Notes under the pieces: generated by a model | Told to the model about the DNA's origin: nothing | Database searches by the model: none | The model's input: the letters and a program-made list of their open reading frames with translations, nothing else | Shown: positions 1 to 64,000 of the stretch, one piece after another | Layout of the letters: every line of letters starts with the position of its first letter | Numbering within the stretch: position 1 is the first letter of the stretch | Sequence record: MG592671.1 | Reading direction: 5' to 3' (one strand) | DNA length: 64,000 bases | Made by a program: the position numbers and the translations under genes

Positions 1-1
1 C

Positions 2-3000
2 ATACCCGCCAGCATCTTTATCCAATGGAGCTTGTGATGCAACGTAATTGTCCCATTCTCCTGGTTGCACAGGTGAACGTACCCATTCTTTAAGGATAAT
101 TTCAGAACCTGGTAGCAATTTACCCCAGTTTTCTCGGCGGTACTTTCTTGTTAGTATCTCGTTTTCTGAGTTATCATTATTACGAACCGGCTGTGTATAA
201 TCTAGGTATAATGCAGCGCTCGTGTCCCACCACACTTTACCAACATGGTCCTTACCCCAAGCAGCTGATGTTGAATCATTACTGTTGTATAGAGCAGGGT
301 CTGTTTGCATTGTATATGAAACTTCAGAGCTCGCAACGCCAGGAACAATACCACGAAGTGGATCCCAAACATTCAAGTACGTTTCAGTTTTATTTGTGCT
401 TTGATTGTATATTACTGGTCGATTAAAAGCTTTAGTATTAACAACTGGAACAGTTCTATCTTCAATAAATGTGTTTCTTTCACCATAACTACCATAATCA
501 ACACGGTACGATACTAGTGTTGGGCTATCTGTTGAGAATGTTGTTGGAGTTAACACTGCATTGACAGTGATTTCTCTAGTAACAACAATATCTTCCCAAA
601 ATTCAGACCCGGTATCAGTTCCTGGTTCTTCTCCTACTGGTATAATACCTGCTGGATCGCTAATTTTAGCTTGGTATGTTCTATTCTGATGCTTAATAAT
701 AGTCGCAGCAGATGTATTTGGATCAATCTCGTTATATTCAACTGTTGGATTCCACTTTTCACCATCATACGTGTCTTCGATCTGTGTGAAGAATCTCTCA
801 TTTGTTAACGTAACTGGTGTTGTATCTCCTTGCACGTAAAACAACTGTCCACTACGTAGGTTGTGATCATGGCTGAATATTAGTTTAGATGCAACTTGTG
901 TAGTATCTGTCTCACTTAATTGTATTGATTCAATACCAATCAATTGAATATCTAAGAATCTGTCAATTGAATATAATTCCCAGTTATTAAAGTTGTCTTT
1001 AAGAACCCAAGCCGACTGTGCTTCTGATGAATTATTTGATTCCCAAGCTTTTCTACGCTCAGAGATGACTGTAAGGTCCTCAGTGATGAAATCAGCATCA
1101 TTTAAAGTCACAGGTCCTGCACTTGGCATATCAACAGTAAAATACTCATTTGATACCATAGGAAATTCTTGATTATCACTACTACGAGTTATCCATCTAT
1201 CATCAAGTCCTCTAGTTCCATAATATGTGATAGTATCATCTTTATCACTTTCATACGTATCTGCTGAGTTAAACGCAATAATCTGCGGGTTCTGCTTCAG
1301 TTCATCCTCACGAACGATAAATTGTAGCTTTTGATTTCCACCTAACTTACCATAGTCACCAACCTTGATCGCCCACTCTTCAAGAGTTCGATAGTTATTT
1401 GTGCTTAACGTTTTAGATGTTCTAAGGATTTTATCAAAAGATTGGAACGTACCTTTCTCTTTTACAAAACCTTTATAAAAATTAACTTGGTTTTTAGGAT
1501 TAAGTATAAGCTCACTTAAATAATCGCGAGTTTGGAATCCTATCATGTGCCTAGCTAAGTTGTTTAATTGAACAGAACTAGTCGGGTCTTCATTGTCGTA
1601 ATAATGACGAAAATCATCAACAAGCTTTTCAAAACCAGGTAGTGTGTTATCATCAGTAACCATGAAACCAGGAGCTTCAAGTCTTCCGTTCCAACCATCA
1701 GTAATTACACCAACAACGCGAAGTTTGTCTTGATATAATCCGTATTGAGTGGAGTACATGATATCATTGAATATCGTTTTGTTATCGAATATTATAGTAT
1801 GTTCAAACTCTCGAATATTAAGACGTAATAACATCATTCGCTTATCAGAATCTTGGTCAACTCGAACAGTCATAACATTACCGATGCGTGTTGTATCGAT
1901 CTCGTATGGATAGATACCATCACTGTTATCATCAAGTAGTGCCCATGTACCACCACTATATTGTGTCACACTATCAATAGCCCCAAACACAGAACCAAAC
2001 TTTGCAGTTTTTGCCGCTGGTGATAAAGAAATTAAATCTCCAATAATAGGTGCAGTAAAACTCCAATCAAGAAAATCATTACTAATTGTTTCCCAGTTGA
2101 ACACTGAGCCGTTAGTTTGGATATCTTCGAAAATCCACCCTTGTGCTTCTAAGTACATACCATAACCAATCAGGAAGTCAACCACGTCTTGTCTACTTTT
2201 AAGTCTAGTGTTGTATTTTAAAATACTAGAATCACTATTCCATGTTAGGTACTTGATAAACGACTTATTGTTTGACGTAAATGAAGACTTTTTACCAGTT
2301 TTGACTGGTGTTAGGTAATTAAACTGTGAAGTTAAAGAGTCGTAACCATTAACAATGTAACCAGAACCGTCCCATGTTATAGAAACTCCTGATAACGTCT
2401 CTTGGCGTCTTACAGACGACTTATTAAGTGTTAGATGTTGGTTCTCTTGTGATACCAGACCAAAACTATCAGACACAAACGTTAAATTCTCTAGTTTACC
2501 AAAACCACCTAAACGATACGCTAGTCTAACATCAACTGAGCGAACAACATCACCGTAATATGTAGTAACATTTTTATGATCTTTGCGTAAATTATCTGAA
2601 ACCCATTGTTGGTAACCTACAACCTCATTATTTGCTTCTCCATGCACTAGTTCGTTACTATCTAATATAATTCTATCAGATCCATCACGTTTCATCCATT
2701 GGATATCACCGTCAAAGTTGAAAGTTGTAAACTCAACACTATTCCAAAAATAGTTAGACCACTCAGCCGGTCTTGCACGGTATACTGACAGTGCAGTATC
2801 AAACGATGCAAGGTTAGAGTTCATGTAGCTATACTCGTTTGGTGATACATCACTAAACTTCCAAGGTAGACCTTTATCTAGATCAGTTTCAGGCGCTGCA
2901 TCTACCAATTTCAATTTGTCATCTGCTGGAGACAGAAGCTCGCCAGTTGTTTCGTTGAATGGCATTACCAAGTAGCTTCTAGCGAAACGAGTATCTACAC

Positions 3001-5899
3001 CAGCACGATCACCTAAACGTACTGTTCCGGTAACCAAATCTCCTTGCGGACCCCATAAATTATCATCACTATAGAAAGTAATCCCATTAATAGTTTCGGA
3101 TGTATACTCATTGTCCCACCAGGCTGGCTTTTGCGTGAACCCTAGCATTTCCCACGGGCGTGTATTCGGATTAACTGTATCAAAATGATCTAAGTATATC
3201 CCTCTCCAGTTACCACGAGCTTTAAGAGTTTCTCCATTTCTACCTTTGTAAAATGTGTAGTTTGTAGTTGACCAGTTCCACGATCTCCAATCTTCAGTAA
3301 CTGATGGTGACCCTAACGTAACGTGATTGTTGGCTGCCCAATTCGCGAACCCGATATTTGCAAAATTATCCCACTCATTAACCTGGTCTCCCATAGATGA
3401 TACGTATGGAGAATAATCAGTTAATCTATTAGCACTAGGTTTAACATCAAATTCTGACAATCTAGGAATGTATGCTGAATTGGTAAAATTAGCATTAATA
3501 GAGTTATAAATCATAGTCTCTAGCGCTAAAAATATAATATCACGTCTATTAGCATTCTCAGAATCATCATTAGTATCTTGGTTAAAAGACAGTGAGTATG
3601 CACCAGTGTGTGCAATATTGTAATATCTTGTATTTTTACCATCAAAACTCATACGAACTCTAATAGAAGGTTCGAATGTAGGCAACATTCCTAAGTATTG
3701 CGGTGTTGCTGGGATGTACGTGTTGTTTAATTCAGTTGTACTAGCCATACCTGAATATGCAAACGGCATATCAGTATTTTTACCAACATTAATACGACTA
3801 ATGATATCTCGTACTAGATTTTCAGCAGTATCTATTAGAACAGTTTCTCCAGAATTGTTCACTCTTGTTAGTTGACTAGCTCTATCCATCATTTCTAACG
3901 TATTCTTGAACTTATTCTTAAAACGATTGTACTCGGTCTGAACATAAATTGCTGCGTCAACAAGATTGATATTCTCATCAACATTATGAATCATTAATGG
4001 CAGTAACGAACCTTCATTTTGGATAATAAGACGACCTTTAGACATGTCCTGTGGCGTTTCCCAGAAGTTGTTAACTCCATTAGGATTGCCACTGAATCCT
4101 TCTTGGTGTTCAATGATATCCACAAAGTGGTTAAAGAACCCACTAATAGCAATTTCAGTTACTGGTTCATTTTTGGCATTACTAGCTAAATTTAATGGAA
4201 CCTCGTATGCTCCAATATTAGTATTTGGTGTCATGAAGCGGCTATATGTCTCAATAGAGAATAAATCTTCATCAAGAATAGTAAAATCGTCAACTAGAAG
4301 CTCAATTGTCGGAACATTGTTAACTGTGGAAACATTATAAAACTCAGGGTCCAATAGAAATCCACTTTGTTCAACTCTAACATCAAACGATCCATCAACT
4401 TCGTCAGGAGACATTGCTAACTCATAGCTTGATTTATAAAATGGCTTCGCTGGATCAACCTCGCCGTTTGCATCAAGCTCATACTGAACTTCAGGACGGA
4501 ACGTTTGTTTAACATATTGTTTTGAGCTATTCTCAGCTAGTTCCCAGTCAGTTCGTAGAGTGTCAGACGCAGGCACATATGCATCGTTAATTATACGGAA
4601 AAAACGAGTATTAGTTTGCTCAGTTAAAATTCCGTTATTTCTATAATAATACGAAGTGTTTGAAATTGTATTATTAAAGATAAATTGTTGGTATGAGTCT
4701 CTGCTCACACGAAGCCCTAACGTTGAATCATATGATGCAGTTGGACTAACTTGGTATTCAAACAAAGATGAACCGGCAAATGTTGACTCAGGATATACTA
4801 CATCATCAGAAAGAGATGTAAAATTGTAATCATACAGATTGAATTGTGGATACTGATTTCTAGCTTCTTTATTTTGTGAAAGTGTCCAGTTACTAGCATC
4901 CCAATGCACTGTCTTTGTACCATATACAGTTCCTTGCAAAACGTAGAAACTATCACCAGTTACTGGTGCACCAGTAGGGTGTTCTGAGTCAGTGAAATCT
5001 GGATCCAATGTAAGAGAATATAGCTCTACTCCGTTAACAACATTAGTCACAACTCGATATACACGATTATTTTCGCCAGTATTAATGATGTTTGTGAATA
5101 AAACTTTCATTCCGTTTCGTAGAAAAACACCATCAATAATGATATTATCTGATGTTGGTCGTAGCATGATATCTTCTGGTTCAATCGTATCACACAAAAT
5201 GTTTACGTCACCACGATACACTCTACCGTGATTAAGTAGCTCGATATTACGTGTATATTGAATTATAGGTCTTGATGCTGAAACAAATCTGCCAGACTCT
5301 AACTCTGCAGGTGTGATTATCAGATCACCATTTGCATCAGTCTCGTTGATATGGTACCAGTAATTGAAACGACTCCATGCGTTGCCATCAATTGCTCCTC
5401 GCTGAGAAACGATGTAATCTGTGTCATTCAAATTAGACACATTTTGAGTATCCCAGTAGTAGTTACTAAAGTTAATAATCATATCAGGGTTAATTGCAGG
5501 AGACCATGAGTAGTATCTAGCCGTTAGAAGTCTAGACTGATTCTCTTCCTCAGACCCATAGTGACCTAGGTTATCAATAAGATCTTGATATGTTAATTTA
5601 GATAGGATATTTTCTTGATCATCCATTGACACCATAGATGGAACTAATTGATAATACTCACGCTCTTTTGAGACTTCATTAATGAAGACTTTATTGTATG
5701 CAGCTTGAGAACTTCTATCGCCTATGTAGCCATCTAGGCTCTTACGTTGTTCTGGGGTGAACCAGTACTGTATAGAATCATCAAAGAACTGCTGGATTTG
5801 CTCAATATTCTGAGCCCATTGTGGCATTTTCTTAATAGCCAACTTTTTCTGGACTTCAGTAGCAACTGTTTTTGGGGAGAAATTATAATTTTCTGCCAT
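2..5899 (-). CDS. Giant virion structural protein (baseplate wedge-like), 3'-partial, about 1966 aa in window
   Basis: Not in the ORF track because it runs off the left edge. ATG at 5899 (MAENYNFSPKTVATEVQKKL...), RBS and late promoter at 5939-5946; same frame still open at the window edge (..EWDNYVASQAPLDKDAGGY). Frame was spot-checked, not read codon by codon. Lies in baseplate cluster. Confidence 0.75.
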   Translation of the reverse strand, partial: MAENYNFSPKTVATEVQKKLAIKKMPQWAQNIEQIQQFFDDSIQYWFTPEQRKSLDGYIGDRSSQAAYNKVFINEVSKEREYYQLVPSMVSMDDQENILSKLTYQDLIDNLGHYGSEEENQSRLLTARYYSWSPAINPDMIINFSNYYWDTQNVSNLNDTDYIVSQRGAIDGNAWSRFNYWYHINETDANGDLIITPAELESGRFVSASRPIIQYTRNIELLNHGRVYRGDVNILCDTIEPEDIMLRPTSDNIIIDGVFLRNGMKVLFTNIINTGENNRVYRVVTNVVNGVELYSLTLDPDFTDSEHPTGAPVTGDSFYVLQGTVYGTKTVHWDASNWTLSQNKEARNQYPQFNLYDYNFTSLSDDVVYPESTFAGSSLFEYQVSPTASYDSTLGLRVSRDSYQQFIFNNTISNTSYYYRNNGILTEQTNTRFFRIINDAYVPASDTLRTDWELAENSSKQYVKQTFRPEVQYELDANGEVDPAKPFYKSSYELAMSPDEVDGSFDVRVEQSGFLLDPEFYNVSTVNNVPTIELLVDDFTILDEDLFSIETYSRFMTPNTNIGAYEVPLNLASNAKNEPVTEIAISGFFNHFVDIIEHQEGFSGNPNGVNNFWETPQDMSKGRLIIQNEGSLLPLMIHNVDENINLVDAAIYVQTEYNRFKNKFKNTLEMMDRASQLTRVNNSGETVLIDTAENLVRDIISRINVGKNTDMPFAYSGMASTTELNNTYIPATPQYLGMLPTFEPSIRVRMSFDGKNTRYYNIAHTGAYSLSFNQDTNDDSENANRRDIIFLALETMIYNSINANFTNSAYIPRLSEFDVKPSANRLTDYSPYVSSMGDQVNEWDNFANIGFANWAANNHVTLGSPSVTEDWRSWNWSTTNYTFYKGRNGETLKARGNWRGIYLDHFDTVNPNTRPWEMLGFTQKPAWWDNEYTSETINGITFYSDDNLWGPQGDLVTGTVRLGDRAGVDTRFARSYLVMPFNETTGELLSPADDKLKLVDAAPETDLDKGLPWKFSDVSPNEYSYMNSNLASFDTALSVYRARPAEWSNYFWNSVEFTTFNFDGDIQWMKRDGSDRIILDSNELVHGEANNEVVGYQQWVSDNLRKDHKNVTTYYGDVVRSVDVRLAYRLGGFGKLENLTFVSDSFGLVSQENQHLTLNKSSVRRQETLSGVSITWDGSGYIVNGYDSLTSQFNYLTPVKTGKKSSFTSNNKSFIKYLTWNSDSSILKYNTRLKSRQDVVDFLIGYGMYLEAQGWIFEDIQTNGSVFNWETISNDFLDWSFTAPIIGDLISLSPAAKTAKFGSVFGAIDSVTQYSGGTWALLDDNSDGIYPYEIDTTRIGNVMTVRVDQDSDKRMMLLRLNIREFEHTIIFDNKTIFNDIMYSTQYGLYQDKLRVVGVITDGWNGRLEAPGFMVTDDNTLPGFEKLVDDFRHYYDNEDPTSSVQLNNLARHMIGFQTRDYLSELILNPKNQVNFYKGFVKEKGTFQSFDKILRTSKTLSTNNYRTLEEWAIKVGDYGKLGGNQKLQFIVREDELKQNPQIIAFNSADTYESDKDDTITYYGTRGLDDRWITRSSDNQEFPMVSNEYFTVDMPSAGPVTLNDADFITEDLTVISERRKAWESNNSSEAQSAWVLKDNFNNWELYSIDRFLDIQLIGIESIQLSETDTTQVASKLIFSHDHNLRSGQLFYVQGDTTPVTLTNERFFTQIEDTYDGEKWNPTVEYNEIDPNTSAATIIKHQNRTYQAKISDPAGIIPVGEEPGTDTGSEFWEDIVVTREITVNAVLTPTTFSTDSPTLVSYRVDYGSYGERNTFIEDRTVPVVNTKAFNRPVIYNQSTNKTETYLNVWDPLRGIVPGVASSEVSYTMQTDPALYNSNDSTSAAWGKDHVGKVWWDTSAALYLDYTQPVRNNDNSENEILTRKYRRENWGKLLPGSEIILKEWVRSPVQPGEWDNYVASQAPLDKDAGGY

Positions 5900-5964
5900 T
5901 TTTGAGTCTCCAATGGTTATATTCTTTTAATATGTAGTTATTTATATTAGTTACCGATAAAAAG

Positions 5965-5986
5965 AAACCCTGCATATGCAGGGTTT
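5965..5986 (-). terminator. Rho-independent terminator after gp6-like gene
   Basis: AAACCCTGCA-TA-TGCAGGGTTT with flanking A/T tracts. Confidence 0.65.
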
Positions 5987-5990
5987 TGTG

Positions 5991-8900
5991 TTAGAATCCA
6001 ATTCTAATATTGTTTACTGTTAGTGCATCGATTATATTAACCTCATTAACACTAGCTGTGTTCACAAATACTTGATCTGGCTCTGCGCTAATCTCAAATA
6101 AAGTGCCAAACTTTGAAGAGCTATTAGACGGAACGATAACTACTGATGCTATATCAGTAACCATTTTTTGATGTATATATGCTGCTAGTTCCGTAAAGAA
6201 AAAGCTTTCGCCGAAATCCCAGTTATCAACATCAAAAAAGGTGTTAGTTAGCGATATAACTTGTTGACGAATTTCGTCATCGCTAATTGAAGATCCTTGA
6301 GCTCGCACTACGCTAAATGTTGCTTGGTAATCTTCCTCAGCACCAGCACCGAATAACGGAATATACCTTGCACTATGCCAAATAACAGTGTCACTTATAG
6401 CCTTAATATCCTCAACCTCAGTAAATGTCTCTCTTAATTCAGTAGATGTTGGAGGCGCTGGTATTGCTATTGTAGTATCGCCGGCCGCCCATGCAACAAC
6501 TTGATCATTGTATGCTGTTGTTAACACATAAATGTCATGAATGTTGGTTATAGCTGGATCTATTCTGTGATTACTTGGAGCAAAATGTTTCCATAAAAAA
6601 TGGAGACTTATGCGTCCTTCATGATGTAGAATATTATCAACCTCTGTCATATTATACGCGTCTAAAGAAGCTATATCATTATATATGGTATTCATAATAT
6701 CAATAGTTACAAGAGCATTTGTTTCATCAATTGATGATGTGATTTTATAATATTTGTAGTCTACTTCATTATCAGGAATAAATGCAAATATAGTTCCCTC
6801 GGACCCGTATACTAATTGTCGCTTGCCGTAAGTTTCAGTAGGTTCGGTGTAGTTAGAAAGAATAAAGAACTCTACTAATGAATCGTATGTAATACGTTCT
6901 GTCTCATCACGTCTAACTAGCGTGAGATCCATGTACGATTCAGTATTATCATCGTTTCTACGCCAAAACACATCCTCAGATGCACCTCCTCCTAAAATAC
7001 TTTCCATTAAGCTAGGATTTAGTGGATTATTAAACAAATCTAATGTAGGTGCAACTTTAACTCTAGTGTAATCAGTATAACCATCAATCTGATACACATT
7101 CGCAGCTATATCTAAATCAGAATCCGAGTTGTACCCTAAACCTGAGTTGAATGGATCATGATTGGAGCGAAGGATTTTTATAAGATCACTTTGTGCTAAA
7201 CCAGTGTTAATATCTGGAACATCTTCTAATTTAGTAAAGTAAAAACCAATATTATCACCGTAAAATATGTAATCTATACCTGGTGATATAAAATCCCATG
7301 TTTTTGATGTATAATTGCATAAAACTACTGGATCATATATACTCGGCTCTGAACCATAAATTTTAGCCCAATTCGCAGGGTTAAAAGTTACACTAGTAAA
7401 ATCAGCAATAGCGATGTACAACGTTGTGCCATAACGAATCATGTCGTTTGTTTCATAGGATGTATTTTCTTCCCATAATCTAATATTTGGGTTTTGTGTA
7501 GGAACAAAAGCGTTTTCCCAATTTGACTCATTGAATATTAAGCCACTAGTGAACTCAGTAATACACTCATATACAGTTCCATCAACAACTACCTTTTGTC
7601 CTTGAGTATATGTAGTTAATGGCTCCCAATTACGAATAACATTAGATCCAACAAATACCCATTTAGAAAAATCAAATGTAGTATCTCCTGCATGAGCTTG
7701 GTCACATCTCCAAAGATCAGTTCCGTATATTACGAAATCCCCTTCAGTATATGGATTAGTGGTGCTCCAGTTATCGATAACTAATGGCAGATCTTCCCAT
7801 GTGTTGGATGTCCAAGTTGCTATTTGTGATGCAGTGACTGGGATTGTGTTCCAAGTGCTACTTTCTAAATCGTAAGTTAGACCAAAGTTTTCACTTTGTT
7901 CAAGCTTAGTGATAATTCTAGCAATCTCAGTAGAATTAAAAATACTTCGTAAATCTGGAAAATACTGAATTAACTGCCAATTAGCACTGCTTACTGCGGT
8001 ACTTAAAGAATATTCACCAGTAGCTGAATCATAGCTGTTGATGCTACTCCAAACTCGTTGTGTTGAATCGTTTGTGTTTTCAAAAAGAATAACAGCTCCT
8101 GGTCCGATGACAGGAGTAAAATCAGTCACAACCGGTGAAAATTTACCATATAATCCATACGGAGTCTTTCCTGGAGTTGGCTCCCACAATACTGATTCAC
8201 TAACCTGTACTAAGTTTTTTCTGTTTAACTCAGTTGTGTTATTATTCCAATAAATTCCATCATCGCCAGTTTCTTGATAAAGAGTTTTAGTGCTAAATTC
8301 TGATATGATAGGTTGGATTTTATTAATAATCACACTTTCCCATGAATTTAATGTAGGTAATATCTCATTAGTTTGCTGTATGGCATGATCATTGTACAAT
8401 ACACCATACTCAGAGAAGACATCCACATTTTGATATTTCCCTGTAGGATCATTTATGTCGATAAAACGAGAATGACCGCTATATGTTCGGTTAACTGCTT
8501 TGGATTTTAACACGAGATTGCCTTGTTGCAATGGCCCAATGTTGTAGTCTTCACCAGTAATTAACCTATTTTGCGTATAGTAGTTTTGTGGAGCTCTAAC
8601 TCGAATTTGATCAATAGTTTCTTGCGCTTGGGCATTTTGAACTTGATATTGCAAACTAAACTGCATATCTAGACTTTTTTGAGCGTTTGGCTCACTGGCA
8701 ACTGTATACGAGTAACTAACGCTGTTATTTTGAATATCATTAGTCCTAATAGTATAGCTCAGTCCATTTGATGTTCTATACCATATACGGAATGTTCCGC
8801 GTGGAACAGTGCCACTTAGTGAATCAGGGAACCTTATTGATATCTTGTCACTATCATTAGTTATAACTGAAAATATCTTAGTAACTTGTTTATCAATACT

Positions 8901-9854
8901 ATTATACGTGATATTCTGTGTACTTGGGACTTTATTCCAATGATCAGTTACTACCCCATCACTAGCAATTTCTTGTACCCAAACATCAATTTCATTGATG
9001 TTTGCAACATCAATATCTACCGTTCTATTCTCTATTTCTAAATCAAACTCGAAATCATCAAACTTCAACGCACCTTGTTTGAACATTAAAAAGAATCCAG
9101 TATCAGGAGATGAAAAGCCATTTCCATCAGAGCGATAAATCATAAATTTGGAATTTTGCGGTTCTGGGCTACGCTCAACGAAAGCTCCTGTTGAATCAAT
9201 GTCAGGGTTTACCACTTCAAAGTTCATACTTTGCCCGTTGACATTTGCTGAGAATTTCTCTGTAATATTACTAAATGCAACAGTGTTCATCTGATACATG
9301 TGCGATGTGATTGAGCCATCTGAGAATCTCTTAACTGGATTACCGAAAGGATTAGTGTCGATAAAACAACTATTCATTACTAGAATGAATTGCTCATACC
9401 AATCTGGATTAAGAGGATCATTCCACCTAATCGGAACTCCTGATAAAGAATTGCCATTAGAATCCCTAACATCGTATGTTGTTTGTATTTGGTTTAGTTT
9501 AACTAATCCCCTGGATGGATAATTCCTACGAGGGTTATACGAAAGCATACTTGCCAAACGCAGTACAGACTCTCGTCGAGAAGCAGTGTCGATAAAGTTC
9601 TCTCTAGTGTTTAAGTCCATACGGAATGCTAAATTTTGTCCTAAGTAGCTTATTGTATCTAAGATAAAGATAAACTCGTCATTCTCTATCCAGTCATTAA
9701 ATGTATCAGGATACGTCACACGAAGATGATTGACCATACTCTCACGTATAGTATCATAGTCGTAGCTTTGCAAATCGATCTGCCTAAATGCCTGATAGAC
9801 AACAGTCCAGTCCTCAGCAGCGAACAAATTAGATTGGCGATTTTGAATTGCCAT
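5991..9854 (-). CDS. Baseplate wedge subunit (T4 gp6-like) with inserted CBM5/12-like repeats
   Basis: N-term DLQSYDYDTIRESMVNHLR...ENFIDTASRRESVLRLASMLSYNPRR and EQIRVRAPQNYYTQNRLITGEDY are gp6/baseplate J-type motifs. Confidence 0.8.
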   Translation of the reverse strand: MAIQNRQSNLFAAEDWTVVYQAFRQIDLQSYDYDTIRESMVNHLRVTYPDTFNDWIENDEFIFILDTISYLGQNLAFRMDLNTRENFIDTASRRESVLRLASMLSYNPRRNYPSRGLVKLNQIQTTYDVRDSNGNSLSGVPIRWNDPLNPDWYEQFILVMNSCFIDTNPFGNPVKRFSDGSITSHMYQMNTVAFSNITEKFSANVNGQSMNFEVVNPDIDSTGAFVERSPEPQNSKFMIYRSDGNGFSSPDTGFFLMFKQGALKFDDFEFDLEIENRTVDIDVANINEIDVWVQEIASDGVVTDHWNKVPSTQNITYNSIDKQVTKIFSVITNDSDKISIRFPDSLSGTVPRGTFRIWYRTSNGLSYTIRTNDIQNNSVSYSYTVASEPNAQKSLDMQFSLQYQVQNAQAQETIDQIRVRAPQNYYTQNRLITGEDYNIGPLQQGNLVLKSKAVNRTYSGHSRFIDINDPTGKYQNVDVFSEYGVLYNDHAIQQTNEILPTLNSWESVIINKIQPIISEFSTKTLYQETGDDGIYWNNNTTELNRKNLVQVSESVLWEPTPGKTPYGLYGKFSPVVTDFTPVIGPGAVILFENTNDSTQRVWSSINSYDSATGEYSLSTAVSSANWQLIQYFPDLRSIFNSTEIARIITKLEQSENFGLTYDLESSTWNTIPVTASQIATWTSNTWEDLPLVIDNWSTTNPYTEGDFVIYGTDLWRCDQAHAGDTTFDFSKWVFVGSNVIRNWEPLTTYTQGQKVVVDGTVYECITEFTSGLIFNESNWENAFVPTQNPNIRLWEENTSYETNDMIRYGTTLYIAIADFTSVTFNPANWAKIYGSEPSIYDPVVLCNYTSKTWDFISPGIDYIFYGDNIGFYFTKLEDVPDINTGLAQSDLIKILRSNHDPFNSGLGYNSDSDLDIAANVYQIDGYTDYTRVKVAPTLDLFNNPLNPSLMESILGGGASEDVFWRRNDDNTESYMDLTLVRRDETERITYDSLVEFFILSNYTEPTETYGKRQLVYGSEGTIFAFIPDNEVDYKYYKITSSIDETNALVTIDIMNTIYNDIASLDAYNMTEVDNILHHEGRISLHFLWKHFAPSNHRIDPAITNIHDIYVLTTAYNDQVVAWAAGDTTIAIPAPPTSTELRETFTEVEDIKAISDTVIWHSARYIPLFGAGAEEDYQATFSVVRAQGSSISDDEIRQQVISLTNTFFDVDNWDFGESFFFTELAAYIHQKMVTDIASVVIVPSNSSSKFGTLFEISAEPDQVFVNTASVNEVNIIDALTVNNIRIGF

Positions 9855-10068
9855 TATATCTCCTTATAATATCAGTCTAGTAAAATAGGACAGTAACCTA
9901 GCAACGACTGTATTTTTATTGATTTTATGATGCTTTTGCAACATCGATTTGTTAAATCAAACTCATTATGGTTGAATTGTAGATGCCTTTACTCTTATAG
10001 TAAAGGGTCTGTGTTGATACCAACCATAGTAAACTCATATTATATATTTAGTCGTGTATACATGCATG

Positions 10069-10440
10069 TTATGATTGCATATCAATCATATTTTGATTGA
10101 ATGAAATGTACAGTTCATCAACAGTATCTAAAACGAGGAAATTTAGCCGAACAACAATATTATATCCATTTGGAACTAGCTCAATAGTTATACTAACTTC
10201 CTCCACTCTAGGATCCGTTTGGATTATTCGCCTTGTATCAGTTTCTAATAAACTTTGAGTATTAGGACGCTCTAATTCAAACAGCAAATCCCATCCAATA
10301 AACCCGTAATCTTGATTCATTGCTTTCTCACCTTTACGAGTGTAAAAGTGATTTAGTAAATCTCGTTTAACAAGATCAACGTCTTGCAACGTTACAGTGT
10401 TTCCTATTGCAGGTGATGCAAATCCTCTGAAAACCGCCAT
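10069..10440 (-). CDS. Baseplate wedge protein, gp25-like
   Basis: DLVKRDLLNHFYTRKGEKAMNQDYG...IIQTDPRV, GPW/gp25 family pattern. Confidence 0.85.
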   Translation of the reverse strand: MAVFRGFASPAIGNTVTLQDVDLVKRDLLNHFYTRKGEKAMNQDYGFIGWDLLFELERPNTQSLLETDTRRIIQTDPRVEEVSITIELVPNGYNIVVRLNFLVLDTVDELYISFNQNMIDMQS

Positions 10441-10451
10441 ATAAAATCTCC

Positions 10452-13103
10452 TTATACTAATGCTCTGATTCTATCAGCAGCTTGTTTAGCCCTTTTCGGT
10501 GTTTGGTTGTACCACGTTGAATCCAACATTTCATCAGCCGCAGTATTGTAGTTGTGCTCTTTTAATGCTTGTAAGAAATTCCTAAATCCCAGGACTCCAT
10601 TTTTCCCTAACTGAAAGCACATCTCAGCTAATACAAGTTGAGCATCATATGGTATCACTATACCATGAGAAGTCGCTATACTCTTAGCTTGGCCAATAGC
10701 AGTGCATGAATCATATGATAACAGATCATCTGCCTCTGTAGAGGTAATTCCTCCTGAGAAGTCCTCATTAGACTTAATTAAGTGACCATACCCGATAGTT
10801 AAATAACCTAACGAATCATTGTACGTTTGGAACTTGTCATTTCTGTATGTTCCAGTTGCCTTTTGATATTCAAGTGTGCCTTCATGTGATTTAAGATTCT
10901 CAAGCAAGGCGCTATCTCCGCACTCTATCATCCAATTAGTTGGTTCAGGATCTCCTATCAACGTTACTGTTTCTATTTGTGGTGGACCTGAGAATGGCAC
11001 TTTTGTAGGATAACTTCCTTTTGGTAAAGGATAAAATGTTGAACCTGATTTAGGAAACAATGATGCAATACTGCTAAAGTTTGTAGTATGGACAAGCTCA
11101 CTAGACGATGAATTAGAAACTTTTAATGGCTTAGCAGGATTAGTTAATACACCTTCAGATAAACTGGCACCCTCTGCATCTTTGCCTGATTGTGTTTTTT
11201 CTATAAAAAACAAACCTGGATCTTCTGTTCCAACAAATCCTTCGAATGATGATCCTTGTCTTCTAATCTCAAATAACCATGATGCGTTTGTTCTTGCTGT
11301 GCCTATCTGACGTTTTTGTTTTATTTCATCTCTGAGTTGAAATTGCTCAGTGTCAACGTCAATATACTTATATGTTGTCGCAAAGCCATTATCATGTGCA
11401 ATAACAATAAAGTTATTCCCTATAGCTGACACAATCCCGTCATACGAACATAGTACGTTAGATGAACCTTCGATGGTCCACCCACTGTTTGTGATGGTAT
11501 TCCCGTTAGGACCTTGGATGTTTTTGCCCCAAAACCCATATTGAGCAACCCTACCAGTACTAGGCATTGCCATACCCATCGCAGATCTACTAGAACTAGA
11601 TTCCACTCCAAAGTCGTTAGTTATTGATGTCTGAACTACGTCTTCAGCATCTACACTTACAACGTCTATTTTATCAGTTTTAACCACAGGTTCTGCTAGA
11701 TTCTCTGCTGGTGAGGCCTTAGCAACACTAACTGACGCACCTGCAGCGACTGGGGTCGGAACTGGCTCGGTTGTGAATGTTTTTCCACCGTTCGCTCCGT
11801 TACCTGTATCAGATGATATGTAGTCGTGTGTGTGAGATAAGAAGCTTAATCCATCATTTGCAGAACGTAGGGCAGAACCGATAACAAAGTTTGGAGCTGT
11901 AACGTCAGAATCAGATTTAACTCCGCTAGAAACCATAGAGATTGCTCCATTAATGCTGATGTCAGCACTTCCTCCGCTAAGTTCTATTGATGAAGTTCCA
12001 GTTATGTTAGTTTTAGGAGATTCTAACCTTAAATCTCCTTGAGCTTTTATGTCAGTAGTTCCATCACTGTTTAGTGATATCGTTTCATGACATAATACGG
12101 AATATTTCCCTGCGACTTCTGTTTTAGAGTATCCACCAATCGATGTAGTAATGTTGCCACCAGCTTCAATGTTAATATCATTCTCGGCTATTAAATTCAT
12201 ATCCCCTTTTGCTCTATAAGATATGCTCTTATACGCAGTCATAGTGATATTACCTTCAGCATCCATTTCCATTCTAGCAGTGCCATCTCTGTTAATAATA
12301 AAAACATTACCATCACTCTCAGATACTAAAATTTGAGCTCCTGATCTAGTTTTCAACACTATACCTTCGTCTTTTCTAGACCCTACTGAAGTGTCGTTAA
12401 CCGGGTTCCCTAATTCTGTGTTTTGGTATCCTGTTTGGTCATCATTCCATGATGGCTGTGACATCTCATCATCCGTCCAACCATCATCTAAGCATATGTG
12501 GTTGCCTCTAGGTGATGTCATGCCGTATGTTTGTGATGGAGCCTGGCGACGTGCAGATCTATTTGGTATTCCTTTTTGAGTATCATATAGTAAATTTTGC
12601 TGTTTAAGGCCGTTCGCTAATGGAACATTAACGTACGGTTCTGTTGATGAGTTCTGTGAATTTCGATCATACTCTGTAACTGGTACAGGTGAGTCTATTC
12701 CTCCAGATTGTAACACCTGAGTGCTAGTTCCTGGTACCATTCCGTTCATACCAAAATCATATGCAGAGCTAAACCAATATGATTTTTCTGTTTGACCATT
12801 AACAAAAAAGACAAAAACTCTAGTTTCTACATCAGGCGGCACTGCCCAAAAACCATATGATTTTGGGAAAGTATCATACGATTCAGCATTTGGAGTTCCA
12901 GAAGTTCTGCCAGCAAACGGTGAGGCATAGTCAGCAGTAATCCATGAGTTTTTATTGTTTTTATCAGATGCTGATCCTTCAACCCATACCTTCAACCTTC
13001 CCATCTTTTGCGGATCTCTGTTATCTTTTACTATACCAACCTGTATAAAGCCTGTATTGAATTTAGCGTCTTGAATTTGAGCATTTTTCTCAAACTTATT
13101 CAT
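10452..13103 (-). CDS. Baseplate hub/spike protein (gp5/VgrG-like OB fold) with M23-like domain and C-terminal T4-type lysozyme
   Basis: GIVKDNRDPQKMGRLKVWV...YGFWAVPPDVETRVFVFF (gp5 OB); LKSHEG...YNDSLGYLTIGYGH...MLDSTWYNQTPKRAK (GH24 lysozyme). Confidence 0.85.
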   Translation of the reverse strand: MNKFEKNAQIQDAKFNTGFIQVGIVKDNRDPQKMGRLKVWVEGSASDKNNKNSWITADYASPFAGRTSGTPNAESYDTFPKSYGFWAVPPDVETRVFVFFVNGQTEKSYWFSSAYDFGMNGMVPGTSTQVLQSGGIDSPVPVTEYDRNSQNSSTEPYVNVPLANGLKQQNLLYDTQKGIPNRSARRQAPSQTYGMTSPRGNHICLDDGWTDDEMSQPSWNDDQTGYQNTELGNPVNDTSVGSRKDEGIVLKTRSGAQILVSESDGNVFIINRDGTARMEMDAEGNITMTAYKSISYRAKGDMNLIAENDINIEAGGNITTSIGGYSKTEVAGKYSVLCHETISLNSDGTTDIKAQGDLRLESPKTNITGTSSIELSGGSADISINGAISMVSSGVKSDSDVTAPNFVIGSALRSANDGLSFLSHTHDYISSDTGNGANGGKTFTTEPVPTPVAAGASVSVAKASPAENLAEPVVKTDKIDVVSVDAEDVVQTSITNDFGVESSSSRSAMGMAMPSTGRVAQYGFWGKNIQGPNGNTITNSGWTIEGSSNVLCSYDGIVSAIGNNFIVIAHDNGFATTYKYIDVDTEQFQLRDEIKQKRQIGTARTNASWLFEIRRQGSSFEGFVGTEDPGLFFIEKTQSGKDAEGASLSEGVLTNPAKPLKVSNSSSSELVHTTNFSSIASLFPKSGSTFYPLPKGSYPTKVPFSGPPQIETVTLIGDPEPTNWMIECGDSALLENLKSHEGTLEYQKATGTYRNDKFQTYNDSLGYLTIGYGHLIKSNEDFSGGITSTEADDLLSYDSCTAIGQAKSIATSHGIVIPYDAQLVLAEMCFQLGKNGVLGFRNFLQALKEHNYNTAADEMLDSTWYNQTPKRAKQAADRIRALV

Positions 13104-13405
13104 TAATAGCTTCCTCCTAGAAGACGTTGCACTCTGTTATTTGATGGCACACGCAACGTGATACCTGCTTGAAAATCATATATAGGATCAGCAAGTAAGT
13201 CCATGTTGGCAAGAGTGAAAATATAATATAAACGTTCGTTATCATACAACTCTTTAGCAAGTTTAGCTGGATTTTCAGCATATTTCTCTGTAAGCGTAAT
13301 AAACAAATCATCATCTGCTTCAGTAATCGGCGTTGGCTCGTAATAACCCAAGTACCATGTTTGAGGTGTGCTTCTGTACACTGAATATCGTGAGTAATTA
13401 GCCAT
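13103..13405 (-). CDS. Baseplate wedge protein, gp53/LysM-like
   Basis: PAKLAKELYDNERLYYIFTLAN...DPIYDFQAGITLRVP pattern; position between gp5-like and gp48/54-like genes. Confidence 0.75.
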   Translation of the reverse strand: MANYSRYSVYRSTPQTWYLGYYEPTPITEADDDLFITLTEKYAENPAKLAKELYDNERLYYIFTLANMDLLADPIYDFQAGITLRVPSNNRVQRLLGGSY

Positions 13406-13465
13406 ATGACTCTCCTTTTACGAGATTTTTAGTGGATATGTGAATTTCTATAATTATTGGTAATT

Positions 13466-14188
13466 TTAGATAAATCCACCTTTAAGTAACAATTTACCTT
13501 TCTTAAATTCATTTAAATTAAAATCATTAGTGACGTAACTTGCTGTTGGTTGCTGTTCAAGTGACACATTAATGTTCATTACTTGAGGAACCCAAACTTT
13601 ATCATCTTTCTTAATAAAGCTATCAAAAAACGTGTCTTTTGTACCTTCAGTTCCATAAAAACCGAAAGAGTCAGTTGCTTGGATTGGCACTTGGATATAG
13701 TCTACATCATTTCTAAATTCAAAGTTTGTGTTCTTAACAACAACTGGAATGTCATTAAACATGTAGCTACCATATGCACTAAACAGCATAACAGGAGGAG
13801 GAGTTCCTCTTGTAGATGATGATCTGCCAAAATCCATTTTAGTTAAAGTACGCAAGAAATGAATACTAGCTAACAGGTAGTATGCTTCACTTGCATTACC
13901 AACATGAAATTCTCCAGCGACTGTGATTGTAGTATTTGCTGTATTTTCAAATGTATTATATGCTGCCACAGAATGGGTTGGTTGCGTTGACTCGTAGTTT
14001 GCTGCCTGTGACACGTTAATAGTTGGTGTGGTTGGCCAAATCATTCCGTTAGTGGTTCTTAGTATAGACAACAGCCCTGGCCGAACTGGTCCTTCTGATG
14101 CATCGTCGCCGTATACGTACCCTTCAGCACCATCTCTAGGACGAAGTCTTACTCTTCGATCTACTGCCATTATATTAGTCCTTGTCAT
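13466..14188 (-). CDS. Baseplate/tail tube initiator (gp48/gp54-like)
   Basis: FPTTP-like WPTTPTI, GTPPPVMLFSAYGSYMFNDIPVVV typical of tube-fold baseplate proteins; late promoter upstream. Confidence 0.65.
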   Translation of the reverse strand: MTRTNIMAVDRRVRLRPRDGAEGYVYGDDASEGPVRPGLLSILRTTNGMIWPTTPTINVSQAANYESTQPTHSVAAYNTFENTANTTITVAGEFHVGNASEAYYLLASIHFLRTLTKMDFGRSSSTRGTPPPVMLFSAYGSYMFNDIPVVVKNTNFEFRNDVDYIQVPIQATDSFGFYGTEGTKDTFFDSFIKKDDKVWVPQVMNINVSLEQQPTASYVTNDFNLNEFKKGKLLLKGGFI

Positions 14189-14240
14189 ATTATTTTAGGT
14201 ATTTATAGTATGTATCATATGAGTAGTAACCCAACACAAA

Positions 14241-14249
14241 TGTTATAAT
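14241..14249 (+). promoter_or_regulatory. Early/middle promoter motif TGTTATAAT (representative copy)
   Basis: Identical 9-mer also at 19048, 37092, 40329, 43756, 48261, 49874, 53426, 59048, 62951, each just upstream of a non-structural gene. Confidence 0.8.
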
Positions 14250-14275
14250 AAAGTAACTATTAAAAGGAGCAACAC

Positions 14276-15178
14276 ATGACCGCAAAGCCTAAACGACAAA
14301 AGGTTAATTATCTTAATAATGCTGATTTATTAGTTGAAATTCACAAATCAAAAATGTCTTTTTGTGAACTCACTGATCAACGATATAGTTGGTATGACAT
14401 TATTGTGTTTGAAGAATCAGATATCAATCATACCAATATAGAGCAAGGTAAACTAAACCGCGTAAAACGTATAAATTCGGAAATGCTACGAACAATACAA
14501 AAAGAACACAACTGTACCCCTAAAAAAGCAACTGAAATCTTAGGTGAAGACAAACTCATCACAATTGATGACATTAACGATGACGAAGTAGTTTTCAGAC
14601 TTATGTGTAATGATTGGATACCGCAGTGTCCTAAAAAAGAAGAAAACAAACTACGGACTAATTTTAAGCCGTTCAAGCAATTTATTATTAAAAATAATGC
14701 ACCAGTTGAAGTTGCGAGATCGCACTGGGTAGGATCGTTTATTGATGGTGAGTTCCACCCGCGTAGGGGGAGATTAACAGAAGAACTAGGTAAGATGATT
14801 ATAGTCCTTGCTAATAGAACCTCAAATAAATCAAACTTCCGAGGGTACACATACTTAGATGAAATGGTAAGTGATGCTACGTTGCAAGTTGCAACTAACG
14901 CATTAAATTTTGACGAGTCTAGAGAGACTATTCAACTTAATCCATTTGCATATTACACTACTATCATTCATAATGCATTTAGGCATATACTGAATACTGA
15001 AAAGAGAAATAGAAATATCAGAGACGATCTTCTCATTGAAAACGGGTACGAACCTAGTACTACTCGAATGGCAGAGATTGAAATACAAATGGTTAAGGAT
15101 AACGAAGAGCGTCGACTTAACGAGCAAACACCAAAAACCACTTTTGGCGATGAAAGTATGTGGGGCGATGAAGACTGA
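14276..15178 (+). CDS. gp55: Late-transcription sigma factor (T4 gp55-like)
   Basis: VNYLNNADLLVEIHKSK; NFRGYTYLDEMVSDA; NPFAYYTTIIHNAF; adjacent to gp47/gp46 as in T4-like phages. Confidence 0.85.
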   Translation: MTAKPKRQKVNYLNNADLLVEIHKSKMSFCELTDQRYSWYDIIVFEESDINHTNIEQGKLNRVKRINSEMLRTIQKEHNCTPKKATEILGEDKLITIDDINDDEVVFRLMCNDWIPQCPKKEENKLRTNFKPFKQFIIKNNAPVEVARSHWVGSFIDGEFHPRRGRLTEELGKMIIVLANRTSNKSNFRGYTYLDEMVSDATLQVATNALNFDESRETIQLNPFAYYTTIIHNAFRHILNTEKRNRNIRDDLLIENGYEPSTTRMAEIEIQMVKDNEERRLNEQTPKTTFGDESMWGDED

Positions 15179-15279
15179 TACTATATTACACTTGCATTGC
15201 TATTTTAAATACAAAAACAATAGATGTAGTATATCAACATGTGGGCTGGACTGGCCCACAAAACAATAGGATTATATAG

Positions 15280-16317
15280 ATGGTAAACGAAAATCAACTT
15301 TTTGATAAAGTTATTCTCTGGACAGATATCCATTATGGATTACGTAACAATTCAAAAGAACATAATGAAGAATGTAACGCCTTTATTGATTGGATGATAG
15401 AAGATGCTAAAAAGAACAACATTAAGGATTGTATATTTCTTGGAGATTATTTCCATAATAGAAGTTCAATAAATGTCAGTACTATGCATTATGGATTAGC
15501 TGGTATGCGAAAACTAAATGATTATTTTGATAATGTTTGGTTTATAGTTGGTAACCATGATTTATTCTATAAAAATAAAAGAGATATCACATCTGTTGAG
15601 TTTGCTGATGAATTTTCTAATATCCATCTTATAAATGAGATTACTGATATTGGCGGATGCACGTTTGTGCCGTTTCTAGTTGGTGACGAATGGGAATCCC
15701 TTAAGCAAAAGAATCCGAAATATTTCTTCGGTCATTTTGAGCTTCCAGGATATAAATTAAACTCTCTTGTTCAGATGCCAGATCACGGAAAAGAATCTGA
15801 TACTATGTTTAACTGTGATACTTTGTTTAGTGGCCATTTCCATAAAAGGCAAATGAAATCAACTGAGACTGATACTAAAATTGTATATATTGGTAATTGC
15901 TTCCCTCATAATTTTAGTGATGCATGGGATGATGCAAGAGGTTCAGTAATATTAGAGTGGGGAGAAAAACCAGTATTTCGAAATTGGCCAGATGCTCCTA
16001 AATTTAGAACTGCTGATATGTCTGACGTTCTTGAGGATCCATCATATTACCTAGGTCCTAAAGTCACAATTAAAGTAACATTGGATATTGACCTAAGTGT
16101 TGAAGAGTTAATATTCATTAAAGAAACATATACAAAGTTTTATGGGTTAAAGGATTTCAACATCGTACAAGCTAAAAATCAGTTAGGTTCGGTTGAATTA
16201 GATGGGTCAGAATTACAAGCTGAGTCAGTTGATACAATAGTCGCTGATCAAATTAGCAACATTGATTCAAACACATTAGAAAAATCATTACTATTAGAAA
16301 TATACAATAGCTTATAA
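15280..16317 (+). CDS. gp47: Recombination nuclease subunit (gp47/Mre11/SbcD-like)
   Basis: Metallophosphoesterase motifs TDIHYG, FLGDYFH, VGNHD, GHFE, SGHFH. Confidence 0.92.
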   Translation: MVNENQLFDKVILWTDIHYGLRNNSKEHNEECNAFIDWMIEDAKKNNIKDCIFLGDYFHNRSSINVSTMHYGLAGMRKLNDYFDNVWFIVGNHDLFYKNKRDITSVEFADEFSNIHLINEITDIGGCTFVPFLVGDEWESLKQKNPKYFFGHFELPGYKLNSLVQMPDHGKESDTMFNCDTLFSGHFHKRQMKSTETDTKIVYIGNCFPHNFSDAWDDARGSVILEWGEKPVFRNWPDAPKFRTADMSDVLEDPSYYLGPKVTIKVTLDIDLSVEELIFIKETYTKFYGLKDFNIVQAKNQLGSVELDGSELQAESVDTIVADQISNIDSNTLEKSLLLEIYNSL

Positions 16318-16325
16318 GGAACACA

Positions 16326-18482
16326 ATGAATATTATTTTCAAATATATCGAGATGCGCAATTTTTATAGTTTTGGTAATGTCGTTCAAAAAGTAGAGCTC
16401 GACAGCTCTCCTTTAACTCTTGTTTTAGGACAAAATAACGATGCATCAGGAGCAGAAAACTCAGACAGTGCACGTAATGGTGTTGGTAAATCCGCCATGA
16501 TCCAAGCTATCAATTTCGGCCTATACGGAAAATCAGTAGGTAATAAAGTAAAAGTATCCAACCTAGTCAATAAAACTAACAAGAAAAATTGCGAAGTTAC
16601 TATTGCTTTTGAAAAAGATGGAATTCCGTATCGAATTGAAAGAAAACGAAATCCAACAAGTTTGTCCCTTTACATTGATGATATTGACATAGAATCTTTG
16701 GATGATGAAGCTAGAGGCGAAGCTAAAGATACGCAGGAAGAGATTACTGACATTCTAGGAATGCCACAGGAAATGTTTAATCAAATCGTTACCCTAAGCA
16801 CTTCAGTTGAACCATTTTTAGGACAAGGGCCATCTAAGCAGCGTGAGCTTATAGAACAGCTTTTGGGTATCACGCAACTATCTGAAAAAGCATCAGTATT
16901 GAAGGACTTAATTAAACAGACTAAGTCAAGCATCACTAATGAAGAATTTAAGCTAGACACTGTTACTAAGTCTAATGAAAAAGTTCAAACTTCTATTAAA
17001 CATTTAGAGTCACAATCTGTTAAATGGGATAGAGATACTGAGGATGGTATTGTGGAGTGTAAATCAAATCTCTCACTACTGTCATCTGTTGACATTGATT
17101 TAGAAATCACAAATCAGCATCTAGCAGAAGAGGCAAGAAAGCACAATAACAAGCTTGATGATTTAAAAGACCAAGTACAGTCATACAAAGAACACATTGA
17201 TTCTTGGGAGAAAGATAAAGAAACCTCACTTAGTAATCTACAACACAAATACGATATTCTTTGTGAAATTGATATTGAGGATGAGTTGGCAAAACATAAA
17301 GAACTTAATGTATACAATGAAGAAAGTAGAAAAATTAACGATGCTATACAAAGATATGAATTTGTTAAAAAAGATGCTGTTCGTGTTAAACGAGATGTCA
17401 CTAGACATAAAGCTCAGTTAGACAAATATCAATCCCAGTTAGATATTGCTTTTGAATCGAAATGTCATACTTGTGGGCAAGTTCTTACTGACGAAGATCA
17501 TACTGCTATCATTAGTGATCTAGAAAACAAATTAAACTCTACTAAAACAAACGTTAATGATAGTGAAGCTGAATATAAAGATCTACAAGAAAAAATGCAA
17601 CACATTAGTGATTATGAGATATATGATCTAGGAGAGAAGCCAACAGTTCACTATGTTGATATAACACAAGCTTATGAACACGATTCTAAATTAAAACGTT
17701 TGTCTGAGAAGATAAACGAAACTTATGTGATGGCGTGCCCGATGAATAGCGCATTAGAGAGAGTTCAGGACGAAATTAGTAATTTTGTTGAGCATGAAGT
17801 GCCTCTAACAGTGTATGATACAGTGGCTGAAGCTTATGAGCATAAAAATATGGTACAAGCACTCACATCAGAGCTAGAAACACTTGAAGCTCAATGTAAC
17901 CCGTATGTTGATCAGATTAAGTCACTTAAGGCTGACTCACTTCAGAAAGTGGACTATGAAGAAGTGAATCGCCTACGTAAGTTGCAGGAGCATCAGGATT
18001 TCCTTGTTAGGTTGTTAACTAATAAAGACAGTTTTGTTCGTAAACGAATTATTGAGCAGAATATACAATTCCTAAATCAAAGACTAACTCATTATATTGA
18101 TAAGTGCGGTTCTGAACATAAAGTAACATTCATCAATGATTTATCAGTTGAAATAGATAAAATGGGAGAAAATTTTGATTTTGAGAGTTTATCAAGAGGG
18201 GAAAAGTGCAGAGTTATAATTTCACTAGCGCTTGCCTTCCGAGATACGTACGAATCTCTGTACGGAGCTAATAATCTATTATTAGTTGATGAATTGTTCG
18301 ATTCTGGTACTGATCCTGCAGGTATTGAAGCATGTTATAAAATAATCAAAGAGATGAGTAGAAATAGACATAAAAACATTTATGTTATCTCCCACAGGGA
18401 AGAACTAATTGCTAGATCAGAAAAAACAATGTTAATCGTTAAAGAGAACGGATTTAGTTCAATTGAGATTGATGAAGAATAA
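16326..18482 (+). CDS. gp46: Recombination ATPase (gp46/Rad50/SbcC-like)
   Basis: Walker A NGVGKS, zinc hook CHTC, signature LSRGE, Walker B LLVDE, H-loop VISH. Confidence 0.93.
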   Translation: MNIIFKYIEMRNFYSFGNVVQKVELDSSPLTLVLGQNNDASGAENSDSARNGVGKSAMIQAINFGLYGKSVGNKVKVSNLVNKTNKKNCEVTIAFEKDGIPYRIERKRNPTSLSLYIDDIDIESLDDEARGEAKDTQEEITDILGMPQEMFNQIVTLSTSVEPFLGQGPSKQRELIEQLLGITQLSEKASVLKDLIKQTKSSITNEEFKLDTVTKSNEKVQTSIKHLESQSVKWDRDTEDGIVECKSNLSLLSSVDIDLEITNQHLAEEARKHNNKLDDLKDQVQSYKEHIDSWEKDKETSLSNLQHKYDILCEIDIEDELAKHKELNVYNEESRKINDAIQRYEFVKKDAVRVKRDVTRHKAQLDKYQSQLDIAFESKCHTCGQVLTDEDHTAIISDLENKLNSTKTNVNDSEAEYKDLQEKMQHISDYEIYDLGEKPTVHYVDITQAYEHDSKLKRLSEKINETYVMACPMNSALERVQDEISNFVEHEVPLTVYDTVAEAYEHKNMVQALTSELETLEAQCNPYVDQIKSLKADSLQKVDYEEVNRLRKLQEHQDFLVRLLTNKDSFVRKRIIEQNIQFLNQRLTHYIDKCGSEHKVTFINDLSVEIDKMGENFDFESLSRGEKCRVIISLALAFRDTYESLYGANNLLLVDELFDSGTDPAGIEACYKIIKEMSRNRHKNIYVISHREELIARSEKTMLIVKENGFSSIEIDEE

Positions 18483-18507
18483 AAAAGGAGCCTTAAGGCT
18501 CCTTTTT
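18482..18507. terminator. Bidirectional terminator between convergent gp46 and endo VII
   Basis: AAAAAGGAGCC-TTAA-GGCTCCTTTTT. Confidence 0.85.
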
Positions 18508-18993
18508 GTTTATAGTCCACGTTCCATTGAATACCTTAAGAGTGCCGTCTTTAATTAGTTTTCTGGCTTGATTCGATCTTTTTTTAACGTTCTCAAAAGG
18601 CTCTAAACCAGCCTCAGTTAATAAACGTTTTTGTTCTGTCGCTTTTAAGCCTTTAAACTTTTTTATATCCATTGTCAGAGCAGTGTGGTGAATTTTATTA
18701 TTAGACACATCTGCTTCTAAGTAATCAGCTAAGTTCCTAAGCACTTCATGAAGTGGCTTATCAGTAAGGTGTTTCATATACCTATTAAAAGAATTTTGCA
18801 CTTTGCCTTCAAAGGTGTTGCAGGTTCTGTCTAGCACAGCCCTGCAACGTTGTTCGCCAAAGTGTTGGTGGTCTAAGCAACCATCTTTGATAATTTCTTT
18901 AGTAATAGGGTCTAACCCTTTCTGTTTTTTTAGAAGTTCACGTCTATATGACGCCGCTTCTTTCGAATTTTTTAAACGGTCATCCTTTGCCAT
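18493..18993 (-). CDS. Recombination endonuclease VII (gp49-like)
   Basis: LDHQH...CRAVLDRTCNTFEGKV...LRNLADYL; first CxxC replaced by DPIT. Confidence 0.8.
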   Translation of the reverse strand: MAKDDRLKNSKEAASYRRELLKKQKGLDPITKEIIKDGCLDHQHFGEQRCRAVLDRTCNTFEGKVQNSFNRYMKHLTDKPLHEVLRNLADYLEADVSNNKIHHTALTMDIKKFKGLKATEQKRLLTEAGLEPFENVKKRSNQARKLIKDGTLKVFNGTWTINKKEP

Positions 18994-19086
18994 ATAGTTC
19001 GCCTCCCGTCGTTCTACATAGTATTTATGGCTGCACGTCTAGCTTTATGTTATAATATATTGTAACAACATAATTTAGGAGGTTAT

Positions 19087-20787
19087 GTGAAACACACAGA
19101 ACTAAAACTCTATATACTTGACGCCATAGCTGGAGCAGGTAAAACACGAGCAATAATTTACGACTCAGTTCGTAATGCTGCAAATAATGAAAGGGTTCTC
19201 ATTATTCAAGAAACATTGGATTTATTAGATCAAACCTACGTAGATATTAATAATTGGATAAAGCAACGAGCTATTACTGATGTTAAGGTTAAGCGCATAC
19301 ATTCATTAAGTAAAGATTCGTCTAAAGGAGTAGCTGGTTCTGCACTAGAGAGATGTCGATCTAACCATGCAGGTGAAATACTTCTGTTGACGAAGGAAAC
19401 ATTTTTTGAAATTAGAACTAGAGGTTACGACTTTACTGGATGGGTAGGGTATGTGGATGAATTTTTGAATCCATTTAATGTAACTAAATTATCTACAGAA
19501 TGGAAATCAGCTGAGGTTTTTGAATCGTTATACATTCCTATTGAGGAAGATAGGGAATTTAATGAGATTGGCCCTAGTTCAGAATTGTATAAAATTTTAA
19601 AATCAAAGCCTGATGATTATGCGTATAATGCCATGAAAGAAAGTGGCGTAATTAGGTCTTTGTCTGCACCATACATTCGTTGTTTTATTGATGATAAGAA
19701 AGAACATCTAGCAACTCTTATAACTCCTGACATTTTTCAAAATTTTAAAGAGGTAACAATATGTGGTGCAAAATACAACTATCATGAAATGTCTATGTTT
19801 TGGAGAGATTATGACATCCTAGAATCACCACTTAAGTCTGAATTGTTGGAAGTTAAAACAGAAGCCACTGTCTGCATCGCATACGTAAACAAAGTACGTT
19901 GGAGTTCATCTCTTAAAAGATCAAGTGACTTGATGTCTGCAATTGGTAAGTCCCTTAACGAATGGTTTGTTAACGAGAACTATATTATATCAGAAAAAGA
20001 GCGCTTCAAGAATGATCTGGGCATTATTGAGTGGGGTATTGATAGATATACTAAGACTGAGACGACTGGTGGGGTTTTTATTGGGTGTAATGTGGCTGGA
20101 ATGAATAATTACCGACAGGATACCAATGCTGCTTTCCTGAGATCTTTAGGTAGACCAATTTCGTGGTACAAAGCGGCAAGGTCTATAATGGAGTTTTCAA
20201 TGTCTGATATTTTTGATCTCGAAATAAAATGTCATAATGCGTATTCTGCATATCAATTCCTATACAGAACTAATATACGAATCCCTACGTATAAAGGCGA
20301 GATAAACTACGTAGTAGGATCAGAGCTCATAGCCAGCACTGTTAAGGAGATGATAAATTCAGATAATGTTCTTTTATACGAACTACCTGTAGATATATCA
20401 GAAATTAAAGATAGTGACATGTGTTTTGCATTCCAAAGACTAGAATGGAAAGAAGAGGAAGAGCGAGTACAAGCTGAGTGTAAGCATATGATTTCTGAGA
20501 TTAACACGTTCCTCCGATCTGCATTAAACGACACTATTGCAATAGCTCGTTCTAAAAATCTTGCAAAGGATAAAAAGTTATGGGCGGAGACGCAGCTAAC
20601 TAATTATCGAAAAGCAAACAGAATTATAAGCACTAAGAGGGATAAGAAAAATCTCGAAAAAATAAAGGTTGCTCACCAATTAGTGTTTGGGGAAGATAAT
20701 ATCCCAGAAGTTCCAGAAGAAAAATCTCTTTCAGAAAAAGAACTTGTTATTTTAAGAGCATTAGAAAAGCTAAACATCATCAAATAA
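19087..20787 (+). CDS. P-loop NTPase, SF2 helicase-like protein
   Basis: N-terminal Walker A DAIAGAGKT and Walker B GYVDEF; own TGTTATAAT promoter and terminator. Confidence 0.6.
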   Translation: MKHTELKLYILDAIAGAGKTRAIIYDSVRNAANNERVLIIQETLDLLDQTYVDINNWIKQRAITDVKVKRIHSLSKDSSKGVAGSALERCRSNHAGEILLLTKETFFEIRTRGYDFTGWVGYVDEFLNPFNVTKLSTEWKSAEVFESLYIPIEEDREFNEIGPSSELYKILKSKPDDYAYNAMKESGVIRSLSAPYIRCFIDDKKEHLATLITPDIFQNFKEVTICGAKYNYHEMSMFWRDYDILESPLKSELLEVKTEATVCIAYVNKVRWSSSLKRSSDLMSAIGKSLNEWFVNENYIISEKERFKNDLGIIEWGIDRYTKTETTGGVFIGCNVAGMNNYRQDTNAAFLRSLGRPISWYKAARSIMEFSMSDIFDLEIKCHNAYSAYQFLYRTNIRIPTYKGEINYVVGSELIASTVKEMINSDNVLLYELPVDISEIKDSDMCFAFQRLEWKEEEERVQAECKHMISEINTFLRSALNDTIAIARSKNLAKDKKLWAETQLTNYRKANRIISTKRDKKNLEKIKVAHQLVFGEDNIPEVPEEKSLSEKELVILRALEKLNIIK

Positions 20788-20801
20788 TAAACACCAAAAA
20801 A

Positions 20802-20831
20802 AAAAGAAAGGCAACTAGTTGCCTTTCTTTT
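20802..20831. terminator. Bidirectional terminator between helicase-like and gp51-like genes
   Basis: AAAAGAAAGGCAAC-TA-GTTGCCTTTCTTTT. Confidence 0.8.
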
Positions 20832-21018
20832 GTCGTTCTATGTGTTTGTTATGTCGATTGAGTATCATAGACCTATCAGGTAAAGGCATTGTCCAAAGCT
20901 GATTGTAATCCATATTATTAATATGTATTAACATCTCAGCTAAGTTTTTCCTTATTTCCTTTTGGTTTAAATCCAACTCTTTTAAGTGCTCCTGTACTTC
21001 CTCTGGGGTACTAAACAA
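20815..21018 (-). CDS. Small baseplate hub assembly protein (gp51-like)
   Basis: 67 aa, NMDYNQLWTMPLPDRSMIL, immediately after gp26-like gene. Confidence 0.5.
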   Translation of the reverse strand: MFSTPEEVQEHLKELDLNQKEIRKNLAEMLIHINNMDYNQLWTMPLPDRSMILNRHNKHIERQKKGN

Positions 21019-21023
21019 GAGCT

Positions 21024-21866
21024 TTATTCGAAAAAATAACTAGGATCAAAACGTTGTCCTTTTTCTGTCCATTGATGTTGACAGTGTGGACACTCCACCT
21101 CTATCACTTTTTCAACACCAATATCATTTACTGTTTCAGTCATATCCTTAAGCTCACTTATTTGATCTTTATTAAGCGTATTAATAAATTCTTTAATATG
21201 GGACTTGGTATGGACTTTGTTGCCATCCGGAGTTTCGACATGATTAATACCATCCAAAACAATCTGAAAATTCAAATCAACCATGTTGGAATATGATTCC
21301 ATGAAAGTGTCGATCTTCTCTTGTTCAGACAGATGCTCTAAGGCTCCAGACTGCACACTCATTGATAGTTTTTGTTGCTCAAATGCAACACGAGCTACCT
21401 TTGTTGCTCTATCCCAAGAATTAGGACGTACATGTATTACTACGCCAGATGGTAGTGAATATGTAGTGTTATTGGTTATTTTAGTCACATTATCAAGACA
21501 GTGTTCGATATTTCGTTGTATTTCACCCTTTTTATCACAAGAAGGACATTTAACGCTAATATCGTAGGTCTCGTGGCCTGAGGCTTTATAGATACCTAGT
21601 AATAATATTTCAATATCGTTAACACATAAATTTTGAGGACGTAGTACCTCAGGCACGCAGTTTTTAATAACATCAATAACAGCCTTGCCGTTCATCAATG
21701 CACTAGGATTGTTGAATTGATATTCATCCCTAGCAGACATTGGCTTGATGCCGATTTCACTTACATCAGCATCTTCATTTAGTATACCTGGCGGGTAGTA
21801 TCTCGACGCAGCAAGACTTACATACACTTGATCAGGTATAGCGTATGACATTAATGGATTAGACAT
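21024..21866 (-). CDS. Baseplate hub subunit/assembly chaperone (gp26-like)
   Basis: IKPMSARDE...LMNGKAVIDVIKNCVP...DIEILLLGI; CPSC and CPHC zinc motifs. Confidence 0.75.
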   Translation of the reverse strand: MSNPLMSYAIPDQVYVSLAASRYYPPGILNEDADVSEIGIKPMSARDEYQFNNPSALMNGKAVIDVIKNCVPEVLRPQNLCVNDIEILLLGIYKASGHETYDISVKCPSCDKKGEIQRNIEHCLDNVTKITNNTTYSLPSGVVIHVRPNSWDRATKVARVAFEQQKLSMSVQSGALEHLSEQEKIDTFMESYSNMVDLNFQIVLDGINHVETPDGNKVHTKSHIKEFINTLNKDQISELKDMTETVNDIGVEKVIEVECPHCQHQWTEKGQRFDPSYFFE

Positions 21867-21899
21867 TATAACCTCCTTAGTTATATGCGAGTATTTATT

Positions 21900-23759
21900 T
21901 TACCCATTTGGGCCACTATTATCCTCAGAAGCTTTCAGTTGTTTTCGTCTATCACGAGCTGCTTCACTTGCAAGAGCATTTGTTTTTTGAACAGATGAAA
22001 TAAGAGTGTTCATTTGCTCTTGTGTAATCCCATTATATCCTGTTTTTGTTGAGCTGTTGGTCGTAGGAGCTACATGCGAGTTAGACATTACTGGTGTATT
22101 TGTAGTTTTTGGTGTTTTTGGGGTCATTGACGGGGTACCTCCTGCCCACACAGGCAGCCAACTGTTAGCTGTCGCAACAGCTGAATTAACAGTATCATTA
22201 ACAGTAGATGATATAGTATCTGTTATTGAGTCAGTGAGTGCTTCAAACCCAGTATCAGGTATAGTCCCATCAAACATGAAATCATTGAACCATTTAGGGA
22301 ATAAAGCGTCTGCTATAGTTCTCCAACTAGGTGGTCCAGAACTAAGATCTGTTGCAGCGCCAGTAACATAGTCAATAATAGGCTTCCCGTCAAGCACATC
22401 AACTAACCACTCTGGAAATAATCCCCTAACAAAATCCCTAACGTTAAAAACAAAATCGTACGTATCTGTTGCAAATGTCCAACTACCATCAATTAGCCAG
22501 TTAGCCCAGTCTTCACCCATCCATTGAGATAAGAACGCTCTAGGATTTAAAAATGCAGATGCTGTTTGTTCTTTAGCTTCGTGAGTCCATTTCTCAAACA
22601 CCCTGTTCAAGTTATTTGTCCATGTATCCCAGTTAGATTCCACACGTTCTAAATCATTATTTTTATTTTGAAGATCTGCAATCCATTTAAAAATTTGGCC
22701 AGATGTGTCGTTTAAATCTTTGAATATAAACGACGCATTTGAAAGAGCATCTGTGAACTCGCTGCCACCTAATATGTCATTTATCTTTGCTGCGCCTTCT
22801 TTAGTAGTGAGGTCGCCAGCAAGGATGTTATCACGTATTTGTACGAACGCATCGCTTACTTCTGACGAGTAAGTGAACAATTTACCCATTTCTGTGTCTG
22901 CATCAAAGTCCCCTTTATATACAAATCTCTGAAATTGCTCATTAAATGCTTCTCCAAAATCACCCATACCAGCTAATACTAGATTAAGATTCTTAACACT
23001 TGCAGCCGCATCTTCTTTCGAAAGACCATTCTGATGTAAGGTTAGTGCCATGCTTAAGCCAGTGGCCCCTTCAGCAGATTTATTAAGCTTTCTGGTAAGT
23101 TCGTCTGTACTCACACCTAATACTTTACTGTAATGATTTAGATCATCAATATATTCTCTATTAGAGTTTTGCTGTTCTATTCTACTAAGCTTATCAAACA
23201 CCCCATATGCTTTTTGTTGCTTGATATTACTAAAAATAGCTTGAGCAGCTTCTTGATTTGACATTCTAAGTAGACCCATGGAACGCTCAGTGTCTATAAC
23301 AGATTTCATCATATTACCAAAATCTTTAGCACCATCCTTTCCCATACTAGCCAACACACTCTCAGCTCCACGAGCTGCATTCTGGAACTCTTGGAAGTCC
23401 AGTCTACCATCAGCTAGAGCCATGTTAAGACCTAACATGCCATTAGTAGCATCGAAGCCTGCTGTATTGAATGCTTTAAATTGTTGTAGTGATGCATCCA
23501 TATAGTCATATAGTTTTTCACCAGCTTCAGCCATAAGAGCAATAGGTCCTGCAGCCTTGCCTGCAGCACTTGTTAATTTTCCTACTCCTTTAATGGCACC
23601 TTTAGGGCCTTTAATTGCATCAGAGAAATCATCCAATCCTAATGCCCCTATCCCTCCACCAGAGTTACTACTGTTTGGAGGGGGTGGAGCACTTCCAGGG
23701 GAACCACCAAGTTGTCGAAGAATATCCTCTAAGAGTTCTTCTGTTGTTCTTTGAGCCAT
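21900..23759 (-). CDS. Tape-measure-like tail/hub protein
   Basis: Ala/Gly-rich helical composition, periodic Trp/Phe in C-terminal half, position in tail module, late promoter. Confidence 0.5.
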   Translation of the reverse strand: MAQRTTEELLEDILRQLGGSPGSAPPPPNSSNSGGGIGALGLDDFSDAIKGPKGAIKGVGKLTSAAGKAAGPIALMAEAGEKLYDYMDASLQQFKAFNTAGFDATNGMLGLNMALADGRLDFQEFQNAARGAESVLASMGKDGAKDFGNMMKSVIDTERSMGLLRMSNQEAAQAIFSNIKQQKAYGVFDKLSRIEQQNSNREYIDDLNHYSKVLGVSTDELTRKLNKSAEGATGLSMALTLHQNGLSKEDAAASVKNLNLVLAGMGDFGEAFNEQFQRFVYKGDFDADTEMGKLFTYSSEVSDAFVQIRDNILAGDLTTKEGAAKINDILGGSEFTDALSNASFIFKDLNDTSGQIFKWIADLQNKNNDLERVESNWDTWTNNLNRVFEKWTHEAKEQTASAFLNPRAFLSQWMGEDWANWLIDGSWTFATDTYDFVFNVRDFVRGLFPEWLVDVLDGKPIIDYVTGAATDLSSGPPSWRTIADALFPKWFNDFMFDGTIPDTGFEALTDSITDTISSTVNDTVNSAVATANSWLPVWAGGTPSMTPKTPKTTNTPVMSNSHVAPTTNSSTKTGYNGITQEQMNTLISSVQKTNALASEAARDRRKQLKASEDNSGPNG

Positions 23760-23800
23760 GTTTAACTCCTAAAGTTATTTTTGGTATTTATTTAGTTTGA

Positions 23801-25924
23801 CTAATTATCGCCATTCGCTCTATTAACAGATCTCATTATAAACCCGCCTTTTAAGCGTTGGGTGAATTTTCCACCACTAAATGTACTTTCTAGATTAAAT
23901 ATTCGGTAAACAGTTTGCGACATTATCTGATCTCTTTGAGTCATAACTAATCCTAAGCTACTTATGTCTCTTGGTGGCTCTAGATTTAATAGCAAGTACG
24001 GCTCAGCTGTTATGTTATTCATAGTATATTGACTGTCCCCTGGATATGTGGTATATTCCTCTCCACACAAATTTCTAAGCCTATTAAGTAAAGTCTCTTC
24101 GGAATTTCCTAGCCAGTACGGATCCCCAATAACCTCAATATCTAAAGTTCTCATAAAAGCATCATTGTAATAATTCGATTTGATCGATCTTTTGATAACC
24201 TCGTCGTCAGATGCATTCTCTGTATCTGTTGAGCTTGATACCTCTTTTAGATTTCTATAATCAATAGGGATATTCAAATGATGATTCCAAGCGCTAGTAT
24301 CCTTTGTGTTAGTAGTATCGTAAAGCTCGTTAAAGTCTTCTAGATACCTAGTAGATGCAGTCACTGTATCTCTAGCTTGGCTAGATTCACCTTCAGTTTT
24401 AACAGTATTGGCACTATACGCGTTTTGTTTATTAACAGATGATGTTGTGTCAGCCTGTTCTTCGGATGTTTTAGTTTCTTTATTCGGAGTAGATGTGGCA
24501 TATTGCTGATCTTGGTTACTCGAATTAAGAATTTGATTCTCGATTATAGCATCGGACTTTTTAATACCTTTAAAATTCTTTTCTTGAATTAAGCTTTGTA
24601 TATTTCTAACGGCTGCATGATTATATTGTGAATCCATGCTAATATCTAATGATATAATCTCAGTATTAAGACCGCTGAACATGTAATCATATCTGCGCAT
24701 GTTTATTTTTTTTGTTTGCTGGTCATTAGTAGTTAGGATACCTTCTAGCGTTTCTTTCATGTCCACTGAACTATCTCTATTCCTAATATCTGATATATCC
24801 TGTATATCAGCTACTTGATAAGGAACAACATATACTTCATAACGATAAACTTCACGATTTAAGAGTTTATCGTATCCGACATAAAATTGAAATGGAATAA
24901 CATGTACGAACTGACGCAATTTACGTATCCCTGCATCCTCGTCAGTAACAGCACAATCAAGAATCTCATCTATAACTGAACCTAAAGTCTGAGATCCTTT
25001 AAAATTAAACTTCCTACCACCTGGGTTCCCTTTTTTATCAGCATCCACAAGTGTATCTTGCGTTGCATTTTTTATAATAGAGAGATCTCCTATAGTACCT
25101 TGAACAAATATCTTAAAATAACTATTAAGGTCAATATCATTAGGGAACTGAGTTGGCCAGTACCCATATTGTGCATTTTGAATACTATTCATTTTTTCCT
25201 CAAGCGCACTCAATGCAGACCCAACAGTGTTGCTGGTTATCAATTCTGATTGTTCCCCTAGCATCCATTTTGATAAATCTATCCCATATGCTCTAGTTGA
25301 CATTTGTAAATTATACATTGTTCCGGATGCAGATACTTTTCCTGGAGCTCTATCAATATTGACTCTCCAACGTTTTCTGCTGTTTGGAATAGTTACTGGG
25401 ATAGGGGATGGACTGTTAGGATCAAAGCCAATAAAACTCAATTCTAGCACAAGTGGGATATCTACAAATTTCTTGTATCCTAAATTAATAGATAACGCTG
25501 CCATTTCATCGATGAAATACATTCCTCTATTTTCCATTAAGTCCATTGTAAAACTCAATGCAGTTCCGTTTTTTGTGGCACTAGTTCCAGGAGCAGTCGA
25601 ACGCATTTCTACAGTATCTATAGTATAAGTCCCTGTCACACCAGATTCAGCAATAATTACCTTATCAGACTCTGTCTGTCCTTGGAACGTTTGAAATTCT
25701 TTATATTTGTTCACTGGAAAAGTGTAAAGCTTCCAGTGATATGTTACATTTTCATAGCCTAATAATATATTATCGTAAGGCTCGATAATATCATTTAAAT
25801 CTATCACGTTTGAGGTAGTGTTAGGCTCGGAATCTCGTTTCGCCTCCTGCTGACCTGCGTTAGTTGCAGGATATGATGGATCATCAACTGATTTGGCATT
25901 TGAGCGGTATGAGTTAGATGCCAT
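23801..25924 (-). CDS. Virion structural protein, probable baseplate hub (gp27-like)
   Basis: IIAESGVTG..IDTVEM, LDIEVIGDPYW, FSGGKFTQRL motifs of large myophage hub proteins; late promoter. Confidence 0.5.
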   Translation of the reverse strand: MASNSYRSNAKSVDDPSYPATNAGQQEAKRDSEPNTTSNVIDLNDIIEPYDNILLGYENVTYHWKLYTFPVNKYKEFQTFQGQTESDKVIIAESGVTGTYTIDTVEMRSTAPGTSATKNGTALSFTMDLMENRGMYFIDEMAALSINLGYKKFVDIPLVLELSFIGFDPNSPSPIPVTIPNSRKRWRVNIDRAPGKVSASGTMYNLQMSTRAYGIDLSKWMLGEQSELITSNTVGSALSALEEKMNSIQNAQYGYWPTQFPNDIDLNSYFKIFVQGTIGDLSIIKNATQDTLVDADKKGNPGGRKFNFKGSQTLGSVIDEILDCAVTDEDAGIRKLRQFVHVIPFQFYVGYDKLLNREVYRYEVYVVPYQVADIQDISDIRNRDSSVDMKETLEGILTTNDQQTKKINMRRYDYMFSGLNTEIISLDISMDSQYNHAAVRNIQSLIQEKNFKGIKKSDAIIENQILNSSNQDQQYATSTPNKETKTSEEQADTTSSVNKQNAYSANTVKTEGESSQARDTVTASTRYLEDFNELYDTTNTKDTSAWNHHLNIPIDYRNLKEVSSSTDTENASDDEVIKRSIKSNYYNDAFMRTLDIEVIGDPYWLGNSEETLLNRLRNLCGEEYTTYPGDSQYTMNNITAEPYLLLNLEPPRDISSLGLVMTQRDQIMSQTVYRIFNLESTFSGGKFTQRLKGGFIMRSVNRANGDN

Positions 25925-26054
25925 GATTCTTCTCCTATGGTAATTTTAGGTATTTATTTAGAGTGTGAACTGATATCAAAATGTTTTAATAGATAAATAA
26001 CTAACAGAATAGAAAGTTATGAGTGATGTAATACTATTGAATTATTAAACAAGA

Positions 26055-26606
26055 ATGAGCCTAGTAAACGTTATGAAGAAAAATAACTTAGGTGCAATAG
26101 CACCATCAGAAAAAAAGAAAGGTGTTACCAACGGAATTACCAATAAAATAGTTTGTTTGAGCGATGTGCAGGTATACTTAGATTCTGGTTGGGTTTTAGG
26201 AAAGACCAACATAACAGAAAAAGATAAAAACAAATACAAAAAAACATCAAAAAAACTCACAGGAAACACTGTTAACTGGTCAAAAGAAGCAAAACAACAA
26301 CGCAAGATAGACAACGCAGTAAGGCAGAGTAAAGGAATTTACCACACTCCTAAAGGGGACTTTTACAGTTCATCTGAGGCAAGAACTGCTAACGGAGTGA
26401 AAACCCAAGATTCTATTATAAACCGATGTATTAAATTAAATTTGAAAGTAATTGGCAACAAAGTAAGTAAAGGTGATATTAAGCCAGAGTGGAGAGGTAA
26501 GACTTGGGAAACTCTTGGATGGGGCTTTACCCCTAAAGAAAAAGTGGAAAATTGGGATTTAGTCGTGACTAAATACTTTACAGATTTATATAAGGAGGCC
26601 GACTGA
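26055..26606 (+). CDS. Homing-endonuclease-derived DNA-binding protein lacking a nuclease domain
   Basis: HTPKGDFYSSSEARTANGV...IINRC...WGFTPK matches the C-terminal part of the GIY-YIG ORF at 44766-45245; no catalytic motif. Confidence 0.55.
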   Translation: MSLVNVMKKNNLGAIAPSEKKKGVTNGITNKIVCLSDVQVYLDSGWVLGKTNITEKDKNKYKKTSKKLTGNTVNWSKEAKQQRKIDNAVRQSKGIYHTPKGDFYSSSEARTANGVKTQDSIINRCIKLNLKVIGNKVSKGDIKPEWRGKTWETLGWGFTPKEKVENWDLVVTKYFTDLYKEAD

Positions 26607-28336
26607 TGGCTACTTGGAAAAAGCATATTTCAGCAGTTAAGCTTAGAAATAAAAAAACTAAAAAAAGTAGAGGCGGGTCAGGAGCTAAACAGTCAAACTA
26701 TTCTTCTTATCTCCCAACAGTATATACTGGGATTACAAATAGAACGGATAGATACCAGCAATACGAGCAAATGATCCAGGATCCAGAAATTGGAACAGGA
26801 TTAGATATTTTAGCTGATTTTTGCACACAAAACGATGACGACCGCACAGGCCCATTTGAAATACTATACAAAGATGACAATATGGGCGAAATTGAAGTTA
26901 CTACGTTAGAAACATCATTAAGTAGTTGGATTGAGAAGAATGATTTTAAAACTCGTATTTGGGATATTTTTCGAAATACGCTTGTTATGGGGGATCAATT
27001 TTTTGTCCGTGATCCAGAAACGTATGAACTAATATGGTGTGATCCAGCACATGTTGAGAAGGTAACAGTTAACGAATCTGAAGGTAAAGAACCTACTGTG
27101 TACTTTATGAAAGATTTAAGTCTAAATCTTCGAGATAAAGTAATGTCCAATATGCAATCGCAAAACGATCAAGTAGCATATCCTGGAGCAATGCCAAACG
27201 CATTAGGTGGCGGAGGCGGAGGTGGCCAATTCCAATCATCAGGTGGATACTCCGGAAGCGCTGGAGGAAGTAGTTCTTCGTTCCCAGGAGATGCAGAAAA
27301 TAACGTGTTGCCTGTAGATGCAAAGCACGTTCTTCATCTTAGCTTAAGTACTGGTATGGATGCATTTTGGCCATTTGGAACATCAGTATTAGAGACTATT
27401 TTCAAAACGTATAAACAAAAAGAGCTACTTGAAGACAGTATAATTATATATCGAGTTCAACGAGCACCTGAAAGACGTGTTTTCAAAATTGATGTAGGTG
27501 ATTTACCAGAACACAAAGCCATGCAGTACGTAGAGAGGATTAAAAATGAGATACACCAACGTAGAATTCCTAGTAATAAAGGCGGTTCTACTAGTTTACT
27601 TGATTCAGCATATAACCCTCTATCTATACTAGAAGATTTCTTCTTCCCGCAGACTGCGGATGGTAGAGGATCAGATGTCAACGTTCTTCCAGGCGGTGAT
27701 AATTTAGGTCAAATCGATGATTTACGATGGTTTAATAACAAACTTATACGTGGATTAAAAATACCTAGCTCTTATTTACCTTTCGGCCCAGAAGATGGTA
27801 ATCATGTAAGCAACGATGGTGGTCAAGGTATGTTAATACAAGAACATCGTTTTAACAAATACTGCCAAAGACTGCAGGCACAAATAGTCCGTGTATTTGA
27901 TGATGAATTTAAGAAGTATCTTGAGCATTGTGGAAATAACGTATCTCCTAGCTCATTTGAAGTTATGTTTAGATCACCAACCAACTTTGCATCTTATAGA
28001 AAGGCTGAGCTTGAAAGCACAATGATGCAATCGTATGCTACTTTATTAGAATTTCCATTCATCGCCAAACAAACTGTTCTTAAGAAAATGGGTTGGACAC
28101 AGGACGAGCTTATTGAGAATGAAAAACTTTGGTTGCAGGAAAACCCAGATAAAGCAGCTCAAGGTAATGCTGCAACTCCATCCAGCAATGCTGCAGGGCT
28201 TGGCGCTGTCGGTGTTGAGAGCCCACAGGATTATGATCCAAGCTCGGATATAGACTTGTCAGGAGCTGAAGAAGGAGGTGACGTTACAGGGTCTCCTATC
28301 AGCGGGGATGAGAATAGTAATAACGAAACTTTCTAG
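26606..28336 (+). CDS. gp20: Portal protein (gp20-like)
   Basis: LLEDSIIIYRVQRAPERRVFKIDVGDLP, LSILEDFFFPQTADGRGSDVNVLPGGDNLGQIDDLRWF...LKIPSS. Confidence 0.95.
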   Translation: MATWKKHISAVKLRNKKTKKSRGGSGAKQSNYSSYLPTVYTGITNRTDRYQQYEQMIQDPEIGTGLDILADFCTQNDDDRTGPFEILYKDDNMGEIEVTTLETSLSSWIEKNDFKTRIWDIFRNTLVMGDQFFVRDPETYELIWCDPAHVEKVTVNESEGKEPTVYFMKDLSLNLRDKVMSNMQSQNDQVAYPGAMPNALGGGGGGGQFQSSGGYSGSAGGSSSSFPGDAENNVLPVDAKHVLHLSLSTGMDAFWPFGTSVLETIFKTYKQKELLEDSIIIYRVQRAPERRVFKIDVGDLPEHKAMQYVERIKNEIHQRRIPSNKGGSTSLLDSAYNPLSILEDFFFPQTADGRGSDVNVLPGGDNLGQIDDLRWFNNKLIRGLKIPSSYLPFGPEDGNHVSNDGGQGMLIQEHRFNKYCQRLQAQIVRVFDDEFKKYLEHCGNNVSPSSFEVMFRSPTNFASYRKAELESTMMQSYATLLEFPFIAKQTVLKKMGWTQDELIENEKLWLQENPDKAAQGNAATPSSNAAGLGAVGVESPQDYDPSSDIDLSGAEEGGDVTGSPISGDENSNNETF

Positions 28337-28344
28337 GAGAAAAC

Positions 28345-28587
28345 ATGAAATTAGTAGAATTATTTGAAGCAAATACGGATACACTGTATGATGCTGAGGA
28401 TGATAAGCGAGTATATTCATTAGATGATACTCGCAAACCTACACTTACTTTACGAGAGCTAAATAAACTCAGAAAGTACAGAGACTTCAAGAAAAGACAA
28501 GATGCAGAACGCGACTCTATTGCTGCTGTTGTCTATGCGTCCCCAGACGAAGGCACAAACATGCCATCTGGCGGCGGGGGCTTTTAA
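28345..28587 (+). CDS. Small prohead-associated protein
   Basis: Good RBS, between portal and core genes; TRKPTLTLRELNKLRK; N-terminal LFE possible protease site. Confidence 0.6.
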   Translation: MKLVELFEANTDTLYDAEDDKRVYSLDDTRKPTLTLRELNKLRKYRDFKKRQDAERDSIAAVVYASPDEGTNMPSGGGGF

Positions 28588-28683
28588 AACAGGTAAAAAT
28601 CCAGCTTTTTACGAGAAGCTGGTTTTACTCATATAAATAGAGTTATATAAAATATAAAGATTTACTTACCAAGGAGATATTCA

Positions 28684-29394
28684 ATGGCTAAGCAAGATAA
28701 ACTAATGAAAGCTTTCGAAGCATTCGTTAACAATGATATCGAGTCAGCTACTGATCACTACCGTCAATTTTTCATCGAGTCAGCACAAAAAATTAATGCT
28801 CAGCTAGAAGAAAATTTCGGTGGAGATATGGAAGAAGATTTCACTGATGAAATCAGTGTAGATGAAGAAGATGGCATGGAAGATGATTTCAGCGATTTTG
28901 AAGATGAAGACGACGATTTTGAAGATGATTTTGAATCTGATGAAGACGACGAAAGCGAAGATGAAGACGACGCTGAAGTACCATCTGCAGAAGAGTGGGA
29001 AAAGTTTGAAGATGCATTCGAAGAACTAGAAGCACTATTCAATGAAGTTAGTGGTGGCGAAATGGATGACGTAGTTGAAGAATCATTTGACTACAGCAAA
29101 GTTGCGCAGCCTTCAATGCAAGAAACAGATGCTGATAACACAGCGTCAACTACTGCTAAAGCTCAAGATACTGGTCCTACTGGTGTTAAGGCAACTGATG
29201 GTTGGACTAAAGACGGCACTGTTAAAGGCTCAAACGTTAAAGCAGAGTACCCTGATTCTGAAACTCCTAAAGTTGAAGATCACAACAATGTAATGCCTAA
29301 TGGTAAAAACGCGTATAAAAAAACAAAAACTCCTTCTATGAAAGAGACTGACGTTGACAATACACACTCTACCGTTAAAGCGTATAAGAAGTAA
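28684..29394 (+). CDS. Acidic prohead core protein (gp67/gp68-like)
   Basis: Very Asp/Glu-rich, TATAAATA promoter at 28632, precedes prohead protease. Confidence 0.6.
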   Translation: MAKQDKLMKAFEAFVNNDIESATDHYRQFFIESAQKINAQLEENFGGDMEEDFTDEISVDEEDGMEDDFSDFEDEDDDFEDDFESDEDDESEDEDDAEVPSAEEWEKFEDAFEELEALFNEVSGGEMDDVVEESFDYSKVAQPSMQETDADNTASTTAKAQDTGPTGVKATDGWTKDGTVKGSNVKAEYPDSETPKVEDHNNVMPNGKNAYKKTKTPSMKETDVDNTHSTVKAYKK

Positions 29395-29411
29395 CTTAAA
29401 AGGAGTCCACA

Positions 29412-30086
29412 ATGAAAGGATCAATGATTCGTGAGTGGAGTTCCTTTGAAGACTCCCAGCTTGTAGTAGAAAGTGTTGCTAACGCAAATGGCGGCAAAGA
29501 CTGCTACATGAAGGGTATCTTTATTCAAGCAGACCAACGAAACTTAAATGAGCGTGTGTATCCACTGCATGAGATTAGTAACGCCGTTCGCGGCATGAAT
29601 AGTCGTATTGGTAACGGGAATAGCATTCTTGGTGAATGTGATCACCCTGATACTCTTACTGTCAATCTCGATCGTGTTTCTCATATTATAACTGAGATGA
29701 ACATGAACGGAACTAATGGCATAGGAACACTAAAGATGCTCCCTACACCACATGGTAAGTTAATTCAAACCATGCTTGAAAACGGTGTTAAGTTAGGAGT
29801 AAGCTCAAGAGGTTCAGGTAATGTAGATCATTCAGGCCATGTATCAGATTTTGATATTGTTACTGTGGATGTCGTTGCACAACCTAGTGCGCCTGATGCT
29901 TACCCAACGGCTGTATTTGAATCACTGTATAAAACATCAGGTTATGCTATTATGGAGGATACTGCTAAAGCTGCCTTACAAGGCTCGAAAATGGCAGAAT
30001 CAGAAATTTGGGATCAAATGAATTACACAGCTACGCAAAATGAATGGGAAACATTCTACAATATATTACGTAATAACCAAAAGTAA
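29412..30086 (+). CDS. gp21: Prohead protease (gp21-like)
   Basis: MKGIFIQADQRNLNERVYP, GECDHP, NLDRVSH, LGVSSRGSG, DVVAQPSAPDAY. Confidence 0.95.
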   Translation: MKGSMIREWSSFEDSQLVVESVANANGGKDCYMKGIFIQADQRNLNERVYPLHEISNAVRGMNSRIGNGNSILGECDHPDTLTVNLDRVSHIITEMNMNGTNGIGTLKMLPTPHGKLIQTMLENGVKLGVSSRGSGNVDHSGHVSDFDIVTVDVVAQPSAPDAYPTAVFESLYKTSGYAIMEDTAKAALQGSKMAESEIWDQMNYTATQNEWETFYNILRNNQK

Positions 30087-30159
30087 TAAAAATCCTGCGT
30101 AATTATTAACCTAGATTTTAGATACATAAATATGTTTATACAGAATAAGGAGATATCCA

Positions 30160-31257
30160 ATGTCAAAGCTAGAACAGCTTCTTAAGGAATCCAATCTACC
30201 TACTGAATTTCAATCAGTAATTGTAGAAGCTTGGAACGAAGAAAAGCAAGAATTGGCAGCAGAAATCCGTGATGAAATGAAGACACGTTTTGAGCAAGAT
30301 CGCACTGCGATCGTAGAAGGCTTGAACGTAATGGCTCAAGAAGTTATTAACGAAGAAATGGCGAAAGTTTACAATGAGAAGCAAAAACTTGTTGAAGACA
30401 GAGCTGCTATGCGTGCTAACTTGAGCAAATTCTCAGATTTTTCAAACGGTGTATTGGCACAAGAGATTACAGAACTTCGCGAAGATCGCGCTTCTCTACA
30501 GGAAGGCGTACGTAAGTTTGCTGAATTTTCTAATAAAATTATTGCTGAAGAGTTGGTAGAGTTCCAACAAGATAAGCAAGAATTGCTAGAAACTCGTGTT
30601 AAACTAATAACTGAAGGAAAGCAAAAAATTGATGAAGCAAAGCGTCAATTCGTAGCTAAAGCATCAGTTAATGCTGCAAAATTCATCGAAGAACAAACAC
30701 GTAAAGAGTTTACACAACTACGCGGTCAACTACAAGAAGCACAGAAGAACATGTTCGGACGTAAGCTTTTTGAAGCATTTGCTGCTGAGTTTATGGCAAC
30801 TCAATACAATGAGAATAGCGAATTCCGCAAAATTCTTGAAAGTAAGAATATTGTTGAGCAGCAACTAAATGAAGCTAAAGAGCAACTTGAAGTTGCAGCT
30901 GATGTTATTGCTGATAGCAAACAACAAATTCGCATCATGGAAGATACTAGTGCTCGTAAAGCGAAACTAGGTCAGATGATGAAGCCTCTGAATCCAGAGC
31001 AAAAAATGGTAATGGAAGGTTTACTAGAGAAGACTCCAACTGCTGAGTTGGAAAAAGACTTCAAAAAGTATCTAAAACCAGTACTTAAAGAGAGTGGTCA
31101 ACCACGAAGCAATGCTGCTAGCCGTACTCCGTTGACTGAATCACAAAAAGAAGTAACAGGCGATCGCAAGCAAAAATTATTTGAATCTGATGAGAATGAC
31201 CAAGATTTCTCAATGGATCTAGATAGACTTACAAAAATCGCAGGTATTCGCAAGTAA
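30160..31257 (+). CDS. Prohead scaffolding protein (gp22-like)
   Basis: Long Glu-rich coiled coil between protease and major capsid gene; late promoter CATAAATA. Confidence 0.8.
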   Translation: MSKLEQLLKESNLPTEFQSVIVEAWNEEKQELAAEIRDEMKTRFEQDRTAIVEGLNVMAQEVINEEMAKVYNEKQKLVEDRAAMRANLSKFSDFSNGVLAQEITELREDRASLQEGVRKFAEFSNKIIAEELVEFQQDKQELLETRVKLITEGKQKIDEAKRQFVAKASVNAAKFIEEQTRKEFTQLRGQLQEAQKNMFGRKLFEAFAAEFMATQYNENSEFRKILESKNIVEQQLNEAKEQLEVAADVIADSKQQIRIMEDTSARKAKLGQMMKPLNPEQKMVMEGLLEKTPTAELEKDFKKYLKPVLKESGQPRSNAASRTPLTESQKEVTGDRKQKLFESDENDQDFSMDLDRLTKIAGIRK

Positions 31258-31270
31258 CTTCTATATGGCT

Positions 31271-31278
31271 TATAAATA
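31271..31278 (+). promoter_or_regulatory. T4-type late promoter TATAAATA (representative copy, major capsid gene)
   Basis: Also + strand 28632, 35583, 37870, 54722 (variants 25992, 30125) and minus strand 5939, 14200 (variants 19022, 21892, 23785, 25951, 37074, 62130, 62923); mostly ahead of virion genes; gp55 present. Confidence 0.85.
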
Positions 31279-31332
31279 AAGTTATATAAAGTAATTCGTA
31301 AAGAAATTTAAAAATTCAAAGGAGACATTATT

Positions 31333-32505
31333 ATGTCACAACTATTGACTGAATCTAAGTGGGCTACAGTAAAAGACAAACTAACTGAAGGCCTTAATGG
31401 TACTAAGAAGCAAGTAATGGAAACTGTACTTGACAACCAACGTAAGCAACTTATGGAAAGTGCAACAAATGGTTCTACTTCTGCAGGTAACATTGCTACA
31501 CTAAACAAAGTAATTCTTCCAGTAATTCGTCGTGTAATGCCAACTGTTATTGCAAACGAAATCATGGGCGTACAGCCAATGACTGGCCCTGTTGGTCAAA
31601 TCCACACTCTACGTGTGCAATATGCTGACAACGCTCCAGGTGTTACTGCTGGTGAAGAAGCACTATCTCCATTCAAAATCGCTAAAGCTTATTCAGGCGA
31701 GACTGGTTCAAGCAATACAGATCCACAAGCTGCACCAACATCACAACTTGAAGGTGTTATGGGTCGCCGTATGAACATTCGTGTTCTACGTGAAACTGTA
31801 GAAGCTAAATCACGTCGTCTATCTGCTCGTTGGACTATTGAATCTGCACAAGATGCTCAATCTCAACACGGTATTGATGTAGAAGCTGAAGTAATGGCTG
31901 CTCTTGCGCAAGAAATCACTGCTGAGATCGACCAAGAAATGCTACACAAGCTTCGTGCACTACCAGGTGCTGCTGCTGTTGAATACGATCAAGCTCGTGT
32001 TACTGGTGTTGCAACATTCGTAGGTGATGAGCATGCTGCACTTGCAACTCTTATCAACCGTCAGTCTAACCTTATTGCACAACGTACACGTCGTGGCGCT
32101 GGTAACTGGGCTGTTATTTCTCCAGCTGTTCTAACTGTTCTTCAGTCTGCAACTACTTCTGCGTTTGCACGTACAACTGAAGGTTCTTTCGAAGCACCAA
32201 CAAATGTTAAATTTGCAGGTACTTTGAATGGTACAATGAAAATTTATGTTGATACATATGCTGATGATCAAGAAGATGTTCTTATCGGCTACAAAGGTTC
32301 TTCAGAAGTTGACGCTGCTGCGTTCTACTGCCCGTATATTCCACTAATGAGCTCAGGCGTTGTTATGGATCCAAACACAGGCGAGCTTGTAGTTTCATTC
32401 CTTAGCCGTTACGGTTACGTTGAACTGAAAGATTCCACGAGTTCATTAGGGAATGCTGCGGACTACTTGTCTAAGATTTCTGTAGCCAACTTGGCATTCT
32501 TTTAA
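31333..32505 (+). CDS. gp23: Major capsid protein (gp23-like)
   Basis: PVIRRVMPTVIANEIMGVQPMTGPVGQIHTLR, EAEVMAALAQEITAEIDQE, TRRGAGNW, AAFYCPYIPL; optimized codon usage; TATAAATA at 31271. Confidence 0.96.
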   Translation: MSQLLTESKWATVKDKLTEGLNGTKKQVMETVLDNQRKQLMESATNGSTSAGNIATLNKVILPVIRRVMPTVIANEIMGVQPMTGPVGQIHTLRVQYADNAPGVTAGEEALSPFKIAKAYSGETGSSNTDPQAAPTSQLEGVMGRRMNIRVLRETVEAKSRRLSARWTIESAQDAQSQHGIDVEAEVMAALAQEITAEIDQEMLHKLRALPGAAAVEYDQARVTGVATFVGDEHAALATLINRQSNLIAQRTRRGAGNWAVISPAVLTVLQSATTSAFARTTEGSFEAPTNVKFAGTLNGTMKIYVDTYADDQEDVLIGYKGSSEVDAAAFYCPYIPLMSSGVVMDPNTGELVVSFLSRYGYVELKDSTSSLGNAADYLSKISVANLAFF

Positions 32506-32548
32506 TTTTTCCGCTGCAAAAGCAGTAGAATTATTAAGAAATCTTATA

Positions 32549-32575
32549 AAAATCCCGCTTCTTGCGGGATTTTTT
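32549..32575 (+). terminator. Terminator after major capsid gene
   Basis: AAAATCCCGC-TTCTT-GCGGGATTTTTT. Confidence 0.85.
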
Positions 32576-32625
32576 GTGACTATGTAAAACTATCATTATA
32601 AAGTGTTATAAAAAGTTATAATTAT

Positions 32626-33081
32626 ATGAGGTCTACTATGCGCATCTGCACTCTTGAAAATACAGAAAAACTACAACGAGAACTACAGACTGCGCTCTCT
32701 CGTCTGGGTGGCGGGTATTGGAATGGCCACTCATGTTTCGATCAAATTCAGCATATCCTAGAAGGTCGAGCTGCGAAGTACATTATACGAAGAGAGAAAT
32801 ACTCTCGTATACGAGGGCGTCAGTTCGATCGTGCCAAAACTGTTATTCGTAAATTCAAAAAACAATTTGCTAAACATCTTTCTGAGCACACCGAACAATA
32901 TATGAATTTAAATTTTGGTGATATATGGGTGAGACACGCTTATAATTACCTTAACGACAATATTCATCCCCAGCAACAAACCCGCCTTCTTACAAAGATG
33001 CCCTCTCTTGTTGAATACAAACGAGTACGAGATTTTAAGCTCAAATACAAACGTAAAGTAAAGAGAGGTCCTGGGAAATGA
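32626..33081 (+). CDS. Hypothetical basic protein
   Basis: 151 aa ORF after -10-like TATAAT elements; no recognised motif. Confidence 0.55.
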   Translation: MRSTMRICTLENTEKLQRELQTALSRLGGGYWNGHSCFDQIQHILEGRAAKYIIRREKYSRIRGRQFDRAKTVIRKFKKQFAKHLSEHTEQYMNLNFGDIWVRHAYNYLNDNIHPQQQTRLLTKMPSLVEYKRVRDFKLKYKRKVKRGPGK

Positions 33082-33395
33082 GTAGGAATCTCGTTATAAA
33101 GGAACTGGTTAACAACCCAGTTCATAAATGCATTCGTGGGAAACACAACCCATTTATACTTCTTCCTATATATGAAAATCACGATCTCTATGAAGAAGTA
33201 AAGTGTAACTACCGTGAAGCTATCAAAAACACAGAAGAAGAAATTTCTAGTTACCATTCTAATATTGCTGGGTACAGAATTAAACTACAGGAAATATATC
33301 GCAAACTTGATAATCTTAATGGATATCTTATAACTCTAGAAGAATTCGCAAGAGAACTCCCTGATGATGAGTTAATGACATATGAGCTATTATAA
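33078..33395 (+). CDS. Small helical protein, TYELL-array member
   Basis: NPFILLPIYENHDLYEEVK; ends LPDDELMTYELL. Confidence 0.7.
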   Translation: MSRNLVIKELVNNPVHKCIRGKHNPFILLPIYENHDLYEEVKCNYREAIKNTEEEISSYHSNIAGYRIKLQEIYRKLDNLNGYLITLEEFARELPDDELMTYELL

Positions 33396-33687
33396 ACAAG
33401 AATTGTCTGGCTTTAAAAAACTTCGCGTTATAGAGGCCTTTATTGCAAAAGATGAAGATGTTTTGTATGATAAACTTGATAATATCATGATCTTAATTGC
33501 GCACTTCAAATTAAAAGCACAAGAAAAACCTTCAAGAATCTGGAGTACGTCTGATCATTATTTGCAAGAACGTGTTAGACAAGCACAGAGTACCCTTATA
33601 TGGGTAGACGAGATTATATCTAAACTCGATGAAGAAGTACAAGCCACATTAGCATTATTAGGCTACGAGCCTTACATAAGGAAATAA
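33382..33687 (+). CDS. Small helical protein, divergent TYELL-array member
   Basis: Near C-term LDEEVQATLALL; ATG inside the TYELL codons of the previous gene. Confidence 0.65.
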   Translation: MSYYKQELSGFKKLRVIEAFIAKDEDVLYDKLDNIMILIAHFKLKAQEKPSRIWSTSDHYLQERVRQAQSTLIWVDEIISKLDEEVQATLALLGYEPYIRK

Positions 33688-33689
33688 AA

Positions 33690-34346
33690 ATGAAAACACG
33701 TTTATTGATCTGTCAGGAAGCAGAACTAAAGGAACTAAACAGGAAACATCATAAGCATAATAGCATTGCCAACCTGAAGGCAGAGCTAGAAGAACTTGGC
33801 GCTCAAGATGTTTTACCACTAAAAGCATACAGTAAAACTAACGGAATCTCTGCAAATGATGTAAAGTTGATGTATCTTCTCGGTGAAAAATCTGTTGTTT
33901 TTAAGGCAGAAGGCACTGATGAAGATTTTGATAACCTTGAAGTTTATCTTACTCTATCTGATATGGATTTCCGTATGTATCCATTCCCTAGTGAAGAACT
34001 AAAAAACAAGTTTAAAGAGACGTTTATTCCTATCCTTAAAGAGTGGAATAAAGAAGCGCACTTGATCGTCCAGTACTGGGCATATCGCTCCAACAGGGAA
34101 AGCAGCTACATTCATATGTCTGATAAAAAATGGCGAAAGCAGCTCTCGTTAATAACTGAGTTGCGTGATAAGAGCGGCCCTGCTGATTCTTATGATGCTG
34201 AAGCACGTGAAGGAAAACTATTCAGCGAGTTTACTAAGAAATTTGCTGCTGATGTTCCATCAGGAATGAAAACATTCGGTGATTTGAATCGTTACATGTA
34301 CCAAACTGCTGAATTCTTTGGATTAGATGTCACAAGGAAATACTAA
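33690..34346 (+). CDS. Hypothetical protein
   Basis: 218 aa ORF with RBS, tightly packed in operon. Confidence 0.6.
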   Translation: MKTRLLICQEAELKELNRKHHKHNSIANLKAELEELGAQDVLPLKAYSKTNGISANDVKLMYLLGEKSVVFKAEGTDEDFDNLEVYLTLSDMDFRMYPFPSEELKNKFKETFIPILKEWNKEAHLIVQYWAYRSNRESSYIHMSDKKWRKQLSLITELRDKSGPADSYDAEAREGKLFSEFTKKFAADVPSGMKTFGDLNRYMYQTAEFFGLDVTRKY

Positions 34347-34600
34347 TGGGCATATATTTTACTAGTGCATATAGAAAATGGAAGCTTGAGATTGATGAGG
34401 GTATTGAGAAAAATGCTGATTCTCTAAGAGAGCAACGTGATACACTAAACAAGTGGATATCTCGCTACACTCAAGGATTGAAGGACGGTACCCCTAATGC
34501 TGGAATGAATCTAGAAGTCTGTATGAATACTAGAGATAAAATGGATTCATATCTAGAATCATTATCAGAAGCCGATAGAATAACCTACGAATTATTGTGA
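34346..34600 (+). CDS. Small helical protein, TYELL-array member
   Basis: Ends LSEADRITYELL. Confidence 0.7.
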   Translation: MGIYFTSAYRKWKLEIDEGIEKNADSLREQRDTLNKWISRYTQGLKDGTPNAGMNLEVCMNTRDKMDSYLESLSEADRITYELL

Positions 34601-34607
34601 GAATACT

Positions 34608-34940
34608 ATGGTAGATCAAGCGGATAAGGTTAATGAGATATACAATGCATTGTACGTTCAAGAGAATCCATTTAAAACTTACCCTTTAATGGAGAATATA
34701 GAGCTGTACAGTGAACTAAAGAAACTCATCAATAGTGATATAATTTCAGCACTACATCTTGAATCTAGAATAAAAAGTTCGTTTAATACCTATATGAGTA
34801 TGGTTGACTATTGTGAAGCTAACCACATGTTGGCAGCAGCACAACATGATGTAGATCTAAGTAACATTTTACTTGAGCGCTTATCTAGCTACACACAAAA
34901 CTTCAACGAGGAAGATAAGGTAACATATGAACTTTTATGA
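34608..34940 (+). CDS. Small helical protein, TYELL-array member
   Basis: NPFKTYPLMENIELYSELK; ends FNEEDKVTYELL. Confidence 0.7.
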   Translation: MVDQADKVNEIYNALYVQENPFKTYPLMENIELYSELKKLINSDIISALHLESRIKSSFNTYMSMVDYCEANHMLAAAQHDVDLSNILLERLSSYTQNFNEEDKVTYELL

Positions 34941-35277
34941 TATACTTAACTCTAAAAAAGTTAAAATATTATCTTTGTGGTATTCTGGAAATACGCCATT
35001 CGATTTATTTCCGATATCGGAAAATATGGATTTGTATATTGATATTATTCGTGACATAAACATGGAATATGAGAACGCATTATTAGCGTATAATAACGCG
35101 TGTGTTTATGAATGGGGTAGACACGATCCCTTAAATCTACCTAAAGCAACTGTAGAGTTAAGTAGCTGTAGGCGTATCGCTAGATATTTTGACCAGTTTG
35201 TGACTAGTTTACCCATTGAGGATAGAGTAACTTTGGCATTGTTTGATGAGTGTGTTGTGCGAGGTTCTTATGATTGA
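34927..35277 (+). CDS. Small helical protein, TYELL-array member
   Basis: TPFDLFPISENMDLYIDII; near C-term LPIEDRVTLALF. Confidence 0.7.
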   Translation: MNFYDILNSKKVKILSLWYSGNTPFDLFPISENMDLYIDIIRDINMEYENALLAYNNACVYEWGRHDPLNLPKATVELSSCRRIARYFDQFVTSLPIEDRVTLALFDECVVRGSYD

Positions 35278-35587
35278 AAAAACCCCTGAGTATATAATAG
35301 AAGCCTTATCTCGTGGCGTAAACCGTTTCAATTTTGATCCGCTGTATTCTGATTTGGAAGGATGGGCAACAGTAAAGAACCATCTAGAAATGGAAATTGT
35401 ATCGCTAACATCAGAGATTATCTCTAGAAAAAAGAGTATTATGTTGGCAAAAACTAATAAACAGCAAATTATAGCCAAAGCTATGTATGGCGTAACTGAC
35501 TCTCGTTTAAAATGTTTTAAACGAGCAAAAGTAAATATTCAAAACTTTTTGTCTGACGAGTACATAGTAACATGGGAGCTTCTATAA
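35270..35587 (+). CDS. Small helical protein, TYELL-array member
   Basis: Start moved to ATG 35270 (RBS GAGGT at 35261); ends LSDEYIVTWELL. Confidence 0.65.
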   Translation: MIEKTPEYIIEALSRGVNRFNFDPLYSDLEGWATVKNHLEMEIVSLTSEIISRKKSIMLAKTNKQQIIAKAMYGVTDSRLKCFKRAKVNIQNFLSDEYIVTWELL

Positions 35588-35606
35588 ATATCTCAAAGGA
35601 GATAAT

Positions 35607-35960
35607 ATGGAAACTTACAAAATACTAAAGTGGGTAGGTATTGAAACGTGGCTACTTACTGAAAGTGGGGAAATCCAAGCCTGTCCTGATGATCTCATCT
35701 TGCAAGAAGGCAATAAAATTACCACAGGGTTTATGTCGGAATATCTGTCAGATGACTCAGTGGTAATATTAACACAGAACACTGTCTTGTACGAATGGGT
35801 AGATACTCCTAGTAAGTACGAAGAGATATACAAAACAGATCTAGAGCGTAGGAATCCCAATGCTCCGGTAATGTGTACTGTTGATCGATCAGGTCCTACA
35901 CTTCAATCCCAAAAGGCTAGGGATGTTGCGACTAACTTTGGCGTAACTTTTGGTAAATAG
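35607..35960 (+). CDS. Hypothetical late protein
   Basis: TATAAATA at 35583 and AAGGAG RBS. Confidence 0.65.
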   Translation: METYKILKWVGIETWLLTESGEIQACPDDLILQEGNKITTGFMSEYLSDDSVVILTQNTVLYEWVDTPSKYEEIYKTDLERRNPNAPVMCTVDRSGPTLQSQKARDVATNFGVTFGK

Positions 35961-35986
35961 TATACAAAATTAAAGGAGATATAGAA

Positions 35987-36343
35987 ATGGATTTTAGAGA
36001 AACACGAATGCTTTTAGAAAGTATTGAAGCTATGGGTAATACTGAGAGTGACGCTCTATCAAACGCTTTTTCATTAGAGGGTATTGGTGAGTTGATTGAA
36101 TATACATTCAGGGATGCTGACACCCCACAAGAGCTACAGCGAGGAATCATTGGTATGTCTACCGAATTACATAATTCCATGAAGGCGGGTGATTACAGTA
36201 TTGCGAACGATATGGGTATTAAACAACCAGAAGATATTAAGCAATTTTTAATCTTTGCCAAGGAAGTTGCGAGTAACCCAGAACAATTCTTTGCTGTGTA
36301 CCAAAACACATTAAATCCTACAGGCGTGCAAGGAGATGTATAA
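35987..36343 (+). CDS. Hypothetical late protein, possible internal head protein
   Basis: N-term MDFRETRMLLESIE carries an L-x-E gp21-type cleavage-like motif. Confidence 0.5.
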   Translation: MDFRETRMLLESIEAMGNTESDALSNAFSLEGIGELIEYTFRDADTPQELQRGIIGMSTELHNSMKAGDYSIANDMGIKQPEDIKQFLIFAKEVASNPEQFFAVYQNTLNPTGVQGDV

Positions 36344-36837
36344 TGGCTAGCAATTACGGGATACAATTTAAGAGAACAACAGTCCCTCAATCTCAGCCAG
36401 AAATAACCCAAATTACTGAAGGTGAATTGGCTATTAACTTAGTAGATAAAAAACTATATACCAAATATAATAACGAAATTATTAATATTGGGTTTGATTT
36501 CGACACGTATGTTGGGAATCAATTTCTGTCTAGAACTGGCGGACCATTATCAGGATTATTGTCTTTTGATACGTCACAATTTGTAGATTTAGATGATGAG
36601 ATATACAGCGGATCATCTTATAATTTAGTACATAAAGGATATGTTCAAACAATAAAAGACGAACTAGAGCTTAGTATAGAAACTAGAGTGCCTGCAGGTT
36701 CTATTGTAGTTTGGTATAATTCCACTCCGATACCTGATGGCTGGGAAGAGTGCAACGGGGACAATGATAACCCAAATATAACTCCAGTTAACTCGGCAGT
36801 AGGAACCACAACATACCCGTACATTATTAAGAAATAA
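36343..36837 (+). CDS. Tail fibre-related protein with tail-collar-like C-terminus
   Basis: IQFKR...ITEGELAINLVDKKLYTK N-term; PAGSIVVWYNSTPIPDGWEECNG collar motif. Confidence 0.65.
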   Translation: MASNYGIQFKRTTVPQSQPEITQITEGELAINLVDKKLYTKYNNEIINIGFDFDTYVGNQFLSRTGGPLSGLLSFDTSQFVDLDDEIYSGSSYNLVHKGYVQTIKDELELSIETRVPAGSIVVWYNSTPIPDGWEECNGDNDNPNITPVNSAVGTTTYPYIIKK

Positions 36838-36839
36838 AT

Positions 36840-36859
36840 AAAGCCCGCATGCGGGCTTT
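36840..36859. terminator. Bidirectional terminator
   Basis: AAAGCCCGCATGCGGGCTTT between convergent ORFs. Confidence 0.75.
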
Positions 36860-36863
36860 ATTG

Positions 36864-37049
36864 TTATCCTTTGTATTCTTCATACTGTGTTTTGCCATTA
36901 TGCTGGATTTCATCTAGCTTAGGCTTTTCAGCAGAATCATCTGTAGACGTTGCTTCTTCTAGAATATCAGCGTAGTAACGCAATTGCTGTGAAGGTAGCT
37001 CAGGGAACAATTCCTTAGCTCCATTAGCTGTTGGTATTATGTGACGCAT
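36864..37049 (-). CDS. Small late protein, possible internal head protein
   Basis: GATAAATA promoter (37074-37081, minus), AGGAG RBS, ILEE motif. Confidence 0.55.
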   Translation of the reverse strand: MRHIIPTANGAKELFPELPSQQLRYYADILEEATSTDDSAEKPKLDEIQHNGKTQYEEYKG

Positions 37050-37137
37050 AGTGTCTCCTTTTATAGATAAAAATATTTATCCATAAAAATATGTTATAAT
37101 ATATTAACAAGTGTTTTTAACTAAAATAGGACATAAA

Positions 37138-37452
37138 ATGAATATTGTAAATATGAAAGATAAAGTAGTCAACAAAGTCTCTGACTTTTATAACATAACG
37201 AAAGAAATTTGGATTCAAGCAGACACTACGTTTAAGGTATGTGTTAGCATTATCGCATGTATTGCCTTGCTTGAGATTGTTTTTTTAAATATTTCTTTTA
37301 TCACTTCAGTACTATTTTTGATGTTTTTATTCACGCTTGAATGTCAAAAAATGGTCATCTCTGATCAAGATGCAACAATCGAGCATTATAAAAATTCTAT
37401 TGCTGAGAATAATAGCAAGTGCGTTGACGAGCAGTCTAACTCTACTAAGTAA
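37138..37452 (+). CDS. Membrane protein
   Basis: Start moved to ATG 37138 (AGGA RBS); long hydrophobic stretch VCVSIIACIALLEIVFLNISFITSVLFLMFLF. Confidence 0.6.
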   Translation: MNIVNMKDKVVNKVSDFYNITKEIWIQADTTFKVCVSIIACIALLEIVFLNISFITSVLFLMFLFTLECQKMVISDQDATIEHYKNSIAENNSKCVDEQSNSTK

Positions 37453-37473
37453 ATGTCTTAACAAGGTGACGCT

Positions 37474-37854
37474 ATGCAATTGTTTCAAGCATTGTTGAGT
37501 ATTATTATGGTAATACTGAATTTGTTTGGTCCTCTTCTTAGATTTTTAGGACTCGTAATTCAAAGTATTCCAGGATCAAAATCTGTTTTAAAGTTCATCC
37601 CATTTATAAGTGGTGAGCCTAAAAAGAAAAAAATATGCTCAAGTACCCATTGGCCAAATGGCAAAAAAATATACACTAGGCATGATCTTATGAGGGATTA
37701 CTTAAATGATCCTGAAGTTATTGAGAGAATGAAGCTTGAGCGCATGCCACCTAATGCTAAATTAGCATATTTCAATAATAAGCATCTTACTACCATCCAA
37801 TATTCCCAGCCTAAAAATGTTACTATGACAGTAAAATTTAGCGGAAGAAAATAA
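37474..37854 (+). CDS. Membrane-anchored hypothetical protein
   Basis: Hydrophobic N-terminus followed by basic region. Confidence 0.55.
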   Translation: MQLFQALLSIIMVILNLFGPLLRFLGLVIQSIPGSKSVLKFIPFISGEPKKKKICSSTHWPNGKKIYTRHDLMRDYLNDPEVIERMKLERMPPNAKLAYFNNKHLTTIQYSQPKNVTMTVKFSGRK

Positions 37855-37904
37855 TACTAAAGCCATGATTATAAATATATGATAACTCATATATGGAGTA
37901 AGAC

Positions 37905-38663
37905 ATGGCTTTTATTTTTAATCACGTTGAACAAACTATTAACGTAACTGACACTTCAAAAGAAATAGTTTTAGATTCTTCTACGGCTATTAAAATACCT
38001 ATCGCAGCAAATACCACTCCATTAGTTTCAGAATACAGAAATACTGTGATCATTAATGATTCTCCTGTGGCTAATGTATCACTTTTAACCGATAGCTCCG
38101 GCAACACAACACAACTATCAGCTGATGGTAGATTGCACTTTCATGATTCAAACTCGTGGAAATCAATATCAGAATATTCTGATATTGATTTGATAAGAAC
38201 ACATAATACTATTCGTTTGGAACAAGTAGCATCTCCTATTGAAGACAGATTATCTGTCACTGAGGCTAAAGCTGCTCTGCCGACAGGAACGATCATGATG
38301 TGGAATCAAAGCACTCCTCCTGCAGGATGGGCATTTTGTAATGGTGCCAACGGCACCCCTGATCTACGAAATAAATTCATACTGGCTAGTAATAATTTCG
38401 AAAGTGGTACTGGCGGGATTGAAAAAGCAGAAGTGAGTATAACACAAATGCCAACACATGATCATGTAGCACCATGGGGAGAGCATGGAGCAAACGGGGC
38501 ACCATGGGGATATTATGGTGCAATGAACAACTATGGAGGTAATGGAGGGTCTGACTGGGATAACAATTGGCCATATAGTTCTAGAGTTGGATCAGGCACA
38601 GCGCCTACTCATAATAACATCCCTCCATTATATGCTCTAGCATATATTATGTACTTAGGTTAA
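37905..38663 (+). CDS. Short tail-fibre/tail-collar protein, paralogue 1
   Basis: PTGTIMMWNQSTPPAGWAFCNGANGTPDLRNKFI; MPTHDH; HNNIPPLYALAYIM. Confidence 0.75.
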   Translation: MAFIFNHVEQTINVTDTSKEIVLDSSTAIKIPIAANTTPLVSEYRNTVIINDSPVANVSLLTDSSGNTTQLSADGRLHFHDSNSWKSISEYSDIDLIRTHNTIRLEQVASPIEDRLSVTEAKAALPTGTIMMWNQSTPPAGWAFCNGANGTPDLRNKFILASNNFESGTGGIEKAEVSITQMPTHDHVAPWGEHGANGAPWGYYGAMNNYGGNGGSDWDNNWPYSSRVGSGTAPTHNNIPPLYALAYIMYLG

Positions 38664-38674
38664 GGATAATTATT

Positions 38675-39520
38675 ATGACTATTAGTTTTAACAACACCAC
38701 ACAGCAAATAACCAATTTAGACAATTCTAAGATATTAAGTTTCCAAAGTCCTGCAGGTCTTAAACTTCCTACTAACAGTTTTGACTTAATCAACCGTGAA
38801 GTTGACAATTTAGGTTTCATGGATAATAGCCCAGTAACAAACGTTCTATTAACAAATACAATATCAACATCAGCACAATCAGTAAATTTCAACCGAAGAC
38901 TACACTTTTATACTAGTGACTATTATTCGGTTATGACTATGGGTGATATTGAGCTTATTAAAGAACACACTGATGCCAGTCTTAGTAACAACTATAATTC
39001 CATTAACAGCCGAGTTGTGGCGCTAGAGAACAAAGCTGAAATCCCATTAGGAACTATAATTATGTGGTCAGGATCATCAGCCCCTAATGGTTGGTCATTA
39101 TGTAACGGACAAACAGTTAACGGATACCGAACACCTGATGTCCGTGATAGATTTATAGTAGGTAACCGTCATAACTGGGCTGGTGGATGGTTAGGGCATG
39201 ATCCTGTGAGGAAAAGTGGCTTCCGCTTAGGCGACTATGGGGGAGAATCAACTCATAGATTAACAGAATCTGAGCTTCCGTCTCATAAGCACGTAATGCC
39301 TTGGGGTGAGGCTTGGTTAGCAGGAGCTCCATGGGGATATTATGGAGGTGCTAATAACGCTGGAGGTAATGACGGAGCTGATTGGGATAATATATGGAGA
39401 TATACATCTAGTCAAGTTCCAGGAGCAGCTGGTGATCGCACTGAACCTGTTTCTGGAGGAGCTGCACACGACAATGTCCCTCCGTACTATAAACTAGCAT
39501 ATATTATGTACACCGGATAA
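38675..39520 (+). CDS. Short tail-fibre/tail-collar protein, paralogue 2
   Basis: PLGTIIMWSGSSAPNGWSLCNGQ...TPDVRDRFI; LPSHKH; HDNVPPYYKLAYIM. Confidence 0.75.
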   Translation: MTISFNNTTQQITNLDNSKILSFQSPAGLKLPTNSFDLINREVDNLGFMDNSPVTNVLLTNTISTSAQSVNFNRRLHFYTSDYYSVMTMGDIELIKEHTDASLSNNYNSINSRVVALENKAEIPLGTIIMWSGSSAPNGWSLCNGQTVNGYRTPDVRDRFIVGNRHNWAGGWLGHDPVRKSGFRLGDYGGESTHRLTESELPSHKHVMPWGEAWLAGAPWGYYGGANNAGGNDGADWDNIWRYTSSQVPGAAGDRTEPVSGGAAHDNVPPYYKLAYIMYTG

Positions 39521-39529
39521 GGATATATT

Positions 39530-40291
39530 ATGTCATTAACATTTAATCATGTGGAAGTTACTATTTCCACAACCAGTGATAAAAAACCAATCACACTAAA
39601 CAATACCGGAGGCGTGCGCTTTCCTAGAGTCGACGACTCTGTATTAATAGAAGACGGAACTATAGCTATCGGCTCAACAGAACCGGCTGGCAGATTACAC
39701 TATAAAAACAATGGAACAATCCGAGCTTCATCAGTACATACAGATATTAATATTATCAAAAATGAAATAGATACTTTAATTACTGATCGCTTTGCTACTA
39801 TAACATCTAGAATAGTTGCTGAGGAGCAAAAAGATAATATACCAAAAGGAGTGATTGCTGCATGGTGGTCTAGTTACGTGCCTGCAGGATGGGCCACGTG
39901 TAATGGACAAACAGTTAACGGAATTAAAACCCCTGACTTAAGAGATCGATTTGTTCCATGCGTTGAGAGTTTATCGACTAACGGACGAAATCTAGGGTCT
40001 AGTCCTACAATGAATAACTTGCGAATTAATGATTATGGAGGCGAAGCCACCCACAAGTTAACTACGTCTGAAATACCAGATCATAAACATGTTATTCCGT
40101 GGGGTGAAGCATATAGTGATCCAAGAGCGTATCCATGGGGTAGGTACACAAATAGTAGAAACAGTTATGGATCAAAAGCTGGACAAGACTATGATAACAG
40201 ATGGCGATACACCTCTCCGTCCGGCGGAGACCAACCACACAACAATCTTCCAAAATTATATTCACTTATGTTTATAATGTTCGTTGGATAA
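39530..40291 (+). CDS. Short tail-fibre/tail-collar protein, paralogue 3
   Basis: PKGVIAAWWSSYVPAGWATCNGQ...TPDLRDRFV; IPDHKH; HNNLPKLYSLMFIM. Confidence 0.75.
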   Translation: MSLTFNHVEVTISTTSDKKPITLNNTGGVRFPRVDDSVLIEDGTIAIGSTEPAGRLHYKNNGTIRASSVHTDINIIKNEIDTLITDRFATITSRIVAEEQKDNIPKGVIAAWWSSYVPAGWATCNGQTVNGIKTPDLRDRFVPCVESLSTNGRNLGSSPTMNNLRINDYGGEATHKLTTSEIPDHKHVIPWGEAYSDPRAYPWGRYTNSRNSYGSKAGQDYDNRWRYTSPSGGDQPHNNLPKLYSLMFIMFVG

Positions 40292-40316
40292 AAAAGCCCG
40301 CTTGAAGCGGGCTTTT
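40292..40316 (+). terminator. Terminator after tail-collar paralogues
   Basis: AAAAGCCCGC-TTGAA-GCGGGCTTTT. Confidence 0.8.
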
Positions 40317-40375
40317 CAGTCTTAGTAATGTTATAATAACTTAACAGCAACAAACAAACACAAAAGGATTTATGT

Positions 40376-40663
40376 ATGTCAAATATTTTCGATAAGAGTT
40401 TTAAGCCTGAAGAAGTTTCTAAACTAAAAACCATTCTTGACACGTGTCGAGTAAGCTTGCAGCATATCAAGGATATTCAAGAGCAAATGAAAGACGATAT
40501 TAGAGAAGTGGCTGAAGAATTAGATATTAAGCCATCTGAAATCAATCAAGCAGCGAAGGCACTTTTTAAAGAAGACATTGCAGCGAAACGAGAGAAGCAT
40601 GAGGCAGTTGAAGAGTTGCTTGAAATTGCAGGCTACGATACGTCTGGTCCTACAGACGTATAA
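40376..40663 (+). CDS. dsDNA-binding protein (T4 DsbA/GapR-like)
   Basis: IKDIQEQMKDDIREVAEELDIKPSEINQAAKALFK pattern; upstream of DNA polymerase. Confidence 0.6.
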   Translation: MSNIFDKSFKPEEVSKLKTILDTCRVSLQHIKDIQEQMKDDIREVAEELDIKPSEINQAAKALFKEDIAAKREKHEAVEELLEIAGYDTSGPTDV

Positions 40664-40828
40664 AGATATAGTATATCGAATTTAATACCAACATTACGTG
40701 TGGTCACTCCCACACGTAATGTTACAATAGAGTACACTAAAGATGTAACGTATTCTGCAAATAGTATTTTGTGGAAAGTAGATATTACACTTTTTGAAAA
40801 ACCACATATAAATTACAAGGAGCGTAAT

Positions 40829-43699
40829 ATGTATATTGACGCAATGTTTGATCGTAAGAAGGACTGTATTCGTGTCGCTGAGCGTATTAATGGTAAGAGA
40901 CTTTTACGAGATATTAGGCCAGTATACGAGTTTTATGCAGAAGATCCCCAAGGAACTATTACCTCAGTAACTGGTAAAGCTGTAACTCACCACCGTTTTT
41001 CATCAAATAAGGACATGAAACTAGCCGCAGCGTCATTTAAATCCCAAGGATTGGACGTTTTCGAATCAGATGTAAATGTCCTTAATAAGACACTAGCATA
41101 TGAATATAAGAACGAACCAGCACCAAATCCTAATATTGCGTTCTTCGATATTGAAACTGATTTTGATAAAATACGAGGTTACGCTCCTGTAGATAATCCG
41201 TTCAATAAGATAACTGCTGTATCTTTATATTTGGATTGGAAATCAGAGTTACTGATGTTGGCGTTAAAGCCACAAGCAATGTCACAGGCAGAGGCAGAAT
41301 CCATTGTAGGGGGATTTGATTCCCACGAAGGAACTGTTATTTTATGTCCTGATGAAAAACATATGTTAAATTTATTTTTCCAACTTATTGAAGACGCTGA
41401 CATTCTTTCAGGGTGGAACAGTGAGTTCTATGATATCCCATATATGGTAAATCGAACTGAAATGGTAATGTCAAAAGCTGACACTACTCGTTTTTGTTTA
41501 TGGGGACAGACGCCAAAGCCTAAAACAGTTGAGAAGTTCGGCACTGAGTCACCAACTTATGATTTAGTAGGACGAATCCATATGGATTATCTGGCGTTGT
41601 ATAGAAAACACACATATCAGGAATTGCCATCGTATAAACTAGATGCAATCGGCGAGCGCGAGGTTGGAGAGAACAAGGTTGAGTACGAGCGAACTCTAGA
41701 TCACCTGTACAACTTTGAGTTTGGTAAATTCTTAGAATACGGTTTGCAGGATAGTAAACTGTTAAAACTTCTAAATGACAAGCTAGATTACATTTCACTA
41801 CATAACCAAATGGCACACGATGAATCAGTTTGTATATCAACAACTATGGGATCAGTTGCTCTGATTGACACAGCTATTATCAACGAGATACATACATGGG
41901 GCGAGGTTGTTTTTGATAAAATGATTAAGCCAGAACCAGAGCATGGCGCAGCAGGTGCTTGGGTAGCAGACCCAGTTAAAGGCGTGCACGATTATATTGG
42001 GTGTATTGATTTAAACTCTCTATATCCGTCAGTGCTAAGATCACTAAAGATGTCAACTGAGTCTATTATCGGTCAAGTACGTCATATTTTCACAGATGAG
42101 CATTTAAAATCAGCTATTGACAAGCAACGCTTAGAGTTCAAAGGTCGACCTGAGAACTTCAAACCTAGTTGGACTGAAGCATGGCACGGACTTTTTGCTT
42201 GTATTGAACATACAAAAATTATGAATCAAACTGACGATGATATGATCATTGATCTAGAAGATGGCACAACGTTAGAGATGACTGCATCGGAAATTTATGA
42301 TTTTATCTTTAGTGAAGGGTCGAACATTGTTATTAGTGCTAATGGGACATTATACGACAACACAAAAAGAGGTGCTATCCCAAGCATACTTACACGTTGG
42401 TATCAAGAACGACAGCTAATGCAACGCGCAGTGATGGATTTTACGAGATTATCTGGATTTTCAGAAAATGAAGATGAGCGTGGGATGACTGATGATCAGA
42501 TATCAGTTGTTTTAAATGGATTTAATAGTAAGCAGTGGATAGAACACAATGTTCCAGAATTGACTTTGGAAAAACGAGATGATAATAAGTGGTATGCTAC
42601 TGATGGAAAACTGGCTAAAGTGAAAGCGGCATTCTACAAACAGCAACAACAAATTCGAAAAATCTTGTTGAACTCACTATATGGTGCATTACTTAATAAA
42701 GGGTCTCGATTTTTTGATCAGCGTTTAGGACAATCAGTTACTCTTACTGGGCGTAGTATTACTAAGCACATGGCATGTAAGATCAACGAAGAAATGACTG
42801 GCAACTTTGATTATGTTGGGGGACCAATCGTATACGGTGACACGGATTCAGTGTACTTCAGTGTCCAAAAATATCTAAATGAGCAAAATGATACTACTGC
42901 ACTGTCTAAAGAGGATGTTGTTGATCTTTACTTACAAGTTGCTGAAAATGTTGACGAATCATTTCCAGGATTTATGAATAGTACATTTAATACTGGATTA
43001 GGGAATGGTAAGATTATTGCCGCAGGTCTTGAAATTGCCGGCACTCGTGGACTGTTCTTGAAGAAAAAGCGTTATGGTATTTTGAAATATTGGGAAGACG
43101 GCTTCCGTTTAGATACTGGTGGCAAACCAGGAAAACTAAAGGCTATGGGTATGGAGATTAAACGTTCCGATACTCCTAAGTATATCCAAGATCACCTAAG
43201 TGACGTGTTCACTGATCTATTAGTGGGATCAGAAGCTCCTAAGCTAAAAGAAAAAGTTATGGAGTTTAAGAAGCAGTTTAAGGTGATGGACTCGTGGAGA
43301 AAAGGTGCTCCTAAAACAGTGAAAAACCTAACCAATAGAACTAAAGAATACAGAGATACTGGAAAATGCAAAGTAGGTCACGTACTAGCTAGCATCCATT
43401 GGAACGATTTGAGAAAAATGAATAACGATCACGAATCTCCTGAAATTATTGACGGAACGAAAATAGTAGTGTGTCAGTTAACAACAAACCCTTTAGGTAT
43501 GGATTCAGTTGCGTTTCCAGCCGAAATGATAGATAGGTTACCAGAATGGTATACAACACTGCCATTTGATGTTGGTGGTATGGAAGAAGCCATCTTAACA
43601 AAAAAACTAGATAATTTATTTGGTATTTTAGATATGGATTTAGGAATCTTCGAAGATCCTAACTCAGCAGCAAATAATACAGATTTATTTGACTGGTAG
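40829..43699 (+). CDS. gp43: Family B DNA polymerase (gp43-like)
   Basis: Exo I FFDIETDF, Exo II GWNSEFYDIPY, DLNSLYPS, KILLNSLYG, YGDTDS, KKRY. True start likely ATG 40829 (AAGGAG RBS) rather than GTG 40700. Confidence 0.95.
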   Translation: MYIDAMFDRKKDCIRVAERINGKRLLRDIRPVYEFYAEDPQGTITSVTGKAVTHHRFSSNKDMKLAAASFKSQGLDVFESDVNVLNKTLAYEYKNEPAPNPNIAFFDIETDFDKIRGYAPVDNPFNKITAVSLYLDWKSELLMLALKPQAMSQAEAESIVGGFDSHEGTVILCPDEKHMLNLFFQLIEDADILSGWNSEFYDIPYMVNRTEMVMSKADTTRFCLWGQTPKPKTVEKFGTESPTYDLVGRIHMDYLALYRKHTYQELPSYKLDAIGEREVGENKVEYERTLDHLYNFEFGKFLEYGLQDSKLLKLLNDKLDYISLHNQMAHDESVCISTTMGSVALIDTAIINEIHTWGEVVFDKMIKPEPEHGAAGAWVADPVKGVHDYIGCIDLNSLYPSVLRSLKMSTESIIGQVRHIFTDEHLKSAIDKQRLEFKGRPENFKPSWTEAWHGLFACIEHTKIMNQTDDDMIIDLEDGTTLEMTASEIYDFIFSEGSNIVISANGTLYDNTKRGAIPSILTRWYQERQLMQRAVMDFTRLSGFSENEDERGMTDDQISVVLNGFNSKQWIEHNVPELTLEKRDDNKWYATDGKLAKVKAAFYKQQQQIRKILLNSLYGALLNKGSRFFDQRLGQSVTLTGRSITKHMACKINEEMTGNFDYVGGPIVYGDTDSVYFSVQKYLNEQNDTTALSKEDVVDLYLQVAENVDESFPGFMNSTFNTGLGNGKIIAAGLEIAGTRGLFLKKKRYGILKYWEDGFRLDTGGKPGKLKAMGMEIKRSDTPKYIQDHLSDVFTDLLVGSEAPKLKEKVMEFKKQFKVMDSWRKGAPKTVKNLTNRTKEYRDTGKCKVGHVLASIHWNDLRKMNNDHESPEIIDGTKIVVCQLTTNPLGMDSVAFPAEMIDRLPEWYTTLPFDVGGMEEAILTKKLDNLFGILDMDLGIFEDPNSAANNTDLFDW

Positions 43700-43829
43700 C
43701 GTAATATGCAGCTAAACATTTGGCTGCATTATTTTTGATACGTTATCACGCAAAATGTTATAATTAATTAATAAACATAGCAAGACAAAGTTTTGCTAGA
43801 AAAAAAACTAAACTACAAGGAAATGCCCC

Positions 43830-44549
43830 ATGCAAGATATTCTAAGAGATGTTGTTCGCTCAACTAATGGTTTCGGATTTGAAGTAATTAAAATCACTGC
43901 AACTGATGAAGGTTGTACAATTGAAGCTGTAAACGGCGAACGCACTGTAATTATGAAAGGCAAAACAAAGGCGCCTGTTGCAGAACTAACTGGTACTTTT
44001 GGTATCTCAAACCTAGGCTTTTTGAATGGCATGTTGAATCTCCCAACGTATCAAGAAAGCTCTGCAACTGTTAGTATGTCTACAAATGCTAACAATGAAC
44101 CAGAAGAGATCGTATTTAAGAATGGCCGTTCTAAGTCAGTTTACCGTTTAATGGCAGAACGAGCAATTGTGAAACAGCCAAATTTCAAAGCACCAGCTTG
44201 GGACGTAGAGAGTACCCCAACTGTTGAAGCTGTTAAAACGTTTAAAGCTCACGCAAGTGTTTTTGGAGCTATTTCAGCACGATTCAAGCCTGAAGTACAA
44301 GGTGATGAGCTAGTATTTAATATTGGTGATAGTGCAGCGTCTAACCATAGCGATGTTGTTGTATTTTCAGAAACAGACGCTACTGGACTAAAAGGTGGCT
44401 ATGAATATCCGATTGACAAAGTACAGACTGCTCTAGGCATGTGTGCAAATGCTGATGTTGAACTAAAATTCAGCGAGAAAGGCGTTGCCCAAATTGATGT
44501 TGATACTGGCTTACTTGAGCTAAGTTTTGTGTTTCCTGGCCACGCCTGA
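43830..44549 (+). CDS. Sliding clamp (gp45-like)
   Basis: 239 aa, follows polymerase; FGISNLGFLNGML, KSVYRLMAERAI typical of T4-like clamps. Confidence 0.7.
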   Translation: MQDILRDVVRSTNGFGFEVIKITATDEGCTIEAVNGERTVIMKGKTKAPVAELTGTFGISNLGFLNGMLNLPTYQESSATVSMSTNANNEPEEIVFKNGRSKSVYRLMAERAIVKQPNFKAPAWDVESTPTVEAVKTFKAHASVFGAISARFKPEVQGDELVFNIGDSAASNHSDVVVFSETDATGLKGGYEYPIDKVQTALGMCANADVELKFSEKGVAQIDVDTGLLELSFVFPGHA

Positions 44550-45245
44550 TGGATTGGGGTAAAGATTACTACGGTTTTGTTTACCTCTGGTTTGATGCAA
44601 AAAGAAGAAAATTTTGTGTAGGGTCGCATCACGGCTCTACACAAGACGGATATATCACATCAACAGGTCATATGCCTAGAGCATATAAAAAAAAGACCAC
44701 AAGATTTCAAGCGTCGAATTTTACAGTATAACACTGATATAAATGATTTCTTAGATACTCAAAAATTGGAACAAAATTGGCTAAATTTAATCAAAGATGA
44801 AGAACTAGATTTGTCTGAAAATGCTAATACTGTCCGATATTACAATAGAAAGAAAGCTGCTACTGGTTGTGGTTTTAAAGGAAAACGACATACTAAGGAA
44901 TACTGTGAGACAATGAGTGCTAATAGAACAGGTACTCAAAATCCCATGTATGGTAGAGAGCAAACGGATGACGGACTAGCTGCATTACAGAAGGGTTGGG
45001 ATTCAGAAAATAGCATCAACAAAAGAGGATGTACTGATGAAGAACTATGTAAAGCAGTATGGGGTAGAGCTAAAGGTTGGTTTTTAACTCCTAAAGGATC
45101 ATTTATTTCTTCTCAGTTAGCAGCAGAAATAAATGACGTCCCAGATTATACTATTAGAAAATGGTGTCATAATAGATACGATAAATCTAATTCTAGAACG
45201 ATACTCCCTGAAGATGAAAACTTGTGGGGTTTTAAACCTAAATAG
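44549..45245 (+). pseudogene. GIY-YIG (Seg-like) homing endonuclease split by a +1 frameshift in an A8 run
   Basis: GFVYLW...FCVGSHHGSTQDGYITS; removing one A from 44687-44694 gives AYKKRPQDFKRRILQY...LEQNWL continuing into ORF 44766-45245. Confidence 0.8.
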
Positions 45246-45304
45246 AACAGATTATTTTTTAAGGGACTTGTCAAGTCCCTTTCATTAAGACTATAGGAGC
45301 AAGG

Positions 45305-47095
45305 ATGAAACCAGCAAAGCAAGACGCAGCTAGACTAAAAATACATAACGATTATAGACAGCGTCGTCCGTTAGATAAAGGACTTGAAGCACAAACTGTT
45401 GATCTAACAGTGAATCAAAAAGATTTTGCAGTGCATTTGCCTGCGAGCATGGAGATACCATTCAATATGACTCGCTGGGGTGAGAATGAACAAACAGGCC
45501 AACGTTGTGTTGATTTTATGCAAAAAGATAACGGTGCGTTTTACTATAATTGGTCATTGTACTCCGCTGGTCATGCAAAGAATGTGCCAACCCTAATTAA
45601 GAAAGATTTGTTTATCAACAGGGATCCTGATGGTATCTTGTTTGGAGATTCTGGCGGATTCCAAGCAGCAGTTGGATCAGGAGTGCATGGAGACATGGAT
45701 TGGTCACATATCCCGTCAGTGGATGATTTATGTCAAAAAACACTAGATTGGCTAGAAGCGACATCTAACTATTCAATGATTCTCGATTTACCAACATTTG
45801 TGTTAGGTAAAAATGATAAGATTGTATCTCACGAGCAATGCCTACAGCAGACAATGTATAATATTGAATACTTTCTAGCGCATCGAGAGCCAGGTAAAAC
45901 TAACTTCTTGAATGTACTACAAGGCCTTGATGAGCACGACACTGATGAATGGTATAACGCTGTTAAGAAATTTAATAACCCTGAAACTGTACTAGATCAA
46001 GAATATTACTACATTCCATTAGCACAAATGCCAAACCCCATTGAGCCTAAAGAGGTTGCTAAGCCAGAAAAGCTCTCTGAAAATAGTTCTTTAGCTGAGG
46101 AAGAGAAATTTAAAGAAGATGAGAAAAAGTACAAAAAGTATCGAGTCGAGTTGAATTTATATAAAAAGGCCTTAAAACGCAAACCGGAAACTTTAGCTAG
46201 TATTGTTGATATTGACGGTTTTAAGTACATTAAGGCAAAATCACCATGGGTAAAAAAGTTCGGTTCTAACACAAAGCTAGGAGACCGAGCACTTGAAGGA
46301 TGGGCAATGTCAGGACACATGGTACATAATGTTGATTTAGCGTTACGTCAATTCTGCATTTTATTGCGTGACGGGAACATCGATGATCGACAACACTGGG
46401 TACACATGCTAGGATTAGCAACTATGAAAGCTGCTGTAACGCTAACAGCGATACAGCGTAAGATTCGAACTCTGCCTGGTTGTGAAAACTTCGTCATTAG
46501 TTATGATAGTTCAAGCGCATCACAATTTATGCAGTTTGGCAAGATGATTATCGGAGCATACTCTGATCCAGTATCTAAGGTGGCTACATTCACGCTATGG
46601 AAGCCACCAGCAGACTATGGTTCGTGCGGCTCTAAGCAGTTAATTAAAGATTCATTAGCATACCATGATGCTAATCAGCCTAAGGAAAAGGAACTTAGGA
46701 CTGATTTAAAGAAAAATGAGATACGATTTGAAACTTACGTGATGAATAATATCAGTGTTGGTGATTTATGCTATAAGTTACCCACAGAGCCAGGAAATCG
46801 CCCGTGGGATACAACATCTAATAGTTTTGTTTACTGTCAAAATGTAGAAGCTATTATTCGTAGTTTTCAATGGATTAACGAAATGGCAGATGCTGATAGG
46901 ACAGATGTAGTAGAGCCGGAACTACTTGATTTTAAAAACAGAATCATACATGAGATTTTTTCTGATCCAGATCCAGTACAGGCAGTGACGCACTACCAAA
47001 CTATAATTAGGCCACTGTTCGCAAAAGAGATTATACCTAATAAGTGTAGTTCGCATCACAATGTTCTAAATAACAATGATTTATTTGGGTGGTAA
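45305..47095 (+). CDS. dpdA: tRNA-guanine-transglycosylase-like DNA-modifying enzyme (DpdA, probably DpdA2-type)
   Basis: TGT-fold motifs FGDSGGFQ, MILDLP, NVLQG, GWAMSG, HMLG, SYDSSS; no TGT CxCxxC zinc site seen; clustered with que genes. Confidence 0.8.
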   Translation: MKPAKQDAARLKIHNDYRQRRPLDKGLEAQTVDLTVNQKDFAVHLPASMEIPFNMTRWGENEQTGQRCVDFMQKDNGAFYYNWSLYSAGHAKNVPTLIKKDLFINRDPDGILFGDSGGFQAAVGSGVHGDMDWSHIPSVDDLCQKTLDWLEATSNYSMILDLPTFVLGKNDKIVSHEQCLQQTMYNIEYFLAHREPGKTNFLNVLQGLDEHDTDEWYNAVKKFNNPETVLDQEYYYIPLAQMPNPIEPKEVAKPEKLSENSSLAEEEKFKEDEKKYKKYRVELNLYKKALKRKPETLASIVDIDGFKYIKAKSPWVKKFGSNTKLGDRALEGWAMSGHMVHNVDLALRQFCILLRDGNIDDRQHWVHMLGLATMKAAVTLTAIQRKIRTLPGCENFVISYDSSSASQFMQFGKMIIGAYSDPVSKVATFTLWKPPADYGSCGSKQLIKDSLAYHDANQPKEKELRTDLKKNEIRFETYVMNNISVGDLCYKLPTEPGNRPWDTTSNSFVYCQNVEAIIRSFQWINEMADADRTDVVEPELLDFKNRIIHEIFSDPDPVQAVTHYQTIIRPLFAKEIIPNKCSSHHNVLNNNDLFGW

Positions 47096-47122
47096 TACAC
47101 CCAAAATTAACGGAGAATAAAA

Positions 47123-48235
47123 ATGTTTAACGAATTATTTGATTTCAATGATAGATATCGTAGCACTACATCTGATGAATTAGCAGACCAGATAGATAAG
47201 TATTTGACAACAACTAATAATCCTCCACTTAAGAAATACCAAGTTATGAGTACTGATTATGGTGCTGAATGGGAAATTGCAGACATTGACCGCAGTTGTA
47301 CGTTACCAGAAGGGCTAACTTGGGATGGCAAAGATCAAACAGTAATGAATACTAATGGCATTGCAACTGACCCGCACCTTAACTCTGAAATTAGAACATG
47401 GAATTATGGTGGTGAAATGAACACCAAGCCATGTAACACTATTGATGAAATAGTTGAGTTGTTTAAAACACTACTACGCAATCAACCAGAATGTACTGTT
47501 AATAACTCGTGTAACTTGCATAATCACTATAGGATTCCAGGATTGGACGTGGATGGATTGAAACGCGTCGTATCCTATTATTATGTCTATCGAGATGAAA
47601 TGATTGAAGTATCAGACTATATCCCTACACCTAGCGAGCAAGGGTATAACGCATCAAATTGCTCAACGAGCGATTTAAAGATAGTTGAAGACCGCTACAA
47701 ACATCACACTAAGCCATTAGGTGGGTCGAGACACGGAGATCTTCCAGAGTTTGTTCTGCTGAATAAGCTATTAGCAGAAGATGAAGAGTCATTCCACCAA
47801 GCAAGTGTTATTACACAAAGTGGGGTTGATACTTTAGATGCTAATGCTGCTCGAGCTAGTATTAACACGTGGCAAATGCGTAAATCTCGATCAAAAGAGC
47901 ATGCTGACATTGAATATGAGAAACGACCGTTTGCTGAATCTGGGACTATTGAAATGCGAATGCATCATGGAACAACTGATGTTGAAAAATACAAAAATAG
48001 TATTATTTGGGACATTAACATCTTAAACGCAGCCTTGAACACTGGTGAAACCCCACGTGAGATATTTGATCGTTTATGGGAAGGAAAATCCCAAAAAGAC
48101 GTTCTCCCAACATACATCCCTGTTGATTTAGAAAAATATAAAATCTTCAAGATGACTAAAAATGATGGATCAAACGCACGTAGGTCACTAGTAAAGGCCA
48201 CAATTAATGATCTCAAAAACACAGGCAAAATTTAA
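47123..48235 (+). CDS. Putative amidoligase (COOH-NH2 ligase, glutamine-synthetase-like fold)
   Basis: DYGAEWE, GGEMNTKP, NNSCNLHNHYRIP, SINT, TIEMRMHHGT match the GxExE / E..P / SCxxHxH / TxExR..GT pattern. Confidence 0.75.
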   Translation: MFNELFDFNDRYRSTTSDELADQIDKYLTTTNNPPLKKYQVMSTDYGAEWEIADIDRSCTLPEGLTWDGKDQTVMNTNGIATDPHLNSEIRTWNYGGEMNTKPCNTIDEIVELFKTLLRNQPECTVNNSCNLHNHYRIPGLDVDGLKRVVSYYYVYRDEMIEVSDYIPTPSEQGYNASNCSTSDLKIVEDRYKHHTKPLGGSRHGDLPEFVLLNKLLAEDEESFHQASVITQSGVDTLDANAARASINTWQMRKSRSKEHADIEYEKRPFAESGTIEMRMHHGTTDVEKYKNSIIWDINILNAALNTGETPREIFDRLWEGKSQKDVLPTYIPVDLEKYKIFKMTKNDGSNARRSLVKATINDLKNTGKI

Positions 48236-48297
48236 TTGAGTTGGTAGTCGCCAACTATAATGTTATAATTAAGTAACACAAAACACGGAGTTTAAAA

Positions 48298-49197
48298 ATG
48301 AGTATCGATAAAACTAAAGAACAGGCTAGCAAATTTCTTGGCAATGATGTTGAATATAAAGATCAATACGACAAGAGTTTATTAGTACCTGTTGAAAGAG
48401 TGCATAATCGCACTAAGTACGCTATCGAAGAGAATAACCTGCCGTTTGTAGGGTTTGACACTTGGAATGCTTTTGAAGTATCGTTCCAGTTAAAGAACGG
48501 GTTACCAGTCGCAGCAGTAGCTAAGATTAGCTATCCTTGTAACACCCACAGTATTATTGAATCAAAATCCATTAAGTTATATTTGAACAGTTATAACATG
48601 ACTAAGTTCGACATGACTAAAGGCGAAGCGTTGACGTTTGTAGGAGATCAAATTGCCAAAGATCTAAGTGAGATTTTAGGCGGCGATGTAGATTGTACTT
48701 TACACGTTAATGAGTTTGACGGCCCAGAGCAAGTTTTTGACACAAGTGAATTTACTGATATTGAGCAATTAGTTGACGGTGAGCACATTATTTTTGATCA
48801 ATATAATGAAACACCTGATATTCTAAAGAAAAAGCGCGGGAAAGGCGGATACATTGCAGTCTCTACTAGTTTACTTCGCTCTAATTGTCGTATTACTAAT
48901 CAACCAGATTGGGGTGATGCATATATTATTATGGATGGAGATTCTCTTCCAACTATGGAATCATTACTCCAGTATATTGTGTCTTTCCGTAAGGAATCGC
49001 ACTTCCATGAAGAATGTTGCGAGATGTTATTTAAACGACTTATGGACAAGTTTAATCCTGATGAGCTGATGGTAACTTGCTTATACACACGCCGTGGTGG
49101 CATAGACATTAATCCATCAAGAGCTACACACGAGTATTTGCTTCCGGAATTGCTTGCTGATACAGAGATTTTAACAGCTAAGACTATGCGTCAGTAA
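48298..49197 (+). CDS. queF: preQ0 (7-cyano-7-deazaguanine) reductase, bimodular gammaproteobacterial type
   Basis: IIESKSIKLYLNS, LRSNCRITNQPDWG, HFHEECCE, RRGGIDINP. Confidence 0.95.
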   Translation: MSIDKTKEQASKFLGNDVEYKDQYDKSLLVPVERVHNRTKYAIEENNLPFVGFDTWNAFEVSFQLKNGLPVAAVAKISYPCNTHSIIESKSIKLYLNSYNMTKFDMTKGEALTFVGDQIAKDLSEILGGDVDCTLHVNEFDGPEQVFDTSEFTDIEQLVDGEHIIFDQYNETPDILKKKRGKGGYIAVSTSLLRSNCRITNQPDWGDAYIIMDGDSLPTMESLLQYIVSFRKESHFHEECCEMLFKRLMDKFNPDELMVTCLYTRRGGIDINPSRATHEYLLPELLADTEILTAKTMRQ

Positions 49198-49243
49198 CTA
49201 CTACCTAAGGGGCTAGGTAGGTCCCTTATATTAAGGAGACATT

Positions 49244-49873
49244 ATGTTTAACCTAGAGTACAATATAAAAACATTAAGTTGTTTTTCTTTGTTCCATATA
49301 TTCATTATTGCATTGTCAAACTATGCAGTGCAATTCCCGATTAATTTGTTTGGGTTCCATTCAACATTAGGCGCTTTCACCTTCCCGTTTATCTTTTTAG
49401 CAACTGATCTCACTGTTCGTGTATATGGCGCACAAGCTGCTCGCAAGATAATTACTATAGGCATGCTTCCTGCACTTGTTGTGTCATATATAGTCAGTAT
49501 TGTATTTTTTAATGGCGACTATCAAGGACTTCAGGGATTGTACGAATTTAACACGTTTGTATTCCGTATAGCTCTTGCTAGTTTTGCAGCTTATACAATT
49601 GGACAGGTTTTAGACATTGTAGTATTCAACAAATTACGTGACTTGAAAACATGGTGGGTCGCGCCAGCTTGTTCTAATGTGTTTGGTGCTGCCATTGATA
49701 CGATTGTGTTCTTTAGCATTGCATTTTACATGAGTTCAGATGCATTTATGGCAGCTAACTGGGTAGAAATTGGCATTGTTGACTATTTCATAAAAATTGC
49801 GGTTGCTTTGTTAATGTTCCTTCCGTTATACGGAGTGCTACTAACAGCGATATCGAAGCGTATTCACAAGTAA
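49244..49873 (+). CDS. yhhQ: preQ0/preQ1 transporter
   Basis: Multi-TM; FPFIFLATDLTVRVYG, RIALASFAAY..GQVLDI.VFNKLR, WWVAP..S..FG..IDT. Confidence 0.92.
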   Translation: MFNLEYNIKTLSCFSLFHIFIIALSNYAVQFPINLFGFHSTLGAFTFPFIFLATDLTVRVYGAQAARKIITIGMLPALVVSYIVSIVFFNGDYQGLQGLYEFNTFVFRIALASFAAYTIGQVLDIVVFNKLRDLKTWWVAPACSNVFGAAIDTIVFFSIAFYMSSDAFMAANWVEIGIVDYFIKIAVALLMFLPLYGVLLTAISKRIHK

Positions 49874-49933
49874 TGTTATAATTAAAGTGTAGCCTAGCTA
49901 CACTTTAATAATCTGCGTAATAGCAGCCGGGAC

Positions 49934-49967
49934 AGCGGACCGTAACCCCGCTATATAAATTCAGGAG
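49934..49967 (+). ncRNA. preQ1-I riboswitch-like element (variant) overlapping the queC RBS
   Basis: Stem AGCGG/CCGCT, 9-nt loop ACCGTAACC, A-rich tail ATATAAATTCAGGAG ending in the RBS. Confidence 0.5.
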
Positions 49968-49974
49968 AAAATAA

Positions 49975-50736
49975 ATGAACTTAAAAGAAGCACTTGCTAT
50001 ATTACCAGAAACAAAAAATAATGTTGTATCTGTATTGTCTGGTGGTTTAGACAGCACTATCATGACTTATGTACTTGTCCATAAGTATGGAGCTAGTAAC
50101 GTCTTTGCACTATCATATAACTATGGGCAAAAGCAATCACTTGAGCTAAAGAAAGCTGAAGAAACATGTAACGCTTTGGGAATCCAGCATAAAATCATAG
50201 ATATTGGTTTTTTGGGCGACATTGTATCACCCGTTTGCGCAAACATTGCCACATCTGATGTAGCTATGCCAACCATCCATGAAGTATTAGGTGACCCTCA
50301 ACCACCATCATACGTTCCATACCGAAACTTAATTCTCAATAGTACAGCAATGGCATTTGCTGAAACTAACAACGCATCGTATATTTTTACAGGGTTGCAA
50401 GTTCATGATGAGTACGGCTATTGGGATACATCGCAAAAATTTGTTGATTCATTAAATGCAGTGTCATCATTAAATCGTATGCATAAAATTGAAGTTCGCG
50501 CTCCATTTTCAATGCTATCTAAATATGAGGAAATTAATATTGCTACTGAGTTAGGTAATGTGGATTTTACTAAAACATTAACATGTTATGATCCAAACAA
50601 CTTAGGACATTCATGTGGAGTTTGTCCTAGTTGCTCTGAGCGTATTAAAAACTTTATGCTATCTGGGATTGCTGATCCAATCAATTACTCGATTGATATT
50701 GATTGGGACAGTGGTATCAAACAACATAAAAAATAA
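49975..50736 (+). CDS. queC: 7-cyano-7-deazaguanine synthase
   Basis: VLSGGLDST, SYVPYRNLI, TCY...CGVCPSCSER. Confidence 0.95.
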   Translation: MNLKEALAILPETKNNVVSVLSGGLDSTIMTYVLVHKYGASNVFALSYNYGQKQSLELKKAEETCNALGIQHKIIDIGFLGDIVSPVCANIATSDVAMPTIHEVLGDPQPPSYVPYRNLILNSTAMAFAETNNASYIFTGLQVHDEYGYWDTSQKFVDSLNAVSSLNRMHKIEVRAPFSMLSKYEEINIATELGNVDFTKTLTCYDPNNLGHSCGVCPSCSERIKNFMLSGIADPINYSIDIDWDSGIKQHKK

Positions 50737-50768
50737 AGAATATTTCTAGGCATAAAAAGGAGACTACA

Positions 50769-51383
50769 ATGTGTGGTATATTTGCTTCTAAATCAAAAGA
50801 AAAATTTATTGAGTTAATGGAACTGAATGCGTATAGAGGAACGTTTTCTCATAGTATTGCTTGTGTTGATTTAACAACATCCAGCATTGTAGATCTTATT
50901 AAAAATGTTGGTCCGTTAGATGTCAACTCCATTCCTAATATTCCTAATGTTTACTATATAGGCCATGTGCAGGCACCGACAACGCAGGATGGGATGTGTG
51001 ACGCAAATATACATCCTGCGGTTGAAAACAACACATATATGTGGCATAATGGCATCATAAAAGAGAAATGTATTAGCGAGCTACAAAAAGAAACAGGTAT
51101 AGATAGTAATTGGGATACGCTATTACTACTGTCTTATATCAATAATAATCACAGTTTATCAGAAGTTGATGGAACGTTTGCATGTGTTGTAATCGACAAA
51201 AGTATTAAAATTTTCAGGAATGCAATATCCCCAATGTTTATTGATGATGAGCTCAACCTAAGCTCAGTTAGATTCAAAAACGCAAAACCACTAACACCTA
51301 ATGTTATACACAATATTATTGATAATACCATTGTTGAAACGGATAATCACTTCGTAACTAAAAACAACCCATATAATCTATAA
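50769..51383 (+). CDS. Class II (Ntn) glutamine amidotransferase, stand-alone
   Basis: N-terminal MCGI, NAYRG, GHVQAPT, WHNGII, WDT, DGTFA. Confidence 0.85.
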   Translation: MCGIFASKSKEKFIELMELNAYRGTFSHSIACVDLTTSSIVDLIKNVGPLDVNSIPNIPNVYYIGHVQAPTTQDGMCDANIHPAVENNTYMWHNGIIKEKCISELQKETGIDSNWDTLLLLSYINNNHSLSEVDGTFACVVIDKSIKIFRNAISPMFIDDELNLSSVRFKNAKPLTPNVIHNIIDNTIVETDNHFVTKNNPYNL

Positions 51384-51392
51384 TATCAAGCT

Positions 51393-51425
51393 ATGCGGTA
51401 AGTAATCCCGCATTAAAAAAACTAC
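51393..51425 (+). ncRNA. preQ1-I riboswitch-like aptamer upstream of folE
   Basis: Stem ATGCGG/CCGCAT, loop TAAGTAATC (U first, C last), tail TAAAAAAACTAC as in class I preQ1 aptamers. Confidence 0.65.
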
Positions 51426-51464
51426 ATCCAAAACATATTTTGGATCAAACAAGGAAAAATAAAA

Positions 51465-52331
51465 ATGTGCGATAATCATAAAAGTCAAGATGTACAATTA
51501 ATGGAAAATATTCTCAACGCGCTAGATGGTATCAATCTATCCGCAGCAGTGCAAGACGTATCGTCGTTAACTCCAGGAAATCTAGAAGACGAAAGATTAT
51601 TCATGGAAAAAATGATTAGCATTCTCGATAATGAATCTAAAAAAGCAACTCATGAACGAATTCGAGAGCGCATTCTAGAAGCTGATGCTAAGTTCCATGC
51701 TAATTCTAATATTGCAGAATTTATTAATGATGGTGAAATTGATGAGCTTATTGATGAATGTACTGTAGCATTTGAGAAAGTATTAGATTGTTTGATTATT
51801 GATAGAGAAAATGACCCTAACTCGATGGATACTCCACGACGTTTAGCTAAGATGTACATCTTAGAAACAATGAGCGGTCGATTTACTCCAGCACCTAAAG
51901 TAACAGCATTCCCTAACACGCATACAAACCGATCAGCCGGCTTTAGCGGCCTGTTAGTGGTTAAGACTGAAATCATCTCAATGTGTTCTCATCACCACCA
52001 GCCAGTAAAAGGCACAGTATACACTGGCATCATTCCAGGCGAAACAGTTTTAGGTTTATCAAAATATAGTCGAATTGCGCAGCACTTAGCAAAAAGAGGC
52101 ACGTTACAAGAAGAACTAGCAGAGGATATTGCTCAGAAAGTTATGGAAGAAACTGATTCTCCATCAGTTGCTGTCTATATCGAAGCCACTCATGGTTGTG
52201 TGACACACCGCGGTGTTATGGCGCACGACTCCACTACTCAAACAACAGTAGTACATGGTGAATTTATGTCAGATGGAACTCTTAGAAAGGAATTCCACGA
52301 CAATATCATGTATCAAAAATTAAACAAATAA
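51465..52331 (+). CDS. folE: GTP cyclohydrolase I
   Basis: DTPRRLAKMY, SMCSHHHQP, GLSKYSRI, LQEEL, HGCVTHRGV. Confidence 0.95.
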   Translation: MCDNHKSQDVQLMENILNALDGINLSAAVQDVSSLTPGNLEDERLFMEKMISILDNESKKATHERIRERILEADAKFHANSNIAEFINDGEIDELIDECTVAFEKVLDCLIIDRENDPNSMDTPRRLAKMYILETMSGRFTPAPKVTAFPNTHTNRSAGFSGLLVVKTEIISMCSHHHQPVKGTVYTGIIPGETVLGLSKYSRIAQHLAKRGTLQEELAEDIAQKVMEETDSPSVAVYIEATHGCVTHRGVMAHDSTTQTTVVHGEFMSDGTLRKEFHDNIMYQKLNK

Positions 52332-52334
52332 TTC

Positions 52335-52360
52335 AAAAGCAGCCGAAGCTGCTTTTCTTT
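52335..52360 (+). terminator. Terminator after folE
   Basis: AAAAGCAGC-CGAA-GCTGCTTTTCTTT. Confidence 0.8.
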
Positions 52361-52375
52361 CCCTAGGAGAAAAAT

Positions 52376-53083
52376 ATGTCAACTATCCCAACGTTTATTT
52401 CAGTAATTTTAGATGAAACTGGCTCAATGCGAGGTCAAGAGAAGAACGTGATTGACTCAACAAATGAATACATCACAGGTCACCGTGAAATTCCCGAGTG
52501 TTACTTCAACCTACTAAAGTTTGATGCTTACAATACATGGGTTGCACCAACATTTAATAACCTAAATGAAGCTTTTGACTCCAAGCCAGAACTAGACGTT
52601 CGTGTTCTTTGTGAAAAACAAGCCATCAAAGATGTTGATCTTCTCACAGAACAAGATTATAACCCACGTGGTATGACTAATCTATATGATGCTGTTGGTA
52701 CTGCTGTTACTCAGCTAGAAACACAGGTTGCTAATCTGAAAGAGTCAAATGTTATCTTGGTTATTAATACTGATGGTCAAGAGAACGCTTCAAAAGAGTA
52801 CACTGCTGAGACTATCAAAACTCTTCTAAAAGATAAGCAAGAGAATCATAACTGGCAAGTTATCTTCTTAGGTGCTGATCTAAGTAAAGCTCAATCTTCA
52901 CAGATGTCTGCTTCGATGGGAATTAGTAGTGACATGACATTTAGTTATTCTAAGTGCGCAACACGTTCAGTACATTCAGACTTAACAGCCGCATCAACTT
53001 TATATGCATCAGCAGCAAGTTCTGGCTCAATGTCTAACAATGATATCAAAGCCGCATTCACTAGTATGGACAAGTACAAGTAG
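52376..53083 (+). CDS. von Willebrand factor A domain protein
   Basis: MIDAS ILDETGSM, GMTNLYDAVG, INTDGQENAS, FLGA. Confidence 0.88.
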   Translation: MSTIPTFISVILDETGSMRGQEKNVIDSTNEYITGHREIPECYFNLLKFDAYNTWVAPTFNNLNEAFDSKPELDVRVLCEKQAIKDVDLLTEQDYNPRGMTNLYDAVGTAVTQLETQVANLKESNVILVINTDGQENASKEYTAETIKTLLKDKQENHNWQVIFLGADLSKAQSSQMSASMGISSDMTFSYSKCATRSVHSDLTAASTLYASAASSGSMSNNDIKAAFTSMDKYK

Positions 53084-53084
53084 C

Positions 53085-53420
53085 ATGCCTAACGATAATT
53101 TATTCCGACGGTGGAAAGGGGACTCAACAAGATCCCCTAATCTACAAAAACCTAAAAAAATGGACCTAGATAAAGCATACGATATGGTAGTTGCAGTATT
53201 ATCTGATAAAGAGCGAGTTTACGCAGAGGTTATTGCAGCGAAGCTCAATATTGAACGACATGTAGTAAAGCAAGTGTTCCACAAGTTAAACCTAGAAGGT
53301 AAAATGTCTAAAGCTCAAAAGTGGGGCGGTTGGAGAATGCACACTAGATATGACATGCACGGGGACGATCCAGTGCAATGGGAAGCTAATTGGTATAACG
53401 TTTATACGGATAAGTTCTAG
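53085..53420 (+). CDS. Winged-helix-like DNA-binding protein
   Basis: Start moved to ATG 53085; VYAEVIAAKLNIERHVVKQVFHKLNLEG resembles an HTH. Confidence 0.5.
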   Translation: MPNDNLFRRWKGDSTRSPNLQKPKKMDLDKAYDMVVAVLSDKERVYAEVIAAKLNIERHVVKQVFHKLNLEGKMSKAQKWGGWRMHTRYDMHGDDPVQWEANWYNVYTDKF

Positions 53421-53488
53421 TTAAATGTTATAATAAGTTATACAAAACAGACAGAGTTAGCTCTGTCTTTAATAATATAAGGAACATT

Positions 53489-53794
53489 ATGGGAGTAAGT
53501 TTTTACTCATGTAGTGCTTGTAATGAAGCAGTATATGAAGAATATATTAGATCATGTGAATGTTGTCAAGAAGAGATATGCTCAGATTGTGCAGGGTCAA
53601 GTAGTCAATATGGTGATGATGATCTTATGAATGATGATTATGAGTGGCTAGAACATAATTGCCCGTATTGTAATGGCACTGTGATAACTGACGCTGAGAT
53701 TATCAACTACTTATTTAATCACCAAATTGATCGAGATCGAGAAGAAGTAATGGAAGAATTCCATATCCATAGAACATTGGAGAAAGGTAAATGA
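53489..53794 (+). CDS. Cys-rich (zinc-binding) small protein
   Basis: CSAC, CECC, CSDC, CPYC. Confidence 0.65.
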   Translation: MGVSFYSCSACNEAVYEEYIRSCECCQEEICSDCAGSSSQYGDDDLMNDDYEWLEHNCPYCNGTVITDAEIINYLFNHQIDRDREEVMEEFHIHRTLEKGK

Positions 53795-54690
53795 TTAGGG
53801 AAAAACAATATCGCTATAGTGAGATTTTCGGAGAAACCTTTCAAGGAGAGGGGAATCACACCGGGAAGAATACTTTGTGGCTAAGATGGTTTGGATGTAA
53901 CAAAACCTGCTATCTCTTTGGTCAAGATAAAGAGAATCCCGTTCCTAAAAAAGAAATGTATTACGAAACTATTGATATCACTAATATAACTGATATTCAA
54001 CAGCTACCTATACAAAATATGGGATGTGACAGCTATCATAGTTGGCACCCACGATACCGTCATTTAGCACACAAAGACACAGCCAAAGACTTAGCGCAAA
54101 AGTTAATAGATCTTAATAAGAACGAACATAACCCAGAAGGGCTTTTTATTCATCCTAAATCAGGACAAGATATCCATTTATGCTTTACTGGCGGTGAATC
54201 AATGATGGCTCAAGATGGCATTATTGATGTGCTAAACGCGTTGATTTCCGTTGGTAATTATCCTAAAAATGTAACTATTGAATCTAATGGAACAGTTAAT
54301 CTAAGATCTCATCAAGACTGGACTAACATGTTTAATCAAGACATTACTTTATTTTGGAGCATTTCACCTAAATTAGAATCAGTTAGCGGAGAAGCTTGGG
54401 ATAAATCAATATGCCCGGATACGCTATACGGTTACAAGCAGATTGTTGATAACGGACAGTTGAAATTTGTTTGTGATAATTCAGATGAATCTTGGGAAGA
54501 GATTGAAAAAGCTATTCTTGAATACCAGCAACGTGGGGTTACTTGGCCAATCTGGATTATGCCAGAGGGCGCAGAGCAGTCAGCACAATCAAGACATGAT
54601 GCAGATATTGCAGTAGAAGCAGTCAAGCGCGGATATTACTTTGCATCAAGAGTACATGCTACTGTATTTGGTGCGGTCGCTGGTAAGTAA
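53791..54690 (+). CDS. queE: 7-carboxy-7-deazaguanine synthase (radical SAM)
   Basis: ETFQGEG, RWFGCNKTC...CDSYHSW, CFTGGES, TIESNG, ISPKL, RVHA. Confidence 0.92.
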   Translation: MIREKQYRYSEIFGETFQGEGNHTGKNTLWLRWFGCNKTCYLFGQDKENPVPKKEMYYETIDITNITDIQQLPIQNMGCDSYHSWHPRYRHLAHKDTAKDLAQKLIDLNKNEHNPEGLFIHPKSGQDIHLCFTGGESMMAQDGIIDVLNALISVGNYPKNVTIESNGTVNLRSHQDWTNMFNQDITLFWSISPKLESVSGEAWDKSICPDTLYGYKQIVDNGQLKFVCDNSDESWEEIEKAILEYQQRGVTWPIWIMPEGAEQSAQSRHDADIAVEAVKRGYYFASRVHATVFGAVAGK

Positions 54691-54694
54691 TACT

Positions 54695-54718
54695 AAGGAG
54701 CCTTGGGCTCCTTTTTTT
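54695..54718 (+). terminator. Terminator after queE
   Basis: AAGGAGCC-TTG-GGCTCCTTTTTTT. Confidence 0.85.
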
Positions 54719-54756
54719 GTCTATAAATATTCGTATACTTTTCTGAGGATATAGTT

Positions 54757-55887
54757 ATGACTAGACTTACAAGATCAAATGGAGTTTTCTATTCGAATAT
54801 TCCAGAAAGGGTTGTGTTGGGCCCTAATACAAATAACAAAACAATAACCCCGATTAACCTAATCGGGCAGCAGCACATCTCTTACGGCAAAGCGCAAAAT
54901 GAAAATTACGTGTGGTTAGTTGAAAATTTCGCAAGTTCAACCTCTCCAGATCATATTTTAGGACAAACGTGGTATAAGCCTTCAACAAGTAACACTGGTG
55001 AATTACTCATCGCGCCTAACGATAATATCGGAACATCTGACTGGTTAACCGTACCTGTAATATCGCTCGTGCAAGCAGAGCCTGCTATAAGTGATTCTAT
55101 GCCAGGTCGTATGATTATACAAAATAATAATTCGTTAAAGATGCTCATTAATGGATCATGGAGAACTATCCCGACTAGAGTGTCAGGAGAACAATACACA
55201 GAAAGACTATTAACTATTAGATACGATCCTGAATTATATGCAGAAGGGGAAATAGTTGAAATTAATGACCCTGAATTCAATGGCACTGGTAAACCCACTT
55301 TACTTGTGAACTCAATTAGACACAATGCAAGTTGGAGCAACGTGGCTAGGTTTAACGAAGGTGGGGCGTTTACTTCGTTACTGGATGTTCCAAACGGCCT
55401 AACTGTATCAGGAACTGACGCATTGAGATTTGGCGGTAATTATTTTTGGAATGCTGAGGTCCAAGCAAAAGATGTTAGAGATCCTAGTAAGCAAAAATCA
55501 TGGGAATTGAGTGGTATATTCAATGTTGACTCATCAACAACACAAGTTTCTAATTTACCAACTGACTCATCTAGATACGTCAAGCCTGATCCAAGAATAG
55601 TAAGCGGAACATTAACCAATACTACAGTTATTTTTGATATTGTTAAAACTGTTGAATTAGAAGACGAAGGCACTGAAGATTGGGATGTTAGAGTTATAGC
55701 GGAAACTGAGTTTCCACTATTATCTGATATAACAGATCTTAGCTCTGGAAATATAGATGTTGAGCGTTATATAACGAATGGCGACTTATACGGTATAATG
55801 TTTCAAGGAACCACTAATGAAAGTGCTAATCTTCAATGGTCTATTGCGTTCACAGTGCAAGGAACCCCGAACACGACAATAGCGTAA
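54757..55887 (+). CDS. Late virion structural protein (tail fibre/baseplate-related)
   Basis: LIGQQHISYGKAQNENYVWLVENFAS...GQTWY N-term; TATAAATA at 54722. Confidence 0.6.
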   Translation: MTRLTRSNGVFYSNIPERVVLGPNTNNKTITPINLIGQQHISYGKAQNENYVWLVENFASSTSPDHILGQTWYKPSTSNTGELLIAPNDNIGTSDWLTVPVISLVQAEPAISDSMPGRMIIQNNNSLKMLINGSWRTIPTRVSGEQYTERLLTIRYDPELYAEGEIVEINDPEFNGTGKPTLLVNSIRHNASWSNVARFNEGGAFTSLLDVPNGLTVSGTDALRFGGNYFWNAEVQAKDVRDPSKQKSWELSGIFNVDSSTTQVSNLPTDSSRYVKPDPRIVSGTLTNTTVIFDIVKTVELEDEGTEDWDVRVIAETEFPLLSDITDLSSGNIDVERYITNGDLYGIMFQGTTNESANLQWSIAFTVQGTPNTTIA

Positions 55888-55949
55888 ACACTCATGCAAA
55901 ATGTGTTATATTAATGTACAAATTAATTTAATAGCATTGAGAGTTTATT

Positions 55950-56834
55950 ATGAAAAAATTGTTTATTATAGCCAGCGTTGTTGCTGGCTCTCTTGCCTTA
56001 GTAGGTTGTGGGCAGTCTGAGTCTGAAAAGCAGGCTGAGCATAAGCGACAGATGGAATGTCTTGACATGGGCTACGATAAACACTGTAATGTTATTCGTG
56101 ACCGAGTTAGAGTGCAACCAGTGCGAGCGCCTCAGTTTAACAATATTGAAATTGAGTACGATTACGGAAATGTACATTACGGCCCAGCCATGCCAGGCTC
56201 GTATGTCAATTATTATGGCGATACGCGTTACGGGTATTGGGATATTTTCGGCAACTTTAAATTTTACGACCCGTATAGTACATATGCCACTAATACAAAT
56301 AGTTTCTTACTTGGTGCTGGACTTGGTGGCCTAGTTGCCTACAAGATGAGTAAAACGGATTGGACATCAAAGAACCCGAATGGTTGGACATCAAAGTCTC
56401 GTAAGCTTGAAAAGCCGCGTGATAAAAACGGAAAAGTTATCACAGTCGCAGAAGCGAAAAAACGTGCAGAACAGTCTAAGCGCGATAAAGCTGCTCACGC
56501 TAAGAAGCTAAAAGCGAAAAAAGCTGCTAAGACTAAAGAGCTAAAAGCTAAACAGGCTAAAACTAATGCCAAGAAAGCTGCCAAGAAACCAACAGTTTCA
56601 GAAACTGCTAAGAAAAAGGCAGAATTGAAAAAGAAATTAGCAGATAGACAAGCCGCTAAAACTAACGGCAAGGGCAATAATAAGCTAGGCGGGCAGAAAG
56701 CTGCTGAGAGAAAAATTCAACAAAAAAATCTCTCTGCAACTAAGACTCAACCACGCAGTAAAAAAACAGTTAGTCAGCAAAAACAGTTTAAGGCTAAGTC
56801 TACTTCATCATATAAGTCTAAGAAACAGTACTAA
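55950..56834 (+). CDS. Lipoprotein with Lys/Ala-rich C-terminal half
   Basis: Signal peptide with lipobox LVG|C; C-terminal half dominated by K and A. Confidence 0.75.
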   Translation: MKKLFIIASVVAGSLALVGCGQSESEKQAEHKRQMECLDMGYDKHCNVIRDRVRVQPVRAPQFNNIEIEYDYGNVHYGPAMPGSYVNYYGDTRYGYWDIFGNFKFYDPYSTYATNTNSFLLGAGLGGLVAYKMSKTDWTSKNPNGWTSKSRKLEKPRDKNGKVITVAEAKKRAEQSKRDKAAHAKKLKAKKAAKTKELKAKQAKTNAKKAAKKPTVSETAKKKAELKKKLADRQAAKTNGKGNNKLGGQKAAERKIQQKNLSATKTQPRSKKTVSQQKQFKAKSTSSYKSKKQY

Positions 56835-56896
56835 TCTATCGCCAATATACTAGTATATTGGCTCATTAACAATTAACCTTTAGACAGGAATATACA

Positions 56897-58243
56897 ATGT
56901 CAGACCAGAACCATGAAGTTCAAGTTGTTGCTCTAAAAGCAGTTCGACCACACACCAACGCCGACCGCCTACAATTGGCTACTATCTTTGGTAACCAGAT
57001 TGTTGTTGGCTTAGATCATAAAGATGGCGATCTAGGTATCTACTTCAACTGTGATCTACAGCTATCAGAAGAGTTTGCAAAAGCAAACGATCTTGTGAAG
57101 CGAAAAGATGACGAAGGTAATCCAGCTGGCGGTATGTTTGAAGAAAACCGTCGTGTGAAATGTCAAAAACTCCGAGGAGAAAAATCAGATGGATTTTTTA
57201 TACCACTTAGTTCTCTTGAGTTTGCTGGTAGTACCGCTAAGTTGAAAGTTGGTGACTCATTTAGCGAGTTCAACGGAACTCCAATTTGTTACAAATACGT
57301 ATCAAAACTATCTAAGTCGTGTGGTAAAGGTGGTCTTGGTAAGCATCAAGCAGGCCGTAAAAACTGTATGTTCAACGAACACAAGAGCACGTCTCATGCT
57401 GGTCGTAACATGCACCAGATCATTGATACTAATGCTCGCATTGTTATCACTGAAAAGCTACACGGGACATCACAACGTTACGGTCGTGTTCTAGTTGAGC
57501 GTGAACTAACTTGGTTAGAAAAGCAAGCGCAAAAGTTCCTGTCTAAGTACATCAAAGTACAAGACACTATGTGGGGCTACATGAACGGCACACGTCGTGT
57601 TGTTATCCGCAATGTGCATGAGAATGGCAACGCTCCTCATCAACCACAACTGCGTGATATGGCAGTAGAACCATTCAAAGATAATCTACACAAAGGTGAA
57701 GTAATTTACTTTGAGGTTGTTGGTTTTACTCCAGAAGGCAAGCCTATCATGCCTAGTGTAGACACTAAGAAAATGCGTGACAAGGCATTCACTAAGCAGT
57801 TCGCTAATGTTGGTGATAAGCGCACAATGCAGTACTCATACGGCTGTGAAGAAAAGCAACACGATGTTTACGTGTACCGTATTACTCAAGTTAATGAGTC
57901 AGGTAAAGAGTTCGAGCTGTCTTGGGATCACGTTAAAAAGCGTTGTGACGAGTTAGGCGTGAAGTACACTCCTGAAGTGTTTGCTGGATCAGTAGAAGAA
58001 CTTATCAGAACTACACTAATAGACGATTGTGAAGATGAAGTTTCTGAAGAAAATTTACTTCGCTCTTTAGATAACATGTCTGAAGGTGAAAGCATCGTTG
58101 ATCCATCACATGTTCGTGAAGGTATTTGTATTCGATTAGATGGTTCTGAGTGGGTTGTGTTTAAGCACAAGTCATTCACATTTAAGACTCTAGAATCAAT
58201 TGAAAAAGATTCCGGTGTTGAGAATATGGAAGATCAGTCGTAA
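56897..58243 (+). CDS. ATP-dependent RNA ligase (DRB0094/Rnl-like with N-terminal OB-like domain)
   Basis: HTNADRLQLA N-term; motif I ITEKLHGTS; YFEVVG; REGICIR; FKHKS. Confidence 0.85.
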   Translation: MSDQNHEVQVVALKAVRPHTNADRLQLATIFGNQIVVGLDHKDGDLGIYFNCDLQLSEEFAKANDLVKRKDDEGNPAGGMFEENRRVKCQKLRGEKSDGFFIPLSSLEFAGSTAKLKVGDSFSEFNGTPICYKYVSKLSKSCGKGGLGKHQAGRKNCMFNEHKSTSHAGRNMHQIIDTNARIVITEKLHGTSQRYGRVLVERELTWLEKQAQKFLSKYIKVQDTMWGYMNGTRRVVIRNVHENGNAPHQPQLRDMAVEPFKDNLHKGEVIYFEVVGFTPEGKPIMPSVDTKKMRDKAFTKQFANVGDKRTMQYSYGCEEKQHDVYVYRITQVNESGKEFELSWDHVKKRCDELGVKYTPEVFAGSVEELIRTTLIDDCEDEVSEENLLRSLDNMSEGESIVDPSHVREGICIRLDGSEWVVFKHKSFTFKTLESIEKDSGVENMEDQS

Positions 58244-58288
58244 GATCTATGGTGCTGCTTAGGCAGCACTTATTAACAAGAGGTGAGT

Positions 58289-58408
58289 ATGCAAAGTAAT
58301 CTAAACTGTGAATGTTGTGCATCTGTAATGCAGACCGACTTTAGTGGTAACGTTTGGTGCACTATTGTTAAAACGGCAGTAACTGTTAAAGGTACGCTAG
58401 ATGAATAA
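58289..58408 (+). CDS. 39-aa Cys-containing small protein (below ORF-track cutoff)
   Basis: GAGGTG RBS; MQSNLNCECCASVMQTDFSGNVWCTIVKTAVTVKGTLDE; overlaps next start. Confidence 0.5.
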   Translation: MQSNLNCECCASVMQTDFSGNVWCTIVKTAVTVKGTLDE

Positions 58409-59024
58409 AATTGAAGCTTATCAATGTAGTATCTGTGGTATTGTCCACGCAGATGAAAACTATATCAAAGAGCACGAAGATTACTGTATTGCTGAAGTTC
58501 AATATGAGCTCAAGCGCCATGCTGAACAAAACAAAGCTCGCGAGTATCTAGGAACTTTCCGCACTAGAGCTGCATCTGTTCGTCATCTAATTCAGTTACT
58601 AAATGATGAGCGTGAGGAAATAGTTGACGCACACTGTGTGATAGAATACTACAACACTCCGAAAGCTATCAGTCCTTTAATCATCACTGGATACAAATCT
58701 CATGGCTTTGCAACCCCGCAAAAACCCCACCCTAAACCAGCAAGTCACTCAGCTCCTATAGGCAAGAAACTATGGAATATGTGGCCAGGACAGCCGAAAG
58801 AAGAGCAGGCATTGGCGTTTGAATTAGAGTTCTACACAGCTCAGCAAAAGAAAGATATAAAATACTCGTTTGATTGGATATTCACTCATATCGCTGGGGT
58901 GAACCAAGGTAGTGCTGGTAGCTGGGGACCATCCACGTGTCATACCAACCATTGCTCTGATGACACTACGCACCACCATTATATTACATTCTGGATAGAC
59001 GATTGGTGTAAGGGATTTGCATAG
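58401..59024 (+). CDS. Hypothetical protein with N-terminal zinc-finger-like motif
   Basis: YQCSICGIVH...HEDYC. Confidence 0.6.
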   Translation: MNKIEAYQCSICGIVHADENYIKEHEDYCIAEVQYELKRHAEQNKAREYLGTFRTRAASVRHLIQLLNDEREEIVDAHCVIEYYNTPKAISPLIITGYKSHGFATPQKPHPKPASHSAPIGKKLWNMWPGQPKEEQALAFELEFYTAQQKKDIKYSFDWIFTHIAGVNQGSAGSWGPSTCHTNHCSDDTTHHHYITFWIDDWCKGFA

Positions 59025-59153
59025 GTGTGATACACTCCTATATTAAATGTTATAATGTAATATAACAAAAAATAAAAGCAAGAATGAAATAGTCAAGATA
59101 GAGAACCCACAGCCAAACGCATGTGGCAATATTTAGAATTAGGAGATAAAAGG

Positions 59154-59816
59154 ATGTTTGAGATTAGTAAGCAGATTTCACTCTGTTATGGGCACCGAGT
59201 CTGGTCACAAGACTTAGAAGAGGAATTTTGTGCATCTGGAGACACTGCCTGTAAGTGCAAGCACCAACATGGTCATCAAGGTGAGATTCAAGTCTTTCTA
59301 GAAGCTTCTGATGTAAATCATCAAGGCTTTGTGACAGATTTCAAACATCTAGGCTGGCTTAGAGATTTTGTAGATAATTATTTTGATCACAAAATGATTT
59401 ATGACCTAAATGACCCAGGTCTAGGCTTCTTGTGTAATGGGATAGTTCGTATGGGCTTTGCTCAAGATTACAAGATCAATAATGAGATAGTTCGTTTTGA
59501 AAAACCAGAAGCATTTGAACTATACAGTCAATGGGACAATTTGATTATTCCGATGAAAGAGATTACAGTTGAAGGAAAAACAGCTGGATATGTGCTTGAT
59601 TTGGAAGGTTTCGAGGATCAGTTAGAATCGTCACACTATGAGATTCTAGAAGGTTACTTCTTTGTTAATTTTGTTCCTACTTCTGAAAATCTTTGTAAGT
59701 TCATTCACGGGCTGGCACAAGAAAAGATGAAAAAGATTGGCGTTACTGTATCAAAAGTCCTGTGGCAAGAAACTCCTAAATCACAAGCAACTTTCATCGC
59801 CAAACCATTGAAATAA
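59154..59816 (+). CDS. queD: 6-carboxy-5,6,7,8-tetrahydropterin synthase
   Basis: CYGHR, CKHQHGH, TDFKHL, DHKMI, PTSENL, ETP; start moved to ATG 59154 (RBS AGGAG/AAGG). Confidence 0.9.
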   Translation: MFEISKQISLCYGHRVWSQDLEEEFCASGDTACKCKHQHGHQGEIQVFLEASDVNHQGFVTDFKHLGWLRDFVDNYFDHKMIYDLNDPGLGFLCNGIVRMGFAQDYKINNEIVRFEKPEAFELYSQWDNLIIPMKEITVEGKTAGYVLDLEGFEDQLESSHYEILEGYFFVNFVPTSENLCKFIHGLAQEKMKKIGVTVSKVLWQETPKSQATFIAKPLK

Positions 59817-59825
59817 GGAGACACA

Positions 59826-60110
59826 ATGTCTTTACGTATGTTATCAGACTATATTCTAGTCGAACTAAACGAGGCTGAAAGTACCTCAGCTGGCGGTATT
59901 GCTATTGTTAAAGCAGAACAGCCATGTGTTGGAACTGTTATTTCAGCAGGGCCAGGAAAGCACGACCAACGTGGTAACTTTATTGAATGTCCCCTCAAAG
60001 GAGGCGAGACTGTTATCTTTGGTAAAGCTTCTTTGAATCAAACGCTTGAGCATGAAGGCGTTAATTATCACGTTATGCGTTATGAAGACATTTTTGCGAT
60101 TGAGGCTTAA
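59826..60110 (+). CDS. groES: Co-chaperonin GroES (gp31-like)
   Basis: LRMLSDYILVE, SAGGIAI, GTVISAGPG, GETVIF, VMRYEDIFA. Confidence 0.9.
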   Translation: MSLRMLSDYILVELNEAESTSAGGIAIVKAEQPCVGTVISAGPGKHDQRGNFIECPLKGGETVIFGKASLNQTLEHEGVNYHVMRYEDIFAIEA

Positions 60111-60146
60111 GGGCCTCAATCCTTATTAATCTTGTAAGGAAATAGT

Positions 60147-60743
60147 ATGAAACAAAAACCATTAATACCCTTTTCTTGGATGCCTGGAAGCTGGGGACTT
60201 AAAGGCACGACTCGAGATAGAGCCAAAGCTGAATATGAGCTCGATGGATATGAACTTGAAATAGCCCTAGCTAAGATTGACTTTAACGGTAAAGAACTGG
60301 AAACAGCAATATTAGAAATAGACTACAAACACAATAAAATTGATGATGAAAAGTACGAAGCCCAGAAGATTGAGATGATGGATGATTCAAAAGAAAAACA
60401 GTTGCTGGCTGTTGAATCTCTATTAAAATTTGGGCATATAACTGATGTTGAAGCTAGAAAGCGTCATGCAACCATTTCCGGTGAACCATTTTTCGATTTT
60501 GATGTAGTTCTCGTTGATGGTGAATTAGAGATTGAAGTTGAGTACAATCAACTATTTGTTGAGCATATCCGACAATTTGGGTATGATGATGAATTGGAGT
60601 CTGATGCTATCGATGCATACATATCAGATTTAGGTAGAAAAATATCACAAACCGAAGATGAGCAGTTATTAGATGCAAACGATGCATTAGATGATCAAAT
60701 CATTAAAGCAGAGCGTGATGGTGAATTTACTTCTTATAGATAA
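60147..60743 (+). CDS. Hypothetical acidic protein
   Basis: 198 aa ORF, IPFSWMPGSWGLKG N-term. Confidence 0.6.
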   Translation: MKQKPLIPFSWMPGSWGLKGTTRDRAKAEYELDGYELEIALAKIDFNGKELETAILEIDYKHNKIDDEKYEAQKIEMMDDSKEKQLLAVESLLKFGHITDVEARKRHATISGEPFFDFDVVLVDGELEIEVEYNQLFVEHIRQFGYDDELESDAIDAYISDLGRKISQTEDEQLLDANDALDDQIIKAERDGEFTSYR

Positions 60744-60773
60744 AAAAAAAAGTCCGCAATGCGGACTTTTTTT
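60742..60773. terminator. Bidirectional terminator
   Basis: A-tract-GTCCGC-AAT-GCGGAC-T-tract between convergent ORFs. Confidence 0.85.
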
Positions 60774-60794
60774 ATGACTTTTTATAATAGATAA

Positions 60795-61499
60795 TTAAAG
60801 CACAGGATTCCAAACGTTAGCTGAACCTGGGATACCTACCATTTTAACGCCATAGTTACCAGCAGCAGATGTTGCTGACGCTTCTAGCGGAATGTCAGTA
60901 CCTGTCGTTGACAATAGATTAATACCAGCTAATGCATCTTGAAGGTTTTTGCCCTCAACGATAACGTTAAGTGGTTGTCCATATACATCTGTACTATCTT
61001 GGTTAAACACATTTGCGCGTTCAACAAGGAATGTTACTGCAGAGCCTGAAGTAATTGCTGTACCTGCTCCTGCAACGTTGCCAGTCGTTGGATTAAACAC
61101 ATCATCAGCTACAACAACAGCAATGTCAATATCTGTTTCAGACGTAGCTGCGATAACAGCGCGTTGTTGAACAGTATCAACTAGGCGTTTGAAGTTTTCT
61201 TGAGACGCATGTGCTGAAACATATGCAGCATCGTTTGCAAGTTCTGCAGTTACACCTTTAGTACCAGTTGCAGTTACACCCTCAAAAGTACGTTGATCAG
61301 CTGCCAAGACACTAATGTCTTGAGTTTCATCGAGACTATGTACTCGCTTAAATTCAGCTAAAGGAGCAACAACGTTACTTGCGAAAATTGTAGCCAACGA
61401 ACCTGCGTTGTCAACAACGATTGTTGCAAATGCGTTATCACCGAAGAAATAACCTAAGCGATTCTCTTTAGAACCACCGTGATATCTTTGAAATGCCAT
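60795..61499 (-). CDS. Late virion protein, paralogue family member 3
   Basis: LVDTVQQRAVIAATS...VTFLVERANVF; Ala/Thr-rich, optimized codons. Confidence 0.65.
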   Translation of the reverse strand: MAFQRYHGGSKENRLGYFFGDNAFATIVVDNAGSLATIFASNVVAPLAEFKRVHSLDETQDISVLAADQRTFEGVTATGTKGVTAELANDAAYVSAHASQENFKRLVDTVQQRAVIAATSETDIDIAVVVADDVFNPTTGNVAGAGTAITSGSAVTFLVERANVFNQDSTDVYGQPLNVIVEGKNLQDALAGINLLSTTGTDIPLEASATSAAGNYGVKMVGIPGSANVWNPVL

Positions 61500-61518
61500 A
61501 ATATAGTTCTCCTATGAA

Positions 61519-62073
61519 TTAAGCAGTTAGAATTGGCGGAAAAGCATTAAGGATGGCAATTTGCACATCAACAGCTTGTACATCAGCACCAGTCGTGTCA
61601 CGGAAGAAACCGTCAGTAGTAATAGCAGCAACCATTTCATCCAGAGGATTAACAGCATACACTCCTGGGTTTACTGCACCAGGCTTAGCTTCTTGTTGAG
61701 TGAACACATCAGCTCGCTCAATCAAGAATGAAATTGCTGAATCGCCAATAGCAGGGGTACCTGCAACAGTGGTATTAAGCACATTTTCACCAGTGAACGT
61801 AGGAACTGCGTCTGTATCACGAATATCAGATGTTGCAGTGATAACTGCACGTTGACCTACTAGTTCTGCAATTTTGAATTGGTTATACTCAGCTGCTGAT
61901 TTAGCAGTTGCGTATGCATCAGAATCAACTGGTTCTACAGATGCAGTTTCACCTAGCTCTGCGCCAATACTTGCCATGTCAATTGCAATAGTAAACCAAC
62001 CACTATTACCGAAGAAAAACTCTCTTGCATTAAGAGATGCACCGTAGTTACGGTCGAATGAATTAAGAGCCAT
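61519..62073 (-). CDS. Late virion protein, paralogue family member 2
   Basis: IAELVGQRAVITATS...ISFLIERADVF; late promoter 62130. Confidence 0.65.
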   Translation of the reverse strand: MALNSFDRNYGASLNAREFFFGNSGWFTIAIDMASIGAELGETASVEPVDSDAYATAKSAAEYNQFKIAELVGQRAVITATSDIRDTDAVPTFTGENVLNTTVAGTPAIGDSAISFLIERADVFTQQEAKPGAVNPGVYAVNPLDEMVAAITTDGFFRDTTGADVQAVDVQIAILNAFPPILTA

Positions 62074-62145
62074 AAGGATCTCCTTTTAAATTGTTGCCAG
62101 TATGAACTTAATATTCCCTGGCTTAAATCTATTTATCCAAAATAA

Positions 62146-62174
62146 AATTTAAGCAGCAAGAAGCTGCTTAAATT
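62146..62174 (-). terminator. Terminator between late paralogues
   Basis: AATTTAAGCAGC-AAGAA-GCTGCTTAAATT. Confidence 0.65.
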
Positions 62175-62182
62175 AATGTTAC

Positions 62183-62866
62183 TTATAGAAATGGTGTAAT
62201 GACGTTTGTTACGAAACCACGAGCACCATCTGCTTTAAGACCAACATCGACTGAATAATCAACTGTTAATAATTCACCAGTTGTTCCATCAAATTGACCT
62301 TGCCCGGCACTACCTCCAGCATCAGCAATCGCATCACCAGCAAGGAAGAAATCATCATTAATAAATTGATTAAGAACTTCTTGAATAGGATCAGTGACAG
62401 TCGCTGCTAGATCTGGATGTCTATATGTTGGGAGTGTATTTGCAGTGAAAACATCAGCGCGCTCAACAAGAACTGAAACAGCAAGGGCATCGGTACCAGC
62501 AAGGGTTCCTGCTGTTCCTTCAGCTAGTAGTTCTCCAGTGAATCCGAACGGAGAAACTGAGCCAAGCGCAGGGGTAGTTCTACCTCCTTCAACGAATGCA
62601 GTAGTAACAATAACCCCTTTTTGAGCTAGTACTTCCATAACTCGTGAATAGTTATATTCTGCATTAGCCTTATATACTGCTTGAAGATCAGTGACCTTCT
62701 CGCCAGATTGTAGTGCATTCCAAATAGCTAGGTACGTTGCGTCGCTAGTTGTCATAAAAGGAACGTCAGTGGTTTCAATAAAAACAGTTACGAAGCCATT
62801 TTGACCACCCCAAGTAGTTCTTTCTGGCGAAGCTGAACGATAATTACGAGCTAGATAATCTGCCAT
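62183..62866 (-). CDS. Late virion protein, paralogue family member 1
   Basis: VMEVLAQKGVIVTTA...VSVLVERADVF; late promoter 62923. Confidence 0.65.
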   Translation of the reverse strand: MADYLARNYRSASPERTTWGGQNGFVTVFIETTDVPFMTTSDATYLAIWNALQSGEKVTDLQAVYKANAEYNYSRVMEVLAQKGVIVTTAFVEGGRTTPALGSVSPFGFTGELLAEGTAGTLAGTDALAVSVLVERADVFTANTLPTYRHPDLAATVTDPIQEVLNQFINDDFFLAGDAIADAGGSAGQGQFDGTTGELLTVDYSVDVGLKADGARGFVTNVITPFL

Positions 62867-62993
62867 AATAAATCTCCATTAATTAGTTTTCCAGGCATAG
62901 CAGGGAGCTTTCCTGGTTAATGTATTTATTAGGGGATACTCCACTTTAAATGTTATAATTAAATAACTTGCTAAAACAAATATAGGATTTGTT

Positions 62994-63992
62994 ATGAAAA
63001 AATACTTACTAATTGATACTAATAACTTGTTCATGAGAACATTTATGGCCCAACGTAACATGGACTCTATGACAAAAATAGGTCTATCCTTACATACTGC
63101 TTTTAACTCAGTTAAAAAAGCATGGGAGAAGTTCGGAGCAGACCATGTTGTGTTTTGTGGAGAAGGTAGGTCTTGGCGCAAGGATTATGATACTGCGTAT
63201 AAGCGCAACCGATCTGAGAAGAGAGCGTTACAGACTCCTGCCGAAAAGGAAGAAATGGAAGATCTCTTCACTATGATGAATGAGTTCACTGAATTTATTG
63301 ATAAAAAAACAAACTGTACATGGCTACAACAACAGGAATGCGAGGCTGATGACCTAGTGGCTGGATGGATCCAGACCCACCCAGAAGATATGCATTATAT
63401 TATTTCAACTGATAAAGATTTCCATCAACTTCTAAGCAATAATGTGCAACAATTCAATCCAACTCAAGATTTCACGTACACTATTAATGGCGTATTTGAT
63501 CCAGATGGTGGAATTGCACAGAAGAAGAAGGGAAAGGATATGGTTGATATCGAGTGCCCGGATCCTGAATTTTCATTATTTGAGAAATGTATCCGAGGTG
63601 ATAAAGGCGATAATGTTTTCCCTGCATATCCTGGAGCACGTATGAAAAGTTCTAAAAAAGCTGTAGGTATAACAGAAGCATATGAAGACCGTATTAATAA
63701 AGGTTATGCATGGAACTCCTTTATGAATGTTAAATTCCCTGATAAGGATGACCTTAAAAAGGACATCTCAGTAAAGACAATGTATGATAGAAATATGATA
63801 TTAGTTGATTTAACTGCGCAGCCAGCTTACATCAAAGAAAAGATGGCTGAGGTCATTGAAGAAAAGAAAAATGATGACGTTAAAAAGATGATTGGGATTC
63901 AATTCCTTCGTTTTACTGAAATGTATGATCTTAAAAATCTTCAGCAATGGCCTGACAAATATGTCGCATTTTTATCAGCAAGAAATAATTAA
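62994..63992 (+). CDS. rnh: RNase H / 5'-3' exonuclease (T4 Rnh-like)
   Basis: LLIDTNN, YKRNR, CEADDL, ISTDKDFHQL, IRGDKGDNV. Confidence 0.9.
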   Translation: MKKYLLIDTNNLFMRTFMAQRNMDSMTKIGLSLHTAFNSVKKAWEKFGADHVVFCGEGRSWRKDYDTAYKRNRSEKRALQTPAEKEEMEDLFTMMNEFTEFIDKKTNCTWLQQQECEADDLVAGWIQTHPEDMHYIISTDKDFHQLLSNNVQQFNPTQDFTYTINGVFDPDGGIAQKKKGKDMVDIECPDPEFSLFEKCIRGDKGDNVFPAYPGARMKSSKKAVGITEAYEDRINKGYAWNSFMNVKFPDKDDLKKDISVKTMYDRNMILVDLTAQPAYIKEKMAEVIEEKKNDDVKKMIGIQFLRFTEMYDLKNLQQWPDKYVAFLSARNN

Positions 63993-64000
63993 GGAGATTA

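Follow-up and report, generated by a model that had tools for sequence, protein, structure and literature searches.

The six small genes A to F, which are packed into one operon behind the head genes of a jumbo phage, are real and related. They are best explained (at a probability of roughly 0.6) as part of an orphan, expandable accessory family in which a C-terminal helix is an integral part of the fold and is selected as a peptide, and in which the gene overlaps at this helix are a by-product. The undescribed superfamily would comprise A, D, E and F, with C as a probable and B as a more distant member; its proteins would be soluble, helical and for the most part acidic, with ~85–130 residues, and it would have grown through tandem duplication and divergence. 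The DNA analysed, a stretch of 64,000 nt referred to here as the window, is a 100% match to record MG592671.1, in which all six genes are annotated as CDSs, and the source phage is Vibrio phage 2.275.O, a Rak2/GAP32-like jumbo myovirus of 349 kb. Coordinates between 31333 and 44549 are positions in the window and positions in kb refer to the genome.

The array and the kinship of its genes

The array follows the portal, protease, scaffold and capsid genes on the same strand (Table 1), and the capsid proteins of the phages GAP32, BF and CBB share 82% identity with the one encoded here. The genes are tightly packed in the order up-A-B-X-C-D-E-F and would constitute an operon at a variable site between the terminator behind the capsid gene (RNA fold of −17 kcal/mol, z = −5.9 relative to shuffles) and the next conserved late gene, dn1. 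Orthologs of dn1 are found on the TARA contig L118 (36% identity) and on contig L119 (52%), and weak relatives lie directly 3' of the capsid gene in enterobacterial relatives. The first gene of the operon, up, has an alternative start at 32638 with a GAGG ribosome-binding site, and a weak relative of it precedes the A ortholog in L119 (E 2e-4). X matched nothing in the family, Pfam, PHROG or NCBIfam searches and has a relative in L118 (25% identity over 183 aa, E 9e-15).

Table 1. Coordinates of the array, its borders and the other genes carrying the C-terminal module; residues described as an end directly precede the stop codon, and E-values are from leave-one-out HMMs
Feature	Position	Strand	Length (aa)	E-value	Remarks
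Major capsid gene	31333-32505				upstream of the terminator bordering the array
Terminator	32544-32579	+			intrinsic hairpin and U-run that follow the major capsid gene; upstream limit of the array operon
up	32626-33081	+	151		first gene of the operon; very basic, pI 10.4; 4-nt overlap with A
A	33078-33395	+	105	9e-8	ends MTYELL; tail codons 33378-33392
B	33382-33687	+	101	2.4	ATLALL followed by GYEPYIRK (motif plus 8 aa); starts within the TYELL codons of A
X	33690-34346	+	218		inside the array, not a family member
C	34346-34600	+	84	0.011	short member; ends ITYELL; tail codons 34583-34597
D	34608-34940	+	110	4e-11	ends VTYELL; tail codons 34923-34937
E	34927-35277	+	116	8e-6	VTLALF plus 10 residues; starts within the TYELL codons of D
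F	35270-35587	+	105	7e-5	ends VTWELL; tail codons 35570-35584; 8-nt overlap with E
TATAAATA	35583-35590	+			T4-type late-promoter consensus; 16 nt before the ATG of the next gene
dn1	35607-35960	+	117		conserved gene; downstream limit of the array
Further module genes	genome 28 kb, 111 kb, 140 kb				one gene, a tandem array of four and a pair, respectively

The six reading frames and their tails are present as originally noted, far beyond chance. Of the phage's 1209 ORFs, seven have a loose version of the tail pattern within 12 residues of the C-terminus, and six of these seven belong to the array; 200 sets of composition-shuffled ORFs yielded 0.36 on average and never more than 3. The N-terminal motif NPF/TPF...P..EN..LY was likewise recovered in A, D and E, and in a weaker form in F. 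We examined paralogy with leave-one-out HMMs run against all ORFs of the window, and the outcome supports, at the level of sequence, the paralogy of A, D, E and F; C was marginal, although it was the top match outside the training set, and B was unsupported as a full-length paralog, having only the tail in common with the others (in hhalign, only the last 34 columns of the B-family comparison were covered). The claim of six paralogs stands for four genes, is uncertain for C and is unsupported for B. Judged by its ortholog at the equivalent position in L119 (34% identity, E 9e-17), B is nonetheless a real, conserved gene. A has orthologs with 34–43% identity (P0008, P0009 and P0010), and contig L117 encodes a C-like protein of 87 aa that ends in VTYELL. 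The relative of F, P0007 (E 3.5e-13), ends in VTWSLL and begins at the Met equivalent to position 35270, which is most likely the start of F rather than the annotated 35246.

The stop codon of F (35585–35587) does lie inside TATAAATA, as had been noted, and an ATAAATA motif precedes structural genes in CBB and GAP32 (PMC5259590). TATAAATA may act as a late promoter. The motif is not enriched in the window (7 found versus 8.6 expected) and is not conserved at the equivalent spot in L118 or L119.

The C-terminal module and the gene overlaps

The shared tail is the end of a module of ~20 residues, L-[SP]-[DE]-E-[DE]-x-V-T-[LYW]-x-L-L, that closes seven more proteins of 91–111 aa encoded at three other places in the genome, in runs of small genes beside those for DHFR and ribonucleotide reductase. 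Reversed-sequence decoys scored E of 1 or worse in the module search. Beyond the module, hhalign gave a probability of 93% over 73 columns for the family and the 140-kb pair and of 88% for the 28-kb gene, in both cases with very shallow profiles. A fourteenth candidate (genome 136932–137216, ending in HLALMGL) was unsupported by hhalign and was excluded.

We propose that the module is a helix-turn-helix, in which a first helix with L as its final residue leads through the N-cap [SP]-[DE]-E-[DE] into a short last helix x-V-T-[LYW]-x-L-L, and that this last helix is an integral part of the protein that closes the core of the fold and is maintained by selection on the peptide. The ten family tails in which position −4 is Tyr or Trp all have LL as their final residues, whereas 12 of the 13 tails with neither residue there go on with Gly (two of them as Met-Gly) and eight of those 13 have an aromatic residue right after the Gly. 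We count this apparently compensatory pattern in favour of an integral helix. The AlphaFold model of A (pLDDT 86.8, pTM 0.74) is a compact helical bundle in which the tail helix (residues 96–104) is confidently placed, with a pLDDT of ~90, and so the model too favours an integral role. For D, modelled from a shallow alignment, the pLDDT was 79 and the tail was poorly defined (~53). The best viral matches to the model of A were independent BFVD models of E (probability 0.97), C (0.82) and F; other fold searches (Foldseek, VIA-align) returned only generic helical bundles with Z of 9.3 or less, and the ESM Atlas gave no usable lead.

The first helix of sigma region 4 and LuxR-type helix-turn-helix domains, L-[SP]-x-x-E-x-x-V-x-x-L, resembles the module. 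Profile searches detected no complete domain of this kind, Pfam giving nothing even at E up to 1, and because the proteins end 0–10 residues past the helix there is no room for a recognition helix.

A hydrophobic C-terminus with LL at its end is similar to certain protease recognition tails, and the tail might by this analogy be a degron that imposes a short, protease-controlled life on the whole panel, as had been offered as one option. This is very unlikely. The motif is often not terminal, since 13 of the 23 family tails run 2–10 residues beyond it, a poor fit to a degron; the conserved unit, moreover, is not a tail of 3–5 residues but one of ~20 with helix-capping features, and in A it is modelled as a packed helix.

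The overlaps between the genes had suggested another reading, in which the DNA of the motif is itself the functional unit, a reusable joint for translational coupling or recombination that lets cassettes be stacked. Two 14-nt overlaps do exist (33382–33395 and 34927–34940), with the downstream ATG inside ACA-TAT-GAR, and their geometry is identical at the A/B and D/E junctions; at D/E, the acidic codons before the motif are also purine-rich and resemble a ribosome-binding site. But such an overlap occurs at only two of the seven operon junctions, where module residues are identical their codons agree in only 34–36% of comparisons, and no DNA repeat was detected at the gene ends. In L119 the orthologous A-B pair keeps the peptide but is separated by a 14-nt gap, with a ribosome-binding site of its own for the second gene, and in L117 the peptide is kept before a gap of 95 nt. 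The same overlap geometry has even arisen by chance at the stop codon of the DHFR gene elsewhere in the genome (VYERR before the stop). The codon mismatches, the lack of a DNA repeat and the absence of the overlap from L119 together argue against a DNA joint, an idea that was attractive but wrong and that we have removed as having almost no chance of being right. By these comparisons, the tail is constrained at the level of the peptide and not of the DNA. The 14-nt overlaps would be incidental to the coding of Tyr-Glu by TAT-GAR, with ordinary translational coupling.

Relatives and copy number

An HMM search of 1.8 billion proteins returned only four relatives from outside the phage, all on short marine metagenome contigs and all retaining the NPF loop and, at the extreme C-terminus, T-[YW]-x-L-L. 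These contigs are syntenic with the array and carry one to three family genes there compared with six in the phage. The gene number between the flanking genes ranges from one to six. These four relatives thus show copy-number variation and, with the seven further module proteins, support the view of the family as expanded and diversified, and as larger than first recognised.

Other searches added little. Word-indexed searches of 5.8 billion proteins retrieved only the phage's own proteins with a six-sequence family alignment, only these and P0007 with an 11-sequence alignment, and only the dn1 of the window and its two known orthologs with a dn1 alignment. Pattern scans with X, the collar protein and the A-type and dn1 alignments brought up no new relatives in the IMG/VR and JGI metagenomes, tblastn of D and a member of the 111-kb array against 50,697 phage records gave nothing beyond the phage itself, and 80 capsid-gene neighbourhoods of related phages contained no family relatives. 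Pfam, PHROGs, NCBIfam and PDB sequences gave no above-threshold match for A to F, their neighbours or the seven further module proteins, and family and module HMMs found no member in the complete genomes of GAP32, BF and Munch. As far as these searches reach, the family is known only from Vibrio phage 2.275.O and the four marine contigs.

The array shares its tight packing, strong divergence, short conserved motif and variation between relatives with the tandem small-protein families of Rak2-like phages, and 22 paralogous ORFs have been reported in CBB (PMC5259590). Kinship with one such small-paralog family, marked by EExxFQxS[TL], was rejected. In all but one of its 24 ORFs in the Salmonella phage Munch (129–283 aa), over 30 residues separate the motif from the C-terminus, and our family and module HMMs gave only noise-level scores there (best E 0.03–0.24).

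Candidate roles during infection

Most probably the proteins are accessory factors that the phage can do without and whose targets are host or phage proteins within the infected cell. This accessory role is suggested by the absence of the family from GAP32, BF and Munch and by the position of the other members in small-gene runs without TATAAATA; a part in host takeover or anti-defence, as first envisaged, is a guess.

The position of the array inside the late structural block makes a role in the virion or its assembly possible, with the proteins being internal, ejected or assembly factors and the tail a signal for capsid targeting or scaffold binding. The array stands directly after the portal, protease, scaffold and capsid genes and upstream of the late-promoter-like TATAAATA and the tail-fibre genes, and contigs from public libraries registered as RNA-Seq span it together with late genes, coverage that we also count in favour of the genes being real. 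The internal head proteins of T4 offer an analogy: like the family, IPI, IPII and IPIII and the accessory genes of variable regions are small, variable, lineage-specific and placed among structural genes, T4 internal proteins are linked to anti-defence, and the number of accessory genes varies between related T4-type phages. A strong terminator, however, separates the array from the capsid gene, the clusters that hold the seven other module genes do not resemble late regions and show no TATAAATA in their vicinity, and relatives with the same head genes lack the family. T4-type targeting signals, moreover, are N-terminal and are cut off at L/I-x-E sites, whereas the conserved element of the family is C-terminal and offers no such site. 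Among the members no shared N-terminal leader and no targeting sequence with a protease site was recognised; L-x-E triplets do occur in them, though not at an aligned position. Unlike the T4 variable-region genes, the array genes are not flanked by repeated intergenic DNA cassettes. On balance we regard a head-associated role as unlikely.

It is also rather improbable that the tail is a docking peptide for a single hub, with the variable bodies serving as adaptors or inhibitors. The model for such an arrangement is T4 gp33, a co-activator of late transcription whose C-terminal tail tethers it to the gp45 clamp. Gp33 (112 aa in NC_000866, ending in NTLDFLL) is, like the family, a helical protein of ~110 aa with an acidic-hydrophobic end, its T-L-D-F-L-L being akin to T-[YW]-[ED]-L-L, and this phage, like T4, would use T4-type late promoters. 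The window contains a putative clamp gene (43830–44549; phrog_223, E 7e-5), the same tail is found on proteins with differing N-terminal parts, as would be expected of a shared docking helix, and a few family members finish with Gly and then an aromatic residue (LLMGW, LALMGY), reminiscent of the FFGW and LFDW tails that polymerases carry in this phage group. In favour of docking, too, no gp33 or gp45 homolog was detected in CBB, a Rak2-like relative (PMC5259590). Against it, the polymerase of the phage ends in NTDLFDW and its DpdA-like enzyme in NNDLFGW; neither end is TYELL-like, and the family ends, T[YW]xLL or TLxLLG.., do not match the clamp-binding tail of the polymerase. In the model of A the tail helix is packed rather than free, thirteen competitors for one clamp are without known precedent, and the family is missing from relatives that also lack gp33. 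Homology to gp33 itself was rejected, since hhalign of the 11-sequence family alignment gave a probability of 0.5% and the best phmmer match to gp33 among all phage ORFs, which lies elsewhere in the genome, had an E of 0.44; the family differs from gp33 also in being multi-copy.

Also improbable is a broader version, in which the module would be a portable docking helix that plugs at least 13 small proteins into one hub such as the phage sliding clamp or RNA polymerase. If true, this would mean a marine jumbo phage with an exchangeable set of clamp- or polymerase-tethered regulators.

Small, fast-evolving and unnamed paralog families make up a large share of jumbo-phage genomes. For one of them the members, the signature, a fold model, the relatives and the variation in copy number are now defined, and because the phage and its Vibrio host belong to a cultured collection with known host ranges, deletion and truncation work on it is practical.

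The six array genes and their tails

The six small array ORFs, A to F (84-116 aa), are present as originally predicted and all carry the tail, a conserved C-terminal motif [VIMA]-T-[YWL]-[EA]-L-[LF], which is the exact C-terminus in A, C, D and F and lies 8 residues before the end in B and 10 in E. A loose form of the pattern occurs near the C-terminus in 7 of the 1209 phage ORFs, six of these being adjacent and in the array, and shuffled ORFs gave a mean of 0.36 and a maximum of 3 occurrences. The N-terminal NPF loop (N/TPF...P..EN..LY) attributed to three members was found in A, D and E, and in weaker form in F.

We examined paralogy with HMMs built from five members, scoring the sixth among all 318 window ORFs. 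The predicted homology among all six holds for A, D, E and F, is marginal for C and is not supported for B, whose similarity to the family in profile comparison is confined to the last ~34 columns. The 218-aa mid-array gene X showed no relation to the family.

Positions of the array genes and other features discussed (the window starts at genome position 284,912); E values are from the leave-one-out test
Feature	Position	E value	Remark
Major capsid gene	window 31333-32505
AT-rich stretch, capsid terminator to first array gene	window 32592-32625		near-matches to late promoter (TATAAAGT, TATAAAAA) and TATAAT
up (basic-protein gene)	window 32626-33081
A	window 33078-33395	9e-8	supported
B	window 33382-33687	2.4	not supported
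X	window 33690-34346
C	window 34346-34600	0.011	marginal; top non-training hit
D	window 34608-34940	4e-11	supported
E	window 34927-35277	8e-6	supported
F	window 35270-35587	7e-5	supported
TATAAATA (T4-type late-promoter-like)	window 35583-35590		contains F stop
dn1 (conserved gene after F)	window 35607-35960
95-aa protein 5' of polymerase	window 40376-40663		phrog_639 'transcriptional regulator' match, E 3e-7
Family-B DNA polymerase	window 40700-43699		end ..NNTDLFDW
Putative sliding clamp, 239 aa	window 43830-44549		phrog_223, E 7e-5
DpdA-like base-swapping enzyme, 596 aa	window 45305-47095		preQ1 DNA-modification cluster; end ..NNNDLFGW
Module-bearing gene	genome 28084-28389		adjoins DHFR; end ..LSDDERVTLALMGY
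Second tandem array, four genes	genome 110950-112275 (L021 10950-12275, outside window)		ends e.g. ..LPDEDQVTLTLLGASL
Separate small-ORF run	genome 137216-140042 (L115, outside window)		~13 tandem ORFs
Module-bearing pair	genome 140086-140678
TATAAATA at B-ortholog stop	L119 1797-1804		then 180-nt gap

The AlphaFold model of A was built from an 11-sequence alignment (mean pLDDT 86.8, pTM 0.74). Short N-terminal helices and the conserved NPF loop come first, then a pair of long helices running antiparallel (residues 35-61 and 67-92). The chain turns over three residues at the [SP]-x-E-[ED] cap into the final helix (96-104), which is the tail (pLDDT about 90). The D model, from five sequences only, is less well modelled in its C-terminal third. 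Among viral structures, those closest to the A model were the BFVD entries for E, C and F, which were modelled independently (probabilities 0.97, 0.82 and 0.51); fold searches returned only generic helical bundles (Z ≤9.3, below the informative level for helical proteins).

When position -4 is Tyr or Trp (ten tails), the protein always ends directly at LL. Among the 13 tails with Leu, Val, Ala or another residue there, 12 continue with Gly, two of them (in the marine metagenome contig L119) via Met-Gly, the sole exception being E, where Asp-Glu follows; an aromatic residue comes directly after that Gly in 8 of the 13. The tail seems to require one aromatic side chain, which can be supplied from either side, a pattern that fits a packing role. 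The tail is also reminiscent of the clamp-binding C-terminus of T4 gp33 (112 aa in the T4 record, ending TLDFLL), whose manner of binding it might share. Homologs of gp33 and gp45 are reported as not detected in the Rak2-like relative CBB (PMC5259590). Against clamp binding, the family has no similarity to gp33, the phage's own polymerase tail is NTDLFDW and those of its relatives end ..GFF-x-W, and the tail helix of A is packed in the predicted structure. A docking or degron role is currently disfavoured.

The DLF[DG]W-type tail occurs in only two ORFs of the phage, the polymerase and the DpdA-like enzyme, between which the putative clamp gene lies; in related jumbo phages the polymerase ends ..NTGFF-x-W. 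This suggests that the base-swapping enzyme may ride on the putative clamp by a polymerase-type tail.

Conservation of the tail as peptide rather than DNA

The two predicted 14-nt overlaps were confirmed, B and E both starting (at 33382 and 34927) within ACA-T/ATG/A-R, as was the position of the F stop within TATAAATA. A consensus over 23 tails reads L-[SP]-[DE]-E-[DE]-x-V-T-[LYW]-x-L-L. Four findings suggest that the tail is kept at the peptide level. Where two members share a residue within the last 12 codons, their codons agree in only 34-36% of comparisons; the gene ends hold no direct repeat of ≥14 nt; the overlap occurs at only 2/7 junctions; and it is missing in two of the metagenome contigs, where the A and B orthologs of L119 are separated by 14 nt, B having its own AAGGAA site, and the A-like and C-like genes of L117 by 95 nt. 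The reusable translational-coupling joint of the original prediction is rejected on these grounds; a DNA joint for stacking cassettes is likewise rejected, given codon divergence, missing repeats and unconserved overlap. Identical overlap geometry is found at an unrelated DHFR stop (..VYERR-stop), and thus the overlap is a side effect of TAT-GAR (Tyr-Glu) two codons before the stop. The B-ortholog stop in L119 (..GGG TAT AAA TAA) likewise forms TATAAATA; there and at the F stop this may be coincidence.

Relatives within and beyond the phage

Less exhaustive searches (phage records, pattern scans of IMG/VR and JGI metagenomes, capsid-gene neighbourhoods) found no relatives. Searched exhaustively with the HMM, 1.84 billion representative proteins yielded the window's own five and four others (E 3.5e-13 to 8.5e-5), three A-type (ending MTYELL, VTYELL and FTWDLL) and one F-type (VTWSLL). 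All four keep the NPF loop, and the tail persists at 34-43% overall identity. For three the source sample is named, the sequences coming from TARA Oceans metagenomic assemblies or from a public sequencing run; the fourth sits on a contig of 1.2 kb in a different ENA assembly.

The relatives' short contigs are syntenic with the array region. L119 (3,089 bp) opens with three paralogs of 70-75 aa whose ends read ..LLMGW or ..VLMGW; behind them come, in this order, genes for an up-like basic protein and for the orthologs of A and B (B at 34% identity), a single D/E-like gene, dn1 (52%) and dn2 (45%). L118 carries one gene resembling X and one resembling A, together with dn1 and a collar gene (75%), and L117 an A-like and then a C-like gene. 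Family gene number at this site therefore varies from one to six across the window and the metagenomic contigs. The family is absent from the genomes of the related jumbo phages GAP32, BF and Munch.

A tail-pattern scan of all phage ORFs, followed by HMM searches, revealed seven further small proteins (91-111 aa) ending in the module, the ~20-residue unit that the tail closes. True hits all lie ≤10 residues from the C-terminus, and reversed-sequence decoys reached a best E of about 1. These 28-, 111- and 140-kb loci are small-gene runs adjoining nucleotide-metabolism genes, with no TATAAATA nearby. Profile-profile similarity extends past the module for the 140-kb pair (93% over 73 columns), the 28-kb gene (88%) and the 111-kb array (71%). 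Provisionally, because the profiles are shallow, we take the array and the other module proteins for a single, highly diverged superfamily, not for unrelated domains with a common tag. The expanded, diversified family originally proposed is thus borne out and widened by these seven proteins and the metagenomic relatives, except for B as a full paralog.

The four 110-111-aa genes of the 111-kb array lie upstream of ribonucleotide reductase with 4-nt ATGA overlaps; their products have N-terminal parts rich in Cys and aromatics and end ..VTLGLGGWE, ..VTVTLLGFSL and, in two genes, ..VTLTLLGASL. The L115 run (ORFs of 65-101 aa, overlaps of 4-20 nt) is a separate small paralog family unrelated to the TYELL-tail family; eight of its ORFs start MTE[ED].., and a Trp-rich middle is conserved.

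Genomic setting and possible function

The 2.5-kb array stretch is 100% identical to Vibrio phage 2.275.O._10N.286.54.E11 (MG592671.1, 348,911 bp), which infects Vibrio cyclitrophicus. In its major capsid protein the phage shares 80-82% identity with GAP32, BF, CBB, fHe-Yen9-04 and other Rak2-like jumbo myoviruses (~350 kb), and neither the phage records nor IMG/VR contain a closer relative. Genes here run in the order portal, small protein, prohead protease, scaffold, capsid gene, array and two conserved small genes, with tail-collar and fibre genes, DNA polymerase and putative clamp 3' of these. A strong terminator hairpin follows the capsid gene (-17 kcal/mol, z = -5.9), and the junctions from up through F are all tight (-4, -14, +2, -1, +7, -14 and -8 nt); the array therefore looks like a single operon from the capsid terminator to TATAAATA before the next gene. 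Contigs from four public RNA-Seq-registered libraries (two studies) cover the whole region, showing presence rather than transcript ends or timing; they differ from the window only by a single deleted nucleotide in one contig (run X5), and in runs X1 and X3 capsid-gene contig depth is 10-20x the mean of array contigs. The 95-aa protein 5' of the polymerase was not recovered with T4 DsbA as phmmer query (E 2.5).

We propose that the family proteins would be dispensable accessory factors. That role is favoured because copy number varies, GAP32, BF and Munch lack the family, the site is variable (the interval from capsid gene to dn1-like gene contains other small genes in relatives), the other clusters are not late-looking, and all members look like soluble, mildly acidic proteins with no membrane or signal features. 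The array's position in the head-gene module would also fit a virion or assembly role.

The EExxFQxS[TL] family of Salmonella phage Munch (24 ORFs, 129-283 aa) is the same kind of object but a different family: its motif lies >30 residues before the C-terminus in 23/24 ORFs, and our family and module HMMs detected no EExxFQxS[TL] ORF in Munch. The TYELL-tail family is a new, rare orphan that belongs to an already known kind of phage feature.

Follow-up and report, generated by a model that had tools for sequence, protein, structure and literature searches.

The gene cluster and its precursor enzymes

The window analysed here is the terminal 64 kb of the genome of Vibrio phage 2.275.O._10N.286.54.E11 (MG592671.1, 348,911 bp; hereafter 2.275.O), a giant marine phage that infects Vibrio. 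Its host is Vibrio cyclitrophicus, a gammaproteobacterium, as an earlier note made from the DNA alone had anticipated. Positions 45305–59816 of the window, which are 100% identical to MG592671.1 330216–344727, carry on the plus strand all eight 7-deazaguanine-related genes named in that note, apparently intact, together with an amidoligase-like gene (47123–48235) that it had overlooked. The eight pathway genes are not contiguous, and at least eight genes without an assigned pathway role lie between them. FolE, QueD, QueE, QueC and YhhQ were already catalogued for 2.275.O by Hutinet et al. (2019), in whose PSI-BLAST-based table the DpdA, DpdA2 and QueF columns are blank for this phage. The deazaguanine pathway of 2.275.O is of an already known type.

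The preQ1 route FolE-QueD-QueE-QueC-QueF appears complete, as previously proposed, and is accompanied by a TGT/DpdA-like enzyme and the YhhQ importer; the six pathway enzymes and the transporter were all identified, with catalytic motifs readable in the sequence. FolE, QueD, QueC and YhhQ exceed the cut-offs of their family models and carry the signature motifs. FolE (GTP cyclohydrolase I, 51465–52331; PF01227, 131 bits) has an N-terminal extension of ~100 aa, and a terminator-like hairpin lies 3' of its gene. QueD (CPH4 synthase, 59121–59816; PF01242, 79 bits) carries the CxxxHGH motif as C46-x3-H50-G-H52 and an insertion of ~100 aa. QueC, the preQ0 synthase (49975–50736; PF06508, 172 bits; TIGR00364, 162 bits against a cut-off of 150), contains the SGGLDS loop and C204/C214/C217/C220. 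YhhQ, the preQ0/preQ1 importer (49244–49873; 320 bits with NF008406, whose cut-off is 252), is uncommon in phage isolates, being found in about six true phages. QueF (48298–49197) is a bimodular NADPH-dependent reductase converting preQ0 to preQ1, in which both Pfam domains score over their cut-offs (QueF_N, 113 bits; QueF, 70 bits) and the motifs ESKSIKLY (NADPH), C197, D204 and HFHE are present; its match to TIGR03138 (258 bits) falls under the equivalog cut-off of 293. The QueE-like radical SAM enzyme AUS03059 (putative CDG synthase, 53791–54690), given as QueE by Hutinet 2019, was recognized through phrog_2076 (E 1e-37) and an FQGEG motif. It scores only 21–35 bits with the QueE TIGRFAM models, against cut-offs of 200–300, and its cysteine spacing (C36-x3-C40-x38-C79) is atypical compared with the Cx3Cx2C type of radical SAM proteins.

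The gene following queC encodes a stand-alone class II (Ntn) glutamine amidotransferase-like protein (GAT, 50769–51383), recognizable by phrog_12378 (E 8e-40), an N-terminal MCGIF (M-C2-G-I-F) and HNGII (H93-N-G-I-I). GATase_6 gives 19 bits, under its cut-off of 27, and similarity to the N-terminal region of GlmS (E 6e-5) is far under the cut-off. Alignments with its relatives begin at residue 1.

This organization resembles that of the DpdA2-type systems found in Schizotequatrovirus phages (VH7D, KVP40, phi-Grn1, phi-ST2 and 6E35.1a) and in Pseudomonas phage pf16, where a transglycosylase, a bimodular QueF, QueC and a stand-alone GAT occur in this order, with FolE, QueD and QueE nearby. Identities to these systems are 63% for QueC (VH7D and nt-1), 45% for QueF (KVP40 group) and 35% for GAT. 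Unlike them, 2.275.O has an amidoligase and YhhQ, and its transglycosylase is no DpdA2 by direct search. GAT lies immediately 3' of QueC in KVP40, VH7D, phi-Grn1, phi-ST2, 6E35.1a and pf16, and follows QueC across three distinct cluster types; we infer that it serves as the ammonia donor for QueC. Because the QueC of 2.275.O is of KVP40 type and shares only 32% identity with the QueC of a close relative, the metagenomic contig L108, which has no GAT, QueC and GAT of 2.275.O look to have been acquired as a pair.

A transglycosylase candidate related to DpdA2

The first gene of the region (45305–47095) encodes AUS03049, a 596-aa protein annotated as hypothetical, which has no sequence match in Pfam, PHROG, NCBIfam or PDB. 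Its AlphaFold (AF2) model (pLDDT 83) has the TIM-barrel fold of the TGT superfamily: the best 50 Foldseek matches in PDB are all tRNA-guanine transglycosylases (best E 6e-6), and 313 residues align with a VIA Z of 18.6. Profile comparison with hhalign relates AUS03049 to the validated DpdA2 family (98%, E 2e-13, 226 columns, 17% identity) over an alignment that spans the DSGG[FL]Q, QG, HxLG and ISYDS motifs, whereas direct BLASTP against DpdA2 reaches E 3e-4 over 48 residues only. The family of AUS03049 is best read, from these sequence comparisons, as a sister family of DpdA2.

Among 33 family members, the invariant residues include D115-S-G-G-x-Q120, D161, G207, H367, G370 and D401. The DSGG[FY]Q motif reads G114-D115-S-G-G-F-Q120 in AUS03049, with D115, S116, G117, G118 and Q120 invariant, and the hhalign alignment places D401 opposite the aspartate of the DpdA2 ISYDS motif, so that D401 would be the counterpart of TGT Asp280. 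Identity as a canonical tRNA TGT found no support: PF01702 has no match in AUS03049 or elsewhere in the 2.275.O genome, and AUS03049 lacks the cysteines of the Zn-binding CxCxxC...H subdomain of tRNA TGT. Only a single one of the 33 members reaches even E 0.088 with PF01702, none has a Pfam match of any kind, and no cysteine triad is conserved among them. Assignment to other DpdA groups likewise found no support: hhalign gave only 0.3% against the DpdA1 of JenK1 and 43%, confined to the C-terminal half, against the DpdA3 of phage immuto, and neither PF23859 (DpdA) nor PF20314 (DUF6610) matched, which speaks against a bacterial DpdA or DpdA4.

This unnamed family, which no Pfam model covers, numbers over 3,330 proteins in the databases and is represented at over 590 loci in IMG/VR. 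FolE is encoded downstream of the AUS03049 homologue in 32 of the 39 IMG/VR viral loci with at least 8 kb of downstream sequence, and a QueE-like gene in 29 of these 39, without exception on the same strand as the homologue; upstream, FolE was found in none of the 43 loci with at least 8 kb available. Most of the family has no accompanying QueC or QueF, and a count over 80 of its IMG/VR loci gave zero for both. The metagenomic contigs L019, L108 and L109 retain the module [TGT-like]-[amidoligase]...[QueF]-[YhhQ]. Beside the putative nucleophile, the QueF-linked relatives (n=4 only) carry Y400 and S403, that is ISYDSSS, as in DpdA2, instead of the ISFDxAS of most family members.

A homologue is found in the jumbo phage PA5oct (Wroclawvirus), whose TGT-like protein gp168 shares 29% identity with AUS03049. 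Its gene occupies the same place as in 2.275.O, downstream of the genes for the DNA polymerase and for a structural protein; in 2.275.O, the distance to the polymerase gene is 1.6 kb. PA5oct also encodes FolE, QueD and a QueE-like protein (gp162) that is 33% identical to AUS03059, with equally long cysteine spacing; QueC is absent. The DNA of PA5oct has been shown experimentally to be G-modified (PMC12191111): it resists restriction enzymes acting at G sites and is a target of modified-G-specific nucleases. In contrast to 2.275.O, PA5oct and the majority of the AUS03049 family encode a GT1-like protein and a phosphoribosyltransferase, both missing from 2.275.O, and have neither QueC nor QueF.

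An amidoligase-like gene between the transglycosylase and QueF

AUS03050 (370 aa, 47123–48235), whose gene starts 27 nt past that of AUS03049, is an Amidoligase_2-like member of the glutamine-synthetase-fold carboxylate-amine ligases. With PF12224 it scores 21.9 bits, just under the cut-off of 22, and this domain is carried by 96 of the 100 Atlas clusters nearest to it. In the AF2 model (pLDDT 89.5), GS, GCL, YbdK and PafA account for all of the best 50 structural matches, with a VIA Z of ~10 against GshF, YbdK, gamma-GCS and GS, and the invariant E49, E51, E98, H133, H135, E277 and R279 map to strands of the predicted sheet.

Because the amidoligase stays beside QueF in four or more related metagenomic contigs, the enzyme may acylate preQ1. 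The fourth of these contigs shows the order amidoligase-LMWPc-QueF; in relatives, translational coupling links this LMW phosphatase to the amidoligase, and no gene for the phosphatase was found in the 2.275.O genome. Remoter homologues of AUS03050 lie in neighbourhoods without Que genes, and a literature search found no paper tying Amidoligase_2 to 7-deazaguanines. In its placement, AUS03050 recalls DpdM (methyl) and DpdN (formyl), since all are added enzymes that are encoded in the gap between transglycosylase and QueF and could alter the 7-aminomethyl group; it differs from both in its predicted activity, that of an ATP-dependent carboxylate-amine ligase of the Amidoligase_2 type. A DUF3109 search for DpdM found no homologue in 2.275.O, and it also failed on VH7D's own DpdM. 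The suggestion that the DNA may carry further elaborated bases thus survives through this candidate tailoring enzyme, and not through the gene originally proposed for it.

A proposed route to modified DNA and its alternatives

The region is likely to encode a route by which the phage substitutes a preQ1-type 7-deazaguanine for the guanine of its own DNA. FolE, QueD and the QueE-like enzyme would convert GTP to 7-carboxy-7-deazaguanine, from which QueC would form preQ0, presumably with ammonia drawn from glutamine by the adjacent GAT; QueF would then reduce preQ0 to preQ1, and YhhQ would bring additional precursor into the cell. AUS03049, as a distant relative of validated DpdA2 enzymes, is predicted to insert the free base in place of guanine in double-stranded DNA, with D401 as the likely nucleophile and D115 as the likely acid/base. 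DpdA2 of VH7D puts preQ1 into DNA (PMC10516641), and AUS03049 probably does the same in 2.275.O. More speculatively, AUS03050 may join a carboxylate to the aminomethyl group of preQ1, a step that we put forward tentatively, as possible rather than probable. The expected outcome would be protection against restriction.

The earlier note had added a second branch, in which GAT and QueC form a split, reversed Gat-QueC archaeosine synthase and the DNA carries dG+ (or dADG) beside dPreQ1. The fused Gat-QueC of phage 9g does act with DpdA to yield dG+ (PMC6884629), the N-terminal cysteine of GAT is intact next to QueC, and dG+ and dADG occur as traces in nt-1, whose QueC and GAT are paired in the same way; however, it was ArcS, not GAT, that reproduced the dG+ of nt-1. 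As in 2.275.O, the 9g and JenK1 clusters combine a class II amidotransferase with a QueC PP-loop enzyme, but theirs is a single fused 471-aa protein with Gat at the N-terminus, accompanied by DpdA1, without QueF and with dG+ as product, whereas 2.275.O has two genes in reverse order, QueC first, and a QueF. Its GAT belongs to a stand-alone family and does not significantly resemble the Gat domain in the JenK1 fusion (BLASTP E 0.41), and among the best 150 of the 497 representatives of that family, all but two measure ~160–235 aa and the longest 333 aa, short of the fusion length. The QueC-GAT pair also occurs in a formyltransferase-type (formyl-preQ1-type) cluster. In phi-Grn1 and phi-ST2, which encode QueF, QueC and GAT, the DNA contains dPreQ1 and mdPreQ1, with both dG+ and dADG at zero (PMC10516641, Table 1), and in 6E35.1a, 15% of dG is replaced and the mass fits dPreQ1 (bioRxiv 10.1101/2024.12.24.630238). 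Identity of the pair as a Gat-QueC archaeosine synthase is not supported, and we regard a dG+ (or dADG) branch as decidedly improbable.

A base other than preQ1 (for example CDG, 7-deazaguanine or preQ0) might instead be inserted by AUS03049, as perhaps by most members of its family, with QueC and QueF as a later addition of little effect on the DNA. The scarcity of QueC and QueF in the family, the absence of QueC from PA5oct and the promiscuity of DpdA2 enzymes (PMC10516641) agree with this, yet the retained four-gene module and the DpdA2-like ISYDSSS of the few QueF-linked members argue against it, and we consider it unlikely. Least likely, and very improbable, is that the pathway boosts preQ1 for the queuosine-tRNA of the host, with AUS03049 acting on tRNA or in another role. 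Bacterial tRNA TGT naturally acts with preQ1 as its substrate, the fold matches of AUS03049 are tRNA enzymes, and YhhQ and QueF are host-type genes of the tRNA pathway. Against this stand the DNA-acting DpdA2 as the closest named family, the missing Zn-binding motif and Pfam TGT match, the gene's position behind the phage DNA polymerase, the G-modified DNA of PA5oct and the finding that all phages with comparable clusters tested to date modify DNA (PMC6884629, PMC10516641).

Insertion of a preQ1-type base into DNA thus remains our preferred reading. That, beyond this, AUS03049 stands for a fifth clade of DpdA-like phage proteins and the amidoligase makes an undescribed N-acyl (e.g. gamma-glutamyl) base is, for the two together, somewhat doubtful. 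If true, this clade, a Pfam-less sister of DpdA2, would be the missing transglycosylase of 2.275.O and of PA5oct-type jumbo phages, and its QueF-linked branch would convert (d)preQ1 to an N-acyl aminomethyl-7-deazaguanine, a modification not yet described in DNA.

The 7-deazaguanine gene cluster of Vibrio phage 2.275.O

7-Deazaguanine modification of DNA is an established anti-restriction strategy in phages. The region proposed to encode it here (window 45305-59816) corresponds with 100% identity to positions 330216-344727 of MG592671.1 (Vibrio phage 2.275.O._10N.286.54.E11), a 348,911-bp 'partial genome' whose host is Vibrio cyclitrophicus, in line with the gammaproteobacterial host proposed in the earlier note. 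The window forms the final 64 kb of the record; T4-like baseplate, portal, protease and capsid genes are present in the remainder. All genes of the region have + orientation; the gaps separating them are short, and ribosome-binding sites are present. The pathway genes previously named from the sequence alone were confirmed by family scans together with signature residues in the translations: queF (48298-49197, +; ESKSIKLY, C197, D204 and HFHE), yhhQ (49244-49873, +; family scan), queC (49975-50736, +; SGGLDS and four zinc cysteines), a class II glutamine amidotransferase (GAT)-like gene (50769-51383, +; M-C-G-I-F and HNGII), folE (51465-52331, +; with an N-terminal extension of ~100 aa), a QueE-like radical SAM gene (53791-54690, +; FQGEG) and queD (59121-59816, +; C46-x3-H-G-H, with an insertion of ~100 aa within the PTPS fold).

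The biosynthetic cluster is not new. Supplementary Data 1 of Hutinet et al. 2019 includes 2.275.O, listing FolE (AUS03055), QueD (AUS03064), QueE (AUS03059), QueC (AUS03053) and YhhQ (AUS03052), but the DpdA, DpdA2 and QueF columns are blank for this phage, which was catalogued without a transglycosylase. According to Cui et al. 2023, a member of a DpdA subgroup is now present in every virus carrying these genes. The type of system is known and this instance partly catalogued; what sets it apart is the transglycosylase family and the link to an amidoligase.

The Que cluster is interrupted rather than contiguous. The folE-queD interval contains VWA, wHTH, Cys-rich 101-aa, coiled-coil, RNA ligase and 207-aa ORFs and one encoding a protein that matches a PHROG family annotated as a virion structural protein. 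The VWA-domain protein and the small winged-helix protein are encoded between folE and queE (52376-53420, +). The Cys-rich 101-aa ORF (53489-53794, +; CSAC, CECC, CSDC and CPYC), which has no family match, is probably translationally coupled to queE, given a 4-nt overlap with the queE start, and may assist the radical SAM enzyme as a small Zn or Fe-S partner. It was rejected as a counterpart of the pf16 gene overlapping queE, to which it shows no similarity. In the alignment, the cysteines of the QueE-like protein are arranged as C36-x3-C40-x38-C79, not Cx3Cx2C; this long spacing insert is common to the QueE-like PA5oct gp162 and pf16 QueE and is absent from the QueE proteins of JenK1 and immuto. 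The RNA ligase (56897-58243, +) carries a PHA02142-type OB-fold domain, and a GroES-like gene follows queD (59826-60110), resembling VH7D, where gp31 and an RNA ligase are found near the que genes.

No preQ1 riboswitch was detected in 43000-61500, and a sigma-70 promoter scan remained at chance level (53 found, 58.6 expected). A perfect 13-bp bidirectional terminator hairpin is located at a convergent gene boundary (60745-60773) and gives weak, sub-threshold Rfam leader matches. At the other end of the window, 1-5899 (-) is the end of a giant hypothetical ORF (record 279495-290810, ~3,770 aa), followed by a 1,287-aa CBM5/12 protein.

A transglycosylase candidate related to DpdA2

The 596-aa ORF AUS03049 (45305-47095, +), considered dpdA-like in the earlier note, matched nothing in Pfam, PHROG, NCBIfam or PDB sequence searches. 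The Pfam negatives carry no weight, given that the DpdA2 of phage VH7D, validated by experiment, likewise escapes PF01702 and PF23859. In metagenomes, more than 3,330 homologues of ~500 aa were found, and the family shares the invariant motifs GDSGGFQ, LD-P, QG, H-LG and S-D--S. Compared with PDB, the AlphaFold model (pLDDT 83, pTM 0.85) matched only tRNA-guanine transglycosylases (TGTs; Foldseek probability 1.0, best E 6e-6); with VIA, Z was 18.6 for 313 residues. Its ESM Atlas neighbours belong to viral clusters bearing TGT and DpdA. Using hhalign, the family profile was aligned with a DpdA2 profile seeded on VH7D gp012, nt-1 VPFG_00171 and pf16 gp80 (AND75003, a DpdA2 in the Hutinet listing), resulting in 98% probability, E 2e-13 and 226 columns covering all catalytic motifs. 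Assignment to DpdA3 or DpdA1 was rejected, as these reached just 43% and 0.3%, respectively. Based on the predicted fold and profile similarity, we conclude that AUS03049 is a putative TGT-superfamily enzyme whose family would be sister to DpdA2, and we infer that it acts on DNA, the target previously proposed. AUS03049 provides a concrete transglycosylase candidate for a phage listed in 2019 without DpdA or DpdA2.

Just 5' of this gene (40700-45245, +) are a family B DNA polymerase (40700-43699, +), a conserved 239-aa protein and a NUMOD3 (homing-endonuclease-like) ORF. The order in PA5oct is polymerase, structural protein and TGT-like gene, and in Phosso a virion structural protein is encoded directly 5' of the TGT-like gene.

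An amidoligase and a stand-alone amidotransferase beside QueF and QueC

The gene at 47123-48235 (+), overlooked in the earlier note, encodes an amidoligase-like protein, AUS03050, scoring 21.9 bits with PF12224 against a cut-off of 22. Amidoligase_2 was found in 96 of its 100 Atlas neighbours, and the top structural matches of its model (pLDDT 89.5) are all ATP-dependent carboxylate-amine ligases (GshF, YbdK, gamma-GCS, GS and PafA; Z up to 10). Its invariant Glu, His and Arg are placed on the sheet predicted to form the active site. Only 13 close homologues were detected, five of which, including the window copy, were seen in an amidoligase-QueF context; shorter, more distant homologues are found in early-gene regions without Que genes. 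Among 50,697 phage isolates, the amidoligase is present only in 2.275.O, plus one weak match. PA5oct gp167, which is GT1-like, and the Phosso 'primase' were rejected as amidoligase homologues.

Three related metagenomic contigs (L019, L108 and L109) share the order TGT-like gene, amidoligase, LMW phosphatase and, further on, QueF and YhhQ; L019 ends inside QueF, L108 continues after YhhQ with QueC and FolE, and a fourth contig keeps amidoligase-LMWPc-QueF. The TGT-like proteins of L019 and L108 are 76% and 72% identical to that of 2.275.O, while the 424-aa protein of L109 matches the family at 100% with hhalign. Around D401, the four QueF-linked members carry ISYDSSS, like DpdA2, versus ISFDxAS in the family majority, a weak hint, from four sequences, of a change in specificity. 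In all three contigs, the LMW phosphotyrosine-phosphatase/ArsC-family gene (L019 5925-6434, L108 3188-3733 and L109 3939-4457) and the amidoligase stop codon show a 4-nt overlap, and the whole 2.275.O genome contains no LMW phosphatase. Directly 3' of folE, L108 carries an Acb1 (anti-CBASS) gene (8008-8502), and 2.275.O a VWA gene.

The preQ1 route of the earlier note stands. The product of QueF is a primary amine, and DpdM and DpdN modify that amine. Since QueF yields the amine on which these tailoring enzymes act, it is a reasonable hypothesis, by analogy, that the amidoligase product would be N-acyl-preQ1. No literature linking amidoligases to deazaguanines was found, and amidoligase domains have been noted adjoining thymidine-hypermodification genes (PMC8989533). 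A DUF3109 search detected no DpdM in 2.275.O, and the same search misses VH7D's own DpdM. The conserved QueF-adjoining amidoligase may be the sign of a new DNA base derived from preQ1.

The other branch previously proposed, in which GAT and QueC represent a split Gat-QueC forming G+ or ADG, was not borne out. GAT, whose translation carries the class II N-terminal Cys, falls in a family of stand-alone proteins with 497 representatives; among the best 150, all but two measure ~160-235 aa, and the longest has 333 aa against 471 aa for the Gat-QueC fusion. It shows no significant similarity to the Gat domain of JenK1 Gat-QueC (E 0.41). The DNA of phi-Grn1 and phi-ST2, both with GAT directly after QueC, contains dPreQ1 and mdPreQ1, the values for dG+ and dADG both being zero (PMC10516641); in 6E35.1a, 15% of dG is replaced, with a mass that fits dPreQ1, and the dG+ of nt-1 was reproduced with ArcS. 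By analogy, these published measurements argue against archaeosine. The same QueC-GAT arrangement is found in KVP40, VH7D, nt-1, 6E35.1a and pf16, in an ENA contig and in a cluster with a DpdN-like formyltransferase. Identity of the 2.275.O QueC to the KVP40-type enzyme is 63%, against just 32% to the QueC of the close relative L108, which has no GAT; the sequences suggest that the pair moved as a unit. QueC takes ammonia (PMC13329287), and as a PP-loop enzyme it is akin to the asparagine synthetase domain; we therefore infer that GAT is its glutamine-hydrolysing partner. The proposed role of GAT, recurring after QueC in many phages, is glutamine-dependent preQ0 synthesis and not archaeosine formation.

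The TGT-like family in viromes and in PA5oct

A set of 80 IMG/VR loci of the TGT-like family was scanned with tblastn. Among the 39 with at least 8 kb downstream, FolE was detected in 32, a QueE-like gene in 29, a homologue of the GT1-like PA5oct gp167 in 34 and a phosphoribosyltransferase in 25. All 38 FolE matches are downstream and on the same strand, and, as an internal control, none of the 43 loci with at least 8 kb upstream had an upstream FolE. Viromes hold very many members of the TGT-like family, which shows tight linkage to FolE and QueE. GT1-like, FolE, phosphoribosyltransferase and QueE-like genes form a conserved module around most family members (the IMG/VR loci and PA5oct), and neither QueC nor QueF was found in any of the 80 loci. 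In 2.275.O, the gp167-like GT and the phosphoribosyltransferase are lacking. Lacking QueC and QueF, the module of GT1-like, FolE, phosphoribosyltransferase and QueE-like genes suggests an uncharacterised CDG-derived base, possibly glycosylated, in many uncultured phages.

PA5oct encodes a homologue, gp168, together with FolE, two PTPS-family genes, a QueE-like gene and a phosphoribosyltransferase; QueC was not found in this phage. Its DNA is resistant to restriction enzymes with G in their site and is cut by modified-G-specific nucleases, and the publication names no transglycosylase (PMC12191111). The PA5oct TGT-like gene may already have been noticed, as a 'deazaguanine synthesis/incorporation system' is mentioned for this phage in Iyer et al. 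2021. The TGT-like family would also account for the G modification seen experimentally in this therapeutic jumbo phage.

Follow-up and report, generated by a model that had tools for sequence, protein, structure and literature searches.

Between a TGT-like gene and queF, Vibrio phage 2.275.O carries ORF469 (NVP2275O_469; 47123..48235, + strand), which starts at an ATG and encodes a 370 aa putative ATP-dependent carboxylate-amine ligase of the Amidoligase_2 / glutamine-synthetase-like (GS-like) type, and the question raised by this position is which acid such an enzyme would join to which amine. We analysed a window of 64,000 nt of MG592671.1, the record of this phage, a jumbo phage available as a cultured isolate with Vibrio cyclitrophicus as its host. 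The best reading, to which we give a probability of about one half, is that ORF469 is a candidate enzyme that would use ATP to acylate the aminomethyl nitrogen of dPreQ1, as judged from sequence comparisons and from analogy with known systems.

The upstream gene, ORF468 (NVP2275O_468; 45305..47095, + strand), ends in a TAA at 47093-47095 and is separated from ORF469 by 27 nt, within which a GGAG at 47112-47115 lies 7 nt 5′ of the ATG. A consensus scan of the + strand from 45305 to 48298 found no terminator-like site, and with a spacer of this length and no terminator ORF469 is probably co-transcribed with the TGT-like gene. A further 62 nt separate ORF469 from queF, which starts at 48298; a promoter-like TTGGTA-17-TATAAT was picked up by the scan immediately 5′ of queF at 48241-48269, promoter-like sites being no more frequent in this region than in shuffled sequence. 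The preliminary description had put an amidoligase frame 27 nt past the end of the upstream gene, directly before queF and without an intervening terminator; coordinates and scan agree with both statements, and the downstream gene is a genuine bimodular QueF.

ORF469 scores 21.9 bits against PF12224, for which the cut-off is 22, and only the C-terminal end of the model is covered; the domain is on record for one close homologue (P0004), and seven of ten fused relatives found with the ORF469 profile pass it at 24-43 bits. The AF2 model (pLDDT 89.6, pTM 0.90) is a single compact domain, and its comparison with BFVD returned 33 viral proteins at E≤1e-3, the named ones mostly annotated as amidoligases. 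Nearly all of the best 45 matches in the PDB are gamma-glutamylcysteine synthetase (GCS), GmaS, GS or Dop, albeit at E≥7e-3 and with TM of only 0.2-0.33, and the model comparison points to a GS-like catalytic fold. The amine that GmaS joins to glutamate, methylamine, is a small counterpart of an aminomethyl group. Searches of PDB chains with the sequence and with its profile gave nothing meaningful, and the GS, GCS and GmaS structures differ further in an extra N-terminal domain that ORF469 lacks.

Residues E49, E51, E98, H133, H135, R244, E277 and R279 do not vary among 13 close relatives and hardly vary across 50 diverse ones, whose common motifs are E49-x-E51, G96-G97-E98, H133-x-H135, R244, N248 and E277-x-R279. 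We take this E-x-E ... E ... H-x-H ... R ... E-x-R arrangement to be the GS active-site pattern for metal, ATP and acyl-phosphate. Equivalence to individual GS and GCS residues is by pattern only, because hhalign of the amidoligase profile with E. coli YbdK aligned the first strand alone (E 0.055). A pattern scan with the close alignment found two loci in IMG/VR and two in JGI metagenomes and had no match in 185,579 genomes; the 50-sequence alignment was too diverse for pattern scanning. This branch of the superfamily was seen here in phages and viral contigs only. Together these data support ORF469 as a divergent Amidoligase_2 / GS-like ligase of predicted activity, and the earlier label of a COOH-NH2-ligase type holds for this divergent protein, given relatives above the PF12224 cut-off, a model that matches viral amidoligases and conserved motifs.

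ORF468 is a 596 aa protein with a divergent TGT/DpdA-like TIM-barrel, presumed to be a DNA guanine transglycosylase. Thirty relatives keep D115-S-G-G-x-Q120, D161, E331-G332, H367/G370 and S399-x-D401 invariant, and the D115-S-G-G-F-Q of ORF468 with its second aspartate in S399-x-D401 is what a TIM-barrel of the TGT type carries. Its best Foldseek match in the PDB is QTRT1 (9hn7_A; prob 0.97, with an E of only 1e-2), and hhalign of the profile against E. coli Tgt (E 8e-4) aligns the QG, GxAxxG, LG and FD strands. No match was found in Pfam, PHROG, NCBIfam or PDB sequences; in the Pfam search a single one of the 30 relatives reached PF01702, weakly, at E 0.088. The profile gave nothing meaningful against PDB chains and, by hhalign, nothing against the DpdA of phage 9g, and tblastn with ORF468 reached no Cellulophaga, Campylobacter or Flavobacterium phage of the DpdA3-bearing kind. 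CxCxxC...H, the TGT zinc motif, does not appear in the family alignment, where C489 is the sole invariant cysteine. ORF468 is TGT-like by motif and predicted fold only and is not a described DpdA; of the name dpdA given to it in the preliminary description, the TGT-like motif and fold stand, and membership of a described DpdA group does not.

Upstream of ORF468 on the same strand lie a family-B DNA polymerase (40700..43699, +), for which phmmer hits PA5oct ORFs annotated as DNA polymerase (1e-156 and 6e-57), and a sliding-clamp-like protein (43830..44549, +), which matches phrog_12062 at 6e-55 and, weakly, phrog_223, a DNA polymerase processivity factor. The polymerase is the first gene in a conserved order of polymerase, clamp and TGT-like gene, which recurs in 71/80 ORF468-family loci; the clamp adjoins the TGT-like gene in 78/80, and polymerase, clamp and DpdA stand in this order in phage 9g as well. 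We rejected tRNA as the target of the pathway, since the window has no tRNA genes and the transglycosylase gene lies beside replication genes.

The genes required for preQ1 (FolE, QueD, QueE, QueC and QueF) are all within the window, on the + strand. QueF (48298..49197) matches PF14819 at 8.9e-33 and PF14489 at 2.2e-19, carries the QueF motif ESKSIKLY and has its catalytic Cys197 in SNCRITNQPDW; enzymes of this kind reduce preQ0 to preQ1. It is followed by a Vut_1 / YhhQ-type transporter (49244..49873, +; PF02592 at 1.8e-35), of the family to which the preQ0/preQ1 importer belongs, by QueC (49975..50736, +; PF06508 at 1.6e-50) and by a class-II (Ntn) glutamine amidotransferase-like protein (GAT; 50769..51383, +; weak PF13522, phrog_12378). 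FolE (GTP cyclohydrolase I; 51465..52331, +) matches PF01227 at 4.9e-38. A QueE-like radical SAM enzyme (53791..54690, +) matches phrog_2076 at 1e-37 and, weakly, TIGR QueE models, and a member of the QueD / 6-pyruvoyl-tetrahydropterin synthase family (59121..59816, +) is so annotated in GenBank (NVP2275O_483) and linked by phmmer to the PTPS of locus L019 described below.

Among the 100 amidoligase loci whose neighbourhoods we surveyed (about 95 of them distinct), DNA-base modification genes are recognisable in 90. Seven distinct loci are QueF clusters, namely the window and those numbered L007, L008, L012, L019, L025 and L033, with QueF confirmed by Pfam in each, and they span about four separate lineages. 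The window, L007, L008 and L012 form the long-form part of clade I, and in 4/4 of these the TGT-like gene is followed by the amidoligase and, further on, by QueF; L008 and L012 also have the YhhQ-type transporter at the same place. QueC, QueF and an amidoligase occur together in all four, versus 0/80 other sampled ORF468-family loci, although the four count as one evolutionary event because they are one lineage. The QueF clusters contain transglycosylases of two types, that of ORF468 and, in L019, a canonical 9g-type DpdA (E 1.7e-27). Co-occurrence of such a ligase with dpdA and que genes elsewhere, on which the earlier proposal depended, is thus found in six loci besides the window, with a canonical DpdA in L019. 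Nor did the literature searched describe an amidoligase step in the preQ1-DNA pathway, which the preliminary description had likewise not known of, or a setting of TGT-like gene and QueF.

The wider family places these loci in context, as the amidoligase, nearly always paired with a low-molecular-weight (LMW) phosphatase, sits in clusters for DNA-base hypermodification. The phosphatase (LMWPc) accompanies the ligase in 88/100 loci, and its C-x5-R-S loop is kept in 88/88; phage Simon, L008 and L019 are among the relatives that have it. About 24 loci have the order AADT, FAD lyase, amidoligase, LMWPc and HMUDK, with an FAD protein 41.6% identical to PaMx11 gp47, the type of lyase that makes 5-aminomethyl-dU (PMC8989533). 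About 52 others, the largest clade, pair the amidoligase with a GAT and AADT (GAT, amidoligase, LMWPc, AADT). Fusions of amidoligase-LMWPc-TAGT, of TAGT-amidoligase, of an amidoligase with a P-loop kinase-like domain, and of LMWPc with AADT were also found. Phage genes of PF12224 had been described beside GAT-II in proposed cell-wall modules (PMC11945000) and noted in thymidine clusters, with no function given (PMC8989533); the window protein shares their superfamily and differs from them in forming a deep separate clade and in its setting between a TGT-like gene and QueF.

Amidoligases group phylogenetically according to the chemistry of the enzymes encoded beside them. The tree resolves an FAD-lyase clade (32 rows, SH-aLRT 93) and a GAT clade (36 rows). 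The clade-II amidoligases of QueF clusters (L019, L025 and L033) occupy separate places inside the FAD-lyase clade, with none in the GAT clade, and have the FAD-type residue in 34/36 cells at 12 clade-discriminating columns. That these three group with ligases that follow a putative 5-aminomethyl-dU enzyme fits the decoration of an amine. The window protein has the FAD-type residue at just 3/12 columns, and clade I is deep and separate (branch length 1.48); what ties it to the aminomethyl-type clade is its context, not shared specificity residues.

The pathway that we favour would begin with synthesis of preQ1 (7-aminomethyl-7-deazaguanine) by FolE, QueD, QueE, QueC and QueF, after which the TGT-like ORF468 would exchange guanine in DNA for preQ1. 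ORF469 would then convert a small carboxylic acid to an acyl phosphate, with ATP giving ADP and Pi, and move the acyl group onto the primary amine of dPreQ1. The product, an amide-linked N-acyl-dPreQ1, would be a so far undescribed 7-deazaguanine derivative. That the base supplies the amine, and that ORF469 works on preQ1 already in DNA instead of the free base, is what we infer, and so is everything on the acyl donor; glutamate or another amino acid as the acyl group is a guess. The LMW phosphatase beside most relatives hints at a donor carrying a phosphate that is later removed. Because the window phage has no LMWPc, its pathway may lack a step or follow another course. For the decoration of the amine of dPreQ1, as the preliminary description had suggested, both the co-occurrence with QueF and the position of the clade-II ligases with the aminomethyl-dU type speak in its favour; the gene upstream, on the other hand, is not a described DpdA.

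Some of these steps have counterparts in known systems. The C. jejuni ligase Cj1438 has an ATP-grasp fold. It acts as an ATP-dependent amidoligase, after which the phosphatase Cj1435 removes a phosphate that came in with the small-molecule substrate (PMC11800379), an order that offers a possible logic, by analogy, for the pairing of amidoligase and LMWPc; the differences lie in another ligase fold, a HAD-type phosphatase, a polysaccharide substrate and a carboxylate borne by the polymer. Closer to the proposed role of ORF469 is PaMx11 gp48, encoded next to gp47, an N-acetyltransferase that acylates the base-borne -CH2-NH2 of 5-aminomethyl-dU in DNA (PMC8989533). Its slot, after the gp47-type FAD lyase and before HMUDK, is the one taken by amidoligase and LMWPc in the ~24 loci, and no detectable gp48 homologue occurs in any of the surveyed amidoligase loci; gp48 differs in having a GNAT fold, in using acetyl-CoA and in acting on a pyrimidine rather than a 7-deazapurine. 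In phages with QueF and DpdA the aminomethyl nitrogen of (d)PreQ1 is itself decorated, dPreQ1 being methylated by DpdM and formylated by DpdN (PMC10516641), albeit by enzymes of unrelated folds and cofactors that yield the small products mdPreQ1 and fdPreQ1 and involve no ATP-dependent ligase. CmoY likewise spends ATP to form an amide on a phage DNA base, 5-carboxymethylcytosine (PMC12783734), although it is asparagine-synthetase-like and AMP-forming, and there the DNA gives the carboxylate and glycine the amine.

An alternative that keeps the same bond is that the amine of preQ1 is acylated on the free base, which the divergent ORF468 then inserts into DNA. In every clade-I QueF locus the amidoligase comes immediately after the TGT-like gene, the cluster encodes a base transporter of the YhhQ type, bacterial QueF acts on the free base (PMC6884629), and an N-terminal extension of ~35 residues, common to the clade-I long forms and missing from the short forms, could be a docking piece. 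Against this, 5-aminomethyl-dU arises only in the polymer (PMC8989533), so that clade-II relatives from thymine clusters have to act on DNA, the ORF468 family manages with no amidoligase in 80/80 other sampled loci, and the ligase of L019 is paired with an ordinary 9g-type DpdA. We consider acylation of the free base unlikely.

A role outside DNA bases, on a peptide, protein, cell-wall precursor or RNA, would make the position in the que cluster incidental. Phage Amidoligase_2 proteins with GAT-II and ATP-grasp have been proposed as peptidoglycan-modification modules, a proposal cited in PMC11945000, and the superfamily includes the protein ligase/deamidase PafA/Dop, with weak matches here. 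Four short-form clade-I relatives in T4-like phages lie after Rnl1 (RNA ligase 1), away from base-modification genes; one such contig, followed for 18 kb on the upstream side and 20 kb on the downstream side, showed no que, HMUDK, AADT or other modification gene over that distance. Such a role is rather unlikely in view of the modification genes in nine-tenths of the loci, of clades that follow the chemistry of their neighbours, of the fusions of the ligase to TAGT and of its phosphatase partner to AADT, and of an association with QueF that arose repeatedly and independently.

Ligation might also run in reverse, with the carboxylate of CDG or dCDG joined either to GAT-derived ammonia or to a (possibly phosphorylated) amine, giving dADG or an N-substituted amide. 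The ORF468 family normally occurs with FolE, QueD and QueE and without QueC, so that its pathways stop at CDG, and amides of CDG occur in natural products (RoyL, bioRxiv 10.64898/2026.04.15.718813). Relatives in the GAT clade probably amidate a DNA-borne carboxylate, and since the DNA-borne amino acid there keeps its carboxylate this direction is plausible for the family; the C. jejuni capsule amidoligase, for its part, takes phosphorylated amines, from which the phosphatase then strips the phosphate (PMC11800379). QueF is nevertheless present in 7/7 que-type loci and would be pointless if the pathway were tapped at CDG, none of the 80 CDG-level ORF468 loci has an amidoligase, and the GAT clade contains none of the ligases from QueF clusters. 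A GAT gene does lie three genes downstream of ORF469; its product is 33-37% identical to that of the QueC-adjacent gene of nt-1, VH7D and phi-Grn1, phages of a type with no detectable ORF469 homologue, and it is missing from L008, where FolE directly follows QueC, and from L019. By these relatives the window GAT is assigned to QueC and not to the amidoligase, and we dropped it as the ligase's partner; the earlier suggestion that ORF469 amidates CDG with the GAT is accordingly disfavoured, and reverse ligation as a whole is improbable.

That ORF469 is a decaying or idle remnant, its phosphatase partner having been lost, is very improbable: tblastn found no LMWPc in the window or in the whole GenBank record, yet ORF469 is intact and full length with all family-invariant residues and a good ribosome-binding site, and ~12% of the other loci have no LMWPc either.

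To our knowledge eight 7-deazaguanine derivatives have been described in phage DNA, none of them carrying an acyl group or an amino acid. If an ATP-dependent ligase does act on dPreQ1, this would add a new chemical class of DNA base, Vibrio phage 2.275.O would carry the first acylated 7-deazaguanine, and one tailoring module would link purine and pyrimidine hypermodification, giving a function to a Pfam family listed without one in a 2021 survey of thymidine clusters. Somewhat more tentatively than for ORF469 itself, amidoligase and LMW phosphatase might be a portable two-gene module that follows any enzyme by which an aminomethyl group becomes accessible in the major groove, this handle being 5-aminomethyl-dU from a gp47-type lyase or dPreQ1 from QueF; a class of amide-linked bases, possibly bearing amino acids or hydroxy acids, would then have gone unseen by mass spectrometry. 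Such bases bear on how phages evade restriction, CRISPR and modification-dependent nucleases, cause sequencing artefacts, and are potential enzymatic tools for the attachment of groups to DNA. Vibrio phage 2.275.O being a cultured isolate, the case is directly testable.

We note finally the extent of the ORF468 family itself, a large family of TGT-like proteins linked to a glycosyltransferase and to genes of the CDG level, with at least 592 IMG/VR loci and PA5oct among its members. It is associated with genes for 7-deazaguanine synthesis, FolE lying within 10 kb in 39/80 loci, QueE in 33/80 and QueD in 6/80, and if ORF468 acts as proposed it would represent a fifth, abundant and unnamed family of DpdA-like transglycosylases. 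The gene 3′ of the PA5oct homologue was considered as an amidoligase and rejected, its product being a weakly GT1-like protein. The homologue itself lies near QueE, and since the DNA of PA5oct contains a modified G (PMC12191111), the ORF468 family is a candidate for the enzyme behind it.

The que cluster of Vibrio phage 2.275.O._10N.286.54.E11, a jumbo phage of Vibrio cyclitrophicus (348,911 bp; MG592671.1), lies on the plus strand; positions 45000–53500 of the window match the end of this record with 100% identity. A family-B polymerase gene (40700–43699) and a clamp-like gene (43830–44549) are followed by ORF468 (NVP2275O_468; 45305–47095, 596 aa), the amidoligase gene ORF469 (NVP2275O_469; 47123–48235, 370 aa), and genes for QueF (48298–49197), a Vut_1/YhhQ-type transporter (49244–49873), QueC (49975–50736), a class-II glutamine amidotransferase-like protein (GAT; 50769–51383) and FolE (51465–52331). 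Overlapping VWA-like and wHTH genes (52376–53420) come between FolE and QueE (53791–54690), and QueD lies at 59121–59816. Both ORF468 and ORF469 are annotated in GenBank as 'hypothetical protein'. A NUMOD3-motif, homing-endonuclease-like ORF (44766–45245, also plus strand) separates the clamp gene from ORF468, and in the syntenic region of phage PA5oct the polymerase gene is split by a homing endonuclease. The transporter gene recurs in loci L008, L012 and L111, and uptake of preQ0 or preQ1 may supplement the phage's own synthesis.

ORF468 ends with a TAA stop at 47095, and after a 27-nt spacer, with GGAG 7 nt 5′ of the ATG, ORF469 begins; a consensus scan of the plus strand from 45305 to 48298 found no terminator-like sites. 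QueF starts 62 nt further downstream and, with its ESKSIKLY motif and Cys197, is by sequence a genuine nitrile reductase. The arrangement in the preliminary description, with a ligase ORF 27 nt after the 'dpdA' stop, no terminator, and queF next, is thus borne out. The ORF469–queF spacer contains TTGGTA-17-TATAAT (48241–48269), a promoter-like sequence that includes an extended TG, so that queF and the following genes may start separately from ORF468 and ORF469, although such sites are no more frequent here than in shuffled sequence.

ORF469 has no match in PHROGs or among PDB sequences, a faint glutamate-cysteine ligase match in NCBIfam, and a score of 21.9 bits against Pfam Amidoligase_2 (PF12224; cut-off 22), with the match confined to its C-terminal end. 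A search of 5.8 billion proteins yielded only 13 homologues (44–100% identity), all on phage-like contigs; a profile built from these recovered 434 cluster representatives (E≤1e-3), mostly of ∼300 aa, and the PF12224 cut-off is passed by seven of ten fused representatives. The AlphaFold model (pLDDT 89.6, pTM 0.90) has 33 matches among viral models at E≤1e-3, the named ones mostly annotated as amidoligases. Its matches in the PDB are weak (E≥7e-3, TM 0.2–0.33) and are nearly all to gamma-glutamylcysteine synthetase, gamma-glutamylmethylamide synthetase, glutamine synthetase or Dop. Across 50 diverse relatives E49-x-E51, GGE98, H133-x-H135, R244, N248 and E277-x-R279 show no or almost no variation, a pattern that we take to represent the metal, ATP and phosphate ligands of the glutamine synthetase (GS) fold. 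Because of the Pfam-passing relatives, the fold matches and the conserved motifs, we conclude that ORF469 is a predicted GS-like carboxylate-amine ligase, divergent and intact.

The 'dpdA' label given previously to ORF468 holds in part. ORF468 has no match in Pfam, PHROG, NCBIfam or PDB sequences, none to DpdA of phage 9g by hhalign, and no BLAST homologues in phages known to carry DpdA3. Its family numbers more than 3,331 proteins of ∼500 aa that carry no Pfam domain, with at least 592 loci in IMG/VR, and keeps the motif D-S-G-G-F-Q, a hallmark of tRNA-guanine transglycosylases (TGTs), plus a second invariant Asp in S-x-D. Mouse QTRT1 is the sole outstanding PDB match of the ORF468 model (pLDDT 84.7; prob 0.97, E 1e-2), the others being generic TIM barrels, and hhalign with E. 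coli Tgt (E 8e-4) aligns the QG, GxAxxG, LG and FD strands; however, the TGT zinc-site cysteine cluster is absent in the family alignment. Because motifs, fold and que-type context are TGT-like, but the zinc site and any match to a described DpdA are lacking, ORF468 is best called a putative DpdA-like transglycosylase, divergent and belonging to a family that has no name yet. A Lys/Glu-rich insert of ∼90 residues (∼235–325), modelled as a long helix and a small sheet, is present in its two closest relatives and missing in most family members.

In a sample of 80 IMG/VR loci of this family (L105–L184; counts checked with Pfam), the usual order is polB, clamp, ORF468-type gene, GT1-like, FolE, PRTase, QueD, QueE. 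The clamp is found near the ORF468-type gene in 78, polB in 71, GT1-like in 59, FolE in 39 and QueE in 33; QueC, QueF, amidoligase and canonical DpdA are found in none of the 80. The order polymerase, clamp, DpdA in phage 9g matches these loci. This looks like an undescribed DpdA-like family acting at the level of carboxy-deazaguanine (CDG) together with a glycosyltransferase. PA5oct encodes a homologue, EST35_0316 (7995–9617 of locus L009), with QueE nearby; the enzyme-resistance pattern of its DNA points to a modified G (PMC12191111), of which the ORF468 family is a candidate source.

We surveyed the loci of close ORF469 homologues, of distant representatives and, from IMG/VR, of 80 proteins related to the L019-type ligase, tagging neighbouring genes by iterated profiles. 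The 100 amidoligase loci, including a few duplicates (∼95 distinct), comprise ∼52 of GAT type (GAT, amidoligase, LMW phosphatase [LMWPc], AADT, with HMUDK and sometimes TAGT) and ∼24 of FAD type (AADT, FAD lyase, amidoligase, LMWPc, HMUDK). Co-occurrence with dpdA/que genes, which the preliminary description proposed to seek in other genomes, is found at seven distinct QueF-type loci: the window, L007, L008, L012, L019, L025 and L033. An ORF468-type gene lies directly 5′ of the amidoligase in the first four; L019 has the order amidoligase, LMWPc, QueC, FolE, QueF, DpdA, and further on QueD, QueE, its DpdA matching that of 9g at 1.7e-27; in L025 and L033 QueF directly precedes the ligase.

LMWPc adjoins or is fused to the ligase in 88 of the 100 loci, lying downstream on the same strand in 82 (median gap −4 nt), and its C-x5-R-S loop is intact in 88/88. 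This near-constant, predicted active partner suggests for most relatives a small substrate that brings in a phosphate, later removed. A precedent for such a pairing is C. jejuni capsule synthesis, where Cj1435 hydrolyses the phosphate after the amidoligase Cj1438 has used serinol-P or ethanolamine-P (PMC11800379). LMWPc is absent from the window and, by tblastn, from the whole GenBank record; it is present in L007 (5925–6434), L008 (3188–3733) and L012 (3939–4457), where the window has only 48236–48297. Several proteins are amidoligase-LMWPc fusions, and the fusions in the family (P0139, P0168, P0140, P0257, P0136/P0143/P0175 and L022 4452–6527) further include amidoligase-LMWPc-TAGT, TAGT-amidoligase, GAT-amidoligase, LMWPc-AADT, and an amidoligase with a P-loop kinase-like domain.

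In phage Simon, the FAD protein shares 41.6% identity from end to end with gp47 of PaMx11, in which the order is gp46 AADT, gp47 FAD lyase, gp48 acetyltransferase, gp49 kinase. By experiment, gp47 makes 5-aminomethyl-dU and gp48 acetylates its amine (PMC8989533). Ligase and LMWPc hold the position of gp48 in the FAD-type loci, and no surveyed ligase locus has a gp48 homologue. In a quick IQ-TREE tree of 78 ligase domains, clade I unites the window group with short-form relatives (SH-aLRT 100); a 32-row clade (SH-aLRT 93) holds all 21 FAD-type rows, eight of unclear context, and L019, L025 and L033 at separate positions; and 35 of the 36 rows of a third clade are of GAT type. Shuffled context labels cluster far less on the tree than the observed ones. 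At 12 columns separating the GAT and FAD clades, the QueF-type ligases outside clade I have the FAD-type residue in 34/36 cells, and the window clade has it at only 3/12 columns, being otherwise of its own type. Tree grouping and discriminating residues thus indicate that ligases following an aminomethyl-generating enzyme (gp47-type lyase or QueF) are one kind and GAT-paired ligases another.

Both 5-aminomethyl-dU and dPreQ1 (preQ1 in DNA) expose an aryl-CH2-NH2 in the major groove, and acylation of this amine would be the simplest common job for a ligase placed after an amine-making enzyme, the same job that the unrelated gp48 performs. A GS-type ligase would convert a free carboxylic acid with ATP to an acyl phosphate and pass the acyl group to the base-borne amine, with N-acyl-dPreQ1 as predicted product in the window phage. 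Family, motifs and contexts are observed; ligation direction, substrate form and donor we infer. Known dPreQ1 decorations are methyl (DpdM) and formyl (DpdN) (PMC10516641); CmoY carries out asparagine-synthetase-type amide ligation on a DNA base, with a DNA-borne carboxylate (PMC12783734); and contigs for thymidine hypermodification have been noted to carry Pfam amidoligase and amidotransferase genes, with no function assigned (PMC8989533). The full-text literature searched, which leaves most subscription journals outside, contained neither an amidoligase tied to the dPreQ1/DpdA pathway, in agreement with the earlier statement that no description of such a step was known, nor a name for the ORF468 family. 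The known 7-deazaguanine DNA modification system of phages would gain a new candidate tailoring enzyme; the finding, wholly from comparative genomics, links two hypermodification worlds and is specific and testable, since the phage is cultured.

It is possible that free preQ1 is acylated first and inserted afterwards, but the enzymology of the thymine-cluster relatives favours action on the polymer. Short-form clade I relatives may act outside DNA: their amidoligase-LMWPc pairs stand immediately 3′ of the RNA ligase 1 gene in T4-like phages (L002/L185/L186, L003, L005, L011), and in the one contig traced further no modification gene lies within 18–20 kb. An amide made at the CDG carboxylate, through the GAT as previously suggested or independently of it, is disfavoured. 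CDG amides do arise in natural products via the QueC-like RoyL (bioRxiv 10.64898/2026.04.15.718813), but QueF is present in every que-type ligase locus, no ligase occurs in the 80 ORF468-family loci working at the CDG level, and the window GAT is of the type accompanying QueC in nt-1, VH7D and phi-Grn1, none of which has a tblastn match to ORF469. That ORF469 is a dead remnant is unlikely because its motifs are intact.

The stand-alone window GAT shares 33–37% identity with the QueC neighbour of these Schizotequatroviruses; like Gat-QueC fusions, it may serve G+ or amidine formation, and the phage could then make more than one deazaguanine. Genes near the short-form pairs include Cpn10, Macro, CCA-adding enzyme and NADAR; downstream in the window are an Rnl2-type ligase (56897–58243) and Cpn10 (59826–60110).

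Follow-up and report, generated by a model that had tools for sequence, protein, structure and literature searches.

Whether the short hairpin directly before the queC gene of a large Vibrio phage is a regulatory RNA, and whether it senses a 7-deazaguanine made by the genes that it precedes, is the question raised by this locus. The window, i.e., the whole 64,000-nt stretch of DNA that was analysed, is 100% identical to Vibrio phage 2.275.O._10N.286.54.E11 (MG592671.1), which has a genome of 349 kb and was isolated on Vibrio cyclitrophicus. Genes around the queC element are arranged in the order queF, yhhQ, queC, gat-like, folE, queE, and queD (Table 1), and the cluster is, as predicted from gene annotation, a full route to preQ1. 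The Pfam GTP_cyclohydroI domain of FolE is matched over residues 104–281 (E 4.9e-38). A 370-aa ORF before queF was considered as a possible DpdA2 and rejected, being unlike the DpdA2-like protein of KVP40. No transglycosylase was identified in the 64-kb window, and no candidate RNA-binding protein was identified among the cluster genes by Pfam and NCBIfam annotation. Related Vibrio phages that have queF carry both dPreQ1 and mdPreQ1 in their DNA (PMC10516641).

Riboswitches are rare in phage genomes, and a survey from 2017 includes only c-di-GMP-I and glutamine examples (PMC5473149). In the searchable literature, no report was found of riboswitch-like leaders on phage 7-deazaguanine genes, and neither of the two principal papers on 7-deazaguanine modification of phage DNA (one of them PMC10516641) contains the word riboswitch.

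The first-pass annotation of this DNA proposed a variant preQ1-I-like riboswitch before queC, and gave its sequence as AGCGG-ACCGTAACC-CCGCT-ATATAAATTCAGGAG at 49934–49967 of the + strand, which is exactly what the window contains. The element ends 7 nt before the AUG of queC (ATG at 49975), and its last five bases are the Shine-Dalgarno sequence AGGAG. The pattern said to be common to the queC element and an element before folE is also confirmed: the 17-nt GCGGNNNGTAAYCCCGC has only two sites in the window, at 49935 and 51395, the latter 53 nt upstream of folE. The expected number is 0.09, and two sites were reached in 1 of 100 shuffles.

Table 1. Position of the leader parts and of the preQ1 cluster genes in the 64-kb window.
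Feature	Position	Strand	Basis or remark
queF	48298–49197	+	Pfam QueF_N/QueF; NCBIfam QueF
yhhQ-like precursor transporter	49244–49873	+	Pfam Vut_1; adjoins queC leader upstream
Promoter-like motif TGTTATAAT, extended -10, for queC transcript	49874–49882	+	
13-bp hairpin after yhhQ, terminator-like, overlapping promoter	49881–49909	+	Minimum-free-energy and centroid folds
P0 hairpin of queC leader, CUGC-GUAAUA-GCAG	49913–49926	+	RNAalifold consensus, six queC leaders
Linker CCGGGAC	49927–49933	+	CCG invariant in six leaders; CGG complementary to loop CCG (49940–49942)
P1 hairpin	49934–49952	+	AGCGG 49934–49938, 9-nt loop ACCGUAACC 49939–49947, CCGCU 49948–49952
A/U-rich tail AUAUAAAUUC	49953–49962	+	No UGAC/UAAC, the loop-pairing segment of relatives
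queC Shine-Dalgarno AGGAG	49963–49967	+	G64 and G65 are the sole tail bases left to pair with the loop (C41, C40)
queC, 7-cyano-7-deazaguanine synthase, 253 aa	49975–50736	+	Pfam QueC, E 1.6e-50
Glutamine-amidotransferase-like protein (gat-like)	50769–51383		35% identity to KVP40.0125
folE element AUGCGG-UAAGUAAUC-CCGCAU-UAAAAAAACUA	51393–51424	+	Top match of leave-out model
Hairpin AUCCAAAA-CAUA-UUUUGGAU	51426–51445	+	Between folE element and folE Shine-Dalgarno (AAGGA, 51451–51455)
folE, GTP cyclohydrolase I, N-terminal extension of ~100 aa	51465–52331	+	Pfam GTP_cyclohydroI
QueE-like radical-SAM protein	53791–54690		
queD	59121–59816		

A QueC protein search gave one closer relative, on contig L323 (72% identity). 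QueC relatives in IMG/VR with 61–71% identity are mostly without the leader, their queC following another ORF. Protein searches, which also returned a set of long-form FolE proteins, led to contigs L407–L415, and a DNA-pattern scan added L417 and L418. These contigs are from T4-like phages (DNA_pol_B, Gp23, Portal_T4) and have the same gene neighbourhood as the window. In them, queC and folE are each headed by a short stem-loop whose stem covaries and whose loop is conserved; both leader types are present in L417 and L418. Loops of the queC type are ACCGUAACC (window), ACCGUUAUC, AACGUUAUC, AACGUCAAC, AACGUCACC, UACGUCAUC, UAGUCAUC, and AUUUCAUC, and those of the folE type are UAAGUAAUC (window), UAGUUUAAUC, UAGUAAUC, UAAUGAAC, UGAUGUUUCC, UGGCGUAACC, and UGGCGUCACC.

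Several other candidates were rejected. KVP40 and 1.081.O, tried as carriers of the queC/folE leader motif, have plain hairpins instead. Matches of an exact-pattern scan of IMG/VR with the shared 17-mer are almost all chance or coding; L282 and L283 have a look similar to this pattern, but in a context that is uninterpretable. The IMG/VR scan with a pattern specific to the queC element gave a single chance match in GC-rich coding DNA.

Membership of the two window elements in one family was assessed with a covariance model, R1, which was made from 11 relatives with the window and L323 left out, and was run with filters off on both strands of the 64 kb. The best match is the folE element (51392–51424; 31.8 bits, E 3.3e-5) and the second best is the queC element (49932–49964; 25.8 bits, E 0.001). 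The third match reaches 14.8 bits, and generic leader hairpins score at or below 14.8 bits. In L323, the queC leader has 21.1 bits and the folE leader 23.1 bits. The maximum in the background, 1.49 Mb of other phage DNA comprising IMG/VR queC and folE loci, KVP40, 1.081.O, and 50 kb more of Vibrio phage 2.275.O, is 20.1 bits. In 151 kb of related contigs, all 14 matches with E<=0.05 are queC or folE leaders. Judged by these matches, the leader family is known so far from a single clade of large marine phages of the T4-like kind, where it always stands directly before queC or folE.

Pairing in the P1 stem is maintained throughout the family. In the alignment of 14 members, 70 of 70 cells are paired, as compared with 34–51% in slid controls, and three of the five pairs have double-sided changes. 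Thirteen members close the stem with G-C and one with G-U, and every one of the 15 elements (eight queC-type and seven folE-type) ends its loop with C. The second P1 pair, G-C in the window, is changed to C-G in L323, which is compensatory. Compared with its L323 counterpart, the window leader has 77% identity over the stretch from P0 to the AUG, with 79% for the loop and 83% for the tail, while queC third codon positions reach 43%, a level at which synonymous sites are near saturation. Conservation in relatives, on which the first-pass proposal depended, is found both in the R1 match and in L323. On the evidence of these alignments, the queC element is a genuine and conserved feature on which selection acts.

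Conservation extends beyond the element first described. As aligned, the unit starts ~23 nt upstream of 49934, with the P0 hairpin and an AGCCG linker (together 49913–49931 in the window), which are also present in L323, L407, L410, L411, and L414. P0 stems are either CUGC/GCAG or CUAG/CUAG, with compensatory changes in two of four pairs, and the P0 loop is usually GUAANA. The queC element as first delimited is, in this alignment, the 3' half of a conserved leader composed of P0, the AGCCG linker, P1, the A/U-rich tail, and the Shine-Dalgarno sequence. Its tail AUAUAAAUU is A/U-rich, with A at five of nine positions. The 5-bp P1 hairpin is part of the minimum-free-energy fold and is absent from the centroid fold, in which the Shine-Dalgarno sequence of queC is unpaired.

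Linker and loop may contact each other. In queC leaders, the linker CGN is complementary to the loop NCG. The fourth linker base and the loop base 5' of CG are G-C in the window and L323, U-A in L410, L411, and L414, and a mismatch in L407. This covariation concerns one pair, probably reflects one evolutionary event, and is therefore taken only as a lead.

The motif TGTTATAAT is found 10 times in the window, in each case between genes and on the + strand, against 2.0 expected (10 copies were reached in 0 of 100 shuffles), and it also precedes queC in L323, L407, L410, L411, and L414. Given the copy just upstream of the leader, queC is very probably transcribed from a promoter of its own, with a leader of ~85 nt. 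The terminator-like hairpin that overlaps this copy probably does not belong to the queC leader; in relatives, a hairpin of different sequence occupies the corresponding site. The succession of TGTTATAAT, a hairpin, an A-rich spacer, and a Shine-Dalgarno sequence is also seen before other genes of the window phage and of L323. Before folE, the hairpin that lies between the folE element and the folE Shine-Dalgarno sequence is possibly an expression platform.

A loop-tail pseudoknot (P2) is apparent in the queC-type relatives. It has the form (C)GUCA:UGAC(G), or GUUA:UAAC in L407, where C-G is replaced by the compensatory U-A. This helix has 4–5 bp, and its 3' strand ends 0–4 nt before the Shine-Dalgarno sequence. 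A GUNA:UNAC helix is possible in five of the seven queC-type leaders tested, with 1.63 expected from shuffled tails (P 0.007, kinship ignored); the count includes L409, L411, and L414, which have a common tail. The remaining two are the window and L323, whose tails have no complement to the loop GUAA/GUUA. These tails, AAAUUC-AGGAG in the window and AAAUUCU-AGGAG in L323, resemble that of L411 (AAAUUC-UGACGA-AGGAG) minus UGACGA.

For the window copy, the first-pass annotation had proposed a helix between loop CCG and tail C(A)GG that buries the ribosome-binding site. The pairs C40-G65 and C41-G64 (numbered by the last two digits of the window position) can form, with G42-C62 added if A63 is bulged, so that such a pseudoknot is possible. 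Among contiguous loop-tail helices, none is better than CC:GG with the Shine-Dalgarno sequence, a result that 83% of shuffled tails match (p 0.83); as a structure that sequesters the ribosome-binding site, the proposal does not rise above chance, and P2 of the relatives uses UGAC/UAAC, absent from the tail of the window copy. The loop change AAC to ACC, which creates the CC, equally suits contact with the upstream CGG. In the folE type, the canonical 3-bp register is found in 6 of 7 elements vs. 4.5 expected (P 0.19), for example UAG:CUA, AUG:CAU, and GCG:CGC after the A-run. Covariation across related phages, to which the first-pass annotation had also pointed, is established for P1, with its fully paired and compensated stem; generic loop-tail complementarity over all 15 elements is not significant (Fisher p 0.14).

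At gathering thresholds, Rfam has no match in the whole 64-kb window, and the preQ1 model RF00522, which the first-pass annotation had named as one check, gave no match at E<=10 in a permissive run over 49870–49990 (121 nt). RF00522 aligns end to end with the folE element at 12.5 bits (gathering 39) and has no match to the folE-type element of L411. Permissive Rfam scans gave only sub-threshold matches for the queE leader of L323 and one IMG/VR folE leader, and nothing relevant in seven IMG/VR loci (51 kb). Because RF00522 does not match the queC element, and the folE element reaches 12.5 bits against 39, the queC element is by the curated model not a member of RF00522.

In class-I preQ1 riboswitches, the specificity C just 5' of the P1 3' strand is strictly conserved and follows a U in type I and an A in types II and III; U6 in L1 reads N9-H of the ligand, and A29/A30 end the A-rich L3 (PMC11625349). 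The floor of the pocket is a G-C pair, the O6 of its G contacts the aminomethyl group, and P2 buries Shine-Dalgarno bases (PMC11625349). In the E. coli type III aptamer, the substitutions U7C, A33-purine, and C15U decrease preQ1 affinity 35,000- to 64,000-fold, the loss being 35,000- to 39,000-fold for changes at the U and A equivalent to the positions that differ in the queC element (PMC10622847).

The queC element agrees with this class in part. It has a 5-bp P1, AGCGG/CCGCU, closed by G49938-C49948, the specificity C at 49947, and a location in the leader of queC, with a sister in the leader of folE. The base before the specificity C is C in the window (...AACC), U in L323, and U, A, or C in the family. 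In place of the L1 uridine, the window has A49939, and U49961 stands before the tail C49962 where an A is conserved; these base states, including the retained last loop C, are as the first-pass annotation had read them. The loop begins with A in 6 of 8 leaders of the queC type and with U in 7 of 7 of the folE type, and since A is the common queC-type state, it does not mark a special ligand switch in the window phage. The folE-type elements keep U6, the G-C floor, the specificity C, and the A-run followed by C; queC-type elements keep the G-C floor and the specificity C. In the window, the folE element has U first in the loop, UC before the P1 3' strand, and an A-run then C.

If the queC element binds any ligand, its pocket cannot be the canonical one, which would fit an altered specificity and would fit equally well with no binding. 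Of the proposed variant preQ1-I-like riboswitch, the likeness stands, as the family shares the architecture, the G-C closure of P1, the invariant C, the tail, and the association with queC and folE; the formal assignment does not, in view of the missing RF00522 match. A preQ1-I-like mode of action is plausible from these features, even though membership in preQ1-I is contradicted by the curated model and by three residues.

The queC leader is most likely a conserved cis-regulatory leader that would act as a divergent 7-deazaguanine-sensing translational switch. In its specific form, as a phage-specific divergent preQ1-I-like translational OFF switch on queC and folE with the window copy re-wired or weakened, this explanation is given an even chance. 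The family corresponds in size and layout to class-I preQ1 riboswitches, with a 5-bp P1, G-C closure, the invariant last-loop C, and an A-rich tail. Its loop-tail helix of 3–6 bp uses tail bases that overlap or closely precede the ribosome-binding site. A 7-deazaguanine of the pathway, preQ1 or preQ0, would stabilise this pseudoknot and hinder ribosome binding, and OFF switching of this kind would provide feedback on the precursor supply for phage DNA modification. The window copy, if it switches, would use either loop CC(G) with GG of the Shine-Dalgarno sequence or a competing contact with the upstream CGG. We infer ligand sensing, the ligand identity, and the pseudoknot of the window copy, whereas conservation, P1 covariation, family membership, and gene association are observed.

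A different arrangement within the same general scheme would be that the queC type is a separate aptamer subclass sensing another compound (e.g., preQ0 or CDG) than the canonical-looking folE type of the same phages, with the window copy as a further re-wired form whose Shine-Dalgarno sequence has taken the place of the lost P2 strand. Such a subclass would be marked by A for U after P1, a 2-nt L2, an accessory P0, and a linker competing for the loop. This is rather improbable, slightly more so than the two ligand-free explanations discussed next. One of these is that the hairpins are operators for a phage-encoded translational repressor, by which queC and folE would be co-regulated with no small molecule being sensed by the RNA. 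The contigs are T4-like by their DNA_pol_B, Gp23, and Portal_T4 genes, one motif stands before both queC and folE, as it would have to if a shared trans factor acted on this pathway, the conserved loop and covarying stem suit a protein site as well as an aptamer, and no riboswitch is recognised by Rfam. An operator is nevertheless unlikely: the invariant positions coincide with the class-I hallmarks (specificity C, closing G-C, A-rich tail), a loop-tail helix with a compensatory change would be superfluous in a simple operator, and the cluster yielded no RNA-binding protein candidate. The other is a non-sensing leader, in which P0 and P1 stabilise or process the queC mRNA and the likeness to an aptamer is superficial or a relic with a lost P2 strand. 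It would account for the generic occurrence of hairpins after TGTTATAAT in the window phage and in L323, for the absence of UGAC(G)A from both, with no significant loop-tail helix left, and for the unpaired Shine-Dalgarno sequence in the centroid fold. Against it are the conservation of loop (79%) and tail (83%) to L323 at 43% identity of synonymous sites, the G-C to C-G change that keeps P1, and the R1 scores of generic window hairpins (<= 14.8 bits), and we regard it as no better a candidate than the operator.

Two further explanations fit the data much less well. An ordinary class-I preQ1 riboswitch with canonical contacts, too short to be scored by Rfam, is suggested by the folE-type elements, which have the first-loop U, (U/C/A)C before the P1 3' strand, and an A-run then C, and by the end-to-end alignment of the window folE element with RF00522. 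In the queC element, however, two of the three ligand-contact positions are changed (A for U and U for A), the E. coli type III aptamer loses preQ1 binding when changed at the equivalent positions (PMC10622847), and an RF00522 match is absent, which makes this explanation very unlikely. A chance hairpin beside a ribosome-binding site might be suspected from a length of only 34 nt and the lack of an Rfam match. It is refuted by R1 (E 0.001, with a score above the 1.49-Mb background), by covariation, and by conservation in L323 with a compensatory change, and can hardly be given any credence.

If preQ1-like leaders do act on queC and folE, these phages would meter the precursors of DNA hypermodification by RNA sensors of their own. 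If the queC and folE types were two subclasses, a single phage would monitor two steps of its DNA-hypermodification pathway, each with one of two related sensors. The family would also provide naturally occurring changes at the ligand contacts of an aptamer that is among the smallest known. That it is missed by the curated Rfam model reveals a blind spot of this model in viral data, for aptamers that are very short and contain indels.

Among known systems, the type II preQ1 riboswitch of Thermoanaerobacter tengcongensis (Tte; RF00522) is similar in being a hairpin with a tail, ~34 nt in all, directly before a gene for a queuosine precursor. Both have a 5-bp P1 closed by G-C, a C just 5' of the P1 3' strand, and an A/U-rich tail. 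In the register C40-G65/C41-G64/G42-C62, the window copy would also resemble it in pairing a loop G with a tail C and the loop CC with the first GG of the Shine-Dalgarno sequence (PMC11625349). Where Tte has U in L1, A before the tail C, and AC before the P1 3' strand, the queC element has A, U, and CC, respectively; it also differs in the lack of an RF00522 match and in a P2 that is without statistical support. The queC leader has, in addition, the P0 hairpin upstream and the conserved linker, and it is phage-encoded, serving DNA modification, not tRNA.

The type III riboswitch of the E. coli yhhQ leader resembles queC-type leaders in other respects. Their P2 ends 2 nt before the P1 3' strand, leaving an L2 of N-C that is comparable to AC, and in both cases the tail between P1 and P2 is A-rich and variable in length, and translation is, or would be, controlled via the Shine-Dalgarno region (PMC10622847). 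Only type III has a pyrimidine-rich loop pairing with the Shine-Dalgarno AAGG/GGA, UU after the P1 5' strand, and three conserved G-C pairs. Phage loops of the queC type, A(A/C)CGU(N)A(N)C, pair instead with UGAC/UAAC upstream of the Shine-Dalgarno sequence, except in the window copy.

Weak matches of the queC leader to freshwater-2 (RF02980; 22.3 bits, E 0.086, gathering 49.9) and preQ1-II (RF01054; 14.6 bits, E 4.1, gathering 47) cover a generic hairpin and the stretch from the Shine-Dalgarno sequence to the AUG, and the middle hairpin of freshwater-2 is unmatched.

In T4-type phages, several genes are regulated by small protein-bound hairpin operators next to the Shine-Dalgarno sequence. 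These operators are similar to the phage leaders in being short stem-loops a few bases upstream of the Shine-Dalgarno sequence, and in the sharing of one motif by several mRNAs. The leaders of queC and folE differ in that no repressor was identified for them, in that their invariant positions match a small-molecule aptamer class, and in the covarying loop-tail helix of the relatives.

Ten copies of TGTTATAAT are present in the window, all ten on the + strand, and the genes that they precede include queF, queC, queD and the small ORF immediately 5' of queE, which begins at 53489. The motif is likely a phage promoter with an extended -10 element. The folE gene has two TATAAT hexamers (51373-51378 and 51381-51386) instead of TGTTATAAT. 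From these hexamers, transcription would begin exactly where the folE element, the sister of the queC leader element, has its first base.

In the queC leader, loop CCG (49940-49942) of the hairpin P1 is able to pair with CGG of the linker 5' of P1 (within 49927-49931). The pair flanking this contact covaries in six leaders, being G-C in two, U-A in three and a mismatch in one. The linker-loop contact would act as a competitor of any pairing between the loop and the RBS.

Type III preQ1-I riboswitches of gamma-proteobacteria usually control yhhQ (PMC10622847). The yhhQ leader of the window gave no match to the family model, a covariance model built from 11 relatives. It may form either of two mutually overlapping hairpins, CUACCUA...UAGGUAG and AAGGGG...UCCCUU, both located immediately 5' of the yhhQ Shine-Dalgarno sequence.

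Features of the window and of related or other phage contigs (positions on the sequence named)
Feature	Sequence	Position	Remark
TGTTATAAT copies	window (+)	14241, 19048, 37092, 40329, 43756, 48261, 49874, 53426, 59048, 62951	
Large ORF, 596 aa	window	45305-47095	just upstream of queF
Large ORF, 370 aa	window	47123-48235	just upstream of queF
yhhQ leader	window	49198-49243	two possible overlapping hairpins
folE	window	51465-52331	
Tetraloop hairpin	window	53449-53468	upstream of small ORF
Small ORF	window	53489-53794	precedes queE
queE leader hairpin	L323	6484-6530	upstream of QueE-like gene 6528-7430
IMG/VR folE leader motif, examples	L346; L328	5961-5998; 5963-6000	
Third queC leader type	L061, L066, L074, L080	4001 (match start in each)	
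ORFs with faint marks of homing endonucleases	L410; L411; L414	5825-6553; 5884-6618; 780-1571	minus strand
Acb1-family gene	L323; L407	359-844; 6968-7462	

In FolE proteins of the window clade (the window and its relatives L323 and L407-L415), the N terminus is extended by about 100 aa that match no Pfam family; the Pfam domain of the window protein covers residues 104-281 of 288, and lengths in the relatives range from 286 to 385 aa. In three relatives the two regulated genes, queC and folE, are separated by opposite-strand ORFs that bear faint marks of homing endonucleases (NUMOD3, SegE GIY-YIG). A gene of the Acb1 family (Pfam: anti-CBASS nuclease family) adjoins the deazaguanine cluster in two relatives, and in L323 it occupies the position that yhhQ has in the window cluster. 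The two large ORFs 5' of queF had no PHROG or NCBIfam match; the shorter one gave only a borderline match to Amidoligase_2 and did not resemble the DpdA2-like protein of KVP40. A transglycosylase, which DNA modification would be expected to require, was not found within the 64-kb window.

Other leader types were observed in other phages. A third type of queC leader, about 60 nt upstream of queC in four contigs, has a covarying stem (ACGU, AGCGU/ACGCU, GGAU/AUCC), the loop U(U/A)GCCUAU and the tail ..AAUACC(A/U)GGCA, in which GGC(A) is able to pair with (U)GCC of the loop; it had no match in an Rfam scan of 32 kb.

At least 25 distinct phage contigs from IMG/VR (L327-L404) have a different, very regular motif immediately 5' of folE, downstream of a TTGACA...TAtAAT promoter. 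It consists of a stem of 4-7 bp with covariation at 4/4 scored pairs, an invariant hexaloop AUCCNC and, 3' of the stem, (U)AAC(A)UCGGAG followed by the start codon, the Shine-Dalgarno GGA being complementary to loop UCC. The 100% stem pairing in this set is by construction, because the pattern used for selection demanded a 4-bp stem; the diversity of pair types is not. The motif matched no family in an Rfam search, and its top stem pair, C-G or A-U, differs from that of preQ1-I.

The region before queE has only a plain tetraloop hairpin in the window, whereas the L323 leader forms an AAGCAGG-UUCCAAC-CCUGCUU hairpin, followed by UAAAUUAAAAAAGGAA, with the Shine-Dalgarno GGAA complementary to loop UUCC. 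This leader scored 20 bits with the family model, 9.6 bits with RF00522, the Rfam model of preQ1-I, and 30.8 bits vs 41.2 for DUF2815 RNA (RF03084). It resembles type III preQ1-I riboswitches in having UU after the 5' strand and AC before the 3' strand.
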